DNA of 64,000 nucleotides from Watersipora subatra (Eukaryota), in assembly GCF_963576615.1 (NCBI RefSeq), contig NC_088708.1, positions 42,861,115 through 42,925,114 on the forward strand, in the 5' to 3' direction. The notes under the pieces were generated by a model, which ran no database searches, was not told the origin of the DNA, and saw nothing but the letters and a program-made list of their open reading frames with translations. This document shows positions 1-64,000 of this stretch, in pieces (positions within the stretch are counted from its first letter, which is position 1; each line of letters starts with the position of its first letter). Both the position numbers and the translations under genes were made by a program.

Positions 1-299
1 TTTTGGTTTGCTGATTGCTATCAGCTATTGTTTGTTTGCATGTCCGACCAAGAGTGAGCTACGATAGAGTAGTCTCTGTTAGCAACCGAAACAAATCTCC
101 CTGTTACGTAAAAGGGTTTTTTCTAGCAATGCAAAACAAACCAAATCCAAAAAAAAAATACTTCTTGGATAAAATCTGGCACTTTATTTCTTGCTCATTT
201 CAGCTTTTGTTTCTACTTACTGAATGTTTTCCAAGGGTGTAAAAGGCTATTTTACTGTCATCGCGACCTCCAAACAAAATTTCTGACATCCATCTAATG

Positions 300-2750
300 C
301 TGCAAGTAGTGGTACTGTTACTACTAAAGTAACTAGGAGGGTATCAGTTGATAGTGATAACTTGCTAGATTTAGAAGTGAATGATTCAGGTTCAAATTAT
401 GATTGGGACGACTTTGTATCAGAATCTGAGAGTAAGGGTGATGAGAAAGATGGTAGTAGTAATGATGATAATGGGGTAGGATGATGCTGGTACCTGAACT
501 ATTATTGCAAATATGAAGCGAGACAAAGCTTCCTTAATCCATAAGTTTGCTGTAGTAACAGGCCCTGTGCTCAACTCAGTAGACGTTCAACCGGTAGACT
601 ATTTTGAACATTTTTTGAGTCAGTCAATCAAGGTGGTACATCCTTGTAGGAAATCTTAGTGATATAGACCAACAAATACCACCAGTACTTTTTGAAGAAG
701 TACTGGTAGTATTTGTACAGTGAAGACAGCTAAAACTTTACTCTAAAATAAATTTATGGAAAGTTGTTACTGTGCCCCAAATAAAAGCATTCATTGGAGC
801 TCTTATGAACATGGGTATTAATAGCAAACACACTATTGATTTCTACTGGAGTACCACCGACTGGTCAAAACAAATTTAAGTAAATGATGCGCTTTTTTTC
901 ATGTCACCGACGAGGACGCAGAGGCAGACAAAAAGGTTCAACAAACTTCGATCAAATCTACAAGTTTAGACCAATGCTAGGGCACCTCAACAAGATGTGG
1001 AATAGGGAGTATAACCTTGGGTCCCCTGTCTCCATTGAAGAATCAATAGTTGGCTTCAAAAACTGATAGAATTTAGTCAACTACATCAGAATCCAAAAAC
1101 ACCACTAATGGGACTCCAACGAGTACTATCTGCGTGATTCAGTTTCTGATTATTGCTCTCAGACTATGTACTAGGTCAGGGAATGTCAAAGGGTATATTT
1201 AGTCAACCATATGAAATATGTGCCAAGCTAATGTCCCCACACTGGAATCTATATGGTTAGTAAAGGCTTACAACCAGCTTCCTAAATTACAAACAAATTC
1301 TGAAAGCATGGTTATTAGTAGTCAAAAATTTGTTGTGAAAGCTAAATTCAATTTTTATTTGAATGTAGTCATCATGAACATGCAGTTTTGATAAAGCACT
1401 ACAATATGAATAATTCCCATATCACTAGATCAAAAAAGCTACTCATTCGGTGAAAAATCACACAAGATGTACATGCTACTTCTTTGCATGCAAAATGGAG
1501 AGAAACTCTATGAGTTTAAGAATCCTACCAACTATGCTGCTGATATGGCTGTGTCAGATGAGTATATTGTAGTAAACAGGCATAAAGATGACACAAGAGG
1601 TGAACTCATCGTCTATGACTACTGCAGCAAGTCAGAATCGGAATCTTTGTTGCATGTAGAAAAAACATGCGCCTAAGCCTAATGATTCACAATTGGAACT
1701 GAGCAAAAGAACAGGCACTACTTTTGCAAAATTGATGAGCTAACTTGGAAATTTTCTTGTGACATGGGAAAGATTAAGGTAATGAATTCCATGGAGCCGG
1801 CTGAAAAATCTTCTGAAACAAAATATGGCAGTAAAAAAAGCAATACTGCTCAAACAATAGTTGTAACAAAAATTTGTCAATAGACTATAATTCATAGCTG
1901 TATTTGCAAAATGCAACAGTCAAATGTTCTGATGGATACAATACTGAAAATTCTCAAAAAAACTATCAAGAAAGAATGGTCAAGGCATACTTAATAAATG
2001 GCTTTGGAGAGTGGAGTAAAATGATACCAAAGGTAAAAACCCTCGCTGTAAGTTAAAAAAAAAACTAAAAACAAATATGATAAAAACATAATATATATGT
2101 TAGAGTTTTGATTGACGATAAAGATGAAAACAAGATGAAGTGCTACCTATGCTACCAACAAAGACAACATCACCATTGTGAAGTGGAATGATAACAATCT
2201 TGTTTACACTGCAAGCATAATTGTGGGTATGCAACCGACAAGCGTAGTACAACGGTGGGAAAAAAGTCATGTGGATGTTATCAGGCCTCGTGCTATTGAA
2301 GTGTATAACAAACATATGGGAGGAGTGGATCTAACAGATTTCCTGATTTCATGCTACTGGCACAGCCTCAAGCACAAACATTGGTATTTACGTCTGTTTT
2401 TTTCACTTTGTAAATTTCAAAATTGTGATAGGATGACTGATCTATCGGTGGGAACATGGAGACAGTATTGATTTGCAGTATTGATGATGCTTACTTGTAA
2501 AAAATATTTATTCAATTAATATGTGCATATTGCTAAAATGCTACAACTTGAGAGTTCACAATTTTTACTATATTGGTTGCAAAATTTCAAATGAAACCTT
2601 GATGCTGGACACTGGCCGGAGAAATCAGCTAAAAAATATGCAAGCCGATGCGTCGCTCCAACCTGCCACAGCAAAACAGGATTCTTGTGCACAATCTGCA
2701 AGAGTTTTCTGCCCAGAATGCTTTGGAGAGTATCATACCAAGTGACTCTG
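300..2750 (+). mobile_element. piggyBac-like DNA transposon remnant. The transposase pseudogene is broken into fragments by frameshifts and stops.
   Basis: Several plus-strand pieces match different parts of piggyBac transposase. An acidic N-terminal stretch lies at about 330-480. A segment reading AFIGALMNMGI...YWSTTDW lies at about 760-870. ORF 884..1066 reads FRPMLGHLNKMWNREYNLGSPVSIEESIVGFK, matching the conserved piggyBac block RPLIDHLN...SIDESMV.FKGR. ORF 2178..2471 reads WNDNNLVY...YNKHMGGVDLTDFLISCY...WYLRLFF, matching the WNDNKPV / YNKYMGGVD motifs. Frame 2521..2745 ends in a Cys-rich CxxC...CxxC...CF.EYH tail typical of the piggyBac C-terminus. Two GTCCTCNNATGAGGAC hairpins lie at about 2797-2845 near the right end. 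Confidence 0.6.
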
Positions 2751-3499
2751 TCTGACTGCAACCTTTAGCTAATGCTACCAACCAACTGTAGTTTGTCCTC
2801 GTATGAGGACAGAGCGCTTTGTTTCATAATTGCATGGCGTCCTCAAATGAGGACATTTTTAACATATGTATGAGATGGGTAGTGGTGGAATAATAACTGT
2901 TTTGTGTAAAATGAGCAGTTTTTGTTTGCTTATTATCCTCTAGCTGAATGGCAGCTATACCCATGCAAGAAAATGTGAAGTCATTGCTTATTCAATCTTA
3001 AAAACGGCTCACATTACCCTGTAGTTGGGATATGGGCCACATTTCGTATTTGGAAATGTTATTGATAATTCTCAATAATGAATAGCTAGGTTGCTGTATT
3101 ATATATTTATATTTAATTTATACATTTCAGTCTAACACTTGAGGAGACGCACTTTTGTTTGAACCGCACCAATATTTAATTTTCAAAAGGTCCTTTAAGG
3201 TGAGGTGACTCATGTCACCATTCATCCCCTACATTATTGCATTATATATATCGTTCAAGCATATCAAGGCTATTTTTTGCCCAAATTTTAAATGTTATTC
3301 CAACTTACACCGGTACTGGGTCCAACTTATCCTATCTTAAAGAAATTATTCAACTTTTTGCATGAATGTACAAATGCTACCATTTCAAGATGTATCACTG
3401 ACATGATAGCGCTAATATATAATGAATGAAAAAATTGAGCAAATCAATCTGTACTGAACGTTTGTATTTTTTTGCAGAATCAATTGTAAACTAGAAATA

Positions 3500-5335
3500 G
3501 AAAAGTTTTGTATCTAGATGTTGCCAAACCATGCAACCATTCAATCTCAAACTGAACAAAGCTAAAAATGAGTACGTTGAAAAACAATCTAATAAACTAG
3601 ACTCAGCAGAGAATTCCAAGTTTTAGAAAACATTCAAGAAAGTTTTTTATCACCAGGAAGATCGCTTATCAGGTGGCTTAAAAGATAACCATGACAGTAT
3701 TCTACACAGTGATGAAAGCAAGGCAAAATATCTCTTTGACCATATATTTGGAGGTGGTCACCTAAATATGAATGCATTTTCCAACAAAAACAAGCCAATG
3801 TATTCTAGCTGAAAATGCAGAGAAATTCGTCTTACTTAATGAACCCATCACAATGGCAGAGATAGAACTTGCTCTTAGAAAGCTGAAACCGTCAAGAAAA
3901 AGTGCAGACTTCAATGGCATTCACTCAAAGATGCTAAAACAATCGAGTCCATTTCTTCTCATAGCTTTACGCTGCTTATTCAATGCTGTTCTCAAGACAC
4001 AAATATGGCCATGGAACAAGTCAAACTTAGTAATATTCCTTAGGAAAACTGGCAAAGCAGATTACACTGATGTAGGATCATACCATCCCATAACCATCAG
4101 CTCCCATGTGGGAAAAACACTGGAAAGGATTCTAGAAAAAAGACTAAGAGATAACATAAAAAATAATATATTATTACCAAACTCACAATTTGGCTTCTGA
4201 AAAAACAGAGGAACATTTGATGTAGCCTACTTTCTTCAACTGATATCAGAAACACAACGCCTTTAAAAGAAGCAACACACAGCAGCCATTTTCTTAGACC
4301 TTCAAAAGGCCTTTGATACTGTATGGCATCAAAGGATGATATCTAGATTAGCTGTCCTTGGGGTCTCTGATACCTTCTTGAGGACGGTTGAATCATTTCT
4401 CGCCCCAAGAAATATTCAACCGAAGGTAAACAACTATATACACACACCACAAAAATGTACAATAAGACTTCCACAAGGCAGTGTTTTGTCTCCATTGCTT
4501 TTCATTATACGTATACATACATGATATGCTACTACAAGTAGAAGGCACTGGTCTGCAATTTGCTGAAGATTGTACCATACTGATGTCAGATCATTCGTCA
4601 TCAGAGCTTCAAGACACATGCAACAAAAATTGCACTATTATGCAAGAATGGATGACAAAATGGAAATTAAAAATTAACTACCGAAAAACAGAATTAGTAG
4701 TTTTCCATGGTCATCTTCAACCCTCAGTGATGGAAAACGAGAACATTAAAATTGTTAGACTCCACAAAAGTACTTGGAATCTGGGTAGATAAGGGCCTAG
4801 AATTTATGAAACAGATTAGGAACAGCGTTAAGTCGCTGAATACAAAAATGAACATGTTAAAACCATTTCTGTATTCAGGAATGAGCTGTCAAACAGCAAA
4901 AAAGGTTCTCACTCATGCAATTATTCCTAAGGCTCTACATGCATGTTCTCTTTGGAACTTGACTGAAAAAATCACACTGCATCTCCACCTCAAACTCCTT
5001 CTTGGAACTCATTTAAATCCATATTTAGAATCATTACACGTTATTATTGGGATACCCCCGATAAATATTCAAATGACAAGGGAAAGGCTACAAATAATGC
5101 GGTGTCTGATTAAATCAGATATGTCACACATCATTACCGCTTCTCCTCACAGCTCACTGATAAAAGCATTTAAAGCTGATATCAGGAAGATAATCTCCAG
5201 AATTGTAGAAGTTGATAATATTGACTCTAAAGAACTCAGTAAAACAAACATTAACGATCTTACAAAATCAAAATGGCTGAGAAGATGGAAGATGCAACTA
5301 ATTATGGTAATTGCTCACTAGGCCTAATTGCAACT
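3500..5335 (+). mobile_element. Non-LTR retrotransposon (LINE) fragment. The reverse-transcriptase region of ORF2 is 5'-truncated and frameshifted.
   Basis: ORFs 3772..4200, 4336..4524, 4481..4792 and 4752..5321 carry RT motifs. These include LLPNSQFGF(RKNRGT), FLDLQKAFDTVWHQ, QGSVLSPLLF and FAEDCTI (the FADD box). They sit in consecutive shifted frames. Confidence 0.7.
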
Positions 5336-5992
5336 CTCCCAGTAGACCATTTATTCAATAACCCAATACCTCTAGAGACAGAAAGGAAAGCTGCAACTAT
5401 TTCAATAGACCATTGGAGCAACCTATAGGGGAGAACGGGGTAGGTTGGCCCTATGGGGCAGGTTGGACTATGTCAATTTTGGAAAATATATGTGTGTTTG
5501 GAGTTTTCTTCCCATATGAAATATAGGTCAATGAAATTACATCACTTCCTGTCAATGGCTGCCTCTCACATGTGCAAGGGTAAGTGAAATAATGTCAAAT
5601 CTATAATTTTTGCTCAAAAAGTAACTTTATGAAATATAACTTGTGGTCAGCATATTCTTGAGTGTGTTAATTCTACTTCTGTCATACTCTTAAGAGATGT
5701 CTAGCATATATTCAACCAAATTCAGATTAAGTTGGGAAGCCAGCAATAATGAAATTTTTGATGGTTGAAATTATGTCCACCAACTTCAGATGGGGCAAGT
5801 TGGCCTTTTGAAAAAGGGGCAGGTTGGCCTGTGGGCCAACCTACCCCATCAAGATTGTGAAATGGAAGTAAAGATTATGGCTTGTTTGAATCAGAATTAT
5901 TCAGTGGAGTACATATCCAAACAGACTCCAGCATAAAATATAGGCATATTTGTTGTAGAAACTTTATACTAGAATTTGACAAGCAATTAATC

Positions 5993-6494
5993 ATGGTTCG
6001 AAACTACAAGCGTAAAACAGAACGAGGGGCGACCAAAGAGGACATCACAGCTGCAATTCGGTTTTGGAATGAAGGTGCCTCACTGGACCAGACAGTAAAA
6101 CATTTAAAATTCCTGCCACAACCCTTAAAAGGCATAGAAAGAAATTGGGTGAGGGCTATACGCACTGTAAAACTGTAAAAATGGTTTTCAGCGATGCAAT
6201 GGAGCTGAACTTAGCTAATCATCTTAAAGAGCTAGACCTTCGATTTTATGGTTTGACACCCGTTAAGTGTCGTGAATTGGCTTATGAGTACGCCAAGAGC
6301 AACAGAGGAGAAGTTACCATGCCTGAGAGTTGGAAAACAAACAAGACCGCTGGTAAAGATTGGCTTGCTGGATTCTTGAAGCGACATAAGCTGTCCATAA
6401 GAACTCCGGAGGCCACCTCACTTGCTAGACAGTCAGGATTCAATCAGCCAGCAGTTAGCTTGTTCTTCAACAAACTTAAAGAAGTGACAGATAG
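5993..6494 (+). pseudogene. pogo transposase 5' exon with the N-terminal psq HTH and CENP-B-type HTH. It is disrupted by an 8-bp tandem duplication, ACTGTAAA twice, at 6164..6179.
   Basis: ORF 5882..6178 contains MVRNYKRKTERGATKEDITAAIRFWNEGASL from the Met at 5993. ORF 6145..6498 reads YGLTPVKCRELAYEYAKSNRGEV...WLAGFLKRHKLSIRTPEATS. Removing one copy of the 8-mer joins the two frames as ...RTVKMVFSDAME. A GTAAAC donor follows at 6495. Confidence 0.6.
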
Positions 6495-6711
6495 GTAAAC
6501 AAATCACACCAAAGTAGAAGGCAATGCACTATTACTAACTGACCAAAAGAGCCCAATTGAATTTTAAGCCTATATAAATTGTACAATGTTTAACCATAGA
6601 TATTAATACAGGCTCTTGTTTCTTACTTTACTAAACCATCAACTCATTCATGTCAGGCCTTTGGCTACTGTAACTATTTTGTTTCTGAATTGCTATGTTG
6701 TATTGTTTTAG

Positions 6712-8218
6712 GACCCAGATATCGCCTCAAAATATATACAATCTTGATGAAACTGGAGTTACCACCGTGCAAAATCCTGAAAGGGTGGTTAGCGTACTGG
6801 GAAAAAAGCAAGTGGGAGCAACTGCTTCTCAAGAGCGTGGGGAGCTCGTGACAATGTGTTGTGCCATAAATGCAATCGGCAATTCTCTGCCGCCATTTTA
6901 CATATTTCCTAGAGTTAATTTTAAACAGCACTTTCTCAATAGAGCTGCTGCTGGCTCAAAGGGAGTAGCGTGCAAAACCGGGTATATGAATAGCGATATT
7001 TTCACAAATGATTGCTTACCATTTTTCGTTAGCCATACAAAGCCCACCAGCAGTGAACCAATTCTTTTAATTCTGGACAATCATAGCTCTCATATATCTA
7101 TCCAGTCAATTGAATTTTGCAAAGAAAACAACGTAATTTTGTTAACTCTCCCACCTCACACCTCTCATAGGCTCCAACCCCTAGATCGCAGTGTATATGG
7201 ACCTTTGAAACGCTACTTGAATGCAGCGATGGACGATTGGCTGCGATGTCATCCGAGTCGCTACATTTCCATTTATGAAATGGCAGAGCTATCAGGCATA
7301 GCATTTACTAAAAGCTTCACAAATTCTAACATTACAGCTGGATTTCGTGCTACCGGTATATACCCCTATAACTTAGATGTATTCGACGACAGTGATTTCT
7401 TTCCCGCAGATATAACTGACCAACCTGACCCCAAGGCATGTCCATATGCTGCACAACAACCAAATCTTGAACGTCAACTTGATCCTGAGCGTCAACCTGA
7501 TCCTGAGTCACAATCTGATGGTAATCCACAACCTTCTACATCTACCCAACAGAGTGTTCCATCAACTAGTAACTGCAGCAATCCAAAGCAACTTGCAGCA
7601 ACACCAGTGACTAAAAGACAACTGCCAGTTCAGCACATAACCCCAGAACAACTCATGCCCTTGCCGAAAGCCTGCAGTCACCAAAGAAAGTTGAACAGGA
7701 AAAAAGTCTCATCAGCAATTCTCACCGACACACCTAAAAAAAATCGAATAGCAGAAAATGCAAAAGCCAGAAGACCAAAACCTCCTGCAAAAAAGCGAAA
7801 AAAATCACCAATGCCTGAATCCACCGATGAAGAAGATGTTGTATCAATTGATTTAACTGATTCAGAATCTGGAGACGACTTTCTAGAATTGGAATATAAT
7901 GACCAAGACGTTGGTGACATAACTCAAGGAGCTCACGTGTTGGTAAAATACCCGGCAGGTAGGAAAACAGTATTTTATGCCGGGTGTGTTCTTGAAGTGA
8001 TGGATGATGATAAGTTTGAAGTGAACTTTGTACACAAAGTCACCAACAGCAAGAATTGTGCGTTTCAATATCCCGACAAGGAAGACCGCGACTTGGTCAG
8101 CAAGGAGGACATTGTTATGAAATTAGGAGATCCGATTTCAACCGGGGGAACAATGAGATCAATTAAAAAGCTCACATTTGACGTTGATTTGAGATATTTC
8201 TATGACAATCTTCGCTAA
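6712..8218 (+). CDS. pogo transposase 3' exon with the DDE_1 catalytic domain, a basic NLS-like KKRKK, an acidic linker and a C-terminal barrel-like extension.
   Basis: The intron runs 6495..6711, from GTAAAC to a pyrimidine tract ending TTTTAG. The split codon AG|G encodes Arg and keeps the frame, giving ...KEVTDR|TQISPQNIYNLDETG. The DDE motif is present as DETG, LLILDNHSSHIS and LDRSVYGP. About 250 extra residues follow, ending in ...AHVLVKYPAGRKTVFYAGCVLEVMDDDKFEVNFVHKV...FQYPDKEDRDLVSKEDIV. Confidence 0.7.
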
Positions 8219-8622
8219 CCACCTTTAGTGCAGTATTAACCAAATCATTACACGTTTTCTGTTATTTTTTCTTTTCTTGATTCCCTGGCTGGGATTAGAT
8301 GATGTGGCAAACATTCTTATTCAGCTGTACTTCAAATAACTGCTTGTATTGCAGTGAATAAATAAATGAATAAACGGTCTTTATTTTTTGTGGTCGAACA
8401 AACTTTCTTAACACATGTTTTGGTACATAATATAAACTAGATAATGAACAGTCCAACCTGCCCCATTGAGAGGTCCAACCTACTCCGTGTGTGGGGTAGG
8501 TTGGACTTCTAATGATATGTTTAAAAAGACTGAATAACTCTTGAAATAACTTTCTCAGAGCTTTTCTAAAGCAGCACAATGTAGTTAAGAGTTAAAAATG
8601 TGGGCATACAAAGAATCATCAG

Positions 8623-8809
8623 TGTTACGTTATTGAATCATTGGCTTTGCCGTTTCCGGTTAGTGCATGCGCACGCAGTTCTGTTTTTATCCTCGAGGAT
8701 GCGTTACACGTTTTTCTAATGCTCTTGTATTGTATTCCTTATTCACATGTACTATTGTTCGTTATTCATAATATACGTTCTACAGCATTAACTACACACA
8801 TATTCAACA
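8623..8809 (+). repeat. gypsy 5' LTR
   Basis: Identical to 13022..13208 except at one position (G versus A at the 7th base). Confidence 0.85.
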
Positions 8810-8985
8810 ATGGCGACGAGGATGGGATTCGTAATTATCTCAATGTCCCCTATCGTTTTACTGTATTAGTTACCTGTATTTTTGTACTAGAACTGTTGCC
8901 TTTTTCTTGCGCAAGACACACGTTGTTGTGCATCTTTTTCTTAACAGAAATTCTCTCATAAAGCTCAACAAGCATTAATTTTGCA

Positions 8986-11900
8986 ATGGCAGCTCAAAAT
9001 TCCATTGGACGCATGGAACCATTTGATGAGTCAATTGAGTCATTCACATGTTATTTAGAGCGTTTTGATTTCTACACGGAAGCTAATAGCATTGATGATA
9101 GCAAAAAAAAGGCAACTTTTCTGAGCCTCATAGGTCCCAAGTTATATAAACTATTACGTGGTCTCACAGCACCAGATAGACCAACAGCTAAGTCATTAGA
9201 AGAATTAACCACGCTGCTAAGTAATCATATCTCACCACCTCCACTCGAAATTGCGGAAACATATCGCTTTCATCAACGAAACCAGCTACCTGGTGAAAGC
9301 ATCCATGAGTATGTTGCACAACTCAAGTTACTTGCTGAGCATTGCAATTTTGAAGGTGCGTACCGTGAACGGGTACTACGTAATAGACTGGTCTGTGGAA
9401 TTTACTGCGAAAATGCTCGCCGCAAACTGTTAACTGTAGCAGACTTAAATCTTTCACGTGCCATAGAGATTGCTCGAGGTATGGAGCAGGCTGGGAAAGA
9501 TGCCGAAGTCATGACACAACGACAGCCAACAGAATCTAAAGTCTGTCACATCTCTAACATGCATTCGCCTACTACCAGTGGCAAACCTTGGCCTTGTCGT
9601 TCCTGCGGGAGCACCCTTCATCCAAGAAAGCAATGCCCACACCTTCAAGCTGAATGTTTTAAATGTGGTCGGAAAGGCCATCTTCAATCTGTTTGTGAAC
9701 AGAAAACTCCAAGTAAAAGACCTCAACTCCAGAAGCCTCATAGACGAGCACAAAACACACACAGTGTAATGTCAGATGCAATTACAGAGGAGCATGAAGA
9801 TATAGCTCATATAAACACACTGTCTAAGGAGCACAGCCACCCACCAATCATGCTAGATACACTCATCAATGGTATCCCAGTGAAAATGGAACTTGATACA
9901 GGTGCAGGAGTGTCCACAATGCCATATCATATCTACAAAAAGATTAAAGGCTCATTGGAACTCCAACCTACATCTACTACTTTGAAACCATACGGCGCAA
10001 CGCAGTCAATTAAGCCGAAAGGAGTCATCTACTCAACTGTGCATTTCAGCAAGCAAGAAAGTAAAGCAAGGATGTTTGTGCTAGATAAATCCGAGGGTGA
10101 GCAGGTCCCATTGTTTGGAAGGGAATGGTTAAACCACTTTAAATTAAACTGGTCAGAGATCAAGGCTAATCGGGTCGAGGCAACGGCACAACTGAAGGAC
10201 ACTCTAGTTGCAAAGTACCCGTCCTTATTCAAGCAAACTTTAGGAGAAATGAAAAAGGTTGAAGCAACGCTCCGTACGCGCCCAAGTGCTATTCCTATTC
10301 GGCAAAAGCACCGAGTTGTACCATTCGCATTGCGGGCAAAAGTAGAACAAGAACTTGAATCTCTCCTAAATGAAAACGTTATCTCTCCAGTAGAACATAG
10401 TGAATGGGCAACACCTGTAGTTCCCGTCATAAAACCCAATGGTTCCATTAGGCTGTGTGGAGACTTTAAAGTTACCCTAAATCCTCAGCTAGTTGTTGAC
10501 TCATATCCTATGCCATCTATAGATGACCTTCAAGAAAAAATGAGTGGCGGAAAGTTATTCTCCAAATTAGATTTGTCAAAGGCCTTTGCTCAGATCAAAC
10601 TAGATGCAGCTTCAAAGCCTTTAGTTACTATCACTACACATAAAGGACTGTTCCAGTACAACCGACTCCCATACGGGGTGGCCTCAGCGCCTGCCATCCA
10701 CCAGAGAGCAATGGATGACATACTGGGTAGCCTACCAAATGTCTTATGTTATCAAGACGACATATTTATTACTGGTCAGAACTATGAATCACATCTATCT
10801 ACTTTGCATAGCGTTTTAGACCGTCTACAGAATTATGGGCTAAAGGTCAATAAAGAAAAGTGCTGCCTCCTACAATCATCAATTATTTATTTAGGACATC
10901 GCATAGATCAACACGGCCTGCACCCTATGGAAAGCAAGGTTAAGGCTATCAAAGAGGCTCCAACACCTACAAATATTGGTGAGCTTCGATCTTTCATAGG
11001 CTTAGTGAACTACTATCAAAAGTTTTTACCAAACTTAGCAACAGTCATGCACCCATTGCATCAACAGTTACGCAAAAATGCTCACTGGAACTGGTCTTCA
11101 CAATGTCAAGAAGCCTTTGTTCAGTTAAAGCAGCTGTTGTCTACAGACTGCGTGTTGACACCATACGATGTTAACTCTCCTCTGATACTGGCCTGTGATG
11201 CCTCAGCATACGGGGTAGGGGCAGTCTTATCGCACAAACTTTCAAATGGTGAAGAAAAGCCCATAGCATTTGCTTCTCGAACATTAAGCCCAAGTGAGCG
11301 AAACTATGCCCAAATCGAACGAGAGGCACTATCAATTATCTTTGGGGTAACAAAATTCCACCTCTACTTGTATGGCCGCTCATTTACCTTGCTCACTGAC
11401 CATAAGCCATTGGTTACAATTCTAGGCCCAAAAACCGGTGTTCCTCCTATTGCTGCGATGAGAATGCAAAGATGGGCCGCTATTCTAACAGCGTATACAT
11501 ACGACATAGAATACAAGTCATCACTCACTCATGCGAATGCTGATGCTATGTCACGGCTTCCGCAGCCATGCAGAAGACTTCATTGTGAACAAACAAGACT
11601 ATTTCACATTGAACAATATGCCCAACTACCCGTGACCTTTGAGACAGTATCCATAAAAACTCAGGAGGACAAAACATTGAGCAATGTCTACAACTCAACC
11701 ATACATGGTTGGCCTCCATACAGTGCCGCAAACATAGATCCATACTTTAGATGTCGACAAGAGCTCTCGACGCTAAAGGGTTGCTTGATGAGAGGCATAC
11801 GCCTTGTTATACCCTCTAGTTTGCGAGCCACAATACTCACCGAACTCCACCAAAGTCACTTGGGGATGGTCAAAATGAAAACAACAGCACGCAATTATGT

Positions 11901-12969
11901 ATGGTGGCCACAAATTGATGAGGACATTGAAGCCATTGCAAGGTCTTGTCCGCAGTGCAATGCGGTTAAACACAATCCTCCATCAGATCCCCACCATTGG
12001 GCCCCTGCTGATAGTCCATGGCAGCGAATACATTTGGATTATGCCGGTCCTCTAGATAATACAATGTTCCTAATTATAGTAGATGCCTATTCCAAATGGC
12101 TGGAAGTTTTTCCCATTCGGACGTCTACTTCAGCAATCACCATAGCAACACTACGAAGAGTCTTTGCTACACATGGGTTGCCCTATACAGTGGTCACTGA
12201 CAATGGACCTCAGTTCACATCAGGGGAGTTCATGCACTTCATGAAGAGCAATGGTATACGACATTTAACAATGGCACCATACCACCCACAAAGTAATGGT
12301 CAAGCCGAACGATTTGTACAGACATTCAAACAAGCTTACAAGGCTTCGACAGAAGCAGTAAACATGAAAGTTGATAAGTTTTTCCTCAAATATCGTACAT
12401 CGATTAGCATGGTAACAGGCAAGACGCCAGCAGAATTACTGATGGGCAGATGCCTGCGAACAAGACTAGATCTTCTGAAGCCATCAATTCAGGCTGCACC
12501 ACTTACAAACTTCTCGCAGAAGCGTCACTTTCAGGAGGGTGATTTAGTGTGGTACAAGACGTTTCAGAGACCAGCCGTTCAGTGGCTGCAAGGGTCAGTC
12601 ATGCATCTTCTGGGAAATTCCATGTATGAGATTTTAGATGCTTCCACCTCAGGTATCGTAAGGCGTCACGTTGATCAGCTACGCAAAAGAGAAACCTCTC
12701 CGTACTTGGCTGACACATCCAATGAAATGAACAGTGAACGCGAGGTGACAAAACCCAATCACTTGCCGATGGGTCAGGAGACAGGTGTCAATATTGAAGC
12801 GGAGACGTGTCCACACGAGCAGCCCTCTTCAGGCACCGTTGACTCGATTCCATGCACCCCCATGGCACAAGAAATACTACAATCACCACAATCAACACCT
12901 ACGCAAACCAGACAATCAGCGCGTGCGAAAACTGTCCCATCATATTTGTCAGATTATGAACTGTCCTAA
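8986..12969 (+). CDS. gypsy gag-pol polyprotein of 1327 aa in a single uninterrupted ORF. It covers gag with two CCHC knuckles, aspartic protease, RT, RNase H and integrase.
   Basis: The CCHC knuckles read CRSCGSTLHPRKQCPH and CFKCGRKGHLQSVC. The protease motif is LDTGAGVS. The RT motif is YQDDIFI. The integrase HHCC finger reads H..H...CPQC. The DDE core includes the segment DYAGP...TDNGPQF...E. A GPY/F-like tail follows. Confidence 0.9.
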   Translation: MAAQNSIGRMEPFDESIESFTCYLERFDFYTEANSIDDSKKKATFLSLIGPKLYKLLRGLTAPDRPTAKSLEELTTLLSNHISPPPLEIAETYRFHQRNQLPGESIHEYVAQLKLLAEHCNFEGAYRERVLRNRLVCGIYCENARRKLLTVADLNLSRAIEIARGMEQAGKDAEVMTQRQPTESKVCHISNMHSPTTSGKPWPCRSCGSTLHPRKQCPHLQAECFKCGRKGHLQSVCEQKTPSKRPQLQKPHRRAQNTHSVMSDAITEEHEDIAHINTLSKEHSHPPIMLDTLINGIPVKMELDTGAGVSTMPYHIYKKIKGSLELQPTSTTLKPYGATQSIKPKGVIYSTVHFSKQESKARMFVLDKSEGEQVPLFGREWLNHFKLNWSEIKANRVEATAQLKDTLVAKYPSLFKQTLGEMKKVEATLRTRPSAIPIRQKHRVVPFALRAKVEQELESLLNENVISPVEHSEWATPVVPVIKPNGSIRLCGDFKVTLNPQLVVDSYPMPSIDDLQEKMSGGKLFSKLDLSKAFAQIKLDAASKPLVTITTHKGLFQYNRLPYGVASAPAIHQRAMDDILGSLPNVLCYQDDIFITGQNYESHLSTLHSVLDRLQNYGLKVNKEKCCLLQSSIIYLGHRIDQHGLHPMESKVKAIKEAPTPTNIGELRSFIGLVNYYQKFLPNLATVMHPLHQQLRKNAHWNWSSQCQEAFVQLKQLLSTDCVLTPYDVNSPLILACDASAYGVGAVLSHKLSNGEEKPIAFASRTLSPSERNYAQIEREALSIIFGVTKFHLYLYGRSFTLLTDHKPLVTILGPKTGVPPIAAMRMQRWAAILTAYTYDIEYKSSLTHANADAMSRLPQPCRRLHCEQTRLFHIEQYAQLPVTFETVSIKTQEDKTLSNVYNSTIHGWPPYSAANIDPYFRCRQELSTLKGCLMRGIRLVIPSSLRATILTELHQSHLGMVKMKTTARNYVWWPQIDEDIEAIARSCPQCNAVKHNPPSDPHHWAPADSPWQRIHLDYAGPLDNTMFLIIVDAYSKWLEVFPIRTSTSAITIATLRRVFATHGLPYTVVTDNGPQFTSGEFMHFMKSNGIRHLTMAPYHPQSNGQAERFVQTFKQAYKASTEAVNMKVDKFFLKYRTSISMVTGKTPAELLMGRCLRTRLDLLKPSIQAAPLTNFSQKRHFQEGDLVWYKTFQRPAVQWLQGSVMHLLGNSMYEILDASTSGIVRRHVDQLRKRETSPYLADTSNEMNSEREVTKPNHLPMGQETGVNIEAETCPHEQPSSGTVDSIPCTPMAQEILQSPQSTPTQTRQSARAKTVPSYLSDYELS

Positions 12970-13021
12970 AAAGGGGATTACAATTAGTGATGATATGTTT
13001 CTTCCCTAGGGGAAGGAGAGA

Positions 13022-13208
13022 TGTTACATTATTGAATCATTGGCTTTGCCGTTTCCGGTTAGTGCATGCGCACGCAGTTCTGTTTTTATCCTCGAGGATG
13101 CGTTACACGTTTTTCTAATGCTCTTGTATTGTATTCCTTATTCACATGTACTATTGTTCGTTATTCATAATATACGTTCTACAGCATTAACTACACACAT
13201 ATTCAACA
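13022..13208 (+). repeat. gypsy 3' LTR
   Basis: Direct repeat of 8623..8809. The six-frame ORFs at 8641 and 13040 are identical 57-aa LTR artefacts. Confidence 0.85.
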
Positions 13209-13581
13209 ATCAGCATCTGATAAAAACACAGAACCAATAAGAAAAATTCAGAAAAGGGGGCCAACCTACCCCGGTCTCCCCTACACCCATACCTGCCAAC
13301 TCTCACGCATTGGGCGTGAGACTCACGCAATCACCCCAAAGAAAAAATGAAAATGCGTGAGAAATGCGTGAGATTTTTGCCCCAATTTCCACAATTTTAT
13401 ATATACTATCATTGATACATCAATTGCCCCAAAACCAAATCTCACGCATTGCCCCCCTCTTAGGTTGGCAGGTCTGCCTACACCGATATGCACATGTTTG
13501 TTGTAGGACGAAACTAGTATACACTACTTATACCAATGCTCAGACTATAGTACTCCTCAACAACAGATAAATCCAAACACT

Positions 13582-14955
13582 ATGAAATGGGACACTGTTG
13601 TTAAATTCATCAACAAAACAGAACAGGTTATAGAACATATTATTGCTCATAACATAAGAGATTATCTCGATCAGAATAACATCCTAAGTGAAACACAGCA
13701 TGGTTTTAGAAAAAAGCACAGCTGTGAATCTCAACTTATACACACCATATCAGACTTGGCAAATTTTAATAATCTTAACACTCAAGTGGATGTACTTGTT
13801 TTGGATTTTAGTAAAGCGTTTGATACAGTTTCGCATGACAAATTGATCCACAAACTTAGAAGTTATGGCCTAAATGCAAACGTAGTGACTTGGATACAGC
13901 ACTGGCTCCTGGACCGCACATTCTGTGTCATAGTTAACGGTAAAACATCTCCACCTACCCAGGTAACATCAGGTGTGCCCCAGGGGTCGGTGCTTGGACC
14001 CTTGCTTTTTCTTTTATATATCAATGACCTTCCAGAGTCTCTGAACTGTCCAAAGACATCCATACGTTTATTTGCGGATGATGCCATACTTTTAAGACCA
14101 ATAGAATGTGCGTCCGACAGCCTTCTGCTACAGGACCAACTGTGCAGAGTGGCTGCATGGGCTGAGTCGTGGCAGTTGAGATTTAATGCTAATAAATGCA
14201 CATCTACATCTGTGGAACCAGTTAGATTTTCACATATATACAACTATTGCGGTACATCTCTTATATCCTCGCAATCCTTTTTATACTTGGGTATACTTGT
14301 TTCTAGCACCCTCAATTTTAATGAACACATAAATCGCATCATACGTAAGGCTAACGGCACTCTTTTTATGCTTATGCGGACCCTTAAGAAAACATCTCCT
14401 AATGTCAAAAGGACAGCATACTATAGTGTGTGTCGTCCACTGCTAGAGTACGCTTCGGAAATCTGGAGTCCACATTTTGATTATAGTATACAAGATTTAG
14501 AATCCATTAACCGAAAAGCTTTTAGGTGGGCCAACAATTTAAGAAAATTTGATAGTATATCATCAGAAATGGTGAAAATGGGATGGCAAACACTTGCAGA
14601 GAGAAGACGCATCAAGGACGAAAGCACACTGCAAAAAATTTTAAGCCAAGACCTAATGGTCGATTTTAATAGATTTGTAATTAAGAACTCATCCTATTTT
14701 ACTCGAGGCTCCAATATCAGACACACAATCAATACAAGTGCAATGAAACACTCTTTTTTTAACCGTGCGATGAAATTTTAACATCTGATTCTCTTATAAC
14801 TAGACCAAGCGATCTTATACTTTTATCCTTCAGACTTAGATAAATAAGTCTATGCTTATTTGTGATCTTATTTTTATGCCTAATGCACCATTTTATTTCT
14901 ACAGGCCTAGCGGCCACTTGAGATATTTTACAGAGATAGATAGATAGATAGAACG
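13582..14955 (+). mobile_element. Second non-LTR retrotransposon (LINE) 3' fragment. It has an RT ORF and a (GATA)n tail.
   Basis: ORF 13582..14781 carries RT motifs LDFSKAFDTVSHD, QGSVLGPLLF and LFADDAILL. A microsatellite (AGAT)5 at about 14934..14953 is typical of CR1/L2-type 3' ends. Confidence 0.7.
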
Positions 14956-17900
14956 CCTATACTATTAAAACTCATTTACGTAAAGACAATACAATTAGGC
15001 TATATAGTGCTACATAAATATACTCGTGAAATAATATATGCACATATGTGAATGTAAATATAAATTTATTTTAAAAATCACATGTAATATCAGGCCTGCA
15101 TATAGAGGCAATTTATATTTTTTGCTGTTGATTGTTTAAAATAAAGAATTAACCAACTAAAACCACGTAGGAGAGAAGGTAAACTATGTTTATGGTAAGT
15201 TTTAGCAAGATTGAAGGCATTGCTTAGCTCCTACATAAAATAATCAAAAAAAATAGATATAACCTACCCTACCTGCATAATAGTTAACGTATACCGGTAG
15301 TTGGAGCGCTACTCGTACTAATTTATTAAAGCGCCATTTTGTACCCAATGCAATGCAAAAAACTAGCGAATCGACGATTTTATTAGCATCTACTTCCGTT
15401 TAAAGTTACCGCATCGATCCGATTTTCAGCAAATTTGTGTGCGACGAGTTTTTACAGACAAGCGAGTCACATGAGCGGTCTGTAAATTATACGAGTGTTG
15501 CTGTGACGACAACTCCTAAATCATCCAACGTTAAATGATGTACTATGTACGTGTTACATTTATTCAATGATATACAGCCCCCCTGGAAGGCTGTATATCA
15601 TTGATTTATTGAAGTGAACGTGTGCATTTTATTGATAAAATGACAACAATACAAATAATAGCCTGTTGCACTTTGTATTCCCTTTGTTAAATATAAACAC
15701 TCACCAAGTATTCCACAATGGAAAGGCAGCGCCTGCAGTCAGTCAACCGCTTATATACATCTGTAGCCATCCACGTGGTCGCCTACTATAGGTTCATGTG
15801 CTTGAGGTGTAGACTTATGAAAGTTTTAACCGGTTTAACCAACTTTTTTCAAGCTAGTTAAATTGGCGTAACGCCTAATGTAACCAACGAGCCTGAAACG
15901 CTAGGAAGACACACTGCAGACGAAAAGAAACATACTTTTGCATGTTCTATGTGATGCATTAGAACTCTTCCTTACATACGAACTAGTTCTTCTGGCTCAG
16001 GAGGCTATCACCGAGGCTATTGGTGTCTATACTCATCATTACCAATGAACCTAGTTCAGGAGTTAGCCTCCTCCAGTATCAGCGACTTCCATGGCCACTG
16101 CCTTTTCACCATCTAGATCCACATCAGCATCTTTCTTACCTAGATCCCCATCACCTGCAAATTCAGCCTCCTCAGAGCTCGGCTTTTCAGGCAGCCCCTC
16201 CTTAGGCAAAGCCTCAGTACTCTCATTTGACTGAGAGTCCAGTTCACAGTCATCAGCAGTCTCAGGCTGAGCCTGATCCTGCTGCGCAAGCTTACTGGCC
16301 TCAACCTTATCAAACCAGGATTTCTGCAAACTGGTATTCGAATCATTGGCCTCATAAACCCCACTGACGTTGCCACCAACAGCAACTTCATTGACACGAC
16401 AAACCACTGCGCTAGCTGGTACATCATGGCTTTTGCTCGTGTTGCCATTTGCAAATGTCTTACTGCCCTTAGCATGTCTACCACCCATACCAACCTTGAG
16501 AGGCTGAGCAGCGGCACCCGATACTTTCTGGGTAACAAATTCAGATTTTGCCACTAGCTTTTGGAGCTATTGTTAGGCCTGAGCACCAATCAGTAGGTGT
16601 TTCTATGTGTTTCTATAATCTTATCAGAGAGCATCTTATCAAGATCTTTCTTAGCTTGAGATCTTAACCCAGCTTGGGGAATACAACCTGATAGGTTCCG
16701 CCTCACCTCTCAAGGTAATGAAAAACATGCCAGGCATGGTATCCAAGTCTTTAAACACTTTAGAAAATTCCTTAATAAGATCGAAATTATCTGTACACAT
16801 ACCATTAATGACGACGAGTAAATCAAGATTTTCAAGTTCTGTCATTCCCAAAAGGTTTCAGGCGCATCAGTAGTATGATAAGAGCTCTCTATATTCACTT
16901 TACTGAACCCTAGAACTATCAGACTTGAGCCATCAGTGCCACTAAGGTGTCAATCTGGTATCAAACTCAAACCAAGTTTACTAGATTCTTAACAGTCAAA
17001 GTAAAAAAATCAGCACCTGTATCAAACCAGAAATCAGCTTCACATTCCGTTTACCTTCAAGGTCCTAAGTATTTTATGTATCTCATCATTTAGGATCTGC
17101 AGATGCAAATCTTACACTTCTACTTGGGTAGTGAAAAAGCGAACTATCTCTGTCCTGTCTCTCAGGGCTTTTGCCCGTACTCCAATCACTTTTCCTACTA
17201 CTATTTCTGTTGTAGCAGTGCCTACATTCACCTTTTCGAGTATTTTTGGTGCCATACTTTTTTACAGTCAAGACTAGTATCTTTCCTGTTGCATACAAAG
17301 CATCTAGCTACAGGGCAACTACGTAGCCTGTAGTCTCTACTACCACAGTTGTAACATTCATCATCACTCTTAGGTGACCGTCCATTTTTAGACTTAACAC
17401 ATCAACTGCGGTTATACCTTTCAACACTAGAGTCTCTTGAAGACCTGCTAGAGTTTCTATATTGCTTCTACGATCATACCTAGGAAACTCATAACCAGAA
17501 TTTCTACTCTCTTTTCTAGAATATTTATTCTTAAACTTTTTATCATAATAACTTTTACGTTGCCTTTGTGAAATTCTGTTAATTTCCACCTTTTCACAAG
17601 CACTTGAATCAGAACTTGAATAATGACTGGCTCCTCTTATTTTCAATTGATTTTTAAGAGCTTTTGTCAAAATTTCCGAAACTTTAATGTTACTAGTTTT
17701 ACATCTAGCGCAGGGGCGCTCAACAGGCAGCCCTGGGGCCGGATGTGGCCCTCAGCCTGATTTTATGCGGCCCCCCTAGAGACTTTACCAATTTAAAATT
17801 TTTATACTGAATTTTCTGCCCAAGGTCAGGCCCTAACTTAGCAGAAATGTAGGCCAATTGTAACCACACTTTCTGACCATGTTAACAGCTATGCTATGTA

Positions 17901-18048
17901 TCTTGGAAATCCCCTTCCCTTGCATCACTTTTTTCTTCCTGTCTGATATTACTGCACATGTGGGTAAAATATCCAGTTTTTAGGGAATTTCCCTAACTGA
18001 CCTGCTAACTGTTGGTTTATAAATCGGTTCATTCATTTAAACACAAGC

Positions 18049-18426
18049 ATGGCAAGTAAAAGGAAGATAGACAAAGAGGGCAGAGAATTTAATAACGATT
18101 AGAAATTAAGCTATTTTGTGAAACACCACTCTGTAAATCAGGCTGTCTGCGTAATTTGCAACCAAATTATAGCAGTTCTCAAAGAATATAATATTCGACG
18201 GCATTATACTACTCGCCATGCACAACAGTATGACCAGCACAGTGGCCGAGAGAGAGCAGAGAAGTATGAAACACTGTCAAAAAATCTCGCATCACAGCAG
18301 CGCTTGTTCACCCGCTACACTGAAATCAGTGAAAAGGCTACAAAGTGTAGTTTGGTGATAGCTAACAAAATTGGCCAGAGGCAGCTGCCATTTCAACATG
18401 GAGAGTTCGCAAAAGAGGTAAGTTTA
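18049..18426 (+). CDS. hAT transposase exon 1 with an N-terminal BED-like zinc finger. A single in-frame TAG lies at 18100..18102.
   Basis: The ATG at 18049 is in frame with ORF 18118..18549 and gives MASKRKIDKEGREFNND*KLSYFVKHHSVNQAVCVICNQ...RRHYTTRH. The TAG sits where TGG (Trp) would be expected. A GTAAGT donor lies at 18427. Confidence 0.65.
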
Positions 18427-18578
18427 TCTCTATTTCATCAATATGCTGAATATTACCGGTTCTTGTTTGAGTACCATTTATATGTGTATTATATTTGCAT
18501 GCATTTTATGTTTTATTTAAATTTTATCAGCATATTCAACAGCACATGAAAGTATTGTTATTGACTATTGTATTGTAG

Positions 18579-19209
18579 GTACTGACAGAATTTGTGGAAG
18601 AGTTTTGCCCCGACAAGAAAGAAGCACTGGAGAGCATCTCTTTATCAAGACACACAGTAATTAGAAGGATTGAAACATTGAGTAAGGACATTGAGCGCAA
18701 ACTCAAAGAGGTTGCAAGCAATTTTATCTACTTTAGCATTGCGCTTGATGAGAGTACAGATAATTCAGACATAGCACAACTTGCCATCATGGTCAGAGGA
18801 ATTGATGATCAGTTCAGCATCACAGAGGATTTTCTCACAATGAGCAGCCTTCACGGTACCACAACGGGTCAAGACACATTTGACAACCTGCTCAAAGAAC
18901 TTAAAGATTTCAATCTACCACTTGAAAAGTTATCAGGGATATGCACTGATGGTGCGCCGGCAATGACTGGAGAACACACAGGCTTAATTGGCTTGCTGTT
19001 GAAGTCCAGAGTGTGGAATGTCCCTCCTATCGTGTACCACTGCATCATTCACCAGGAAAATTTAGGAGCACAGCACTTTAAGATGGGACATGTCATGGAA
19101 TTGGTTGTATCCACAGTAAACTACATAAGGGCTCGAGCTTTGAGCCACCGCCAGTTCAAAGAGATGCTGAAGGAGATTGAAGCAGAATTTCAAGACGTGA
19201 CATATTATT
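18579..19209 (+). CDS. hAT transposase exon 2, the catalytic core.
   Basis: The acceptor TATTGTAG ends at 18578. Joining exon 1 ...EFAKE to VLTEFVEEF... keeps phase 0. The exon contains FSIALDESTDNSDIAQLAIMVRGIDD...GICTDGAPAMTG. A GTAAAG donor lies at 19210. Confidence 0.65.
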
Positions 19210-19266
19210 GTAAAGTGAGATGACTCAGTAGTGCAAAAACACTTCGTTGGTTTCTCAGTCTTTTAG

Positions 19267-20009
19267 ATCCCATCGATACATTCATGAGAGGCAAAGGACG
19301 TAACCATGAAGAATTCAGAAATGTGGCATGGATAAATGATCTTGCTTTCCTGGCAGACATTACTGAGCATATGGCGGATCTTAAACGCAAACTACAGGGA
19401 AAGCAGCAGCATGTATCATCTCTGTGGAGCCATATAACAGCTTTTCGGTGTAAATTAAATCTGTGGGTCGGTCAACTTCAAAATGGAAACTGCACACATT
19501 TTAAGAGCCTGCTGGAGCGACAACAGAGTGTTGAAAATCATGTCAGTGCAGAGCCATATGCAAAGCTCCTGACTGGCCTTGCTGCTGAATTTGGCAGAAG
19601 GTTTGCTCAATTTGATGGCACTTGCATGCATATCAACATCTTTGAAGACCCATTCTCAGTCGACGCAGAAGAAGCACCTGCTCCTCTACAAATGGAACTG
19701 ATTGATATTCAAGCTGATAAAAGGCTGAGCCAGCATCACAACAGCAATGAACTTGTAGAATTTTACCGTGATTTTCTTCCAAAACAAAGATTTCCAGGCC
19801 TATACAAACATGCTTTACTCATGGGCAGTTTGTTTGGCTCGACTTATCTATGCGAGCAGTTCTTCAGCCGTATGAAGCATACCAAAAATAAATACAGGAC
19901 AACTATCACTGATGAACACTTGACCCAGCAACTAAGACTGGCTTCCTCAGCTACCCAGCCTGACATTGATAGAATAGTCAGAGAAAAGCAATGCCAAGTA
20001 TCACACTGA
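19267..20009 (+). CDS. hAT transposase exon 3 with the C-terminal hAT dimerisation domain.
   Basis: A 57-nt intron runs 19210..19266 and ends TTTTAG. The split codon T|AT encodes Tyr and keeps the frame. The exon reads ...LYKHALLMGSLFGSTYLCEQFFSRMKHTKNKYRTTITDEHL. The stop is at 20007..20009. Confidence 0.65.
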
Positions 20010-21602
20010 AATATCTAATTACATGTTTTAGTGTTTGTAACTGTCCATGAAATGTTCAATTTATGTACCTGTACATGTATATCTCATCTACTTTAGTTGT
20101 TCAATTTATTTTACTAATCTAAATAAAGTTTACTGTAAATAGCACTGTAAATCTTAATTAATCAGTTCACGGAACTCTGTGTGCAAACAAGGAGTATAGC
20201 AACTTTGACCGAACTTATGTAGATGTAATCTCGGCCCCCTGCATACAGATAATTTTTCATATTGGCCCTCACTATGAAAAGGTTGAGCACCCCTGATCTA
20301 GCGCCTTCCAATATGGCGTCAAATTCTCTCGTGAGCTTTTTGGTCATAAAAGTATCCATTAATTGTTTCCAATTTAACTCAGTCTGTTGCATTAATTGCC
20401 TATGTAGTGAACTTTTTTCCCCAGTCATTAACATCTATTGCAAGAGCAAATTCTCTCCTTACCTTTTTATGACCACCAAAAGTGACATTTTAACTGAGTT
20501 TTTTTTAACTCGAAGCAAGTAATCACTTTCCTTTTCACCGACTGTTTGTGAAACAGGAACGAATTTCATCATTTTCATGTATACAGTTACATCAGCACCA
20601 TAAATACTAACTAATTGAGCCATAGCCTCCTCATAAGTAGAATTTTCATTCTGCAAAGAATCAACAGAGCTTAGAGCATCTCTACCATCACTTTCTATTG
20701 CGTGTAATAACGCAAGAAGTTTCATACGGCTACTAAATTTACCCGTTGCCGTCTTCATCGTTATCCAATTTCACGCCAACCCTTTCCACTACAATTTGGA
20801 AACTATCGCATCATCTTTTCCATGGACCAACAACATCACCACTATTCAAATTTAACGAGGGAAACTCATTAAAATTAAACGCCGTAATTGGCGTGTAACG
20901 AGAAACAGCACCAACACGACACGAGTGTTAAAAGCACTCGTGTTAAAAGCACTCGTGTTAAATTACCCTTGGCACCACTACACTGAAAACACTAAAAGCA
21001 CTAAAACCACACACAAAACATTTACTATGAGGTATATAAAATGAATGAATGAATTCATAAGCCTGAAGCTCAAGCAGTAAAAACAGACAGAATTGTTTTA
21101 AACATGTAAAAGACATTTGACCTCCAGTGATTCGTTTCGATCAGAACATGTTTTCAACCGCATAGAAATACTGCTCTGCATGTAATGCAAGAATTTTGCT
21201 TATCTCGTCACCATATGTCAGCAGAATGGGTAGATGTCTACGTCTTGCTAGAACATGGTATCAATAGTTGACTGGTATAGTCTCAAATTGCTGATGTGGC
21301 GATTGATGCCATCACCTCTGCTCGAGTGCTTGAGATCAGCATAGTCACTTTTCTTACTTTCTATGGGATTACACACTTTTCGATCGATAGCTTTAGCTTC
21401 ACACACACAAGACCTCTCAGTTTATACGAATTTAGCCCAGTGTTTTGCCACTGCTTACAATTGCCTGAGCCTCTAATTACACTTTTGCTATTGCATTTAT
21501 AGATTTCATCTGCTGGTATCACATTGTAACTCTTATGAAATACATCATACCAAAACAACATCTTTTTTTGCATTTAGAGTTTGCTAGCATTTTCTTCAGT
21601 GT

Positions 21603-21627
21603 ACGGGGGGGGGGGGGGGGGGGTGAC
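21603..21627. repeat. poly(G) homopolymer of about 23-25 nt
   Basis: CGGGGGGGGGGGGGGGGGGGGGGGTGACC. Confidence 0.8.
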
Positions 21628-22119
21628 CATCCTCAATTCCATTGTCTGAGGAATGATATATACAGCTAAAAAGGTACTCTACATTCCATTTAGACATCCT
21701 TCCCTTTTTTGCTCGTGATAACTCAGTCCATTCATGTCTGCTGACATGAAATACCTGTTCTATGTTTTCACTACATTTTCTGTCATTTCATTAGTTAATC
21801 TCCTCCGTTTAGTAAATTCAACGAACTGCAACATAGGATGGTGAAGTATGGGGTTTCATTAGCGGTAATAATATCTTATATGAGTTTTGTCCATGATTTG
21901 AAAACATTAACTCTCCTTTTCATAACTGATTGATGTCAGATCAATACTCCTACACATGTGATATTCAATGACAACCTTGCAAATGTCATTCTCACACACT
22001 TTTTTTTCTTAGGTATTTCTTGCTAAACGCAAAGTCTGTTCTACACCTGAATGGTTAGTGTCGTGTAGGTCTCTTAGCACTTGTTTAGAACATACCGAAA
22101 TTGACTTTTTAAGGTAGTA

Positions 22120-22275
22120 ACAATGCGCGCACACATATACGTGCACACATACATGCACACATACATGCACACATTCAGATGCACACATACGTGCACACAT
22201 ACGGATGCACACATATGTGCACACTTACGGATGCACACACACGGATGCACACATACGGATGCACACACACTAGAT
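22120..22275. repeat. CA-rich degenerate microsatellite, (CACACATACGTG)n-like
   Basis: Direct reading. It generates the spurious His/Thr/Cys-rich ORFs at 22009..22460. Confidence 0.8.
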
Positions 22276-22984
22276 TGGAGAAACCGCTTTTTTGGCACAT
22301 GTGTTGGCAAATGTCAGCATTGTCTTCCGTAGGTTTGACAAGTTTTAGAACAAACTTCAGACAACAGATCGACAAACTAAAGATCATATTGAGTATGCAA
22401 CAAATAAAGCGCTTCACTCAATCCACACACCTTAGAACGAATATTGTTAAAGATGATTGATTTGACCCAAACTATTCACAATTGCTGAGTCTGTATAAAA
22501 CTTGTATCATTGAAATCCCATTTTTCGCCATAACTATTACCAGGAATTACAGCATCCAGCTCTACCACATTGATATAATTACCATTGTCTTTCCTCAACC
22601 AGCAACCATTTTTGACTTACTGGCCAAGAATTGCTACCCATATACAAACTGCCAAGTTACTTGCATCACACCATTCATTAACCTTTCCCACATCGGGTAT
22701 TAACAAGATCATCACTGTAAATCTTTTCCAACATCTCACAAATCATTGTTTGATCGACATCTAAAATTCTCCCACTTTGCACCTTGTATGCATAAGCAAA
22801 ACCAAAATATTACTAGTTGCAATGCTAAATAGCAAGTTTGATGTCAGTGATGAATATTACCTCTATGAAAAGTGCAAATATATCTCTGCATTATTTCTAT
22901 GATTTGATCCATACTAACGTTAAATGTTAAATATTATACTAACATAAAAGAAGCACTAAATGATTAGCTCAAATAGTTTCTACA

Positions 22985-23220
22985 TCTCATAGCTGTTACA
23001 TCTATAAAACGCAAGGAGAGACAACTGAAAATATGTGGCAAAATAGAAATCATACTTTTTCAGAAAGCTGTTACAACTATAAAATGCAAGGAATGACAGC
23101 TGAAAATATGTGGCAGAATAAAAATCATACTTTTTCAGAGAGCTGTTACATCTATGAAATGCAAAGAACAACAACTAACCACATGAGGCAGAACAAAGAA
23201 TTCATACTTCTTCAGAGATA
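22985..23220. repeat. Tandem repeat of about 62 bp, roughly 3.7 copies
   Basis: The unit GCTGTTACA(T/A)CTATAAAATGCAAGGA..GACAGCTGAAAATATGTGGCA.AATA.AAATCATACTTTTTCAGA.A is repeated head-to-tail. Confidence 0.7.
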
Positions 23221-26200
23221 GATTTTATGCATGTCAATTAGGAAATGCATTCAATCAAGATAGAACTAGGCTAATCTATTTATAGTAAACTTGTGTAAAC
23301 TTGTGCACTAAAACATAGTACAATTGCTATGCATGCTAGCAAGGTTTCAACTTCCTTTTAATTTAAAATATATATGGTTGGTTTCCCATTCTTTCCACTT
23401 ATCATAAACTATATTACTATAGCTTAAAATTAATATGGTGCGGTGGGCAAATCCAAGCAACCACCCCTCATCAGTTACTAATTACGCTAAGGAATGATTA
23501 CTGCTATATAAAGGTGTAGCCAATCTGTTTATGATAAACCAAATAATTTAAATATTATTGACATTATATTTGAAGGCTGAATAATAATTATCATAACCAT
23601 TTTCGCTAGATTACTCAATATGTAGTACCATTTGCATTGCTATATATATACTTTTATTGGGCAGTCCAGAATCATTTTTATAGAAAAATGTTTTACATAT
23701 GCCGTCATAAAAAATTGAATAAAAGTAAATGTATTCTCCTGTAGCAAAAAACAAACAAACAAAAAAATCAAAATTTATACAAAGAAGAAAAAAATTACTA
23801 AGTGTAAATACATTTTGTTTCTTTTGACAAAAGATGAAGGAGTTTGCAATATAATTGTTGAGTGCATCTTTTAGTAAGTACAAAATACAATCATCACTAC
23901 GTAAATATCTGGTACTTGAAAATTGAAGCATATCAGTGATGTATGAAGGAGTCAAACTATTCTGTATATTGAATCCAACAATGCTAGTAATATAAGCTAA
24001 CATATTTGGCAGAGGGAGAGCATCCACTTGCCATTCGGAAATTACACACAAGTCGTACACACAATCTTCTGTCAATTCAATATCCATTGCTATAGATAAC
24101 AACTTTTCACATGACAGCATGTGAAATAGATTTAGTAACCTTAGATATATCTTTATGATAAATAGAACACTTATTTGATGTTCAGGCAGCATCTATTGTC
24201 TGATTAGTTCGTTCAAGAATCACCAACATTGGGTCAGATGCCGACAGGCCACAACTGAAGCACTTTGGGATAAACTATTGGTTTGTACATAAATTATATG
24301 CTAAACAGACTATCGATGTCTCTTCATCAAAGTAGTCCTTTTCTTAAAATGGTTAATTAAAAAAAGTTGACAAACTATCATTGTGAGCATATATAAACAT
24401 TTTGTTTTGTAACATAAACATTATAATTTTCTAATTTCTATACACAATCTTTAGTCATGCCTTTTGGTTTAAAGACACATATTATTTTTATTTATTTTAC
24501 AGTTTCACATTTTATTTTTATTGTAAATATATAATTTTCAATGCTTTGTAAAAGATGTCCATAGCTTAATAACTAATGTCTCATTTTTACATTTTCCTTC
24601 CGCATTTATTTGTTCTTTAATCTTATGAGCAGGCTAAGATTATAAAATTATCTCCTATAATCTTATCTTTGTTCTAATCTTTGGCAGGCTGCTTTTAAAG
24701 TACTATTGTTGTATGAGCAGCGAGTATTGATCCCATCTTAGACCACCTTAACCTTAAAGACACAACCTTAACCTGTGGTTCACAAGTCAGCCACTCTAGA
24801 CCACCGCTATACGACAGCAAGAGTGGACCAAATTTTAAAAAAGTGCATAAATTAAGAAGCTGTATGCTGTTTTTATAGACTTCACAAAAGCATTAATACA
24901 GTATTAAGACAATGTCTCTGGTGTGTATTGGAGTTATAAAATAAAATGGTAGTGCTAAAAATAAATGTATAAACTATTGTTTTTGAAGTTGCTATTATTG
25001 TCATATACTCAAATGGAAATAAGACTATCCTGTTAATTGGTTTGTAATTAAATTTTTTTATTGTTCAATATTAGTATCAAGCCTGACATTGGCCGAGATG
25101 TTTTTAATTTTTAATCAGATAACCCGCACCACGTAATCAGATAATCCGCACCACGTGTGTAAACTGTCACCACGTGTGTAAACTGTCAACACAAAATACT
25201 ATACTACTTTCATGAGAACAATCCATAAACGCGTTCATTAAGGGCGACAATCCTTCATGCATGCAGTAGCGTATTTTTGAGTTTCTAACCATATGAATGT
25301 TTTAGATAGTTTAGTCAGATAGCCTGCAGGTAGGTGTTTAAAAGGCTGGTTCTCAGAAACCAGATGAAGTTTTAAAACCAAATATTTTTGGCAACCTTTG
25401 GAAAGCAGAGAGCTTAGGCTTGTGAAGTTTATATTAGCACGGAGTATATTAGTGTTAAGCTTGGACAAAACTGGCCAAAAAATTTGAAAATGTATAGTTT
25501 CTACATTGACGCGCATACATTTACTCAGTGCAGTTTATTAATAGAGGTTTTCCAGTTTGCATGAAATTGTTCAATAAATAATTGTTCCATTATTGAGACA
25601 TGTCAATTTATAGTGAACATGTGTTAACAACCTTGTTTAGTTTTATATTGTTATAATAATCAGACAAGGAGAATTTTAACAAGCATAAATATGCAATTGT
25701 TTATTTAATGTACCAACTTAATATTGTGGTGGTGGACAAGGAGAGCAAGAGGGCTATATAATAGGTATACATAGTAGTACTCAGTGACTACGACATTGTC
25801 AGCAAAAAAGGAGAGAATGGAGAAATATCTCCCATCCAGAGAGGAAAATAAAAGTCGCTCTTCAAGTGACAAATGGCAAATAGTTTAATATTTTTGTTAC
25901 TACAACAAATAAAAAATCTAAGCACTATGAAAATAGCAACTCTTCATGCTGTGTGTGAGAATATATTAGCTGATATTGTGTGCACTAGCAATGTTGTTCC
26001 ACAAGTACTAAGGAATAGTGGTGGCTTCTGTATCATTTGAATATGGTACAAGATGTTTAATGAGTGTTGAGAAAATACATCATTTTATGGAAATCTTGCA
26101 GTGCTTAGGTATATTAACTACACTCGCTTTCTGCATTTTTCTACGTTCAAGTTAGCGTTACTTTCTTCTTACACATAAGGAAGCAACTCCTGAATAAGCT

Positions 26201-27829
26201 TACAATTCCTGCTAGTTGCCAGGTGCAGCTTCGCGTGCTTACGTACGTTTAGACTAAGAGACACACATTCAAAATACAATACCTAAAAACACGTGAACAC
26301 GTATAAGTTTCAAGTTACTATAAATTTGCTTCCATGGCGCAGCTAAAGATCGCAGTCTTAGGTACCGCTTACTGAGGAAGCCGAAAACAAGCCGAAAGAA
26401 TTCTTCCGTGTAGGGACTGCTTTTTGTACAGAGGTAATTACATGTATTCCATACGATTGTTTACTACGCTTCTTTCAAACGCATCTAACATTTGCATGAT
26501 TTTTTTTATACAATAACCAATTTAGATTTGTTATGTTTAGACGCGCTCTTAATAGAAATATCCTACAATAAATGTAGAAATACTAAATAATTCTATGCTA
26601 TCCGATACCTACCGCAATAGTCGCATCATTGTTTTGGTAAACTGGTTTTACACTAGTTCATGTCATCATAAGAGTTGATTAAAACGGTTTATTTTGGGTC
26701 ACAGTTCACCATTATCGTTAGGCATCGGTACGACTGAAAACCGTATCCTTGTTCATGAGTATATTGTAATCGCGTTTCAACACAAGGGATGTTGCTATAC
26801 ATTGTTCATTTTGATAGTTGTGACTAGCTTGTTTTTAAAATATTGCTTGCAGATAGTCATCCACCGAGACAGTATTACTCAGTTGTCCCCAGACTCGGAT
26901 CATTAATATATTGTGTAACGATACAATATGATTTTGTTTATGCAGATCCAACATACAACAAAATTTGTGTCATATGCAATGCATTTTGATATTATTTGAA
27001 TCTTTTTTCAAAATGCCCTGAAATATATTTAGGCGTGGTAACTTAACTTTTTTAGTCTGCAAGGGAGTAGCGTGTGAAAAGTTGTCAACAGTAGCAAAGT
27101 AGTCTACTTTACTGTCATTCTTTCATTAACTATGTAGTGGGATTGGCAAAATGCATTTTGATGAAACAAGAAAATACTGCTAATTTTTGCTGCTACATGT
27201 GATGGTAGCCTGCATGTAGCTAGTACAGACTCTCAAACTAGTGTAGCAAATTAACAACAACGATTTACTAGGTGGAGTGACTGTGTCTAGTGGAATGAGG
27301 TGACCCTAATAATTTTTATAGCCGGAGAGTCATTGCAAATGCCAAGAATCACAGTCACGTTGCATGGTCAACATTTCTTCAAAGTCACAATCAAACAGAG
27401 CTTTGTTCAGTTCATTCATTGATTTATCATACAGCGTATTGCGTCATTGCAATATGCTTAGCAAGCTACTTGATAGCTCAATTATCTTTATTGGCCTCTT
27501 TCAGTCTATGGAAATAGGCTTAGCTGATTGGCTATTACAAGCTATCTTTCAAGCTTGTGTTGAGTCACCCATGTTTGCTAGTTTTCATGTCTAACAGCTA
27601 TTGCGTATGCATTGGTGATTAGAACGCAACCTCGGGTTGCATTTAACTGCGTGTTGTCAATCAATCCCGCGAATCAAACCGCAATCAATTTGGTTAAAAG
27701 TTGGCTGTGAAAAAGTTCCTGGTGTCAAGTTTTGTTAAGCACACACCTTCACTGTGAGTAGCCTTTGGATGTGAACTTTACTAGGGTTAGTGCGTAGCAT
27801 TTTATGTGTAGTCTAAGAGTGTAATCTAA

Positions 27830-27910
27830 GTGTAATAAAGCTAAAAGCTAAGCTTTTAGCTTTATTACACTAAAGCTAAAAGCTTAGCTAAAAGCTAAGC
27901 TTTTAGCTTT
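27830..27910. repeat. Palindromic array built from AGCTAAAAGCTAAGCTTTTAGCT, about 0.5 kb upstream of MVP
   Basis: TAAAGCTAAAAGCTAAGCTTTTAGCTTTATTACACTAAAGCTAAAAGCTTAGCTAAAAGCTAAGCTTTTAGCTTTAT is a perfect self-complementary block. Confidence 0.7.
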
Positions 27911-28221
27911 ATGTAGGTGTGACTATTTATGCTTATAGCGCTAGCTTAAGAATTTGTAAGAATACCTCTTGTCACAGTGAGCTGTTTTTATACCAACTCA
28001 TATCATCGTAAGAGTTGTCTAAAACAGGTTATTTTGGATAGACAGTTGATTGAGTCATCGACATTCTTAAATCAGGAGATTCTTACTACTGAACCCGTCT
28101 CTTTATTAGTGAATAATTACATTTTACCACTAGAGATACTGTTATAGATTTCATTTTCTGATTAGTTGGTTACAAATTGTTTATCGTGGAATAGTCATGC
28201 ACAGAGTGAATATGTCGCTCA

Positions 28222-28256
28222 ATAGTCCCGCCCAACTCGGGTCGTATATATCTCCA
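28222..28256 (+). promoter_or_regulatory. MVP: Candidate MVP core promoter with a GC box and a TATA-like element
   Basis: CCCGCCCAACTCGGGTCGTATATATCTCC lies about 150 bp upstream of the MVP ATG. Assignment is by position only. Confidence 0.3.
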
Positions 28257-28400
28257 GTGAGTCTTTTGATTAAAACGAAGTCATTTTTGCATTTTGGAAA
28301 ATGCTTGCAATAATTTTAAAGTTTAACTCTTTTCCAGATAACTAGAAATGAGTTAAGTTTTCTTTTGGTTTGTGCATAGGGAACTATATTAGCTGAAGAA

Positions 28401-28549
28401 ATGAGTCAAGAGAGAAGAGGCAGAGGAAGTGGAGAGGAGTCTCTCTACAGGATACCCCCATACTTCTACATTCATGTGCTTGACCAGAATGCCAATACAA
28501 CAACTCTGCAGATCGGCCCGAAAACCTACATTCGACAAGATAATGAAAG
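28401..28549 (+). CDS. MVP: Major vault protein, coding exon 1
   Basis: [49 protein letters not shown](R). The vertebrate MVP N-terminus reads ...[35 protein letters not shown]. The GT donor is at 28550. Confidence 0.9.
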
Positions 28550-28740
28550 GTGCTTTATTCTTTTCAAATCGGCATTAAATTATAATCTGCCAATTCATTT
28601 TTCTAAAACTTTTTGCAAAATGCACTATTGTCATGGTTAATGTAAATGGTTCTTTGGTCTTGAGCTGCATCGGTATATAAGCTGCTTGTTAATGTAGCCA
28701 TTAGCCGTGTTACTAGTCGTTACTTTGTGGTGCTTGATAG

Positions 28741-28894
28741 GGTCGTCTTTGGGCCAGAACGGATGATCACTGTACCACCAAGACACTATTGCGTCATCGA
28801 GAACCCTGTTGCCCGAGATGAAGATGGAGCTGTCATAATGGAAAATGGACAAGCTAAACTGCTTCATGCTGATCAGGAGTTTAGGCATGCACAG
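28741..28894 (+). CDS. MVP: MVP exon 2
   Basis: VVFGPERMITVPPRHYCVIENPV...LLHADQEFRHAQ. The AG acceptor is at 28739-40 and the GTAAAA donor at 28895. Confidence 0.9.
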
Positions 28895-30227
28895 GTAAAA
28901 CTATTACCTATATATGACTATGCAGCATTGGCTTTTGAATCGTAAAACCTCTAATTGAACGTCATGGTGCTCTATTTTTCAATCCTTCCTCTCTAGCGGC
29001 GTCCAAATAGAGGCGCCGTTCAAATAGAGACTGGCATTGTAATTTTCAAATGGCTCGACAGAATGTTGGGAAGATATATTTGGCCCTTTTTTGGGCAAGC
29101 GAATGTCGCCTATGATTTGCCCTCTTTTTCCGGTGGAGCGATATTAAACATTTTGAAACAAAATTTTTTGCATCGTTTGCTCGGATAGCAGCTTTCTGAT
29201 GGTTGATTTCGATGAAATGACCTTCAACAATGTCTTCTGACCTCAACTTTTTTTGCACTGCTGAACAAGTCGATATTAGCGTCCAAACAATATTTTTGGC
29301 AGAGCAATAATTTTACCCGTAGCATTTAGCACAAATGCAATGCGTAAAAGTTTTGCTCGCTAAACGCAACCTTCACCCTAAAACTTGTTTTAGGGTGAAG
29401 GTTTTTTTCTAACATTTTAGGGTTTTTTCTTTTTCCTAAAACATTTTTTTTCGTTCATATACCATCGTAAATTTAAACCGTTTTTTATATATACTTATTT
29501 ATATATACTTGTACTTTAAAGTATCAAGACCGCGCTAAACGAGGAACTACTATTAGCCTGAGGCAGATATGAGCTATTTCCATGCTTTCACGAAGTTTTA
29601 ACGAAAAAAGCAAAAAGCTCTGGAATTGGACAACGAGAGAATTAATTGTTATTTATGTAAACGATTCATTATTAATTCGATTTTGTGATCACTTTTCTAT
29701 CCTTTGTTTTGTCTTGACGTCATTTTATTGTTGTCGGCCATCTTTATAGACAATTTTATCGTTGAAAACACGAAGCTTTTGCAATGATAATTTGAAAACG
29801 ATGTTTTTGTTTGCAATTTTTTATTATAGTATCAAAACAACACCTTAAAGTACTAGTAAATAAAAGAAAAACGATCTTTTTCTACAAATATGGCGGCTTT
29901 TTGTGAACAAGCGCATGTGCAAATGACTTGATGACGTAAAAAAAACCATGGATTGATCAATTGATATTATGGGCTAATAAAGATCAAATAATGTCAAAGA
30001 GGTGGTCAAATAGAGGTGGCGTTCAATTGGAAAGTGGCGCTCTATTTTTCAACCCTTCTCTCGTGGTGGCGGTCAATTGGAGGCAGTGTTCAATTAAAGG
30101 TTTTACTGTAATTGAACATATCGGTGCCACACACAAACAGATCAGTATCACCCAGTGAGGAGTAAATAAAATATTAATTATTCTGGATCAGCTGTATTAT
30201 AATGTTTGCGTATTCTTTCGGGAGCAG

Positions 30228-30387
30228 GAGCCTTTTCCACTCTATCCGGGAGAGGTAATTCACACAAAGGTTACACCTCTGCGAGTTGTAGCTGCCAACA
30301 CTGCGCTTCGGCTGCGAGCTTTGCTGGATTATGAAAGTGGAGCCGAAAAAAGGACAGCTGGAGATGAATGGTTGTTTGAAGGGCCAG
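30228..30387 (+). CDS. MVP: MVP exon 3
   Basis: [54 protein letters not shown], compared with human [10 protein letters not shown]...[11 protein letters not shown]. It is antisense to the spurious ORF 30174..30431. Confidence 0.9.
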
Positions 30388-31028
30388 GTTAGTGTAATGT
30401 ACTCTCTGTTCTGCCAGTTGTAGAAAGGCATCTCAATAATGGTTTAGAAGCTGCAATACAAGGACAGTTCTCATTTTGTGCGATTAAAGATGAAGTTGCA
30501 AAAAATTATAATAGAATTTATCAAAAGGTATCGGTATTTTTCTATCATTTGCGATGGTTTTTGATGTTTGAGGTGGTCTGACTGCCAGGATGTTTCAAGA
30601 TTAAAATTGACAAAATTTAATAACAATGAAATCGCTCGGAGCGAGCAAAAGTGTGATTATGATGTCTATAATTGCAAAAAGACTGACTGACAGACTAGAG
30701 ACCCGTAATGCTGCAATTTGAAGGCAGTAGCCGATATCAACTATAGTAGCGATAGCAATTAGGGACATCATTTCTAATGTATTTTGCTTCTGTGTTTTAA
30801 CCGCGATCAAGTTTTATCGATTTTAATCCTAAAACATCTTGGCCGTCAGATCACCTCAAACAGCAAAAACATTTGCAAATAGGAGAAAAATACCGATACT
30901 TTTTAATGAAATATTCTGAAATTTTGTGTAAGTTCGTCTGTAAGTTCGTCTGTAAGTCCGTCTGTGAGTTCGTAAGGTCGTAAGTTTGTCTCATAGAATC
31001 GTTGCTGTCCATGTATATGTCCATGTAG

Positions 31029-31255
31029 GCACGTATATGCCAAGGAAGGAAGTGTCCGTAGAGGAGACTGTGAGAGCCACAGTCATCAAGGCCAACCAAG
31101 CCATCAAGTTGGGCGCGAGAAAGGAGTGCGTGGACAGAGATGGAAACGAGAGGGTGACGGGTGAGGAGTGGCTAGTCGAGCGTATTGGTGCCTACTTGCC
31201 GGGTGCTTATGAGGAGGTGATCGATGTTGTCTCTGCCTATGTATTGACCGAAAAA
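31029..31255 (+). CDS. MVP: MVP exon 4
   Basis: (G)[75 protein letters not shown]. Confidence 0.9.
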
Positions 31256-31474
31256 GTGAGTAATATCTAGCCTGTGTACCACTGATTTACATTTTAGTTA
31301 GTTCCGATAAGCATCACCACTAGCATGCTTATGAAGCAGGTCTTTGTTTGATCATTTGTCTGTCTGCCTTATATCAGACTTTTATCGCAGTAGTGAGGAG
31401 TTGCGGAAGGTAAGTGACTGGTTCATCTGCCTGCCCCACTAACCTAGTTAACTTGACAAGAATACGTTCTGCAG

Positions 31475-31711
31475 GATGCTCTTCACATGAGATGCCTGAA
31501 AACTTTCACCGACTCTAAAAAAGTGACTAGGCGAAATGGAGAGGAGTGGTTGGTAAAGATGTCGGACTCTGAAACCTACATTCCTGGTGTGTATGAGGAG
31601 GTTGTTGGAGTAGTAAACATAACTACACTAAACAGCCGCCAGTATTGTGTCATATTGAACCCAGTAGATGAGAATGGCCGCCCTCAGTTGGCCAAGAAGA
31701 AGCTTGTCAAG
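31475..31711 (+). CDS. MVP: MVP exon 5
   Basis: [11 protein letters not shown]...[61 protein letters not shown]. Confidence 0.9.
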
Positions 31712-32121
31712 GTATGATAGATATTATAGCGCTTGGATCATTTTAGCAACAATACTTTTTGTGGTAATTCAGTATATGCGCTCCATAGTATTAGCTGACG
31801 CGGCACTGTTTCGACCGGCAACGTAGCATTTATCAGCTGGGAAATATTGTCACTTGCCAAGAAGAATAGGGGTGCACACAAGCATATTGATTATCGTGTG
31901 TGCACTGCGGCTTACATTTAGCTGTTGCCATGCAATGCCTCGGCAAGCTTTCTAGCTAGGCAGCACTGAATAGGATCATGTAAACTTATTTGATAACTGT
32001 ACAGTAAAACCATTTCGCTAAAAGTGTGATAACGTGAATGAGCTAAATTTATGGCTATATATGATAATGCATGATACAACTGAAACTAAGAGATCCACAG
32101 GCGACTCTACTTCTCTTGTAG

Positions 32122-32241
32122 GGCGAGTGCTCGTTCTTTTTGGTACCCGGTGAAAAATTGGAAAAGGGTATCCAGGCTATATTTGTGCTCGGAGAAGATC
32201 AGGGCCTCATCCTCAAAGCTAATGAAAAGTTTGTCGATGGT
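32122..32241 (+). CDS. MVP: MVP exon 6
   Basis: GECSFFLVPGEKLEKGIQAIFVLGEDQGLILKANEKFVDG, compared with human [23 protein letters not shown]. Confidence 0.9.
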
Positions 32242-32340
32242 GTGAGTACATCTATTGCTTGCGGTGTTAAGTTTATAAGCACCCTAAGAGTGCTATGGCT
32301 AGTAGCCATTAATCTGTATGTGTTTTACCATGGGCTGTAG

Positions 32341-32490
32341 ACTACAACAAGGAATCCAGGCGATCGCTGGATGATCAGAGGACCTGCAGAGTATGTGCCT
32401 CCGGTGGAATTGGAGGTACTCTGTGAGAGGCGGGCTATCCCTCTCGATGAGAATGAGGGCATCTATGTCAGGGACGTCAAGACTGGCAAG
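32341..32490 (+). CDS. MVP: MVP exon 7
   Basis: [50 protein letters not shown]. Confidence 0.9.
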
Positions 32491-33084
32491 GTAGGGTCTT
32501 CTCTTTAACTTCTGGAGCTGACTAATGAAATCGTAGTGCTGTCGGCTACAGACCCATGTTTTGGTGTGGGAGTTCATAGTCCTAATGGGACAATATAGAC
32601 ATTTGGGCTGATGTAGTCGCTGCAAACCAGTTTTTATGTTTCTCTAAATACGCTAAATGTGAACTTGAATCACAAATTCAAGAGAGCAAGCATTACATTA
32701 TATATACATTATTATTAGAAGGTAAATATGAGCATTTGAACAGAGTCTCTTATGATGCCCCTAATCTAGTATAGATGTGATTATTTTTCGTAAATTTTTG
32801 GTAAAAAAATTCAAGATAGTTTCATCAAAAGGATATTCTTTACCGAGTCATACAACATGGGAAACAATTTGGCTAGTCAAAACAGTAGATCACCGTTGTT
32901 ATTACCTTGCTTTTAACCGGATACATTTGTGAAATAGTTTGTTGTGGATGTAGTGGCTACAAAGGTGGTACCTATTGCCGCGTCTTAATATATTGTTTAA
33001 TTGTTCACAAGCAAATATAAGACTGCAACTTCCTTTGCAGTGAATTTCTATAATTTTTTATGCTTCTATGTACATGACATTTAG

Positions 33085-33320
33085 GTGCGAGCTATCACTG
33101 GGGAAACATATATGCTCAAATCAGATGAGGAATTGTGGAATAAGGAGTTGTCGCAATCAGTGGAGGAGCTGTTGGCATCGGGAAAAGACCCTTTAGCTGA
33201 CCGGGGGTCTCGTGGCGCTTCTGCTCAAAGCAAGTCTAGAGACAAGACAAAGGTTGTCACATTCCGAGTGCCACACAATGCGGCTGTGCAAATATATGAC
33301 TACAAGGACAAAAGAGCTCG
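33085..33320 (+). CDS. MVP: MVP exon 8
   Basis: [22 protein letters not shown]...DPLADRGS...[23 protein letters not shown](R). Confidence 0.9.
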
Positions 33321-34421
33321 GTAAAAATTTAATCTCTTGCTATCATTTTTTAGTAGTCATACTTTGACATACTTACTTGTCCACTACTACAACATAGCAG
33401 CTTGTACCTGTAATATTCAGCAATGCTTATCTGTAAAAATTCATCTCGTTGAAATACCTCTCTCGTTCATATTATCAGTATCTGACACAGCCATTATATG
33501 AGGACTTATAGCAGTTAGTAAAGAGATCTAATCTGGAATGTCTTCAAATGGATAAACTTGCCTGCCGTACTCTACACGCATATTTAGCGCTTGATTGATT
33601 AATTTCATGATTGTAAAGTGTTTGGCTGACACACGCGTTTGATTTACAACTATTACATCCAAGTTTCTAGATTCAATGCTTGCCCGAAGTCTAGTTATAT
33701 ACTAAGATCTTTTGACATTTGCACCCAGCGTCTGCTGCTCTATACGCATGCTATTTGCGATTTACTAAATGCCACAGACAACAGATGAAGCAGGCAAGAC
33801 CAGGCTGAATCCGTGCCTTGACCAGTTACATGTTTGTGATACTGCAATTTAGCTCAACATATTGTTGTCTCGGCATTTTGGCTTTTTTCTCTCTAAAGCC
33901 GAATTATGTGCAGCAGCAGATGTATTGAAGTTACTGTGCTACTACTGTTACTGTGCTGTTACTCAAGTTGTCATAAGATTTTGTTGTCATTGTGTCTGTC
34001 ATGTGTGCATTTAAAGCCAAGTTGCGTAGTCACTTGGCTTCTATAGGGTGGACTTTGATAGAAATTGGATTCGTACACAGTTCATGTGGTCTGAACATGG
34101 GTGTCTGCATGTATTTCATCTTTCCCATCTTTTAAACTTGCCATCATCAAATATAATGTAAATCCGTACAAATCTATAATTGTGTTATAACATGTGTGTG
34201 TTCTACAATTTTTAGTTTGTTACTCTTGCCAACTACCACAGCAATCTAGATGCATGAAGCGTGTTGTAGCACAAATTGGTATATTACTATTTTAGTGGAA
34301 GTTTGCATGCTTGTTTTTATACTATGCTCAGTATGTTTATATTATTATTATTTCACAGAGTTAAATATATGATATATGAAGTATATTTACTATATTTGCA
34401 TATTTGATTTTGCATTTATAG

Positions 34422-34619
34422 GGTTGTCTTTGGACCTGATCTGGTGATGCTTGGCCCTGATGAGCAGTTTACCAAGCTGTCTCTTTCTGGAGGCAAGCCT
34501 AAGAAACCTAACGCGATCAAGTCTTTGTGTTTGTTGCTCGGCCCGGACTTCTGCACTGACATTGTGATTGTAGAGACTTCTGATCACGCCCGTCTCTCTC
34601 TACAGCTATCTTACAACTG
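34422..34619 (+). CDS. MVP: MVP exon 9
   Basis: [65 protein letters not shown](W). Confidence 0.9.
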
Positions 34620-35652
34620 GTCAGTAGCAAATTCTTCGTGTGAATTGCCATTTATTTCTTGCTCAACTAGCAATACATAATATGAAATAATACAATAGAC
34701 ACTCCAATAATGCAAACAGCTTTTTTCAAGTAAATTTCACTTTATGTGAAGAACTTATGTGAAGTTTTGGCTTTGTATTAGGTAAGAAATTCCATATAAC
34801 TGCCGGTGCAAGTTCTAAAATTCAATTTGGATAGCGAGAGTCCCATAAGTTGGCCTTAAAAATATTGTTTTCTCTGTCAGATCCAAAAAAAATGATATAC
34901 AGGGTATCTTTATCAAATATACTAGTAGGCCTACCCCGCCAGTCCAGTGACGATTATCAGGTGTGACAGTAAAGCATAATTGTAGCTGCGCAATTATTCA
35001 AAAATACCGTAATCATTGATCTTAAACCAAGCAAGAGCGATAAAAAGAGAGAAATTGTCTACACAAACCAGTAATACCACAGTTACTGTAGTCGTTAAAT
35101 TAAAAAGTCTTTCATTTTCGAAAAGCTCAAGGGATAAGTTTGGGAAGATCTTCGAATGAAATAGGCAATTTACATGTATTTCATTATTATATAACATAAA
35201 ATCTCTAAAACGTAAATGTTCTCGGAGCGATGTTGTACACATCGAGGTTATATTTAATCAGTATCTTGCTACATAGTAGATGTAGCTATTGAAGACCTCT
35301 ACTAAAATGAGGCTGACAATATTTGGTACGGTTTAATGTTGCTGATTTTACACGCGTGCCCTTTTAAAGTGCCAGCTTCTTATCTTGCTAATGCAGGACA
35401 ACCAATGATCTTGTCATTAACAGCAAGACAGGAAAATATAAGTTTTGGCCGATATCTTGTGTCGTCACATCTAGGATGTGTGCCGTTCTACTACAGAATG
35501 TAACTAATTATTGTGATAAAAATGCGATGACAGCTTTTACATTGGCAATATTCAATAATATGCAATTCTGACAGAAGACTTCTTGGTAGCGCTTGCTGAC
35601 TGTGTTATAACAAAACAGTGGTGCTGACTTTGCCGTATTATGCTTATTCTAG

Positions 35653-35797
35653 GCACTTTGAGGTGGCGGATAAAGAAGATCCAGTTGCAGCTGCGAAACT
35701 GTTCAGCATTCCTGACTTTGTTGGTGATGCCTGCAAAGCAATTGCATCTCGTGTGAGAGGTGCAGTCGCCGGCGTCCCCTTCGATGAGTTTCACAAG
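35653..35797 (+). CDS. MVP: MVP exon 10
   Basis: [48 protein letters not shown] is almost identical to the vertebrate [24 protein letters not shown] block. Confidence 0.9.
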
Positions 35798-36173
35798 GTG
35801 AGGTTCAGAGCACAAGGCTGAAGTCATGTGCTGCAATAGGTTACCGTCACTGGTCTTGCAATTACAAATGTATGACATAGAAATTTCCCACATTTCTAGA
35901 TTTAAGAGTTATAGCTACATGTTCTAGCATAAAGATTTAGTAATGAACATACCACCAACAATAAGTATTAGTGTATCGAAACTTATTTGTTAGGCCTTCT
36001 CTATATTTCTAGTACGATTATTGTTTGCCTTAAACTATGCACTCATTGCTTTTAAGTCTGTACGATGGTTTTTCCTGGCCTTTTGGTGTGGAAGTGGACA
36101 TGTCTCTAAATGAAAATTTGCAAATGACTTTGAGCTTTTTCAGTGAAATGTAGAAAATGAATCCTTTTGTTAG

Positions 36174-36494
36174 AACTCAGCCAAGATTATCAGAAGTTCT
36201 GTGTTTGGATTTGATGAGAACAGAAAGGTGAAAAGCCGATTTGACTTCGAACAAAACAGTTTGGTCATCACATCAATTGACATCCAGTCAGTGGAGCCTG
36301 TTGACCAGAGAACACGAGAGTCCCTTCAGAAGTCAGTTCAGCTGGCCATCGAGATCACAACCAATTCTCAGGAGGCGGCAGCCAAGCATGAGGCAGAGCG
36401 GCTGGAGCAAGAGGCCAAGGGTAAGCTCGAACGACAGAAGATCAGCGATGAGGCCGAGGCTGAGAAATCAAGGCGTGAGCTTCTTGAGCTCCAG
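36174..36494 (+). CDS. MVP: MVP exon 11
   Basis: [19 protein letters not shown]...[57 protein letters not shown]...ELLELQ. Confidence 0.9.
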
Positions 36495-36734
36495 GTTCGT
36501 GTTGTATGATCTTCAGTCTGGTTGGTTATGGAGCTGTTTTTTGAGCGGTTTGTTTCTTTTGCGCAACAAAGCTAAAATATGATACACAGCATACACGTAT
36601 ACTGAAGTAAATTATTTGTAGTACATTTAGGAAGTTTGTTGATCTGCAATTGATATAGTCTATGTATCAAGAGAAATTCAAGTTAATTTATACCAAAATC
36701 TATTTTGTCACTGAATTTAGATCTGCTTTGACAG

Positions 36735-36869
36735 GCACACAGTGCTGCTGTGGAGAGCTCGGGACAGGCTAAGGCAGAGGCTCAGTCTCGCGCTGAAGCA
36801 GCCATGATTGAAGGAAAAGCCGCTGTTGACCAGGCCAAGCTGAAGGCTGAAGCTGTAAAGATAGATGCG
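36735..36869 (+). CDS. MVP: MVP exon 12
   Basis: [45 protein letters not shown]. Confidence 0.85.
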
Positions 36870-37109
36870 GTATGTCTATGGTTCATTTTGTTGGTTAACC
36901 TGTGAGTAATACAAGTCTAATCGATGGGTGTCAATGTCGGGTTTGTGCATTCATGTTGGCGCAAGGCTTGATGTACTATTTATAAATGGCACGCTGTTGA
37001 TTTTGCAACATGCCTTTCCTTAGATACGTTTATTGATACCCTTTTTTTTCCTTAAATAAAATGTAGTCTTATTTGACCTCATTCCATCAACATATCATCA
37101 TGTTAACAG

Positions 37110-37463
37110 GAATCTGAGTTGGAAAGACTGTCAAATGCCCGAAGCGCCGAGAACAAGTACATCGCTGAGCAGAATGAACTAGAGGTTTCGAAAGCAGAGC
37201 GAATGTCCGAGATTGAGGTGAATAAGTTTAAGATGATGGTCTCCGCAATTGGAGCGGATACCCTCAAGGCCATGGCTAATGCCGGCCCAGAGATGCAGGT
37301 ACGCCTCCTCCAGGGACTTGGCATCAGATCTACTCTCATCACTGATGGATCTTCTCCCATTAATCTTTTTCAAACAGCGCAGGGTCTGATTGCACCGCCT
37401 ATGCCTGCTGCCAAGCGACAGAAAAGGCAAGAATACAGTGAGAGTGAAGACGAGTCAAACTAA
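37110..37463 (+). CDS. MVP: MVP exon 13, the last exon (coiled-coil cap, then stop)
   Basis: [43 protein letters not shown]...[30 protein letters not shown]...SESEDESN*. The 13 exons together total 2586 nt, or 861 codons plus the stop. Confidence 0.9.
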
Positions 37464-37687
37464 GAGCACTGTAAATGGACAGATTTCTATATCATGAACA
37501 GATTTTATTTTTCCTGATTTGTTATATATTCATACATGTAACTCGGCTTCTTTCCTACTTTGTCATTTGCAGTAAAATGTCTACATGATTTGATAATCTA
37601 ATATAATTTCTCATCGTCTACTGTAGCGTATGTTTTTTATGGTTCATAGCAGTGAAATATAATTGCATAGAAACAAACAAGTTACAT

Positions 37688-37771
37688 TTATCCTTTGATA
37701 ACTGGAGGCTTATAGCCTGGCTTGACAGCTTCAGCAAGTTCTTTCGCATACATGTCAAGGCGTTGGGTCAT
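37688..37771 (-). CDS. UPB1: Beta-ureidopropionase, last coding exon (exon 11)
   Basis: Minus-strand translation reads MTQRLDMYAKELAEAVKPGYKPPVIKG*, compared with human [27 protein letters not shown]. Coordinates are accurate to within about 2 bp. Confidence 0.8.
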   Translation of the reverse strand: MTQRLDMYAKELAEAVKPGYKPPVIKG

Positions 37772-37864
37772 CTACAACACACGCATGGGTAACATTTATA
37801 AATGTGTAGAAGTTATGATATGCCGCAGCATTATTTCTCACTATAATGCCAATGCTTAACTTAC

Positions 37865-37951
37865 CCTGAAACCCCACTTGTCCTTGACCTGACGACAAAG
37901 GTTCAGATCAACTTCTGTCACAAGCAGTCCATCGAGTGTACGGCTGAGTCC
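37865..37951 (-). CDS. UPB1: UPB1 exon 10
   Basis: [29 protein letters not shown], compared with human [29 protein letters not shown]. The GTAAGT donor is on the minus strand. Confidence 0.8.
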
Positions 37952-38282
37952 CTTCAGAACATAAATTGTTTTTGAAAGCAGAGCAAGGCTCACAACTAAC
38001 TGATCAGGCCGTGTGACTATATGGGGAGGAAGCATGATTGCGGCTGAAAGATGCTGCAGATGTTTCTATGGAAATTCAAGTATTGGGAATACTAGTGGTA
38101 ATGAGTGCCAGATGGACCTTAGATGTTGGAAAACAAACAAAAGTTGTTGTACTTTGTACTATTAGACTGATGCATGTTTAAGTTTAGCAGTTTGTAGTGA
38201 AAGGCTATATCGTTAGTACGGTTTCACAAATGTCTATTGCCCGGTTGTGGACCCTTGTTTGCACACAACAAAAGTAACTCAC

Positions 38283-38393
38283 AGGCGTCCTTGTTCCATC
38301 AGGGCTGGCTACGTATGTAGATCCATAGAAATGTCCAAAATCATTATGGGCAGGCTTCCCATCACCAGAAGTGAACTCATTCTTAAAGGTCTC
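38283..38393 (-). CDS. UPB1: UPB1 exon 9
   Basis: [37 protein letters not shown], compared with human [37 protein letters not shown]. Confidence 0.85.
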
Positions 38394-38517
38394 CTACAAT
38401 GGAGAGACAGTTTGATATGCAGAAAAAGCCACTTGATAGTCAGACTACCTGCATATAGCTAGGGGTAAAAAGATGCAAATGTTAGTTAGAAAACTGCAAT
38501 TGTAAGACAACACTCAC

Positions 38518-38599
38518 TGTACCAACTCTGTTGATAGGCACTGTGTAGTAGCTGTTAGCTATGGCAGCGTTCCTTGCCTCAATACCCCACATTGGCTCG
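38518..38599 (-). CDS. UPB1: UPB1 exon 8
   Basis: (S)[27 protein letters not shown] is from ORF 38482..38733. Compare human [28 protein letters not shown]. Confidence 0.85.
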
Positions 38600-39208
38600 C
38601 TGCATGCATAAAAAGTATACTGGTTAGTTGCAGCACAAACGAGTTTAATGTACAACACTGGGTGCTTCTGACAGTAAGCAGCAACAGTATATGAACCGAA
38701 AGAGCACAATAGGAATAATGAAAAAGGATTCAAAAAAATGAAACTGCGAGCACACTACTACTTACTAGGCAACCAGAACAGAAGTGTTCTACAACAACAT
38801 GGCTTCAGGTTTTAACGGCTACTTTGAGTGAAGCATTGCTTACAATATCATGTGAATAATAGGATTATTTACACCAAGGTTGCTTGAAGCCATTGTAGCA
38901 AGGTCAAAAGTGAACAGCAAACGACCCAAAGACTCTCAACCTGCAGGATTTATTTCCTTGTCTGGTCAACAAGTGCTATTACTGGGTAGATTGAACTAAA
39001 ATTTATGTGCAATGCACAAAATTACATGCGCAGACGTCATTTTTAAAAGATGAGAGGTCAAAAATTAACAGGAAATTCATGCATACATCGATCTCTCCAA
39101 GACTCATATTCGAGAGATTGAACAATTTCAACAGGTGTTTTGTGCATCACTGAGTAAGCACATGAGAAATATTTCAATGAATTACTACTGATAAGGGCAT
39201 CTATATAC

Positions 39209-39378
39209 CTGAGGTTGCCAACAGTAGCTGATGGGTTGAAGACTATCTCAGCGCCGTTCACACCAAACATCAACCAGTTGAGGGGATGATGCCTTCCATA
39301 ACAGATGTTTATACCTATCCGGCCAAACTGGGTATCAAACACCGGATGTCCTGTGTCCCCCTCCATGTAATATGTTGA
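39209..39378 (-). CDS. UPB1: UPB1 exon 7, part of the nitrilase/CN-hydrolase catalytic core
   Basis: [56 protein letters not shown] is from ORF 39058..39366. It is near-identical to human ...[36 protein letters not shown]. Confidence 0.9.
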
Positions 39379-39699
39379 CTAAAACATACAACTGTATTTT
39401 ATGTCATATTAATGGCTAATTGACAGCTGTTTTATGCAATATTTGTTAGTATTTTGCTAAGCTCGTGGTACAGGCCAATGTTAGTAATGGACATGGAAAC
39501 ATCTCATAGTATTGCGTAATGCTAGGGTTTTTCTGAACAGCTGATGCTAAAATTTTAAATAAAAAGTTACACTTGTCCCTAGATAATAAGAGAGCCTTAT
39601 AGACTTTTATCTTGCCTCCTTGTAGCTTCTCATGTCCTGAATGCTTCTACATTCTGAATTACCAAATGATGAAGCTGGTTTGTGTGAAACATGCACGCA

Positions 39700-39835
39700 C
39701 ACACACGCCCACACATGCGGAACACACATTCGCGCGCCCCCACATGCGGAACATGTACACGCACAAACATGCGTAAGCGCGCAAACATGCGTGCGCGCAC
39801 AAACATGCGTAAACGCACATGTGCAGATGCACAAA
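39700..39835. repeat. CA/GC-rich degenerate microsatellite, (ACAAACATGCGTRCGCGC)n-like, in a UPB1 intron
   Basis: Direct reading. It produces the spurious ORFs at 39607..40035. Confidence 0.75.
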
Positions 39836-42800
39836 TCCTCCATTTTCTTTACAATCTCTAAATTAAAAACTGAGTACAGTTCACCCTCGAGATACAATGT
39901 TAATTCGTTCCAGGTTTGGCATCGTATGGTGAAAAATTCGTATATCGGGGCATAGAGACCATTGTAATTACACAATGCAAACATCCCCTGGTAAAAATCG
40001 TCAAATTTTTTATAAAAATGTGTACATATCGACAATTAGCAACAAAATAGTATGTTAACTTTAGTAATTATAGTTACCTACAGTAACTGTATTGTATTTG
40101 GTGTATTTTAATGGTTATGATCTGTAATAAAATGCAAAATTATAATGTGTTTACCAAATGCAGTACGTACGGTAAGGAGTGTTTACCTTCAAAAGGTACG
40201 TATAACATAAACTTTGAAATCACTTCAAGTAAGTTTAGCTTGCTAAACCTACACTTAAAACTAAGTTTTAGTACGTATTTTGAACTATTTTACTGAATTT
40301 CAACTTTTTATCGCGAAACTTTATCCTTCAGCAGTTCCTATCTTCACTTTCACTATAAAATTTAGCGTGTTTGGTTGAAACCTTTTTCAACCTAAATCGA
40401 TTAGGCCGAGCGATGCAGTTATAGAAAGCGGCCTCTCACACACTTGACCATTTAATGGCGACCGAAAAGAAAAATAAAATTTTATTTGCTATACAGGGCG
40501 TACATACCTTTGGAGTAACGTGGCTTCAGCAGGAACATGTAGCGAGTAAAGCAGAGAGGAGGCAAAAGCGTATCAATGCTAATTATGTTGCTGTACACTT
40601 GAAAATAAATTTAATACGTAATGAATTGGAATTTTTTTAGCAGGCTAAAAGAAGTTGTCCATTCCTGTCCAAATTTTTCTACTGGTTTAAAAGAAAAGGT
40701 TGATGGTGCAATGCAGAAAATTGCTAGCTAGCTAACGAATGTAAAAGGATCCAGAGAAGGTGGTACAGTAGTTTGTCTTGTATGAAATGTGCACAAGAAT
40801 CAATGTAACCAAACATACAAAGTTTGGACGTATTTATACCCTAGAGGACAGGGCTTTAGCAAGTTTCAGAAAGTAATGTGGCTGTGTCAACTATCTTGAG
40901 TAGCTAGTTATATATGAGTTACATACATACGATGAATTGTATTTACGTAGTAGAGAACAGGCCGGACTGCAAAGGCCTGGTTGAACAAGCAAATAAAACA
41001 TAAAATCAAAATGAAATAAATAAAACATAAAATGAAATAAATAAAACATGCCACAAAAATATAAATAATGATATACATTCTACACGCATTGGTTTTATGT
41101 ACCAGTCCACATCAGTGAATTAAACACTTGAAATATTTCTGCCAATGTAGGTTTTTCTGTATCTTCTAGTTCCTCGGCCCTCGCCCATACTAAAGGGTTG
41201 CTCCTCTTTAATGCTGATCGCGTGCATGGCCTTCCAACTGTTTCAAATCGTCAGTCGTAAGCTCCTCCTTGTGCTTGCTTTAATAATAACTGCAAATTCT
41301 GATTAGTTACGACCATATTCCTTGACAATATTAACAATACGGGTGCTTTCTTCTTATTTATTTATGACTTCCAACTTTGTTGACATGGAAATCATTTTTT
41401 CTTCGTTTTGTAACGTTTGTATCGGTCTCAGATTTCATAGCTAACGAATTAAATATGGATACTGGTAGTTATATACGTATGCTGACTAAAAGTTTATAGT
41501 AAAAGAGAGTATGACGCTGAAAATGAATATTTGCTCTCGCTTGTGTATTTTACACGAAATTTCCACGCGAAAGGCTGTCCTGAGAGAAGTCGGTCATCGT
41601 ATCTCTTCTAAACGTTCTGAAAATGTTTTCGGCAAACTGTATTTCGGTGTCTTTGTTATTTTGACGTGCGTTATGAGCACACCGACCGCCAAATTTTAAC
41701 TCGGCGAAACTTTTCTCAAAATCGTATCGTGAAATAAAATTCGTATAGCGAGGTGAAGATCTCACAATGTTCAACTTCGTAAGGTGAAAAAATCGTATAT
41801 CAGGGTAATCGTATCCCGAGGGTGCACTGTACATGTATAGCCAAATCTCTACATACAAAGTTAATTACTTCAGGATCTGCTTCGTATGTTAAAACCACAA
41901 AATGTCGGAGCGAGTATTCTTATAATAATACACCGCAGTCTGTTTAGTTCATTCTACAGTCTAAAAACGCCTTACATATAAGATTAAAACGAATGTGACA
42001 TATATTCATAAATAAATATCATATCAAATTATGTAAAGACTAACCGCAGCAAACAAAAGCAGTAGTAATCATTTTAGAAGATTTTATGGTTATTATTATT
42101 TTTATTGCAATTTAGGTTTTTAGGTTGAAAACTTGTAGGTTTGAAGGTAGAGAAGCTGATAAAGATATGGAGAACTTGGAGGAAAAGCTTAGATGATGTG
42201 AAGCTCAAACCAATGATATACAGCCCCCAAGGATAGGTGACGGCTATCATATGGGTGGGATTTAATGATCGCGCCCTGTTAGGATTGTGCTAGCTTGGGT
42301 TTCGGAGCTAACATAATTCTCGCGCGGCAGTCGCGTTGCCTTGATATGATTTGGAAAACAGGACTCGCTGTTATCGTGTCTTTAGCTCATTCAGTCAGTA
42401 GGCCCCCGTGGTTCACAATAGCAAACCTTGAATTTCTACAATGTAGGGGTAATACCTAACTAAAAAAATGGATCCATGGAAAATAAAACATTTCAAATTA
42501 TCTACTTTTACTAACTTTGAAATTGGTAAGTGTTGTAGTATATGCTTAAAGTTAAATATAATTTACCCAAAATCACCCGAACAATGGCCTTTTTTCCCTA
42601 GTTTTTAATTAATATTTTGCCACCCCTAATAGAAAATGACCAAGTCTTTCATCGTTGTCACATTGTTTTACGTGGCCAATAAGATGGGGCAGCAGGCAAA
42701 GCTTCGGAGTGTAGTTTTCATACTCAAAATCTAAATATAAAACTGAATTTGGGCTATTTTACGATTGCGACTATTAATATCGCGAATGCTTGTGAATGGC

Positions 42801-43004
42801 AACTGACTGATCATAACGGTGACAATATCGGGCAACTATATTTATTTGACAACAAAATGAAACCGATAGATCAGTAAAATAACTAATATTGTTCATAATA
42901 TTTGTAAATTTACAAGAGGCTCTATTCAGCATATTTGTTTGTTCGGGTGCCGTGTTCGGGTTCATCCCACCAGAGCTCGACCATTAGGCCCTGCCCAGAT
43001 GATG

Positions 43005-44352
43005 CCTGTTGCCTATCTTTGTGGGGGCTGTATATCTTTGTGAGGGCTGTATATCATTGTGGGGGCTGTATATCCTTGTGGGGGCTGTATATCATTGTGA
43101 GGGCTGTATATCCTTGTGGGGGCTATGTATCATTGTGGGGGCTGTATATCTTTGTGTGGGCTGTATATCATTGTGGGGGCTGTATATCCTTGTGGGGGCT
43201 GTATATCATTGTGGGGGCTGTATATCCTTGTGGGGGCTGTATATCCTTGTGGGGGCTGTATATCCTTGTGGGAGCTGTATATCCTTGTGGGGGCTGTGTA
43301 TCATTGTGGGGGCTGTATATCCTTGTGGGGGCTGTATATCATTGTGGGGGTATGTATATCATATTGGAGGCTGTATATCATTTTGGGGGCTGTATATCAT
43401 TGTGGGGGCTGTATATCATTGTGGGGGCTGTATATCATTGTGGAGGCTGTATATCATTGTGGGGGCTGTATATCATTGTGGGGGTTGTATATCATTGTGG
43501 GGGCTGTATATCCTTGTGGGGGCTGTATATCCTTGTGGGGGCTGTATATCCTTGTGGGAGCTGTATATCCTTGTGGGGGCTGTGTATCATTGTGGGGGCT
43601 GTATATCCTTGTGGGGGCTGTATATCATTGTGGGGGTATGTATATCATATTGGAGGCTGTATATCATTGTGGGGGCTGTATATCATTGTGGGGGCTGTAT
43701 ATCCTTGTGGGGACTGTATATCATTGTGGGGGCTGTATATCATTGTGGGGGCTGTATATCATTGTGGGAGCTGTATATCATTGTGGGGGCTGTATATCAT
43801 TGTGGGGGCTGTATATCCTTGTGGGGGCTGTATATCATTGTGGGGGCTGTATATCATTGTGGGGGCTGTATATCATTGTGGGGGCTGTATATCATTGTGG
43901 GGGCTGTATATCATTGTGGGGGCTGTATATTATTGTGGGGGCTGTATATCATTGTGGGGGCTGTATATCATTGTGGGGGCTGTATATCATTGTGGGGGCT
44001 GTATATCATTGTGGGGGCTGTATATCATTGTGGGGGCTGTATATCATTGTGGGGGCTGTATATCATTGTGGGGGCTGTATATCATTGTGGGGGCTGTATA
44101 TCATTGTGGGGGCTGTATATCATTGTGGGGGCTGTATATCATTGTGGGGGCTGTATATCATTGTGGGGGCTGTATATCATTGTGGGGGCTGTATATCATT
44201 GTGGGGGCTGTATATCATTGTGGGGGCTATGTATCATTGTGGGGGCTGTATATCATTGTGGGGGCTGTATATCATTGTGGGGGCTGTATATCATTGTGGG
44301 GGCTGTATATCATTGTGGGGGCTGTATATCATTGTGGGGGCTGTATATCATT
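43005..44352. repeat. 20-bp minisatellite GGGGGCTGTATATCATTGTG of about 68 copies, with a higher-order block of about 285 bp
   Basis: The distal 0.55 kb is near-perfect. The proximal part alternates CATTGTG and CCTTGTG units. A roughly 160-bp stretch at 43215-43375 recurs at 43500-43660. The array lies in the UPB1 intron between exons 7 and 6. Confidence 0.95.
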
Positions 44353-45893
44353 GCTCTAACTAACTCACTTTACGCACATTATTATTATTATTTTTCTCAT
44401 ATTTTCCCTTTTCTTTGTACTTTTCACCCCCTTTACATTCAATTATGGAACTGCATCGCTTCTCAAAATGTTATGTGTTGGAAGTTATTTATCAATTATT
44501 TATAATTTATTTCAGTGAATGAAATACTTGTTGAAATTTTAAGGAAAAATTTACACATTTGGAGTTTGGTTGAAAATTCTATGTCCATTTTAGGCATGCT
44601 ATTTATATACTGAAGACCCTAATACATGCTATTTATATACTGAATACTCTAATACAAAAATAAGTTGCTCTCATTTGGTTAGTTCACTAGTTCACTGTAG
44701 AGAAACATACACTAGCTGATTTATCTGAAGTACTGACACTCCACAGTGATATGAATATAAAACTACATGCGTATAGTAACCTGTATAAAGATACTATAAT
44801 AAGTAAAAAAATTTACATAAAGATGAAAATGCATTATCCCTGCTAATCTAAGGCACCTTACACAGACTGCATACTTGTTTGTTAAAAGTTTAAACTATAA
44901 CACACTTAACTGAAGAGCCACTATAGTATCTGCGAATTTATGGTTCCAAGGAATGCCCTACTAAATTATCTAATCTCTCCATATGGTTATAGTCTGCAAT
45001 GTCAGCATACAAGTTCTTCCTATGTTTAATCGCTTGTTCAGAGGATTCATATTCATATCATACACTCATCACCATGCCGAGAGAAGTACAAATACTACAC
45101 GTAGAAAAGCTATCTACTAACTGGTTTAAAGGAAGTTTAGCACAACAAGAACGAGTGATAAACTTTGGCAGAGCGACAAAAGCCACTTTTATACATAACT
45201 ATCTACACAGCTGATATGAACACCTGCCGGTTTATCACTTGAACATATATTATGAAAAGCGCCGGCATTTGATGCTGATTTAATATCAAGTGTGTAGACA
45301 TTAGTTTCACCATTTTTATAAATTTGCTGAAAAGAAAATAAGAGTTTGTCCTCATGACTATTCTCATCTATGTTTATCCCAATATCCGGCTTAAAATAGC
45401 CACACTTTGTACCAAAATTTTAGATAAGACTTCTGTAATGCATTTATTGGTTCCCTTGAGGTAGGGCACTAAGGAAACCCTACCTCACTAGTATAATATA
45501 GCCAATAGTTTAATGAAACCATCTTTTTTTCAAACCTCTCCCATATGGTTACCCCATTTGACAAAAAATACCCCATGATAAAGTATATAATATTATAAAG
45601 CTATATGATACTTTATACTCAACCTTAACGTAAATGGACATGAAAGGAGTGACTGAAAACACATTAAAATAAATGAAGCAGTATTCTGTATGAGTGATAA
45701 TCAATACAATTAGTTATCTAAAATGACTTGCCATGTAGAGACACTAAATGTTCATTCATTAAAACAACATAGTTCACATGTGGACACAAAATAATCTTTA
45801 TTTATTTTTACTGAAAACAGTTGATCTTCTGCTGCAGCTATATCTTAGAATTAACCATGTATTTGAAATGACAAAAATAGATAAAATGCTCAC

Positions 45894-45970
45894 CTCATTG
45901 AAGTCTCCAACCCGAGGTATATGATTCTTCCTGCTCTTACCGAGGTAGCGCCCAGTGTTAGAAATCACAA
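45894..45970 (-). CDS. UPB1: UPB1 exon 6
   Basis: (V)[25 protein letters not shown] is from ORF 45798..46067. Compare human [26 protein letters not shown]. Confidence 0.9.
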
Positions 45971-46578
45971 CTGTAACAAATAGATAGGCTATAAGCCTTA
46001 CTTTAGCAGGAAGCCACAACTCCTTGTTATAACCAAAGCGAGAGAAGATAACTCCTAATGCTAACAATCACAGCTTTGGCACACAGAACTAACTCCTTAT
46101 TTACACAAGTACAAAGACCATAACATATAGCTTCTAGTGTGCCATTCGAGACTGAGACATGATTAGTTAGCATTCGCTGCTCAAGTCCAAGGCAAAACAG
46201 GTGCAGATGTTTTCAGTGTGCAACATTTTAAACAAATGAAGAAAACTTTTATGTTGGAAAAGCAGACAACTCCGTTGCACGAAACCAAGAGTAGACTTGC
46301 AAATGATTAACGTTCATCATTACAGCAGCAGGAGTCAGCCGTAGGTCAGTTAAATATATATATATCATTACTTTATATTGAGGACTGTACAGAATATACA
46401 CAGTTTAAGGGCATAACCAGCTGATATGAGGTTGAATGTAATAGTGAAAACAATTTGCACAACAAAGGCAGTATGAAACATACGTACTCATTGATAGATA
46501 TTGGTGTTGTGCATCAACTTCGTATGATACTAAAATGCAAGCTGCGAGATATAACCTTGCAATACATTAGAGATTTAC

Positions 46579-46657
46579 CTGTTGTGTTCCATAAGACATC
46601 ACTCTCATCTCTTTCTAAGATAGATGACAGAACCACCATGTTATACTTCTTGGCAAG
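46579..46657 (-). CDS. UPB1: UPB1 exon 5
   Basis: LAKKYNMVVLSSILERDESDVLWNTT, compared with human [28 protein letters not shown]. Confidence 0.85.
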
Positions 46658-47479
46658 CTACAAATATAATCATGCTTGAAGACTCCAAATATTCTTAAAA
46701 GGAAATTTCACTTGACTGCTACAACGAAAGCGGCCAGAACTCCAGCATGTTACCGTAATAATCACGCTATGACAAGATGTTAAGTGGTGGCCACATCTCA
46801 CTAAACCAAAGCTTCGATGTTGTCAGATTTGCAAGGGAGATGCAGCTGAAGTAACCAAAGCCTTGTAACCAACTGGCTTCAGTTACACTAAATTTTGTCA
46901 ACCAGGTGAGACTATTGCACAATTCACTATCAGCAAATGCAATGTCCACTTATTTCTAACACAACATGGAATCAAGTGACCGTACGACAGAGAATGGCCT
47001 AATTTTCTAAGCTTGATTTGGGATCATGTGGCTTCTCCTTGCAACTTCCGCTGCATTGGTTGAGATATGCCCACTTCGAGAGCTTTGTTTCAATTGCAAT
47101 GTGGCTACCACTTTAGAAGATAAAGCAGTTTGATAGTCCGCCGTCTAGCTGTCTGCCATTGTGCTAAAGACTAGCGACATGAGAGTAACTAAAGATGTTT
47201 GAAGCTGAATGAATAGGTAATAAAACAATGTGAAATGGCAGAGGAGCATAAGCTTTAGCGACATACCTGGTCATCAAACAAAATGCATCACTATTAAAGA
47301 GATAATGCAACTGAATAAAATGTACTAACTATCACAAACAGCAATCTCCATGTATCACAACTACCATATATGCGTTCATTGACTATAGCACAATATGAAC
47401 TGCTCTTCAGCCTCAATGTAGAGATGTAGAACAGATAAGAAATGAATAATGTTAAGGAATATATAAATTAGGTATAGTA

Positions 47480-47670
47480 TGGAGACCAATCTATACATAT
47501 AAACCTCAAAGTTTGTATGTGTGTATTTCAGCATGTCCAGCTATTGCTATTAAAATCTAGGAATGAAAAATCTGTTTCATGCTGAATTTGAACTCGCGGA
47601 GATTGCAACCCCAAGTTTCAAACCACGCATTTAACCACTGAGCTATAAAGTGCTTAGCATTCTCGCTCTT
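47480..47670 (-). mobile_element. tRNA-derived SINE copy with a tRNA-like head and a tail reading ...ATTTTAATAGC.ATAGCTGGACA...ACAAACTTTGAGGTTTATAT
   Basis: The reverse complement carries D-arm-like TAGCTCAGTGGTTAAATGCG and T-arm-like GAGTTCAAATTC. The same tail family occurs at 57900-58010 and 58010-58150. Confidence 0.5.
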
Positions 47671-48525
47671 ATCATACACCGTATACCTTAATTCACCACT
47701 AAACGTGCTCTTTTGGTTATTAACTAATATTACCTTTTGCATTTATTATTTTTTGAAATTGTTTAAAAACTAATTTTTTGCTACCATTACCTATTTTTTA
47801 ATTTGTAATTTTTAAATGTGCCGTTTTAATTTCAAATGTGCCGTTACACTTCTATGTCCGGTTTTTCGTAAGGCTAATAATTTTCATGCGGACAATTGCA
47901 TTATCTCGAGTAGGAATAGCCTCAACATTCTCTCTCCATTTGATCAGACAAAGACATTCGGATATCTCATTTTTACATTTGTACCAGTATCATAGTATGG
48001 ATAGCTTCTGCTGGAACAGTAACCTTCTTTATACACACACACTTCTATGCACGAATTGTTATTATTAATTCAACATATTCAGAATTTTTATTTTGTTCTC
48101 TCAGTTCGTATTGGTTGTATCATTACCAAATCATTTTTTATTGTAATCGTAGCAAAACGGACTTAATTTAGCTATTACTAGCTAATTATTTTACATTTGC
48201 ATTTAAACACTTTTATAGTTGTTTTATTTTGTTTCTTAATTTATTTGAACTGCATAAAATATTTTCCTCATTATGAAATTGGAAAGTTACAGTTGGTTGA
48301 CAAAGTTTGAAACCTTTGGAGTTGTTTTTATTTTTCTCTTAATTTATTTAAACTGCACAAAACACTTTTCTCGTGATATGAAGTTTGAACGTTAAAGTGG
48401 TAACTGTTATTATATATTAAATAAAAATAAATTTTCTGTGCAAAACCTTTTATTATTTGGGCAACGCCGAGCATTCAACTAGTAAAATATAAACAGCTAA
48501 TAGCATTTACAAATAGACTCAATTT

Positions 48526-49403
48526 GTAGTGGATCTGATGCATAGACACAGATCTTAACTCTGATGCATAGACACAGATCTGAACTCTGATGCATAGACA
48601 CAGATCTTAACTCTGATGCATAGACACAGATCTGAACTCTGATGCATAGACACAGATCTTAACCCTGATGCATAGACACAGATCTTAACTCTGATGCATA
48701 GACACAGATCTTAACCCTGATGCATAGACATAGATCTTAACTCTGATGCATAGACATAGATCTTAACTCTGATGCATAGACATAGATCTTAACTCTGATG
48801 CATAGACACAGATCTTAACTCTGATGCATAGACATAGATCTTAACTCTGATGCATAAACACAGATCTTAACCTTGATGCATAGACACAGATCTTAACCTT
48901 GATGCATAGACACAGATCTTAACTCTGATGCATAGACACAGATCTTAACTCTGATGCATAGACACAGATCTTAACTCTGATGCATAGACACAGATCTGAA
49001 CTCTGATGCATAGACACAGATCTTAACCCTGATGCATAGACATAGATCTTAACTCTGATGCATAGACATAGATCTTAACTCTGATGCATAGACATAGATC
49101 TTAACTTTGATGCATAGACATAGATCTTAACTCTGATGCATAGACACAGATCTTAACCTTGATGCATAGACATAGATCTTAACTCTGATGCATAGACATA
49201 GATCTTAACTCTGATGCATAAACACAGATCTTAACCTTGATGCATAGACACAGATCTTAACCTTGATGCATAGACACAGATCTTAACTCTGATGCATAGA
49301 CACAGATCTTAACTCTGATGCATAGACACAGATCTTAACCTTGATGCATCGACACAGATTTTAACCTTGATGCATAGACACAGATTTTAACCTTGATGCA
49401 TAA
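48526..49403. repeat. 26-bp satellite CTGATGCATAGACACAGATCTTAACT of about 34 copies, in a UPB1 intron
   Basis: Head-to-tail units with recurrent variants (CACAG or CATAG, then TTAACT, TGAACT, TTAACC or TTAACCTT) arranged in a periodic, higher-order pattern. Confidence 0.95.
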
Positions 49404-49919
49404 GCCATAAACAACTTTACACTGAGGTGAGACAAGTGATGCAAGAAATGAGGTGGAATTGCTTACACTGATTTCCAAAATGCATCAAAGTCTGCAAAAA
49501 CATGTAGGTCACAGGTAGGTCATTGACCCTAGGTCACCGAAAGAATGATAAATTATTCATGTCAGAGGTCATTGTATGGAAGACAGCAGGGTGAAGCAGT
49601 TTTGGTCATGTGTAGAACTTGACTACTATAAAACAGCAGCTCGTAGCCACTTTAATAACTGCTCAATATCTCAGAGCTCAGTCAGTATCTAGAAACTGGT
49701 TAGTTGTGGTTCCTGTACTATGGTTCTCATATCAAATAAAGCGTGTTAATATAAACGATCTCAGATTTTTATCTGTGCAACCATTGATGTCACTACAAAT
49801 CTAAAATTTAATTTGTCAATTAATAATCTCTTTTAGAGAAAAATGCTTAACATACCGTACCAAAGGCACTGAATAGAGTTCTTTACAGCTGTAGCACAGA
49901 TATGTATAAGTCCTCAGAT

Positions 49920-49998
49920 GGTGGTTGAGTAGCTCAGTTGGTTAGAGCGTCAGACTAATAAGCTGGATATCATGGGTTCAAGTCCCATATTGGTCAAC
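49920..49998 (+). ncRNA. tRNA-like sequence resembling tRNA-Ile(AAT). It is a probable tRNA pseudogene or SINE head rather than a functional tRNA.
   Basis: A D-arm TAGCTCAGTTGGTTAGAGCG, an anticodon-loop candidate CTAATAA and a T-arm ATGGGTTCAAGTCCCAT are all present. The acceptor stem pairs poorly, with several G-U pairs and one mismatch. The anticodon stem has an A-G mismatch. Confidence 0.4.
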
Positions 49999-50816
49999 AT
50001 TTTAGTTGTCTCACTATGAAATCGAATTTAGTGCCATTTTCATTCAAAAAAGTGTGGTATTCACTTTTAACACCCCGTATAGGCGGCGATTCCAAAGTTT
50101 TGTTGAGCCTAACCCTGGAGGAGTACCAAAGAAAGTCACACACACATTTTCAAAAAGATTGTTTAATTAGAAGTTAGCTTCCATAGAGGACAAACATACA
50201 GACAACCAAAGCAAACTGTACTGTACATGTGTACAAACGTACTATTTTTAGTTGCCCATCCATAATAACTTTAATAAAATAAAGTGCTCATTTTCATATG
50301 GCAACAAAAAGTAATAAACAACAAAAAGCTACACTATATTATATTTTGCTCTCGCTGTGTCTTCATACCTATAATACATCATAATGAGAAACACAGAGAG
50401 AGTATTTGTATAAAACTATTGAAGTGATAAACCTTACACATTTAGGTAAGTGATCAAATGACCGGCATGTTAGTTTAGTATATTGTTAGGATGATAGTTA
50501 ACTATCTCGGTGAAAATATCTACTTTTGGTAAACGGAGTATTTGATTAATGCGAGCAGGCATTATTCTGGTTAATTCCTTGAAACCAACAATTTTAGTAA
50601 ATAAATCAGATAACAGTTCTGTGCCCAGTCTTCTGAGTAAACACGCAGAACAAATAGCAAATTCAGTATATGAATATTGAAAACCGAGCCTCATTCTATG
50701 AGGCTTAGTAACAAGTGGCAGAACAAGCTGTAGTCTGACACAATGTTGAGGAGAACAGTAAATTTTTTGAGTACCAATATGTCACCTAACCAAAAATAGT
50801 TACAACTAAAACCTAC

Positions 50817-50911
50817 CTCTTGCAGCATCACCGTAGTAGGACCATCTTCAGCAGACTCCGCAAACTCGGACCATGGATACTTCTCTCTTGTGCAGAATGC
50901 AAATGGCATGT
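50817..50911 (-). CDS. UPB1: UPB1 exon 4
   Basis: (N)[31 protein letters not shown] is from ORF 50691..50930. Human [26 protein letters not shown] is near-identical. Confidence 0.9.
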
Positions 50912-51039
50912 CTGTAAGCATTTCAAACATGGCTCCAGTTGAATATATACAATTTTTTTGCAGGAAAAGTAGCCTCTACTTGCAACATAAAGAAAATATT
51001 GTTAAAATACTTATTTGGTTTACTGTTGTAAATACCTAC

Positions 51040-51127
51040 TCCAAGCTTCCTGCATGCATACTATGTTGCAACCACATTGCGCCGCTACCTCTATAATGTC
51101 ACTTATTCTTTTGAACAGAGCCTCTCT
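51040..51127 (-). CDS. UPB1: UPB1 exon 3
   Basis: REALFKRISDIIEVAAQCGCNIVCMQEAW, compared with human [29 protein letters not shown]. Both are 29 residues. Confidence 0.8.
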
Positions 51128-51376
51128 CTACAAAACAGCAGTTTTGAAATGCATTGAATCAATTATGCTCCAATACATGAACTGATTGTCTCGCCTTGCA
51201 ATTCCAGCAAACTTTAAATCTTCAAGGTAATACTTTATCATTAAATTGCAGGTAAATTGCCAAATCTCAGAAAAAGCAAGAGTCAGTATCACTTTGTCAC
51301 CTGTTCGTAAATAAGTTTACAATCCTTGATTAAATTGCTCTATTCCAATGCAATAATATAAAAGAAACTTCTCTAC

Positions 51377-51554
51377 CTGCTCAACGACGGGTTTGTCTGT
51401 AGGTAGAAGGATTTGATTCTGTATTGCACCAATCCTAACCAATCGTGGAAGCCTTGTCTGCTCTGTAGCAGCCAATGACTTTAGTGTGTAACTAGCTAGT
51501 TCAAAGTTCCTCTCCTGAGCAAGATCTATAGCTGACTGGGGTATCGTCAAAGGA
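51377..51554 (-). CDS. UPB1: UPB1 exon 2
   Basis: PLTIPQSAIDLAQERNFELASYTLKSLAATEQTRLPRLVRIGAIQNQILLPTDKPVVEQ is from ORF 51317..51616. Compare human [52 protein letters not shown]. Confidence 0.85.
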
Positions 51555-51743
51555 CTAAATGTCACAGAAATATCAAAGAAAGCGTTAATGGCTGTATAAG
51601 TATATAACCGAAACAATGCAAATTCATTTTGTATATCTATAAAAACAGATTACAGCTGGTAAATGTGTACTTAATCACTTAAATTTGTGTATACAACTGC
51701 GATAAAAAAACTTGAGAAAGAAAATACGATCGTAATAGCTTAC

Positions 51744-51853
51744 GGTGAAGGTTTGCCATATAAAATCCTAAGAACCTCGCTTTTTTCCTCTGCAGGCAAG
51801 TGTTCATGAAGACTCTTTTCAACAGTAGTGAATGAATCATTTTCTTGCGCCAT
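51744..51853 (-). CDS. UPB1: UPB1 exon 1 with the start codon
   Basis: MAQENDSFTTVEKSLHEHLPAEEKSEVLRILYGKPSP followed by a GTAAGC donor, compared with human ...[25 protein letters not shown]. The 11 exons together total 1161 nt, or 386 codons plus the stop. Confidence 0.8.
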
Positions 51854-52661
51854 AGTTGGTATGGCAAGCCTTTAGTCACAAGGTATACAGCTCTCCAAAG
51901 TTCTACAAATTGCAAACAAATATTCTACCCAGGCACTAGTATATACAAACTGACAGATCGCGTCAACCGTAAAGGCGTGTACAGTGGCTGCAAGGAAACG
52001 TACGTAGTACGAGCTCCTTAATTTTATCTGCGGGTTATAGCAATACCCCGAACATGTCTTCAAAATCCCGCTACTCCACAATGCTCACCCGATCAAGTTA
52101 ATTGTGTGGAAGTTCCCATAAAGTTCTGGGGAAGAGCTACGGTATACGGCATATACGGTAGAAAAAAATCCCGTTTTTATCATAAGTCTCATTTCCCTTT
52201 GACCATAATTCAGCAACAATAACAATTGTTGCTGAACTTTGTACTCACCCTCTGTGCATAGTCTAGCCTGTATGCAAGCCAGACTTGGTGTTGGTTTATT
52301 ATTTTACAATAAGGCTCCACAGCCTCCAATCACTAATTACTCGTCTCACTTCGGGCTAGTAGCAAAATGAAGATGATACACTATTCTGAATAAATTACGT
52401 TACATGTATTTACTATTTCCTACATCAATTACCCGCAGGATTGGAGTCAGAGAGATTAAGCGGGTTGTTACGAGACTTTTAAAATAGGAAATTTTTCTAT
52501 CGTATACCGTGCACTATGACTGCAGGACTTTTTGGATGAGAACTAGTATTTACCTAAACGATCTCTCTACGTTGACTTCTTATCATAGCTAGAATAATTA
52601 TACAATTAAAACCAAAGTAACAAGCCACAAACAACTTAAATTTTACGAATGCATATATATT

Positions 52662-55600
52662 TGTTGAGTGAGTGAGTTTTCAGCTTTGGGTACTCATTCT
52701 GAGTAGAGATGATGGGAACCAGTGGTGTAATATTCAGATTAACATACAGGTATTGTGCATTTACTTGTACAACTACAGGATGTTGCAGCATAACAGGAAG
52801 TGATCTAAGGAGCAGCTAATTAATCTAATAATCTGATTGGCTAATGTAGATAAACATATAAGTGTAATGATATGGATAATACATATATGGAGTTGGCTAT
52901 ACGGAGAGGGTAACTCCTAATTAGTCAGTCAGCTGTAGATTGTCTCTCAATACGCCACTCTATTTGGAGCAGACTAATTGCAGAATTGTGTTGCAGCTTG
53001 CCATTAGGTTTAGTGAGCACATCTGCAGGGTTGTTATGAGTTTCTACGTATTTGTAAGTAATGCCATTTTGCTCCTTCACGAAGTGGTAGCGGATATCTA
53101 TGTGTTTAGTTCGGTTATGATATTCTGCATTACTGTCAGCTATAGTAATCGTGCCCTGATTATCGCAATATATGATTGTCGGCGTAGGAACTGTTATGCT
53201 TAGCGATGCACAGAGGCTTCGTAGGTGAAGCATCTCCTTTGTGCACTCAGCTAATGCCATATATTCAGCTTCGCAGCTGAATAGAGCAACTGTTGGCTGT
53301 TTGCGTGTTTTCCAACTTACTGGCACACTACCTAGAGTACTGACGTAGCCAGTCGTTGATCTTCAATCTTCTATGCTTCCAGCCCAATCTGAATCTGTAT
53401 ATGCTTTCAGATTGTTGTCAGTAGGTTTGTAGACTAGTGTATACGATTTCGTTCTCCTAATGTACTGGAACAGGTGCTTGACTGCTGTAACGTGCTTCAT
53501 ACTCAGCTTATTTAGGTATTGTGATAGTTTGAATATAGGCCAAGATATATCTGGTCGTGTCACACTCAAGTAGATTAGACTACCAACGGCTTGATGGTAC
53601 GGAAACTTACTCGATAGGAAGGCTTGATATTCTTGATCAGTTGCCTTTTGTAGTTGTATGCTCTTTTAGGCGGGTGTACTTGTTGCTTTAGCATCTGTCA
53701 CGTTGAAGCGTTTCAGAATAGCTTCGGCATATTTTTCTTGACTCATGTTGTAGTTGCCATTTTCAGTACGTCTGAAGTTGATACCAAGAAACCACTTTAG
53801 TTCTCCTCGGTCATCCATTTGGAATTTGCTGTGTAAGGTTTGTTTGATAGAGTTTATGGTTTTTATGTTTTTTGGCGACGATTATTATGTCGTCTACCCA
53901 AAATAAGATTAGAGAGCTGTCAACGGTAGTATGTTTGATGTATACGCACGAGTCAGTTTTGCTCGGTGTGTAGTCTTGAGATCTGAGGAATTCTGTCAGC
54001 GTAGCATGCCAACTTCTTCCACTCTGTTTTAGTCCGTAAAGCGACTTTTTAAGATGGCATGTTAGGCGTTTACTGTCTTCGGTCTGTTCGTACCCGGTTG
54101 GTTGCTCAACGTAAATGTTTTTATCGATAGGAGCATTGAGGTAAGCTTCTTTGACATTCATTCGATGTAGCTGTAGCCTGTCATTAACAGCCTTTTGTAG
54201 CAGTATAAAGATTGACGTCATGCGTGTAGTAGGCGAGTATGTATTGTCATAATCGAACTCTACTTGTTGCGAGTAGCCTTTGGCAATGTACCTAGCTTTG
54301 TATTGTACTTTATCGGCTACTGTTCCTTGTTTGAGTGTATACACCCATTTGCTTTTTGTTTCAGTACGATCTTTCAGTAACGGTTTTATGTCCCATGTGT
54401 CATTGTTTGTCAGAGTTGTCATCTCTTTGTCCATAGCTGCTTTCCATTTTGAAGCATTTTCTGAGCTTACTGCTTCATCGTAGGTTTTAGGTATAAACGG
54501 CATAGCAGCATATGCATAATCTACTGAGGTCGTCAGTTGGTAGTCCGTTAGATATGTAGGTGGCTTTCTTTCACGGCTAGATCAACGAGGCGTCTCGGTG
54601 TTCTCTGTACTGTTTGGGGTTGTAGTTTCGGTGTCGTTTACTACTGTTTGCTTACTGCCTTTTCGTTGTAGTGGTAGCGGGTCGTAGGTACCATAGTCAT
54701 CAGTCAGGGGCTGTGTGTCAGCTGTGTTGTTGTAAGGGAGTCTTCTGTACATGTGTACATTTCGCGGCGTTAGAATTTTATTGGTTTGTGTATCAAGAAT
54801 GTAGCGACCGTGGTTTCTATGATTAACACCTTGGTAGATACCTTCCTGTCCCCTAGGCTGTAGTTTTTGCTTGTGTCCTTCTGTGTAGAATGTACACAAT
54901 GAACACAAGTCATGTAGTTTAGTCATATCAGGCTTTATGTTTGTAAATAGTTCGTAAGCAGTCGATTTAGTTCTCCTTTGATACGATCGGTTTCTTATAT
55001 ACACAGCATGGCGTATGGCGTATGACCAGTACATTTTCGGTAATGTAGTTTCCGTGATCAGACAGCGTGACATTTTTAAAATAGTATGTCAGGAAAGTTC
55101 AGATTTTCCATTTTGGTACAGCGAGTACGGTGTTGTAGTCGTTTGTTTAATACCTCTTTCTGTAAGAATAGATTAAAAGTCACTGCTGAGATACTCACTA
55201 CCGTTGTCACTGTGTAATTCGAGTACGGTTCCAATCGGTGCAACATCAGCTAACAATGTCTTTAGTGCTATGCTAGCTTCATCTTCTGAACGTGGTGCAT
55301 TTACCAACAGCATACTAAAAACTCGTCGATAAAGTTTATGATATATTTGTACCCTTCCTTCAATACCGTGTCACTAGGTCCACATATGTCGGTATGTACA
55401 CGTTATAACGGCTTTGTGGTGTGTATTGGTGGGTCGTCGTTTGCCTTAGGTTGCTTTGTTGGTTTGTTTTCTTTGCATGTTTGACAAGAGTTCATGTGTT
55501 TTTTAGGAGACGGTGCTATCTTCATCCCACAGGTTACATGCTGTAGCTGCTGTATATCTTCGTAGTTTGTATGCCCTAATGTTGTATGCCACTCTTCGAT

Positions 55601-57229
55601 TGTACGGGTATTGTATAACAAGTCGTGTTTGTTACTATTGTCGTCAGTTTGCAGGAAATACAGCTGACTTTGTTTGACAACGTTGAAGTTAGTGTTTTTG
55701 GAAGTGAGATAAGCTGTATCTTTAGCAAATGTAACTTGTGCTCCTGCTTCGGTGGCAGCACAAACGGAGAACAGACTTGTAGGAAATGTTGGTGCTAGCA
55801 ATGCATTTGTAAGTGTGATTTTAGTCGGATTGTTTTCTGAGTCGTATATTACAAAATCTGCATTTCCTCTCTTTGCGGCAAGTTCGTTACTGCAACGGCC
55901 ATCGGCAAGCTGTATGTAATGTTTACTTGAGTCGAATGTATCATCATATGTAGTAAAGTGTGTGGCGTCGTTTACGTTATGACACGTAGCTCTACAGTCA
56001 ACCAACAAGCTATTGTAAAAATTGTCTGTATGTTTGTCGGTGTTAGTTATATTTCTGCATGTGTTTTAGGGTTACAGATGACTGTAAAACTAAATGTTGA
56101 TGTCAATGCACTGGCTGACGTGTGTTTGTAGCGGTCGGTTTCCTTTTTCTTTTGGAGACATACAACTTCAACGTGACTAGGCCTTTTACAGTATTCACGG
56201 CTAATTTTGACTTTGATCTACACTCGCGTGCCCTGTGACCTGGTTTCACACATGCCAGACATACCTGTTTGTTATTGTGCGTAGGTAGTTTTGCCTTAAG
56301 CGTATAGTGATATTGCCTAGGTTTAGTACTAGCTGCCATGGCGGTTGATTGTTTTGTAGTATTACGGGCAGTTTCGGTGTTTACACGGTTACGTAGTGCA
56401 GCTTTAAATTCAGTTAAGGACTTTTTCTGGTCAGTTTGTGTATGCACAACGACGAATGAGTTGAAAGCTGCTGGCAAGCCTTTCAAAAGCATAGCGATTA
56501 TAAGATTGTCAGATATTGTTTCCTCAGCTGAACGTAAACCAGTAGCAGCTTTTTCGGCTCTAATCAAGTAATCGGTTACATCCTCTGTCTCTGTCATATC
56601 TATTGTAGTTAGCTCTTCATATAAAGTCATAATTCTAGGTTTCTCAGTATTAGCATAGTGTTGTCTGAGTAATAGCAAAGCTTTTCATTCATCATCTTTG
56701 GCATTATTCATGATCAGTTGAAATGAATGTTCATCAATAACTTAGACAAGCTCTGCGTATACTCCCCTGTTTTTGTCTGCAAAGTCTGTGTCATCCTCTT
56801 CTTCTTCTTCTTCAGCAAAAGGTAGTATGGCTTTGTACATGCCTTTGTCTGTAGTGTATATATAGTTAGTAAAACGTGTTTCCCATATAGCATATAATTC
56901 CATCTCTTCATTGAAGGGCAGGCGTCTTCTGGGCCCACAACCTGTTGAGTAAGTGAGTTTTCTGCTTTGGGTATTCATCCTGAGTAGAGATGATAAGAAT
57001 CAGTGGTTAATATTCAGATTAACATATCATTTATTTATTTGTACAACTATAAGCTTTTGCAGCATAACAGGAAGAGAGTTAAGTCAGCAGCTAATTAATC
57101 TAATAATCTGATTGGCTAATGTAGATAAACATATACATGTAAGTGTAATGATATAAATAATATATGGAGTTGTCTATACGGAGAGAGTAACTCCTAATTA
57201 GTCAATCAGTTGTAGATTGTCTCTCAATA
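52662..57229 (-). mobile_element. Ty1/copia LTR retrotransposon, degenerate, with frameshifted pol
   Basis: Direct LTRs of about 290 bp lie at 52662..52952 and 56944..57229 and are about 90% identical. Minus-strand ORFs follow the copia order. Gag with the knuckle CLACVKPGHRARECRS is at 56103..56678. Protease and integrase N-terminus at 55403..56008 read HTTLGHTNYEDIQQL. Integrase is at 54582..55073. RT at 53811..54503 reads YVDDIIIVAKK. RNase H at 52925..53569 ends YHFVKE. Confidence 0.8.
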
Positions 57230-57599
57230 ATATCACACACTAGAGATGTATATCAAACGCTGAACGTGTATCGCACAACATCATTTTCATATTTACAAGT
57301 TACTTAGCATCACAATGGATGTCACCTCTGTACATGTAATTTAAATGCATGCGTGCATCATGAATACTACTTGTGCTGCTCCTTTTTTGCTCATGATGAA
57401 AGCAAATGTTCTGTATGAGCATAGTATGAGTGATTATTCTAGTACTAGTATCATAATGTATGATGCCACATTATTGACAAAATACAGTAATAAACTCTTC
57501 CTTAAATAACTCTTATAAATCTTAAATCTGTACATATATTCAAATTTAGTGTTTGTTTGTCATCTGTCATTTATGTGTCCAGTTATAGCAATCTACTAG

Positions 57600-58385
57600 C
57601 GGATTGCCCAGTGTTGTACGAGTATTAAAAACAGCTTATAAACAGTGACAGGTAATGTAGTTACCTACCACTTGCCATTAGCCTGGCTCATTGCCAAAGA
57701 CTATTTTGAGTAGCTACTATCCGTATTACTAAATTTATTAATATGAGCCATGAGAGCAAGCTTTAGTTGCGTAACGCAGAATGTTATGTCTAGTTTAACA
57801 GTCATAACGGCTCATATCACCTCAGAATTCAATGTATCTTGTGTAGCTTAGTTGGTAAGATATTTGCCTGGTGAACGGGAGGTCCCGAAATCGAATCCAG
57901 CATAAAGTGGATATTTCATTTCAACATTTTAATAGCTATAGCTAGACACACCGTAGTACAGAATCACAAAAAACACAAACACTGAGGTTTATATATATAT
58001 ATAGACAGATATAAATCTCAAAGTTTGTGTGTGTACTTCGGTTTGTCCAGCTATTAAAATATTGAAATAAAGAACCCGTATTACAGAATATTTGATTGCA
58101 GAACCTGCTGTTTGCCCAAGCAAATATCTTACCAATTAACCTCCACAAGATGCATTGAAATCTGAGGCAATATGAGCCATTATGAGCCGTGTTACACAAC
58201 GCAACGTGACTAAAGCTTGCTCTCACGGCTCATATTGGTAAGTTTAGAAATACGGGTAATAGTGTACTCCAATTAGTCTTTGGCAGTGTGTAAGGCTAAC
58301 AGCAAGTGACAAGCAACTACATTACCTACAACAGTTTATAATCTGTTTTCAATACCCGTGCAACACTGGACATCCGGCTACTTAG
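57600..58385. repeat. Large palindrome or foldback with arms of about 390 bp centred near 57995. Each arm ends in a tRNA-like SINE module.
   Basis: The reverse complement of 58195..58380 aligns with 57600..57790 at about 80% identity, for example ...CCAGTGTTG(T/C)ACG.GTATT.AAAACAG.TTATAAAC...GCCAAAGACTA.TT.GAGTA...ATATGAGCC.TGAGAGCAAGCTTTAGT... The tRNA-like heads at 57842 (plus strand) and 58150 (minus strand) face each other across a (TA)n core. Confidence 0.7.
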
Positions 58386-59924
58386 GTTGTATGAATGAGA
58401 AAATTTGCTTTGCACTGGATTTGAGCTCAGGACCTCCAGTTCTACACACAGGCATACCATCCATTATGCTACACGTCCAACTGGCCATAATGTTAAATAA
58501 TTGTACACAATATTTAATGCCGATTGGTTAAAATAGCTTCAGACTTCATCTAGCACGCTTGAAGATCATGTTAGCGTGAGAGATCATGTGACAGTCTTTT
58601 TTTCTAACTCTGGCTTCAAAGGAATGGACACAGCCCTTATTATAGTAAATACATGTATTTAAACTTGTTTAAGTTACGCAAATTCATTGGATAAAGAAAC
58701 TTAGCCAATTAAAAGTAATTTTCTATGCAAAAGTTTTTATTACCCGTGCAACACTGGACATTCATTAGTACCATACTAAATTAAACATGTAGATGTGGCA
58801 TTTATCTACGTGTTCAACATAATTTAGCTCTTGTAGAATAAGTAAGAGGATAAAATGCAAATATGTATACAGAAGTTAGTATTTACCCACATGCACCAGT
58901 GAAACCACATGCACCAGTGAAACCAGTCTGAATGATGAGAATATTTTAATCAAAACACTAAACCATTTTAGCTTTTTGTCTAAAATATTTAGTCAAAACA
59001 GTGTTTTAGTTATGCAAGATTTCAGGCTTGTGGACTGTTATCACCTAATAACAGTATTTTTTTGCCCTGCTTTGGCGATGCTTATATCTTACTTAAATGT
59101 AACTACTAAATATATTCTTTGTAAATAACATAATGAAAAATAGTATTTATTGGGCTGCAGTAGCCAGACTCTAACATTTTGTGCATATACATGTACTACT
59201 AAGCTAGCTTTCAAAAAACCTTTTTGTATTAACATTTTTAACAGGTTTCATTAACATTAAAAACCGATAAAAGCAAATAATGCATTTTAATATGACTAAC
59301 ATTAAATAGCAGTGTTAGTGTATAAAAACCTGAGCTAAAGAAACAGCATACTCAAAATTTATAAAAACTTTCATTTAATTTTCTGTAAATTATTTTTGAA
59401 AACATTTTTGAATAGCTGAGAGAGTAATGGTATTTTTAAAATATAAACTGAGAGCAGCCACTCTATGATATAATTACATTAAAATAAATTTTGTTAAAGC
59501 TTTTATGATCATGTAAAAATTGACTTCGTGTTATCAGTGTCTATGCTAAGAGACATGTCACCAGTTAGTTGCACAGCGTCAGCTACCATCGTTAAAGTTA
59601 GCTTTTCTCTATGAACAACTTCACAAATTTTATTATAGTTATATTATATTATAGTTATTATATTATAGTTACATTTATTACATGTACAATGTACATCTAC
59701 TTTCATGTAAGTAATAATTAGCATGCAAGTTAATAAAACTTATAGCACTGAAAAAACTGAAGCTAAGCATCTGAAGTCAAGAAAGATTTTTGATAAAATT
59801 TAGGCTACTCCAGTTAGATGCTCGAAGTAGTATTAGCAGTAATCGTAAGTGTAAGAGTTGTGGTAATGGTCACTGATGACCTAATTGGTCGCTGCTGTCA
59901 TCAAAATGGATTTGGTAATTGAAT

Positions 59925-60500
59925 GTCTCTTGTACAACTGCAAAGGCACCTACTGTAGTTTTGCTGAGGCCCCCTACTGTACTACATTAGGGGCCCCCAC
60001 TGTATTGATGCAGAGCCTCCTACTATACTGCTGCAAAGGCCTCTCCTGTACTATCGCAGAAACCCTACTGTACTGCTGCAGAGGCTTCACTGTACTGCTG
60101 CAAGGACTTTACTGTGCTGTTGCAAAGGCCCTACTACACTGCTGCAGAGGCCCCCATTGTATTGATGCAAAGTCTCCTAATTTATTATTGCAGATGTCTT
60201 ACTGTACTGCTGCAGACACCCCCACCGTACTGCTAAAGAAGTCTTTACTGTACCACCGCAGAGGCACTCACTGTATTACCGCAGAGGCCCTAATGTTTTG
60301 CTGCAGAGGCTTTACTATACTGCTGCAGAGGCTCTACTGTACTTCTGCAGAGGCCTGTATTGTACTGCAGCTGTAGGAGCCCTTACTGTACTGCTGCAGA
60401 GGCCCTTACTGCAATGCGGCAGAGGCCCTTACTGTACTTCTGTAGAGGCCTGTATTGTACTGCTGTAGAGGCACCTAATGTACAGCTGCAGAGGCCCTTA
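59925..60500. repeat. 21-22-bp minisatellite (CTGCAGAGGCCCTACTGTACTG-like), left block
   Basis: Repeated ...TGCTGCAGAGGC(C/T)..ACTGTAC... units produce the spurious Cys/Leu-rich ORF 59885..60376. Confidence 0.85.
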
Positions 60501-60502
60501 CT

Positions 60503-61172
60503 TAGCCTGTCTTGACAAATTGTTGTTTTTGCGGAGTTGTCTTCCATCGAGCGGAGCGAGCAAAACAATGGCTTGTCACAATACGCACTGCACCTGATGC
60601 ATCAGCTGCACTGAAAGGGAGTTGTTCTCTTCCGTCTATGCGGCTTGGCTGCGGTGTTATGTCGGTCGCTCCATTGGTAATCACAGCGGATTTAGCCCAA
60701 AAACTCATGTAGAAAAAATAAGATAAAGAGGTTTAACCGGAGACCAGTCTCTGCGGTAAACTTTAGTAAAACTTAAGAATAAAATAAATTAAAAATAAAA
60801 TCAATAAGAACAAATAAAACTGACTGATACAAAAATAGAAATAAAACTGACTGAGCGCACAAATAACGACATGTTTAGTTGCTGTTGTTGCCTAAGTTCT
60901 CAAGCTCTACTAAAGTTTACCACAGAGACTGGTCTCTGGTTAAACGTTGTTATCTTATTTTTTTCTACATAAATTTTTGGGCTAAATTCGCTGTGATTAC
61001 CGATGTAGCGACCGACATAACATCGCAGCCAAACCGCATAGACTGAAGAGAACAACTCCCTTCAGTGCAGCTGATGCATCAGGTACAGTACGTATTGTGA
61101 CAAGCTATTGTTTTGCTCGCTTCGCTCACCAGGGAACAACTCCGCAAAAACAACAGTTTGTCAAGACAGGCT
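60503..61172. mobile_element. Foldback or MITE-like element with inverted arms of about 270 bp and a 130-bp AT-rich loop, inserted inside the minisatellite
   Basis: The arm at 60503..60775 is the reverse complement of 60905..61172, with high identity over about 270 bp. The termini read AGCCTGTCTTGACAAA... and ...TTTGTCAAGACAGGCT. The flanking CCCTTACT may be an 8-bp target-site duplication, but it is also part of the satellite unit. Confidence 0.7.
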
Positions 61173-61325
61173 AGCCCTTACTGCAATGGTGCAGAGGCCC
61201 TATTGTACTGCTGCAGAAGCCCCATTGTACTGCTGCAGAGACCTTTGCTGTACTGTTGCAAAGGCCCCTATTGTACTGCTGCAGAGGCCCTATTGTACGG
61301 CTGCAGAGGCCCCCTATTCGATTAG
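61173..61325. repeat. Same minisatellite, right block, in the same orientation as the left block
   Basis: TGCTGCAGAGGCCCTATTGTAC units resume immediately after the foldback. Confidence 0.8.
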
Positions 61326-62069
61326 AACCAGAAATGTTTGCTTTACATAAATTTTTTTTTTGAGTTTGGTGAGCTACTTCGCAAAAGTCAATTTAAAGGA
61401 TGAGAAAATGGAGGAGCATGATTAAATTTACATTGCAAATACTAATTTTCAATTGCTATCAGTTGTACATTAATATGACTTTATTCTCATAGAAAAAACT
61501 TGATAAGTGTAACCTGAATGTATACCTCAGTTTCATCCCTTCAGTGATGATGGGCATTTGCCCTTGCTATACTCTCGCAGGAAACTATGAGCCGCGCACA
61601 TACTGCGCCTTCTCTATATCCTCTTTTATTTTTTAAAACTTTGGCACCATCCCTTCAGCAGTTTTCTAAATATGCCCTGACCAGGGACGCCTGCAACGAG
61701 GGTCATGTCTCCCACCTTCAGAATTCGCAGGGTTATCACTTGTTGTACAGTACCTCATACATGTATGTATCATAGATGTCGCGGCTAATTTGTTGATTAT
61801 ATTGAGCACAGCAGTTTACAGCCATAAAAGCTGTGAGCGTTATCTCACATTGGTTTGAACGTATACATAAAACAAATTAAACAAAAGCTTTGCAGTAATA
61901 TGAACAGATCGCCTTCATTTTGCTAAAAATTAAATTTCCGTTTAAAGAGAGAATACATCAATGAAAGCATATAGTGACCTTTAATTATATCATAGCATCA
62001 ATGCTAAAAATAAAAAAGATTTAACCTATTTCATCTTGAACTCTCTGCTTCCTAATCAGTTTAGAGAGT

Positions 62070-64000: not shown

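Follow-up and report, generated by a model that had tools for sequence, protein, structure and literature searches.

A recently inactivated pogo-superfamily transposon in Watersipora subatra encodes a transposase with a predicted Tudor-like barrel at its C terminus

We analyzed a window of 64,000 nucleotides from Watersipora subatra (contig NC_088708.1, positions 42,861,115 to 42,925,114 of the forward strand); all coordinates given here are those of the window. Positions 5428-13281 are occupied by a single cut-and-paste DNA transposon of the pogo superfamily, within the IS630-Tc1-mariner group, which is of the autonomous type and is a recently inactivated copy. Its TA target-site duplication lies at 5426-5427 on the left, where homology with a second copy (L001) begins just upstream, and at 13282-13283 on the right. 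Pairwise alignment places TA immediately 5' of GGGGAGA in both copies, and TA followed by GGGGA is also found at the ends of two relatives (L003 and L004), with termini of the form TA/GGGGA...GGGG. The true ends of the element are TA followed by GGGGAGAACGGGG... at 5428 and ...CCCCGGTCTCCCC followed by TA at 13281. Each end carries a terminal inverted repeat (TIR) of 24 nt: GGGGAGAACGGGGTAGGTTGGCCC at 5428-5451 on the plus strand, and, on the minus strand, 13258-13281, which reads GGGCCAACCTACCCCGGTCTCCCC on the plus strand. Of the 24 positions of the left TIR, 23 agree with the reverse complement of 13258-13281, and the element has the TA duplication and short TIRs of a pogo transposon. The second copy is 97% identical at the nucleotide level and sits in different flanking DNA; these are the two copies seen, and both carry frameshifts.

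Near both ends lie several copies of a 14-nt motif, GGGGYAGGTTGGMC, which matches nine times in the window against a chance expectation of 0.01, every time inside the pogo element. A left subterminal cluster spans 5437-5847, with copies at 5437, 5455, 5792 and 5816 on the plus strand and 5834 on the minus strand; on the right, 8451-8506 holds copies at 8451 and 8473 (minus) and 8493 (plus). We presume the left cluster to contain transposase binding sites, and a comparable subterminal array is present in one relative (L004). The earlier note on this DNA had placed the ends of the element at 5455 and 8464, which is wrong, both being internal copies of the motif. Several binding-site-like repeats per end, beyond the tip, are likewise a feature of the IR/DR ends of Sleeping Beauty-like Tc1 elements, whereas the putative sites here number four to five per end, occur in both orientations and extend up to ~400 bp inward.

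The right end is split. A young Ty3/gypsy LTR retrotransposon, foreign to the pogo element, has inserted at 8623-13208 (plus strand), between the transposase gene and the right TIR. Its LTRs (8623-8809 and 13022-13208) form a 189-nt direct repeat with 99% identity, and its ORF of 1327 aa has PR-RT-RNaseH-IN domains. As read from the sequence, it has TG..CA termini and an ATCAG target-site duplication at 8618-8622 and 13209-13213. The pogo copy itself sits within a nest of other transposable elements. The findings correct the annotation of the window in three respects: where the element ends, what inactivated it, and in which order three transposable elements are nested.

The transposase gene has two exons and encodes a 669-aa protein once a single A is added back. 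Exon 1 (5993-6494, plus strand) specifies the N-terminal DNA-binding region, with a helix-turn-helix (HTH) that is psq-like by family homology and a second HTH of the Tc5/CENP-B type; the region is 80% identical to residues 37-168 of a Watersipora protein (P0001). Exon 2 (6712-8218, plus strand), which encodes the DDE_1 core and the C-terminal module, is open to the stop codon, and the ORF listing contains the corresponding frame of 507 aa at 6695-8218. Three AATAAA hexamers at 8357-8374 (plus strand), ~140 nt past the stop codon, are likely polyadenylation signals, as read from the sequence. The copy is dead owing to a 1-nt deletion in exon 1: an A-run at 6097-6100 (plus strand) reads AAAA where the second copy, whose exon-1 ORF is intact, has AAAAA, and the first HTH is frameshifted. 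A different lesion had been proposed, an inactivating 8-bp duplication. The ACTGTAAA-ACTGTAAA tandem in question does exist, at 6164-6179 (plus strand), and an 8-nt tandem is expected by chance about once per 64 kb by our own estimate; it is neither a duplication nor the frameshift. It belongs to the native coding region, where it specifies CKTVK (in the context ..H C K T V K M..), and the same residues occur in a 68-71%-identical Watersipora protein, CKTVKM being conserved in P0001. Other copies were to be searched for absence of the repeat; the second copy has the identical tandem. Because it is identical in a copy with an intact exon-1 ORF, and because CKTVK is conserved, we regard the tandem as native and rejected it as the lesion.

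Between the exons lies a spliceosomal GT..AG intron of 217 nt (6495-6711, plus strand), in phase 2 within an Arg codon (AG/G). Its removal restores the frame and gives exact collinearity with homologues. In two relatives with 48-49% identity (L002 and L004) the same codon is interrupted in the same phase by a GT..AG sequence, the intron sequences themselves being unrelated; L003 is uninterrupted. Because position and phase are conserved in L002 and L004, the comparison indicates that the 217-nt intron is genuine, as the earlier note had it. The note's further remark that an intron is unusual in pogo elements was overstated. Drosophila pogo itself is spliced from two exons. Some pogo elements have a single ORF and others have two, as described by Gao et al. 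2020 (PMC7386202).

Pfam recognizes the catalytic core as DDE_1 (PF03184) in the ORF at 6695-8218, with E 2.6e-16 and a score of 60 bits where the cut-off is 22. The catalytic residues D180, D290 and D326 (6746-6748, 7076-7078 and 7184-7186) show DD35D spacing, within the DD29-59D range of pogo, and all three occupy invariant columns of the family alignment (A1). HTH_Tnp_Tc5 passes its cut-off of 22.2 bits in the 6145-6495 frame, scoring 22.9 bits (E 8.5e-05); the full repaired protein scores 19.5 bits, and relatives give a clear match. Pfam detected a psq HTH only in relatives, not in this copy even after repair, and found neither Brk nor CENP-B_N, the latter a motif typical of Tigger and pogoR, in this transposase. 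There is also a weak match to an IS630 NCBIfam model. The pogo-type architecture proposed earlier is thus borne out by DDE_1, HTH_Tnp_Tc5, the DD35D spacing, the TA duplication and the TIRs; of the three domains then named (psq HTH, CENP-B HTH and DDE_1), the last two hold, the HTH being of Tc5/CENP-B type, and the psq HTH is not detected by Pfam in this copy.

DDE_1, DD35D, HTH_Tnp_Tc5, the TA duplication and short TIRs (<40 bp) are all shared with the DD35D groups of pogo, Passer and Fot/Fot-like (sensu Gao et al. 2020, PMC7386202). The combination of HTH_psq and Tc5, reported for Fot/Fot-like (Gao et al., PMC7386202), is also present in relatives of this transposase. With Passer (Brk plus Tc5, DD35D, TIR <30 bp) the element shares the spacing and, at 24 nt, the TIR length, but Brk was not detected. 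Passer transposases have 400-500 aa (PMC9976928), as against 650-720 aa in the present family; the 669 aa of this copy exceed the Passer range because of the extra C-terminal module. GGGGA-starting termini and multiple subterminal motif copies at each end further distinguish the family from these DD35D groups. Tigger and Drosophila pogo belong to the same superfamily and have the same HTH-HTH-DDE_1 order. The Tigger criterion, however, is the pair CENP-B_N plus HTH_Tnp_Tc5 together with phylogenetic placement among Tigger (sensu Gao 2020, PMC7386202); here CENP-B_N is not detected, and relatives match HTH_psq. A PCNA-binding PIP box is likewise not seen, the C terminus being a predicted folded barrel instead; inspection of the C terminus by eye found neither a PIP box (Qxx[LIM]xx[FY][FY]) nor an LEDGF-binding ExExFxGF motif. 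The placement, at the level of the pogo superfamily, is based on domains, catalytic spacing, the TA duplication and the TIRs.

Downstream of the DDE_1 core, the ~190-aa C-terminal module comprises a basic motif and an acidic linker, followed by a predicted Tudor-like barrel. The conserved basic linear motif with its KKRKK NLS-like stretch (7634-7807, plus strand; pI 11.5) is evident in family alignments A1 and A2, where its consensus is TPE..RP.PKA..RK....RKK.K..ILTDTPEK..IE; AF2 pLDDT in this region is only 60-79. The D/E/S-rich linker (7808-7918, plus strand; pI 4.05) is predicted to be disordered, with pLDDT of 49-64. Finally, 7919-8215 (plus strand) encodes the Tudor-like SH3 barrel of ~60 aa and a conserved C-terminal extension, KLP.P...GGT.R......F..DL..YN. 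An NLS, an acidic linker and a segment beginning HVLVKYPAGRKTVFYAG... had all been pointed out before, and all are present, the basic stretch reading PAKKRKKS. Across both alignments of the domain an L and an R are invariant, and Y, F, F, P and F nearly so. The residues conserved most strongly (L66, P69, GGT73-75, R77 and F84) fall outside the canonical barrel, within the extension.

A homologue search returned 1560 homologues. Most of the best 120 span 94-100% of the protein encoded by exon 2, and those that do not are mostly truncated products; these 120 come from bryozoans, cnidarians, molluscs, arthropods, tunicates and fish. A word-indexed search with the 112-aa domain alone gave no matches, and because of this an exhaustive HMMER search was needed. 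When the 28 longer domain matches were examined with Pfam, 15 contained DDE_1; other families at gathering level occurred only in three multi-repeat proteins, and the remaining 10 had at most a weak HTH. The phmmer matches to Calx-beta/MucBP multi-repeat proteins (P0144, P0227) were rejected as repeat-inflated noise. A search with the domain profile added no new architectures, its matches being only 13 short proteins that lack annotation. The domain is not modeled in Pfam, and two large pogo surveys, those of Gao et al. (PMC7386202) and Dupeyron et al. (PMC7325037), do not mention the module. Judged from these comparisons, the C-terminal domain is undescribed and ancestral to a transposase family spread across Metazoa, and it is a candidate for a new Pfam family.

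The last ~100 aa are confidently predicted to form a royal-family-like SH3 barrel with a family-specific extension. An AF2 model of 192 aa gives the domain a pLDDT of 91-98, and a model of the domain only has a pLDDT of 90 and a pTM of 0.81; the predicted structure is a five-stranded SH3-like barrel. Its best structural matches are the PHF19 and MTF2 Tudor domains, PWWP, Agenet, chromo-barrel and BAH, and the Foldseek list is mostly Tudor, SGF29, chromo-barrel and BAH. Structure prediction, which had been suggested as a check on an alternating hydrophobic pattern in this segment, thus agrees with the barrel fold and returns Tudor-type matches. Pfam finds no match to Tudor, Chromo, PWWP, MBT or BAH in this copy, and 3 of 53 family members have weak, sub-threshold matches to Tudor_5, BAH and SAWADEE. 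A phmmer match to a Tudor_5/Agenet repeat protein (P0206) is counted as a hint only, because it may be repeat-inflated. Profile searches gave, for the domain alignment against PDB sequences, a best E of 0.66 (DIS3, judged spurious) and, for the whole-protein alignment, only a marginal HTH match.

The PHF1, PHF19 and MTF2 Tudor domains read H3K36me3. The transposase barrel has no significant sequence similarity to these Polycomb-like Tudors; hhalign of the domain profile against the PHF1 Tudor gives E 0.033 and a probability of 1.5%, with a beta1-beta2 register that looks correct and is unsupported statistically. In that alignment VLVKY and FYAG fall on PHF1 VLARW (W41) and LYLG (Y47). At the columns equivalent to W41 and Y47, and at that of a beta3 F, 69-100% of members have an aromatic residue. 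By alignment, then, conserved aromatics appear at the equivalents of PHF1 W41, Y47 and F65, three of the four positions of the Tudor cage; the fourth is ambiguous because an insertion of ~16 aa splits beta3 from beta4 relative to PHF1. This insertion, together with a conserved extension of ~35 aa bearing the invariant Arg, sets the barrel apart from the Polycomb-like Tudors, as does its setting in a transposase rather than in a PHD-finger chromatin protein.

Target choice by cut-and-paste transposons is usually credited to local DNA sequence and accessibility, and it is mainly in LTR retroelements that chromatin readers are well documented as part of the element. Because its C-terminal domain is predicted to be Tudor-like, the present family may pick its landing sites by reading chromatin. 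The best overall explanation of the locus, to which we give a probability of about 45%, is a dead pogo copy whose conserved Tudor-like barrel would act as a chromatin reader and bias integration. Against this reader role stand the lack of a significant sequence match to any Tudor, chromo, PWWP or BAH family, the uncertain fourth cage position, and the strongly conserved residues of the extension, which may point to another activity. In such a mechanism the HTH region would bind the 14-nt motifs, leading to assembly of the transpososome, and the acidic linker would act as a flexible tether for the barrel. The barrel would then dock the transposase on a ligand borne by chromatin, in all likelihood a histone-tail lysine or arginine that carries methyl groups, and integration at TA sites would be biased toward one chromatin state. 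A more specific version, in which an ancient, metazoan-wide pogo lineage carries a divergent PCL-like Tudor that reads histone methylation from an acidic tether and steers TA-site integration, is possible but doubtful.

There are analogies among retroelements. Chromoviruses, with a C-terminal chromodomain on their Ty3/gypsy integrase, also join a royal-family barrel to a DDE recombinase, and LEDGF/p75, through its PWWP, tethers lentiviral (HIV) integrase, a recruited barrel biasing integration. Targeting has been shown experimentally for these retroelement integrases, whereas for the present cut-and-paste transposase it is proposed by analogy. If the proposal is true, the family would parallel the chromoviruses among DNA transposons and provide a natural scaffold for chromatin-targeted transposases; the fusion of a Tudor-like domain to pogo in bryozoans, cnidarians, molluscs, arthropods, tunicates and fish would offer a testable case of chromatin-guided DNA transposition. 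Passer and pogo elements are of interest as gene-transfer tools, for which the barrel may be a natural module that biases integration. Grau-Bove et al. (bioRxiv 10.1101/2021.11.30.470311) compiled fusions of reader domains with transposons, such as sponge hAT-Chromo. These fusions likewise place a reader-like domain on a DNA transposase, but they were detected through the Chromo and PHD models of Pfam, and most are lineage-restricted, whereas the barrel described here is invisible to Pfam and Metazoa-wide.

The strongest competitor, which we nevertheless consider rather unlikely, is that the barrel serves transposition itself as a structural component, binding nucleic acid (transposon-end or target DNA) or mediating oligomerization. 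PWWP and KOW barrels can bind nucleic acid, and the C-terminal domain of CENP-B dimerizes. A median domain pI of 8.7 across the family and the invariant R77 and GGT loop, outside the canonical cage, would suit such a role, for which CENP-B, having acquired its C-terminal dimerization domain, provides a precedent (Gao et al., PMC7386202). Yet the position of the domain after a long disordered acidic linker is better suited to a tethered reader, and Passer transposases, at 400-500 aa, are efficient in transposition although they have no such domain (PMC9976928). Readers of histone marks, moreover, head the list of structural matches, and aromatics are conserved at the positions equivalent to the cage, which favors the chromatin-reading barrel.

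That the barrel binds a host protein, for example at symmetrically dimethylated PIWI arginines, and regulates or protects the transposon with no part in target choice, strikes us as improbable. Extended Tudor domains do bind symmetrically dimethylated arginines of PIWI proteins; however, the structural matches of this kind rank below the PCL-type histone-reading Tudors, and the domain is just ~100 aa and lacks the SN-like flanks of extended Tudors. Much less credible still is a domesticated, immobile host gene, derived from a transposase and later equipped with an intron and a reader domain. Introns and the conservation of the protein across long evolutionary distances would fit, but the idea is effectively refuted by the TIRs and perfect TA duplication, here and in relatives, by the second copy at 97% nucleotide identity in other flanking DNA, and by frameshifts in both copies; the nest of other transposable elements and the many protein-collection clusters with multiple members also speak against it. 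Least of all can the C-terminal extension be a captured flank, as the earlier note had thought conceivable, or an ORF read-through artifact of this copy, for which no support emerged, since it is kept end to end across homologues, the linear motif and the barrel both aligning in full with proteins from at least six animal phyla.

The locus is a cut-and-paste element of the pogo superfamily, with DD35D spacing, a TA TSD and multi-site ends. At the C-terminus of its transposase, a Tudor-like domain shared across the family sits on a predicted disordered acidic tether. The feature described in the earlier note is real, with several details corrected. Another copy of the element (L001, ENA assembly ERZ6864376; 97% nucleotide identity) is homologous to the window from TAGGGGAGA, window position 5426, onward. 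The reverse complement of this left terminus, GGGCCAACCTACCCCGGTCTCCCC and then TA, lies at 13258-13283; the TIRs are 24 nt long and match at 23 of 24 positions. With a complete Ty3/gypsy LTR retrotransposon (8623-13208) between the two termini, nested in the right subterminal region, we conclude that the pogo-type element spans 5428-13281, or about 3.26 kb once the insert is excluded. A 14-nt motif, GGGGYAGGTTGGMC, is present in nine copies (0.01 expected by chance), clustered subterminally at both ends, in either orientation; positions 5455 and 8464, originally taken as the ends, are two of these nine. At the sequence level, the end design is confirmed by two relatives: L003 opens with TA and GGGGAAGGTGGGGATCC... 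and L004 with TA and GGGGAAGCAGGGGTAAGTAGTGCC..., both close on TA, and L004 has a subterminal repeat array of its own. Facing motif pairs, near-palindromic and one per subterminal region, lie at 5816-5847 and 8473-8506, the left reading GGGGCAGGTTGGCC TGTG GGCCAACCTACCCC; this arrangement suggests paired putative binding sites.

The ORF at 6695-8218 was found as first described: it is listed at 507 aa and matches DDE_1 (Pfam, 2.6e-16). The 6145-6495 frame matches HTH_Tnp_Tc5 (8.5e-05), barely over the gathering score. An 8-bp duplication, the tandem of the octamer ACTGTAAA at 6164-6179, had been blamed for a frameshift. Two independent comparisons agree that the tandem is native coding sequence. 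P0001, a protein of the bryozoan Watersipora subatra and the nearest named homologue among the matches listed (68-71% identity), has ...GEGYVRCKTVKMVFSEAME... where window frame 6073-6495 has ...GEGYTHCKTVKMVFSDAME..., and is 80% identical to that frame, starting at FKIPATTLKRH. L001 carries the identical tandem, ACTGTAAAACTGTAAAA, within an uninterrupted exon-1 ORF, which, with P0001, rules out the duplication as the lesion. The sole frame-changing difference in exon 1 between the two copies is instead an A-run, AAAA at window 6097-6100 versus AAAAA in L001. Once one A is restored and the intron taken out, the window copy encodes a 669-aa protein free of other defects. L001 has decayed elsewhere, through a splice donor change from GT to AT at its position ~1197 (equivalent to window 6495) and three indels in exon 2. 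The two copies seen are each inactivated, by different lesions.

The proposed 217-bp GT-AG intron (6495-6711) is borne out. It is bounded by GT and AG, and its 3' end is rich in pyrimidines; joining 6494 to 6712 makes an Arg codon from AG/G, and the product, ...KLKEVTDR-TQISPQNIYNLDETG, is gapless against P0001 and all other homologues. L002 (49% identity) and L004 (48% identity) each have an interruption at precisely this codon and phase, GTGAGT...CAG and GTAGGT...TAG, of sequence unrelated to the window intron; L003, which is more distant (40% identity), has a single continuous frame. This comparison implies that the intron is genuine and ancestral to a sub-clade rather than to the whole family. 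L002 (484-667) and L004 (~2010-2098), the two closest intron-bearing relatives, contain a further GT..AG intron, between ..EKAG and.DW..GF, that is missing from the window element, implying intron gain or loss inside one transposon sub-clade. The earlier note considered an intron unusual for Tigger/pogo elements; introns are not unprecedented there, as Gao et al. (PMC7386202) report pogo elements with one or two ORFs.

The exon-2 protein as query retrieves 1560 homologues. Query coverage is 94-100% in most of the best 120, which come from Hydra, ticks, spiders, a scorpion, a sea spider, chitons, a gastropod, a tunicate and fishes. Downstream of the DDE core, two family alignments (A1 and A2) contain three conserved parts. 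The first, a strongly conserved basic linear motif at 7634-7735 (TPE..RP.PKA..RK....RKK.K..ILTDTPEK..IE; P, K, T, T and P invariant in A1), is modelled by AF2 with moderate confidence; an NLS, a docking peptide and a DNA contact are all conceivable roles for it. It is followed by an acidic linker of Ser, Asp and Glu, and then by a domain of ~100 aa with the consensus GDFVLVKF..KK...YYVG.V.......V.FLRK......F.FP...D...V...DIV.KLP.P...GGT.R......F..DL..YN. An exhaustive HMMER search with this domain alone matches 251 proteins, nearly always C-terminally. Of 28 longer matches scanned with Pfam, 15 contain DDE_1; the remainder comprise three unrelated multi-repeat proteins and ten proteins in which nothing beyond a weak HTH is found. 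In P0224, P0235 and P0170, an N-terminal HTH accompanies the C-terminal barrel and Pfam finds no DDE_1; these proteins may have arisen from the family by internal deletion and are possibly repressor-like. One member, P0017, is deposited under a Kangiellaceae bacterium MAG, which almost certainly reflects contamination of a metagenome bin by animal DNA.

Structure prediction supports the suggested barrel. With 83 homologues, AlphaFold2 gives the last 100 aa a pLDDT of 91-98, and low to moderate confidence for the basic motif and linker; the domain-only model has pLDDT 90 and pTM 0.81. After the PHF19 Tudor, the best structural matches are the MTF2 Tudor, Shuguo PWWP, an Agenet pair, the MRG701 chromo-barrel and NSD2 PWWP, followed by several BAH domains with longer alignments (78-82 aa). 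A Foldseek list has a like composition, with weak E-values (best 7e-3). There is no significant sequence-level link to known families: Pfam is empty for the last ~260 aa of ORF 6695-8218, a few family members give sub-threshold matches to Tudor_5, BAH, SAWADEE and MOV10-barrel, and a profile search of PDB sequences with the domain is empty. An hhalign comparison with the PHF1 Tudor (sequence checked against 6wat and 4hcz) has E 0.033 and pairs VLVKY with VLARW (W41) and FYAG with LYLG (Y47). In the columns of W41, Y47 and the beta3 Phe, 69-100% of members have an aromatic residue; a 16-aa insertion makes the fourth cage position ambiguous. Conservation is highest overall in the extension past the barrel, at L66, P69, GGT73-75, R77 and F84.

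We propose that the HTH region would bind the 14-nt motifs. The predicted barrel would hold the transpososome on a ligand, a methylated histone or other methylated protein, and bias target choice; to this tether-and-target model we give a probability of about 0.45. A role for the barrel in nucleic-acid binding or oligomerisation is rather unlikely, and binding of a non-histone host factor is quite improbable. Essentially excluded are a domesticated gene at this locus and capture of the extension from flanking DNA, the latter because the family consensus includes the extension (query coverage in most of the best 120 of 1560 homologues, A1/A2, 251 domain matches).

Measured against the criteria of Gao et al. 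2020 (PMC7386202), the element is a pogo-superfamily member; the Tigger half of its original pogo/Tigger label is without support in domain content. DD35D is common to the element, Passer and Fot/Fot-like, and the element's relatives pair psq with Tc5, as Gao et al. (PMC7386202) report for Fot/Fot-like. It is not typical of Passer, whose transposases have 400-500 aa and a Brk DNA-binding domain (PMC9976928). The C-terminal domain is unmentioned in Gao et al. (PMC7386202) and Dupeyron et al. (PMC7325037), and a literature text search for pogo and Tudor returned only citations of the author M. Tudor. Reader-transposon fusions already form a recognised category (Grau-Bove et al., bioRxiv 10.1101/2021.11.30.470311); that catalogue rests on co-occurring recognised protein domains, and a domain without a Pfam model was therefore probably missed. 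The architecture, a DNA transposase with a built-in predicted royal-family-like barrel, occurs widely among animals and has apparently not been described before.

The nested Ty3/gypsy element has 187-nt LTRs (TG..CA; 8623-8809 and 13022-13208) that are 99% identical, a 5-bp TSD (ATCAG), a PBS-like TGGCGACGAGG and an intact gag-pol ORF of 1327 aa (PR-RT-RNaseH-IN). From its sequence it looks young and is possibly still active. Reverse-transcriptase ORFs (RVT_1) lie on either side of the pogo element, at 4336-5321 and 13582-14781; the RT profile is matched in its C-terminal portion by the upstream piece and in its N-terminal portion by the downstream one, implying separate retroelement copies and a region that is a nest of transposable elements. 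Directly right of the element, 13290-13470 contains the repeated words CTCACGCAT / GCGTGAGA (ctcacgcattgggcgtgagactcacgc ... atgcgtgagaaatgcgtgaga ... tctcacgcattg), possibly where a further repeat ends.

Follow-up and report, generated by a model that had tools for sequence, protein, structure and literature searches.

The window, i.e. the whole stretch of 64,000 nucleotides of Watersipora subatra DNA that was analysed, carries at positions 8623-13208 an element of 4586 bp with direct long terminal repeats (LTRs) at its ends, nested within a pogo-like DNA transposon. The element and its flanking duplications comprise the following features.

8618..8622 (+): left copy of the target-site duplication, ATCAG, same as 13209-13213, directly outside the TG...CA ends of the LTRs
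8623..8809 (+): 5' LTR, 187 bp, TGTT...AACA
8811..8831 (+): primer-binding site TGGCGACGAGGATGGGATTCG, starting one base past the 5' LTR
8986..12969 (+): single gag-pol open reading frame (ORF) of 1327 aa, with no frameshift and no internal stop
9595..9696 (+): nucleocapsid region with two CCHC zinc knuckles (aa 204-237), from the alignment; weak zf-CCHC match (E=0.022)
9856..10137 (+): aspartic protease (aa 291-384), active site D304-T-G with D304, T305 and G306 invariant; gag-asp_proteas/Asp_protease_2, both matches under the curated Pfam cut-off
10480..10905 (+): reverse transcriptase (RT; aa 499-640), YQDD box with D591 and D592 invariant; RVT_1 (E=1.5e-28)
11092..11496 (+): RNase H (aa 703-837), D738, E780 and D805 invariant; RT_RNaseH_2 (E=1.7e-34), RT_RNaseH (E=4.3e-33)
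11809..12372 (+): integrase, HHCC zinc domain (aa 942-996) and DD35E core (aa 1026-1129); Integrase_H2C2 (E=1.1e-14), rve (E=1.6e-13)
13008..13021 (+): polypurine tract AGGGGAAGGAGAGA, a 14-nt all-purine run whose last base adjoins the 3' LTR
13022..13208 (+): 3' LTR, 187 bp
13209..13213 (+): right copy of the target-site duplication, ATCAG, same as 8618-8622

Structure of the gypsy element

When aligned with each other, the two LTRs match at 186 of 187 positions and both have TG...CA ends, the sole mismatch being at LTR position 7, where the 5' LTR has a G (TTACGTT, a CpG) and the 3' LTR an A. The single LTR difference and the perfect 5-bp duplication reported by a first-pass annotation of this DNA thus both hold on exact alignment, and the other sequence features it listed, including the primer-binding site and the polypurine tract, were likewise recovered, each at the position it had been given.

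Residue conservation was scored on an alignment of 18 sequences, consisting of the gag-pol product and 17 homologues, and all catalytic residues that are invariant among these homologues are present in the 1327-aa ORF. Both zinc knuckles have the form C-X2-C-X4-H-X4-C (C204..C217 and C224..C237), with C204, C207, C217, C224, C227, H232 and C237 being invariant and H212 nearly invariant. In the integrase, H955, H958, C988, C991, D1018, D1072 and E1108 are invariant, and 35 residues lie between D1072 and E1108. The translation is free of internal stops, as expected from the earlier description of one intact gag-pol frame, and the motifs that had been called intact (two CCHC, DTG, YxDD, HHCC and DDE) all occupy columns that are invariant or nearly so. 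Pfam yielded sub-threshold matches only for the gag N-terminus, and no domain, again with sub-threshold matches only, for the C-terminal 197 aa of the ORF. Since the stop codon is separated from the polypurine tract by only 38 nt, there is no possible place for an env gene.

The primer-binding site is perfectly complementary over 21 nt to the 3' end of a eukaryotic tRNA-Ser(GCT) plus CCA. Of 40 loci matched by a 20-mer of its complement in a scan of metagenome contigs, 34 have it at the 3' end of a tRNA-Ser(GCT) gene, the genes for this comparison being those called by ARAGORN in the metagenome loci, and the same 20-mer had no match in the scanned viral contigs. An 18-nt core of the site is kept in seven relatives (L001-L007), and is thus shared with elements at only 57-58% protein identity. 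From the primer match, the 3' end of the host tRNA-Ser(GCT) is predicted to read ...TTCGAATCCCATCCTCGTCG.

Taken together, direct LTRs ending in TG...CA, a perfect target-site duplication within the 4-6 bp range of Ty3/gypsy elements, a tRNA primer-binding site past the 5' LTR, a polypurine tract ahead of the 3' LTR and a pol region ordered PR-RT-RNaseH-IN whose RT, RNase H and integrase are gypsy-type in Pfam identify the element, as judged from its sequence, as a Ty3/gypsy (Metaviridae) LTR retrotransposon lacking env. That it belongs to a different class of LTR element is so improbable as to be negligible. BEL/Pao elements share its pol domain order and make target-site duplications much like its own, but the Pfam set of RVT_1, RT_RNaseH_2 and Integrase_H2C2 is of the gypsy type, with neither Peptidase_A17/DUF1759 nor RVT_2 being found, and every strong homologue is gypsy-type as well. 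A position of the integrase downstream of the RT excludes Ty1/copia, and the 38 nt noted above are too little space for the env of an endogenous retrovirus. All three readings were therefore rejected on domain content.

The pogo-like transposon at the insertion site

With the gypsy insertion removed, the surrounding pogo-like element (5428-13281) measures 3263 bp and consists of the following parts.

5428..8617 (+): part 1, from the left terminus (TA followed by GGGGAGAACGGGGTAGGTTGGCCC) to the insertion point; HTH_Tnp_Tc5, DDE_1
5993-8218: transposase pieces, within part 1
8473-8506: inner palindrome, within part 1
13214..13281 (+): part 2, the final 68 bp, ending in ...GGGCCAACCTACCCCGGTCTCCCC followed by TA, with the terminal 26 nt being an inverted match to the left terminus (25/26)

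The element has the hallmarks of the pogo/Tigger group of Tc1/mariner transposons, namely a TA duplication, terminal inverted repeats and a DDE_1 transposase (E=2.6e-16) with a CENP-B/Tc5-type helix-turn-helix (HTH_Tnp_Tc5, E=8.5e-5). Its terminus, TA followed by GGGGAGA(A/C)CGGGGTAGGTTGGCCC, stands at 5428 and, inverted, at 13281: the right terminus ...CCGGTCTCCCC, followed by TA, matches the left terminus, TA followed by GGGGAGAACGGGG..., at 25 of 26 positions, and the TA flanks occupy 5426-5427 and 13282-13283. It is unlike the pogo/Tigger group in that each of its ends has a long module, of about 420 bp (left) or about 200 bp (right), delimited by an inner palindrome of the terminal motif, a layout that is kept in at least three distant relatives. 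The best named relative of the transposase is an uncharacterised protein of the bryozoan W. subatra (68% identical), and a genomic-context look-up for the Watersipora pogo protein P0121 returned no record.

The gypsy element lies 68 bp inside the right terminus of this transposon. According to the first-pass annotation, it had instead split a separate pogo-family MITE of roughly 180 bp, whose termini matched the neighbouring pogo element, resulting in a nesting of host DNA, MITE and gypsy. What stands of this description is the shared 12-mer GGGGTAGGTTGG, which is found (with at most one mismatch) eight times in the window, always within 5437-13272, against 0.1 occurrences expected, and which at 8493 (+) and 13261 (-) forms an inverted pair whose members, without the insertion, are 189 bp from each other. 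The pogo left end at 5435-5469, moreover, pairs at 87% with 8450-8488 and could be read as belonging to a complete autonomous element ending near 8488, beside which an independent MITE of about 180-190 bp (8493-13272) would have been hit. However, neither 8493 nor 13272 is the terminus of a transposon. On the right, the terminus lies nine conserved nucleotides further out, at 13281 next to its TA, and pairs at the 25 positions given above with 5428 and not with 8493. Pogo elements are expected to be flanked by a TA duplication; position 8493 lacks both the outer 9 nt and a TA flank, being preceded by GT.

The layout of the right end also speaks against a separate MITE. It was compared with protein relatives of the pogo transposase, as copies of the exact family were absent from the metagenome scan, where the terminus GGGGAGAMCGGGGTAGGTTGG had no match in the scanned contigs. 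The window 12-mer GGGGYAGGTTGG was absent from all fetched loci, the relatives having diverged versions of the motif, and motif-specific searches were therefore used. Three elements from unrelated assemblies (L128, L129 and L130), with transposases 42-48% identical to that in the window, have the same arrangement of motif copies, as seen from their distances to the right end (nt; window / L128 / L129 / L130).

First minus-strand copy: 238 / 252 / 242 / 249
Second minus-strand copy: 216 / 221 / 221 / 217
Plus-strand copy: 198 / 200 / 200 / 200
Terminal minus-strand copy: 21 / 24 / 24 / about 22-24

Two minus-strand copies are thus followed by a gap of about 5-10 nt (the window has 6 nt), a plus-strand copy, a further stretch of about 160-165 bp and the terminal minus-strand copy, and the recurrence of this order at equal distances, inside the right ends of three such distant elements, is not what would be expected of a chance neighbour. 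Because the termini at 5428 and 13281 pair with each other and the layout is conserved in L128, L129 and L130, the supposed MITE is, on this comparative evidence, a built-in right-end module of about 200 bp belonging to one pogo-like element at 5428-13281. An independent MITE is accordingly very unlikely, and the comparison of termini, together with the conserved geometry, led us to reject a pogo element ending at 8488 next to a second element starting at 8493. The nesting is therefore better given as host DNA and LINE debris, then a full-length pogo-like transposon, then gypsy. A further relative (L131, transposase about 41% identical) has a 25-nt inverted repeat, and its motif is too diverged for the layout to be scored. 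End modules of about 200-420 bp with inverted copies of the terminal motif, as in these pogo-like elements, are prone to being miscalled as MITEs, by automated as well as human annotation.

Lineage of the gypsy element

Ty3/gypsy elements of this kind are common in marine invertebrates. In the public protein collection, 483 homologues of the gag-pol product were found at E<=1e-20, and those with names are annotated as "K02A2.6-like" or "Gypsy retrotransposon integrase-like" and come from cnidarians, molluscs, echinoderms and fish. An exact-protein look-up returned no record of the product, and a near-identical protein was also absent from the public collection. With no database relative closer than 58% identity, the element represents, by this measure, an undescribed family of a well-known kind.

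From the annotation names of the homologues and the architecture of the element, we infer that the Mag lineage (C-clade, SURL/Steamer-like, "K02A2.6-like") is its most likely affiliation. The label "K02A2.6-like" has been tied to Mag C-clade/Steamer-like elements (PMC8905726), and two CCHC arrays are typical of the nucleocapsids of Mag and Micropia/Mdg3 elements (PMC2577118). In line with this, the element has the build typical of Mag, i.e., one gag-pol ORF, LTRs that are short (~180-200 bp), a pair of zinc knuckles and neither env nor chromodomain, features which are not exclusive to that lineage. The reference members of that lineage, SURL from sea urchin, Mag from Bombyx mori and Jule from Xiphophorus, likewise lack env and a chromodomain and are gypsy elements widespread in fish and marine invertebrates, with two CCHC arrays typical of the Mag nucleocapsid (PMC2577118; PMC6238403), and a kinship with them is suggested by these shared features.

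Among the closest known systems are Steamer and the Steamer-like elements, for example MchSLE1 of Mytilus chilensis, with 4758 bp, 185-bp LTRs, one gag-pol ORF of 1376 aa, two nucleocapsid zinc fingers, a D(S/T)G protease, a YxDD RT, an HHCC and DD35E integrase and no env (PMC11046912). By that description the overall build is alike, the corresponding values here being 4586 bp, 187 bp and 1327 aa. In contrast, MchSLE1 is reported to have a primer-binding site for tRNA-Asn (PMC11046912), whereas the present element and its closest relatives have a site for tRNA-Ser(GCT). The likeness to Steamer-like elements in general is similarly one of description, with the homologues sharing the "K02A2.6-like" label and identity within the collection reaching at most 58%.

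Age, mobility and insertion history

The first-pass annotation had regarded the element as very young and apparently autonomous. The near-identical LTRs make "young" a fair description, whereas "very" hangs on a single substitution and an uncalibrated mutation rate. Likewise, the intact ORF with all its catalytic motifs makes "potentially autonomous" fair as a statement on coding capacity. It is thus fair to regard the element as apparently recently inserted, structurally complete and potentially autonomous. Autonomy in this sense would also be seen in a copy that is intact yet immobile, being a single, silenced or promoter-dead insertion, and this is a possibility to be taken seriously, though not the one we favour. 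Consistent with it, neither a second gypsy copy nor a solo LTR occurs within the 64-kb window, and no near-identical protein is public, even though a very close relative of the host is represented there by a contig (95-97% identical DNA across the major vault protein gene); at an LTR divergence of about 0.5%, moreover, an intact ORF would be expected even without selection. On the other hand, nothing in the element is broken, with the 21-nt primer-binding site perfect, the polypurine tract intact and all catalytic residues in place, and little can be read from an element's absence in a metagenome assembly that is fragmentary. At the other extreme, horizontal transfer has been reported for Steamer-like elements, and the present copy might be a founding, currently active, horizontally acquired and population-polymorphic member of a Steamer-like (Mag C-clade) family in a non-mollusc marine invertebrate, which we consider unlikely.

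The main value of the locus lies in annotation, as it provides a gypsy family that is undescribed and putatively Mag-type with a clean reference copy of full length, and it has no bearing on any open biological question. The exact coordinates of the LTRs, primer-binding site, polypurine tract and duplication could seed a repeat library for this genome, and if other copies exist, the gypsy element might be usable as a marker of recent transposition.

Overall, it is highly probable that a Mag-type Ty3/gypsy element has recently integrated into the right-end module of a full-length pogo-like transposon. Modelled on the established LTR-retrotransposon cycle, a transcript running from LTR to LTR would be translated into a single Gag-Pol polyprotein and cleaved by the protease; both this transcription and any current activity are what we infer. 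A host tRNA-Ser(GCT) would pair with the 21-nt primer-binding site and prime minus-strand DNA, the plus strand would be primed from the polypurine tract, and the DD35E integrase would insert the cDNA via a 5-bp staggered cut. In the present case, the recent integration would have taken place at ATCAG, within the pogo right-end module and 68 bp from its terminus, leaving the pogo transposase gene unaffected and displacing the pogo right end by 4.6 kb from the remaining element. The uninterrupted target, reconstructed as the empty site, reads ...AAGAATCATCAGCATCTGAT....

The target of the gypsy insertion

The first-pass annotation had placed the gypsy insertion inside a pogo-family MITE, with termini matching those of a neighbouring pogo element and hence a nesting of host DNA, MITE and gypsy. 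The elements concerned are:

5428-13281: pogo-like DNA transposon, in two parts (5428-8622 and 13214-13281)
8623-13208: gypsy LTR retrotransposon, flanked by the target-site duplication ATCAG (8618-8622 and 13209-13213)
8493-13272: supposed MITE, interrupted by the gypsy element

The sequence observation behind this reading is real, since the 12-mer GGGGTAGGTTGG (at most one mismatch) has eight occurrences, all within 5437-13272. However, position 8493 can be dismissed as a transposon terminus: it lacks the outer nine bases, its neighbour is GT instead of TA, and its motif is one half of an inner palindrome, the inverted copy lying at 8475-8486 across a 6-nt spacer. At the other side the terminus extends to 13281: TA followed by GGGGAGAACGGGGTAGGTTGGCCC, as found at 5426-5451, and the inverted 13258-13283 agree in 25 of 26 bases, TA being outermost in both. 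What was taken for the right MITE end therefore pairs with the pogo left end 7.8 kb upstream. The pogo identity of 5428-13281 is supported by its TA duplication, its inverted termini and its HTH_Tnp_Tc5 and DDE_1 domains.

Distantly related pogo-like elements were fetched by means of the transposase at 6695-8218 (identities 42-48%):

L128, 2154-5821: 3668 bp, TA flanks
L129, right end at 3318: contig stops at the right terminus
L130, 293-3762: 3470 bp, TA flanks

Motif distances from the ends of the pogo-like elements (relatives: own motif versions; window, right end: gypsy insertion and one of the two ATCAG copies subtracted)
Motif (strand): window; L128; L129; L130
Left end, 1st (+): 10; 10; n/a; 10
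Left end, 2nd (+): 28; 27; n/a; 27
Left end, 3rd (+): 365; 368; n/a; 369
Left end, 4th (+): 389; 392; n/a; 392
Left end, 5th (-): 409; 409; n/a; about 407-412
Right end, 1st (-): 238; 252; 242; 249
Right end, 2nd (-): 216; 221; 221; 217
Right end, (+): 198; 200; 200; 200
Right end, terminal (-): 21; 24; 24; about 22-24

In this group, a 12-16-nt motif stands twice in tandem at each terminus. It recurs as an inner palindrome, about 390-410 bp in from the left end and about 200-220 bp in from the right, and these distances are kept despite the low identity of the transposases. Each end module resembles a MITE by itself. A MITE that is a neighbour by chance would not recur at fixed distances in three diverged lineages, and an independent MITE as the gypsy target was rejected because the longer terminus pairs with the 5428 end and the layout recurs in all three relatives. 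The stretch of about 200 bp is thus best read as a built-in right-end module of a single pogo-like transposon, 3263 bp long before the gypsy element inserted 68 bp from its right end, and the MITE level of the nesting gives way to this full-length transposon.

The pogo match to the bryozoan Watersipora subatra, at 68%, is the sole taxonomic pointer for the host. The transposase pieces at 5993-8218 align with its 624-aa protein in three segments:

5993-6175: aa 1-64
6100-6495: aa 37-168, different frame
6710-8065: aa 168-624

The gap of 215 bp resembles an intron, and the frame change near 6100-6175 reflects a small intron or else a frameshift, so that the copy is not certainly intact.

Structure and age of the gypsy element

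8623-8809: 5' LTR, 187 nt
8811-8831: primer-binding site, TGGCGACGAGGATGGGATTCG, 1 base past the 5' LTR
8986-12969: gag-pol ORF, 1327 codons uninterrupted by stops, the only ORF of the internal region
13008-13021: polypurine tract, 14-nt all-purine run, its last base adjoining the 3' LTR
13022-13208: 3' LTR, 187 nt

The LTRs, delimited as direct repeats by a repeat finder and by direct alignment, start with TGTT, end with AACA and agree in 186 of their 187 nt, and ATCAG occupies the five bases immediately outside each of them, as the first-pass annotation had described for both features and for the polypurine tract. The sole mismatch, at position 7, is a G in the 5' copy (within the CpG of TTACGTT) and an A in the 3' copy; no kind of site is more mutable than a CpG. 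With K of about 0.005 (one difference in 187 nt), T = K/2r and a rate assumed to lie between 1e-9 and 1e-8 substitutions per site and year, the insertion would be about 0.3 to 3 million years old. Poisson uncertainty on a single event is wide, and the one change is at a CpG. "Young" is a fair label; the "very young" originally proposed depends on that one substitution and on the assumed rate.

The primer-binding site was likewise borne out. The 20-mer TTCGAATCCCATCCTCGTCG, overlapping its complement, matched more than 120 loci when scanned against public metagenome contigs, and in 34 of 40 loci submitted to ARAGORN a tRNA-Ser(GCT) gene had its 3' end coinciding with the match; no tRNA was called at the match in the other six (L012, L013, L016, L023, L024 and L043), several of which resemble tRNA-Ser pseudogenes or tRNA-derived repeats. 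From 8811 onwards, 21 nt of the window pair without mismatch with the 3' end of tRNA-Ser(GCT) plus CCA, and the core TGGCGACGAGGATGGGAT is kept just past the LTR in the closest relatives fetched (contigs L001-L007, polyproteins 57-58% identical), which argues for a functional site.

The ORF translates without internal stop, and its polyprotein contains:

aa 291-384: aspartic-protease-like region (Pfam matches below the curated cut-off)
aa 499-640: RVT_1
aa 703-837: RT_RNaseH/RT_RNaseH_2
aa 942-996: Integrase_H2C2
aa 1026-1129: rve

Order and set of these Pfam domains are those of the Ty3/gypsy type; Ty1/copia and BEL/Pao were rejected, as RVT_2 and Peptidase_A17, respectively, are missing among the Pfam matches. 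The polyprotein was aligned with 17 homologues, whose sources are cnidarians, molluscs, echinoderms, fish, a frog, a sponge and further assemblies. All catalytic residues are present in this copy and fall on invariant columns: the CCHC knuckles C204/C207/H212/C217 (H212 nearly invariant) and C224/C227/H232/C237, the protease D304-T305-G306, D591-D592 of the YQDD box, the RNase H residues D738, E780 and D805, and H955/H958/C988/C991 and D1018/D1072/E1108 of the integrase. Gag gave sub-threshold Pfam matches only, as is usual. The last 197 residues yielded no Pfam domain, so that a chromodomain is absent, and the 38 nt between stop codon and polypurine tract leave no room for env. With ORF, motifs, primer site and polypurine tract, the element appears to be an ordinary, recently inserted and structurally autonomous one; an intact ORF is, however, expected at such LTR divergence even without selection and is no proof of activity.

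Lineage of the gypsy element

Of 483 polyprotein homologues at E<=1e-20, the closest (P0001, from a JGI marine metagenome) is 58% identical and the closest named one, from Nematostella, 49%; the named homologues are nearly all "uncharacterized protein K02A2.6-like" or "Gypsy retrotransposon integrase-like". The former label is tied to Steamer-like elements and the Mag C-clade (PMC8905726), Mag being described as the gypsy lineage most widespread in marine invertebrates (PMC6238403, PMC8220671). Nucleocapsids of Mag and Micropia/Mdg3 typically have two CCHC arrays (PMC2577118). Nearly the same build is seen in the Steamer-like MchSLE1 (4758 bp, 185-bp LTRs, a single ORF, two zinc fingers; PMC11046912). 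The element is therefore assigned with confidence to Ty3/gypsy, with the Mag lineage as the best inference and its C-clade as the probable position. Since nothing public exceeds 58% identity, it is a new family of a well-known kind.

Neighbouring elements and host sequences

The pogo-like element lies in a pile of transposable elements, and the window further contains host sequences and satellites:

3772-5321 (+): non-LTR, LINE-type RT fragment upstream of pogo, broken by frameshifts
13288-13476: genuine small MITE, 189 bp
13582-14781 (+): non-LTR, LINE-type RT fragment downstream of pogo, 399-aa ORF (RVT_1, E=1.2e-30)
18118-20009: remnant of a hAT transposase (DUF4371, hAT dimerisation domain)
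32826-38764 (+): major vault protein gene (host exons)
43014-44353: satellite, 19-bp unit x70, 94% matches
48534-49402: satellite, 26-bp unit x33, 94% matches
49922-49998: tRNA-Ile(AAT) gene, just past the 26-bp array
52925-56678 (-): degraded Ty1/copia element, gag_pre-integrs, RVT_2 and an RNase H-like ORF

The small MITE has 13-nt inverted ends (CATACCTGCCAAC / CAGACCTGCCAAC, 12/13 match), internal TCTCACGCATT repeats and a flanking 8-bp duplication, CCTACACC (whole feature 13280-13484), and may be hAT- or P-like; the final 2 nt of pogo and its TA form part of the left CCTACACC copy, so that this MITE inserted after pogo. The downstream LINE ORF begins inside the RT domain and is thus 5'-truncated. 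No further copies or solo LTRs of the gypsy element were found in the 64-kb window.

The vault stretch is 95-97% identical in DNA, introns included, to an ENA metagenome contig (L132, ERZ6864376), with 99% protein identity in the last exon, so that public metagenomes include DNA from a very close relative of the source organism; that no close gypsy protein copy is on record in this assembly is uninformative, since it is fragmentary. The 19-bp satellite is open in all three forward frames and gives rise to spurious ORFs of 400-500 aa.

Follow-up and report, generated by a model that had tools for sequence, protein, structure and literature searches.

The window, by which we mean the whole 64,000-nucleotide stretch of Watersipora subatra DNA that was analysed, holds at 17711-20295 an element of 2,585 bp with inverted termini, flanked by an 8-bp direct duplication and carrying a transposase gene that would read along the forward strand. 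It is matched across its length by three independent contigs, L001-L003, which are 98.6-98.9% identical to it; all three were assembled from environmental short reads and may each represent a collapsed consensus. Two of them, L001 and L002, contain an intact-looking spliced ORF of 599 aa. The features of the window copy are as follows.

17703-17710, no strand: left target-site duplication (TSD), ATCTAGCG, identical to the right TSD
17711-17724, + strand: 5' terminal inverted repeat (TIR), CAGGGGCGCTCAAC, 13/14 against the reverse complement of 20282-20295; same in L001 and L002
17725-18048, + strand: 5' subterminal region and untranslated leader, GGCCC[CT]C at 17747 and 17769
18049-18417, + strand: predicted exon 1, 123 codons, N-terminal C2H2 zinc finger, premature TAG at codon 18
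18100-18102, + strand: premature TAG at the Trp18 codon; TGG in L001 and L002
18418-18578, + strand: the only predicted intron, 161 nt, GTAAGT...TGTAG, phase 0, joining two reading frames
18579-20009, + strand: predicted exon 2, coding for catalytic core and C-terminal helical domain in 476 codons, closed by the stop at 20007-20009
19210-19266, + strand: formerly supposed second intron, really coding; encodes (C)KVR*LSSAKTLRWFLSLL(D)
19221-19223, + strand: second premature stop, TGA for TGG, at Trp338 of the RW motif; TGG in L001-L003
19284-20009, + strand: residual 241-aa ORF, RefSeq XP_067930495.1, 'EPM2A-interacting protein 1-like', Watersipora subatra
20010-20281, + strand: 3' untranslated and subterminal region, AATAAA at 20122-20127, GGCCC[CT]C at 20233 and 20264
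20282-20295, - strand: 3' TIR (reverse complement CAGGGGTGCTCAAC); same in L001-L003
20296-20303, no strand: right TSD, ATCTAGCG, identical to the left TSD

Termini, target site and subterminal regions

The perfect 8-bp TSD and the 14-bp TIRs matching at 13 of 14 positions that a first-pass annotation had called from the letters of the window both proved correct: ATCTAGCG agrees at 8/8 positions on the two sides, and 17711-17724 pairs with 20282-20295 under the consensus CAGGGG(C/T)GCTCAAC, which is kept in L001-L003. The sole mismatch between the TIRs (C on the left, T on the right) is found in every copy and is therefore a family feature and not decay. Short TIRs (about 10-25 bp) starting (C/T)A(G/A) and an 8-bp TSD are what is seen in hAT transposons, and an 8/8 TSD together with TIRs matching at 13 or more of 14 positions occurred in none of 100 block shuffles of the window. 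The same boundaries emerge from other copies: similarity to L001 and L002 ends essentially at the element tips, beyond which their flanks are unrelated to those of the window, and L002 and L003 stop at the right tip or one base past it. The last 22 nt of the 3' end are common to a relative, L004, bar one A/G position.

No other copy or fragment of the element was found within the window, where its flanks are unique. A scan with the 3' 22-mer returned three contigs, L006-L008, without any transposase, and as these also share sequence upstream of the motif they are uninformative on the boundaries; the 5' end of the element had no match when scanned against JGI metagenomes. Exact-protein look-ups of P0001, the 209-aa ORF and the 241-aa ORF gave no record, and an empty site was sought by the same kind of look-up with the flanking ORF at 17308-17670 (- strand), which gave no contig.

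Between the TIRs, GGCCC[CT]C is the one motif to stand out, a search for internal and subterminal repeats in the element having otherwise returned chance-level pairs. Of its ten sites in the 64-kb window, four lie no more than 65 nt from a tip of the element, and the stretch GCCCTGGGGCCG.ATG.GGCCC...ATTTTATGCGGCCCCC of the 5' region is kept in L004, which is 65% identical. These motifs are putative transposase-binding sites.

The transposase gene and its lesions

Sequence comparison indicates that the gene has two exons and one intron, and not the three exons first proposed, and that it would encode a transposase of 599 aa. The acceptor end of the first intron had been placed correctly in the earlier model (18427-18578, 152 nt), whereas its start had not, and moving the donor to 18418 brings the intron to 161 nt. 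Splicing of 18418-18578 is supported by relatives in which an intron of unrelated sequence, with GT-AG ends, occupies the same position between ...AKE and VLT... (about 163 nt in L004 and about 193 nt in L005), and by the RefSeq model XP_067950419.1, derived from another copy, which has the identical splice junction. Translation of the exons revealed none of the frameshifts that the first-pass annotation had named as evidence against itself, and its view of the element as a structurally complete hAT transposon stands, the termini being complete, the TSD perfect and the transposase gene of full length.

The N-terminal zinc finger, CX2CX14HX4H (C34, C37, H52, H57), had been described as BED-like, but in the Pfam search it matched zf-C2H2_12 (SPIN-DOC type; E = 1.9e-9, 37.5 bits, the cut-off being 27.3) and no BED family, zf-BED (PF02892) included, appeared at E <= 1. 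DUF4371 and Dimer_Tnp_hAT score just under their Pfam cut-offs, the hAT dimerisation domain (PF05699) lying at residues 514-573 with 17.3 bits against 21.4 (E = 0.004); PF05699 is precomputed for some homologues, and the ...CEQFFS... motif is conserved in the alignment. D180, D247, E549, H277-C278-x2-H281 and R337-W338 are invariant there, and the predicted catalytic triad is D180, D247 and E549, with W338 as the RW tryptophan.

The AlphaFold model of P0002, a family member 99% identical to the window transposase (pLDDT 87, pTM 0.84), has the Hermes-like fold of a DDE, RNase-H-like transposase with an inserted helical domain. In a fold search of the PDB with this model the only significant matches were nine chains of the Hermes transposase, from a housefly hAT element (E about 1e-10, probability 1.00; among them 4D1Q, 8EDG, 8SJD and 6DWW, with TM about 0.5 over 480-510 columns by Foldseek). 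The two proteins share the DDE triad, the CxxH motif and the RW tryptophan at a sequence identity of only 15-16%, and neither the protein nor a 12-sequence profile had any match among PDB sequences; the proposed link to Hermes is one of modelled fold and motifs. Hermes belongs to the Ac family and has a different TSD preference.

The in-frame TAG at 18100-18102, for which TGG had been suggested as the fitting codon, is indeed TGG in L001 and L002, and codon 18 is Trp in full-length homologues and Gly in one degenerate RefSeq model, P0123. It is not the only lesion, as had been claimed in calling the gene one nonsense codon from intact: there are two stops, at W18 and W338, and, by comparison with the closest intact-looking sequence, six missense changes, of which R347W adjoins the RW motif. 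The second stop removes the catalytic RW tryptophan, a residue invariant in alignments of 12 and 65 sequences and in all family members whose sequence reaches this position; the CxxH and RW motifs are otherwise conserved in the family. Both stops are single G-to-A changes, from TGG to TAG at codon 18 and to TGA at codon 338. Because these two nonsense mutations kill the transposase gene, with no uninterrupted frame across codons 18 and 338, the window copy is coding-dead and non-autonomous.

Altogether 29 substitutions separate it from the intact-looking sequence (5 G>A, 9 C>T, 2 T>C and 13 transversions). Deaminase editing or a RIP-like process as the source of the G-to-A stops was ruled out, with 4 of the 29 substitutions at CpG and no strand bias, as was recoding of the stops as Trp, by the plain TGG in sister copies.

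Were the window copy truly intact, autonomous and active, its stops would have to be assembly or sequencing errors, or to be present on one haplotype only. The lack of frameshifts and the fact that each stop lies one G-to-A step from the TGG of L001 and L002 (codon 18) or of L001-L003 (codon 338) would suit such an account, which we nevertheless regard as very improbable. Substitution errors are rare in PacBio Sequel IIe long-read assemblies. The genome note gives an assembly of that type, the stops are accompanied by about 28 further single-base differences, R347W included, and the RefSeq model of the residual ORF begins at 19284, after the second stop, consistent with stops in the reference.

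Kinship and RefSeq annotation

The element at 17711-20295 is, with a probability of roughly 0.93, a coding-dead copy of a multi-copy class II hAT transposon of the Buster clade, placed by cut-and-paste in Watersipora subatra. It is an element of a known kind. The search returned 1,258 homologues, and among the 120 matches listed the named ones are nearly all GTF2IRD2-like; judged by these best hits, the transposase is a 'GTF2IRD2-like' hAT transposase of the Buster clade. A few named homologues among the matches listed are called EPM2AIP1 or KRAB zinc-finger protein.

GTF2IRD2-like proteins have been placed in the Buster family, whose target consensus is nnnTAnnn (PMC3517528). The window TSD fits this consensus, and in a small sample of five flanking 8-mers all have TA at positions 4-5: ATCTAGCG of the window, ACCTAGAT and TCCTAAGA of L001, which do not match each other, TGTTAGAT of L002 and TTCTAGCA of L004. 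Buster elements such as TcBuster and AnBuster, and the Mar MITEs of Drosophila, have TIRs of 14-16 bp, and the window TIR starts CAGGGG where that of Mar reads CAG(G/A)GGTAGGC (PMC3517528). The sizes are similar (element about 2.5 kb, transposase about 600 aa), and AnBuster activity needs subterminal sequence beyond the TIR. The window family differs in its zinc finger, which by Pfam is a SPIN-DOC C2H2 and not BED.

The closest described counterparts are the 'GTF2IRD2-like' hAT transposons (hAT-6 / Charlie8-like; PMC10641963), which have the same type of transposase (best named hits 40-47% identical over full length), an 8-bp TSD, short TIRs, the DDE and RW residues, and a history of misannotation as host genes. 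Those curated in PMC10641963 are from fish, reptiles and amphibians, whereas the host here is a bryozoan and the window copy is coding-dead. The relatives of 598-609 aa are called as single ORFs, whereas in the window clade a conserved intron separates the DNA-binding part from the catalytic one.

RefSeq names the 241-aa ORF as a host gene, and with homologues bearing EPM2AIP1- and GTF2IRD2-like names it might be asked whether 19284-20009, identical to XP_067930495.1, belongs to a domesticated hAT transposase gene, EPM2AIP1-like or GTF2IRD2-like. The match, to a model on a 79.35-Mb scaffold, is 100% and includes the K392 and N513 variants of the window copy. We give the host-gene account hardly any credence, as the ORF sits within an element with intact TIRs and TSD and is the tail remaining after two premature stops in a frame of 599 codons. 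The transposase-derived domain is homologous to that of human GTF2IRD2 and EPM2AIP1, but these domesticated hAT-derived genes are single-copy and lack both TIRs and TSDs, and GTF2IRD2 carries at its N-terminus GTF2I repeats, a domain that Pfam did not find here. The window locus, with its TIRs, TSD and stop codons, belongs instead to a dispersed repeat family: at least nine W. subatra RefSeq models are at least 90% identical, on several chromosome-scale scaffolds (eight different lengths), and the related models are all truncated (241-572 aa), each with its own truncation or substitutions. None of the recovered W. subatra RefSeq proteins was an intact one of 599 aa. Misannotation of this sort is documented, non-mammalian GTF2IRD2-like models being hAT transposons that the NCBI pipeline took for host genes (PMC10641963). 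XP_067930495.1 is a transposon fragment annotated as a gene.

Age, mobility and significance

Judging from the homologous Hermes and Buster elements, the DDE transposase would have bound the 14-bp TIRs, and probably also the GGCCC-rich subterminal sequences, excised a donor copy and inserted it where ATCTAGCG was cut with an 8-bp stagger, with gap repair then producing the TSD. The window copy diverges by 1.16% from the nearest intact-looking sequence, that of the environmental contigs. With this much change, the 16 nt of a TSD pair would still be expected to stay perfect in about 80% of cases, and the unblemished duplication is therefore no guide to when the element inserted; the copy is young, and the 'very recent insertion' first proposed is not established. 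The alternative in which that insertion belonged, a three-exon transposase with introns of 152 and 57 nt and one stop from intact, has real TIRs, a real TSD and a real TAG at 18100-18102, and its 19210-19266 does start GT, end AG and measure a multiple of three, yet it retains next to no probability, since that stretch encodes the invariant hAT "RW" motif within V-R-W-L-S, excising it would delete the motif along with 19 residues present in all homologues (11/11 aligned), other copies have TGG where the window copy has TGA, the true donor of intron 1 is 18418, and the 1.16% divergence remains.

The coding-dead Buster-type copy may still be capable of movement in trans, and in trans only, given a family transposase expressed elsewhere in the genome, because its ends are intact: the tips are identical to those of other copies, and the subterminal regions differ at few sites.

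A single decayed copy of a DNA transposon in a TE-rich region is ordinary and has little biological weight alone. The exact boundaries, target preference and gene structure given here for a Buster-type hAT family in a bryozoan can be used in repeat libraries for new bryozoan genomes. XP_067930495.1 and at least eight sibling 'GTF2IRD2A-like' W. subatra models are transposon fragments and not host genes, which extends to Bryozoa the RefSeq misannotation problem of PMC10641963, and the locus illustrates how a nonsense codon can stay hidden when a short in-frame GT...AG stretch is mistaken for an intron. More tentatively, and we would lean against it at present, the family may be a still-active, intron-bearing Buster-type hAT lineage, its intron position being kept in relatives whose protein identity falls to about 65-72%. 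Were that true, and did the ORF of L001 and L002 represent real genomic copies among Watersipora populations, the copy in the window would be carried as a mobilisable passenger, and this invasive fouling bryozoan would have in the family a continuing source of insertional polymorphism, from which a new transposon tool might also come.

Termini, target site and neighbourhood of the element

The element at 17711-20295 is a Buster-clade 'GTF2IRD2-like' hAT transposon, an element of a known kind, well preserved and coding-dead. The first-pass annotation, which had reported a hAT transposon with three exons and one nonsense codon, was confirmed in part as an observation and supported in part as an interpretation. 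Its description of the ends was reproduced both by direct reading and by script: the 8-mer ATCTAGCG at 17703-17710 is repeated at 20296-20303 as a target-site duplication (TSD), and the left terminal inverted repeat (TIR; 17711-17724, CAGGGGCGCTCAAC) and the reverse complement of the right one (20282-20295, CAGGGGTGCTCAAC) agree at 13 of 14 positions, with no complementarity past 14 nt. With up to two mismatches allowed, the TIR pattern was present at just two sites in the 64 kb, both of them ends of this element, and the 13/14 case was absent from all 100 block shuffles of the window.

Searching with the conceptual protein retrieved P0002, an ORF product 99% identical to it, encoded by three independent contigs, L001, L002 and L003 (sources ENA ERZ6864144, Logan ERR9287621 and ERR9287624), which are 98.6-98.9% identical to the window element. 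Similarity begins essentially at the CAGGGG tip in L001 and L002 and ends at the CCCCTG tip in all three, the contigs of L002 and L003 finishing at the right tip or one base beyond it, and such flanks as are present are unrelated to those in the window. TIR position 7 differs (C/T) between the two ends in every copy, so the single TIR mismatch is a family trait. Each of the five flanking 8-mers seen (ATCTAGCG, ACCTAGAT, TCCTAAGA, TGTTAGAT and TTCTAGCA) carries TA at positions 4-5 and thus fits nnnTAnnn, the target consensus of the hAT Buster family (PMC3517528).

Transposable elements abound in the window, which also contains several repeats:

3772-5321 and 13582-14781, plus strand: non-LTR reverse transcriptase ORFs
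6145-8218, plus strand: Tc5/pogo-like element (HTH_Tnp_Tc5 and DDE_1)
8986-12969, plus strand: uninterrupted Ty3/gypsy-type gag-pol ORF of 1,327 aa with protease, RT, RNase H and integrase domains
22991-23216: minisatellite, 75-bp unit x 3
43014-44353: minisatellite, 19-bp unit x 70, 94% matches
48534-49402: minisatellite, 26-bp unit x 33
52925-56678, minus strand: copia-type element in several broken ORFs, with RVT_2 and a retroviral SH3-like domain
60503-61173: foldback with arms of ~277 nt (60503-60779 and 60897-61173), 88-92% complementary, and a 117-nt A-rich loop

The gag-pol ORF may belong to a young LTR retrotransposon, and the 19-bp minisatellite produces long spurious ORFs in three frames. 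No further copy or fragment of the hAT element was found elsewhere in the window, within which its flanks are unique. A scan of the whole window for identical 8-mer pairs 300-6000 bp apart that bracket a 14-nt inverted repeat matching at 12 or more of 14 positions returned two structures, the hAT element and 60596-61080. The latter was rejected as a second element, as it belongs to the long foldback and has no TSD; the palindrome GATGCATC inside the arms accounts for the false hit. The foldback directly adjoins a 23/68-bp tandem array (59931-60502).

Coding region, intron and transposase

Exact translation gave the following gene structure:

18049: start codon ATG
18049-18417: exon 1, 123 codons
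18418-18578: the only intron, 161 nt, GTAAGT...TGTAG, phase 0
18579-20009: exon 2, undivided, 476 codons and stop

Of the two introns proposed at first, the 5' one is real but had its donor misplaced by 9 nt, at 18427 rather than 18418, and the other (19210-19266) is coding. This second stretch is in the same frame as both neighbours, translates as ...YYCKVR*LSSAKTLRWFLSLLDP..., and its residues are carried by all 11 homologues aligned (41-99% identity), V336, R337, W338, L339 and S340 being invariant against these and still so among 65 sequences; a second intron is thus absent. The supposed intron, which runs from GT to AG, is 57 nt long, a multiple of three, and had masked a second nonsense codon, a TGA at 19221-19223 that replaces Trp338. 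The TAG at 18100-18102 does stand at a tryptophan position (Trp18), as had been proposed, with Trp in the full-length homologues and TGG in L001 and L002, but it is not the single lesion it was taken for: codon 338 is likewise TGG in L001-L003.

Comparison with relatives supports the remaining intron. In L004 and L005, contigs with ~65-72% protein identity, exons 1 and 2 are also in differing frames and are split at the identical codon boundary (...AKE / VLT...), by GT...AG sequences of about 163 and 193 nt (709-871 and 264-456) with no mutual similarity, and the same exon junction is used by RefSeq model P0001 (XP_067950419.1), which lies on another W. subatra copy. Relatives at 47% identity or less are called as single ORFs of 598-609 aa, so that the intron seems specific to this sub-clade; its being shared at 65-72% identity and missing at 47% or below points to its having been gained within a single sub-clade of the Buster-type hAT elements.

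The finger that had been called BED-like is of another type: residues 16-73 pass the cut-off for Pfam zf-C2H2_12 (SPIN-DOC type), the zf-BED family was not listed in the Pfam search of the protein, and DUF4371 and Dimer_Tnp_hAT score slightly under their cut-offs on the conceptual protein. The protein search found 1,258 homologues; precomputed domains among homologues are PF14291, PF27073 (FAM200-ZBED5 RNase-like), PF27046 (FAM200-GTF2IRD2-like) and sometimes PF05699. As PMC10641963 shows, 'GTF2IRD2-like' models outside mammals are in fact hAT transposons that owe their mistaken name to the Charlie8-derived domain of human GTF2IRD2. The family is not described for Bryozoa in the literature searched.

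Sequence searches of the PDB with the transposase gave no match. An AlphaFold model of P0002 built on a 65-sequence alignment (pLDDT 87.1, pTM 0.84) matched significantly only nine chains in the PDB, all of the Hermes hAT transposase (E 9e-11 to 6e-9, probability 1.00), the following matches having E of 0.07 or more. The invariant residues include D180 (in DESTD), D247 (TDGAP), H277-C278-x2-H281, R337-W338 and E549 (CEQFFS). By motif-based mapping rather than residue-level superposition, D180, D247, E549 and W338 are the predicted counterparts of D180, D248, E572 and W319 of Hermes, the catalytic triad and hairpin-stabilising tryptophan of that enzyme.

Divergence, age and sibling copies

Over 2,585 bp the window copy differs by 1.16% from L001-L003, which are nearly identical among themselves: there are 29 substitutions plus a single 1-nt insertion. 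Thirteen of the substitutions are transversions, and the transitions are 5 G>A, 9 C>T and 2 T>C. Four of the changes fall at CpG, and the spectrum carries no signature of strand-biased editing. Eight of the 16 coding changes are synonymous and eight are not (W18*, A127E, I223T, L290F, W338*, R347W, N392K and H513N), giving a pN/pS of 0.26 against a neutral expectation of 79% non-synonymous (binomial P of 8/16 or fewer, 0.009). Divergence is 1.8% in the non-coding and 0.9% in the coding parts, and E127, T223 and K392 are common to the window copy and P0001. Part of the 1.16% therefore separates source lineages that were still functional and is older than the insertion; decay since insertion is below 1.2%. 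The inference of a very recent insertion does not follow from the perfect TSD, which is uninformative on age because, by our estimate, 16 nt at ~1.2% divergence would stay unchanged ~80% of the time.

Nine W. subatra RefSeq proteins, from chromosome-scale scaffolds of eight different lengths, belong to the P0001 and P0002 clusters at 90% identity. One of these, XP_067930495.1 ('EPM2A-interacting protein 1-like', 241 aa), matches the window ORF at 19284-20009 residue for residue (100%), including K392 and N513, variants that mark the window copy; this RefSeq 'gene' is the tail ORF remaining after the second stop codon, and the window copy is probably on chromosome 1. Every one of the nine is truncated (241-572 aa) and has substitutions of its own, and except for the window copy's own ORF they have 95.5-97.8% protein identity to it. 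No 599-aa model was recovered among the W. subatra RefSeq proteins found by homology and cluster listing. No fewer than eight sibling models named 'GTF2IRD2A-like' (XP_067950419.1, XP_067949866.1, XP_067940213.1, XP_067939950.1, XP_067930880.1, XP_067933388.1, XP_067933339.1 and XP_067943047.1) resemble fragments of the same family as XP_067930495.1.

Subterminal sequence and possible mobilisation in trans

An unbroken 599-aa spliced product is encoded by L001 and L002, contigs from short-read environmental assemblies. The 8-mers flanking the element in L001 (ACCTAGAT at 291-298 and TCCTAAGA at 2882-2889) differ and form no TSD, which points to a repeat that short-read assembly rendered as a chimera or collapsed; the 'intact' L001-L003 ORF may hence be a consensus that matches no real copy. 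Three JGI metagenome contigs in which no transposase is detectable, L006 (981-1002), L007 (489-510) and L008 (345-366), also contain the clade's 22-nt 3' terminus (CAGGGGTGCCCAACCTTTTCAT in the strand shown); as these contigs also have outer-side sequence in common, the motif there lies within a larger repeat.

The window copy has exactly the same TIRs as the other copies; its differences within 100 nt of the tips are, on the left, 17729, 17746 and 17777 and, on the right, 20211 and 20243. Four of the ten GGCCC[CT]C sites in the whole window are near the element's two tips (17747, 17769, 20233 and 20264), and the left subterminal block and last 22 nt are kept in L004, the 65%-identical relative. 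In AnBuster, subterminal sequence is required and TIRs alone are insufficient for transposition (PMC12637253). From the identical TIRs, the placement of the motifs, their setting in sequence conserved in L004 and the AnBuster precedent, we infer that the GGCCC[CT]C motifs are putative transposase-binding sites and that the window copy, though coding-dead, may still be a competent substrate.
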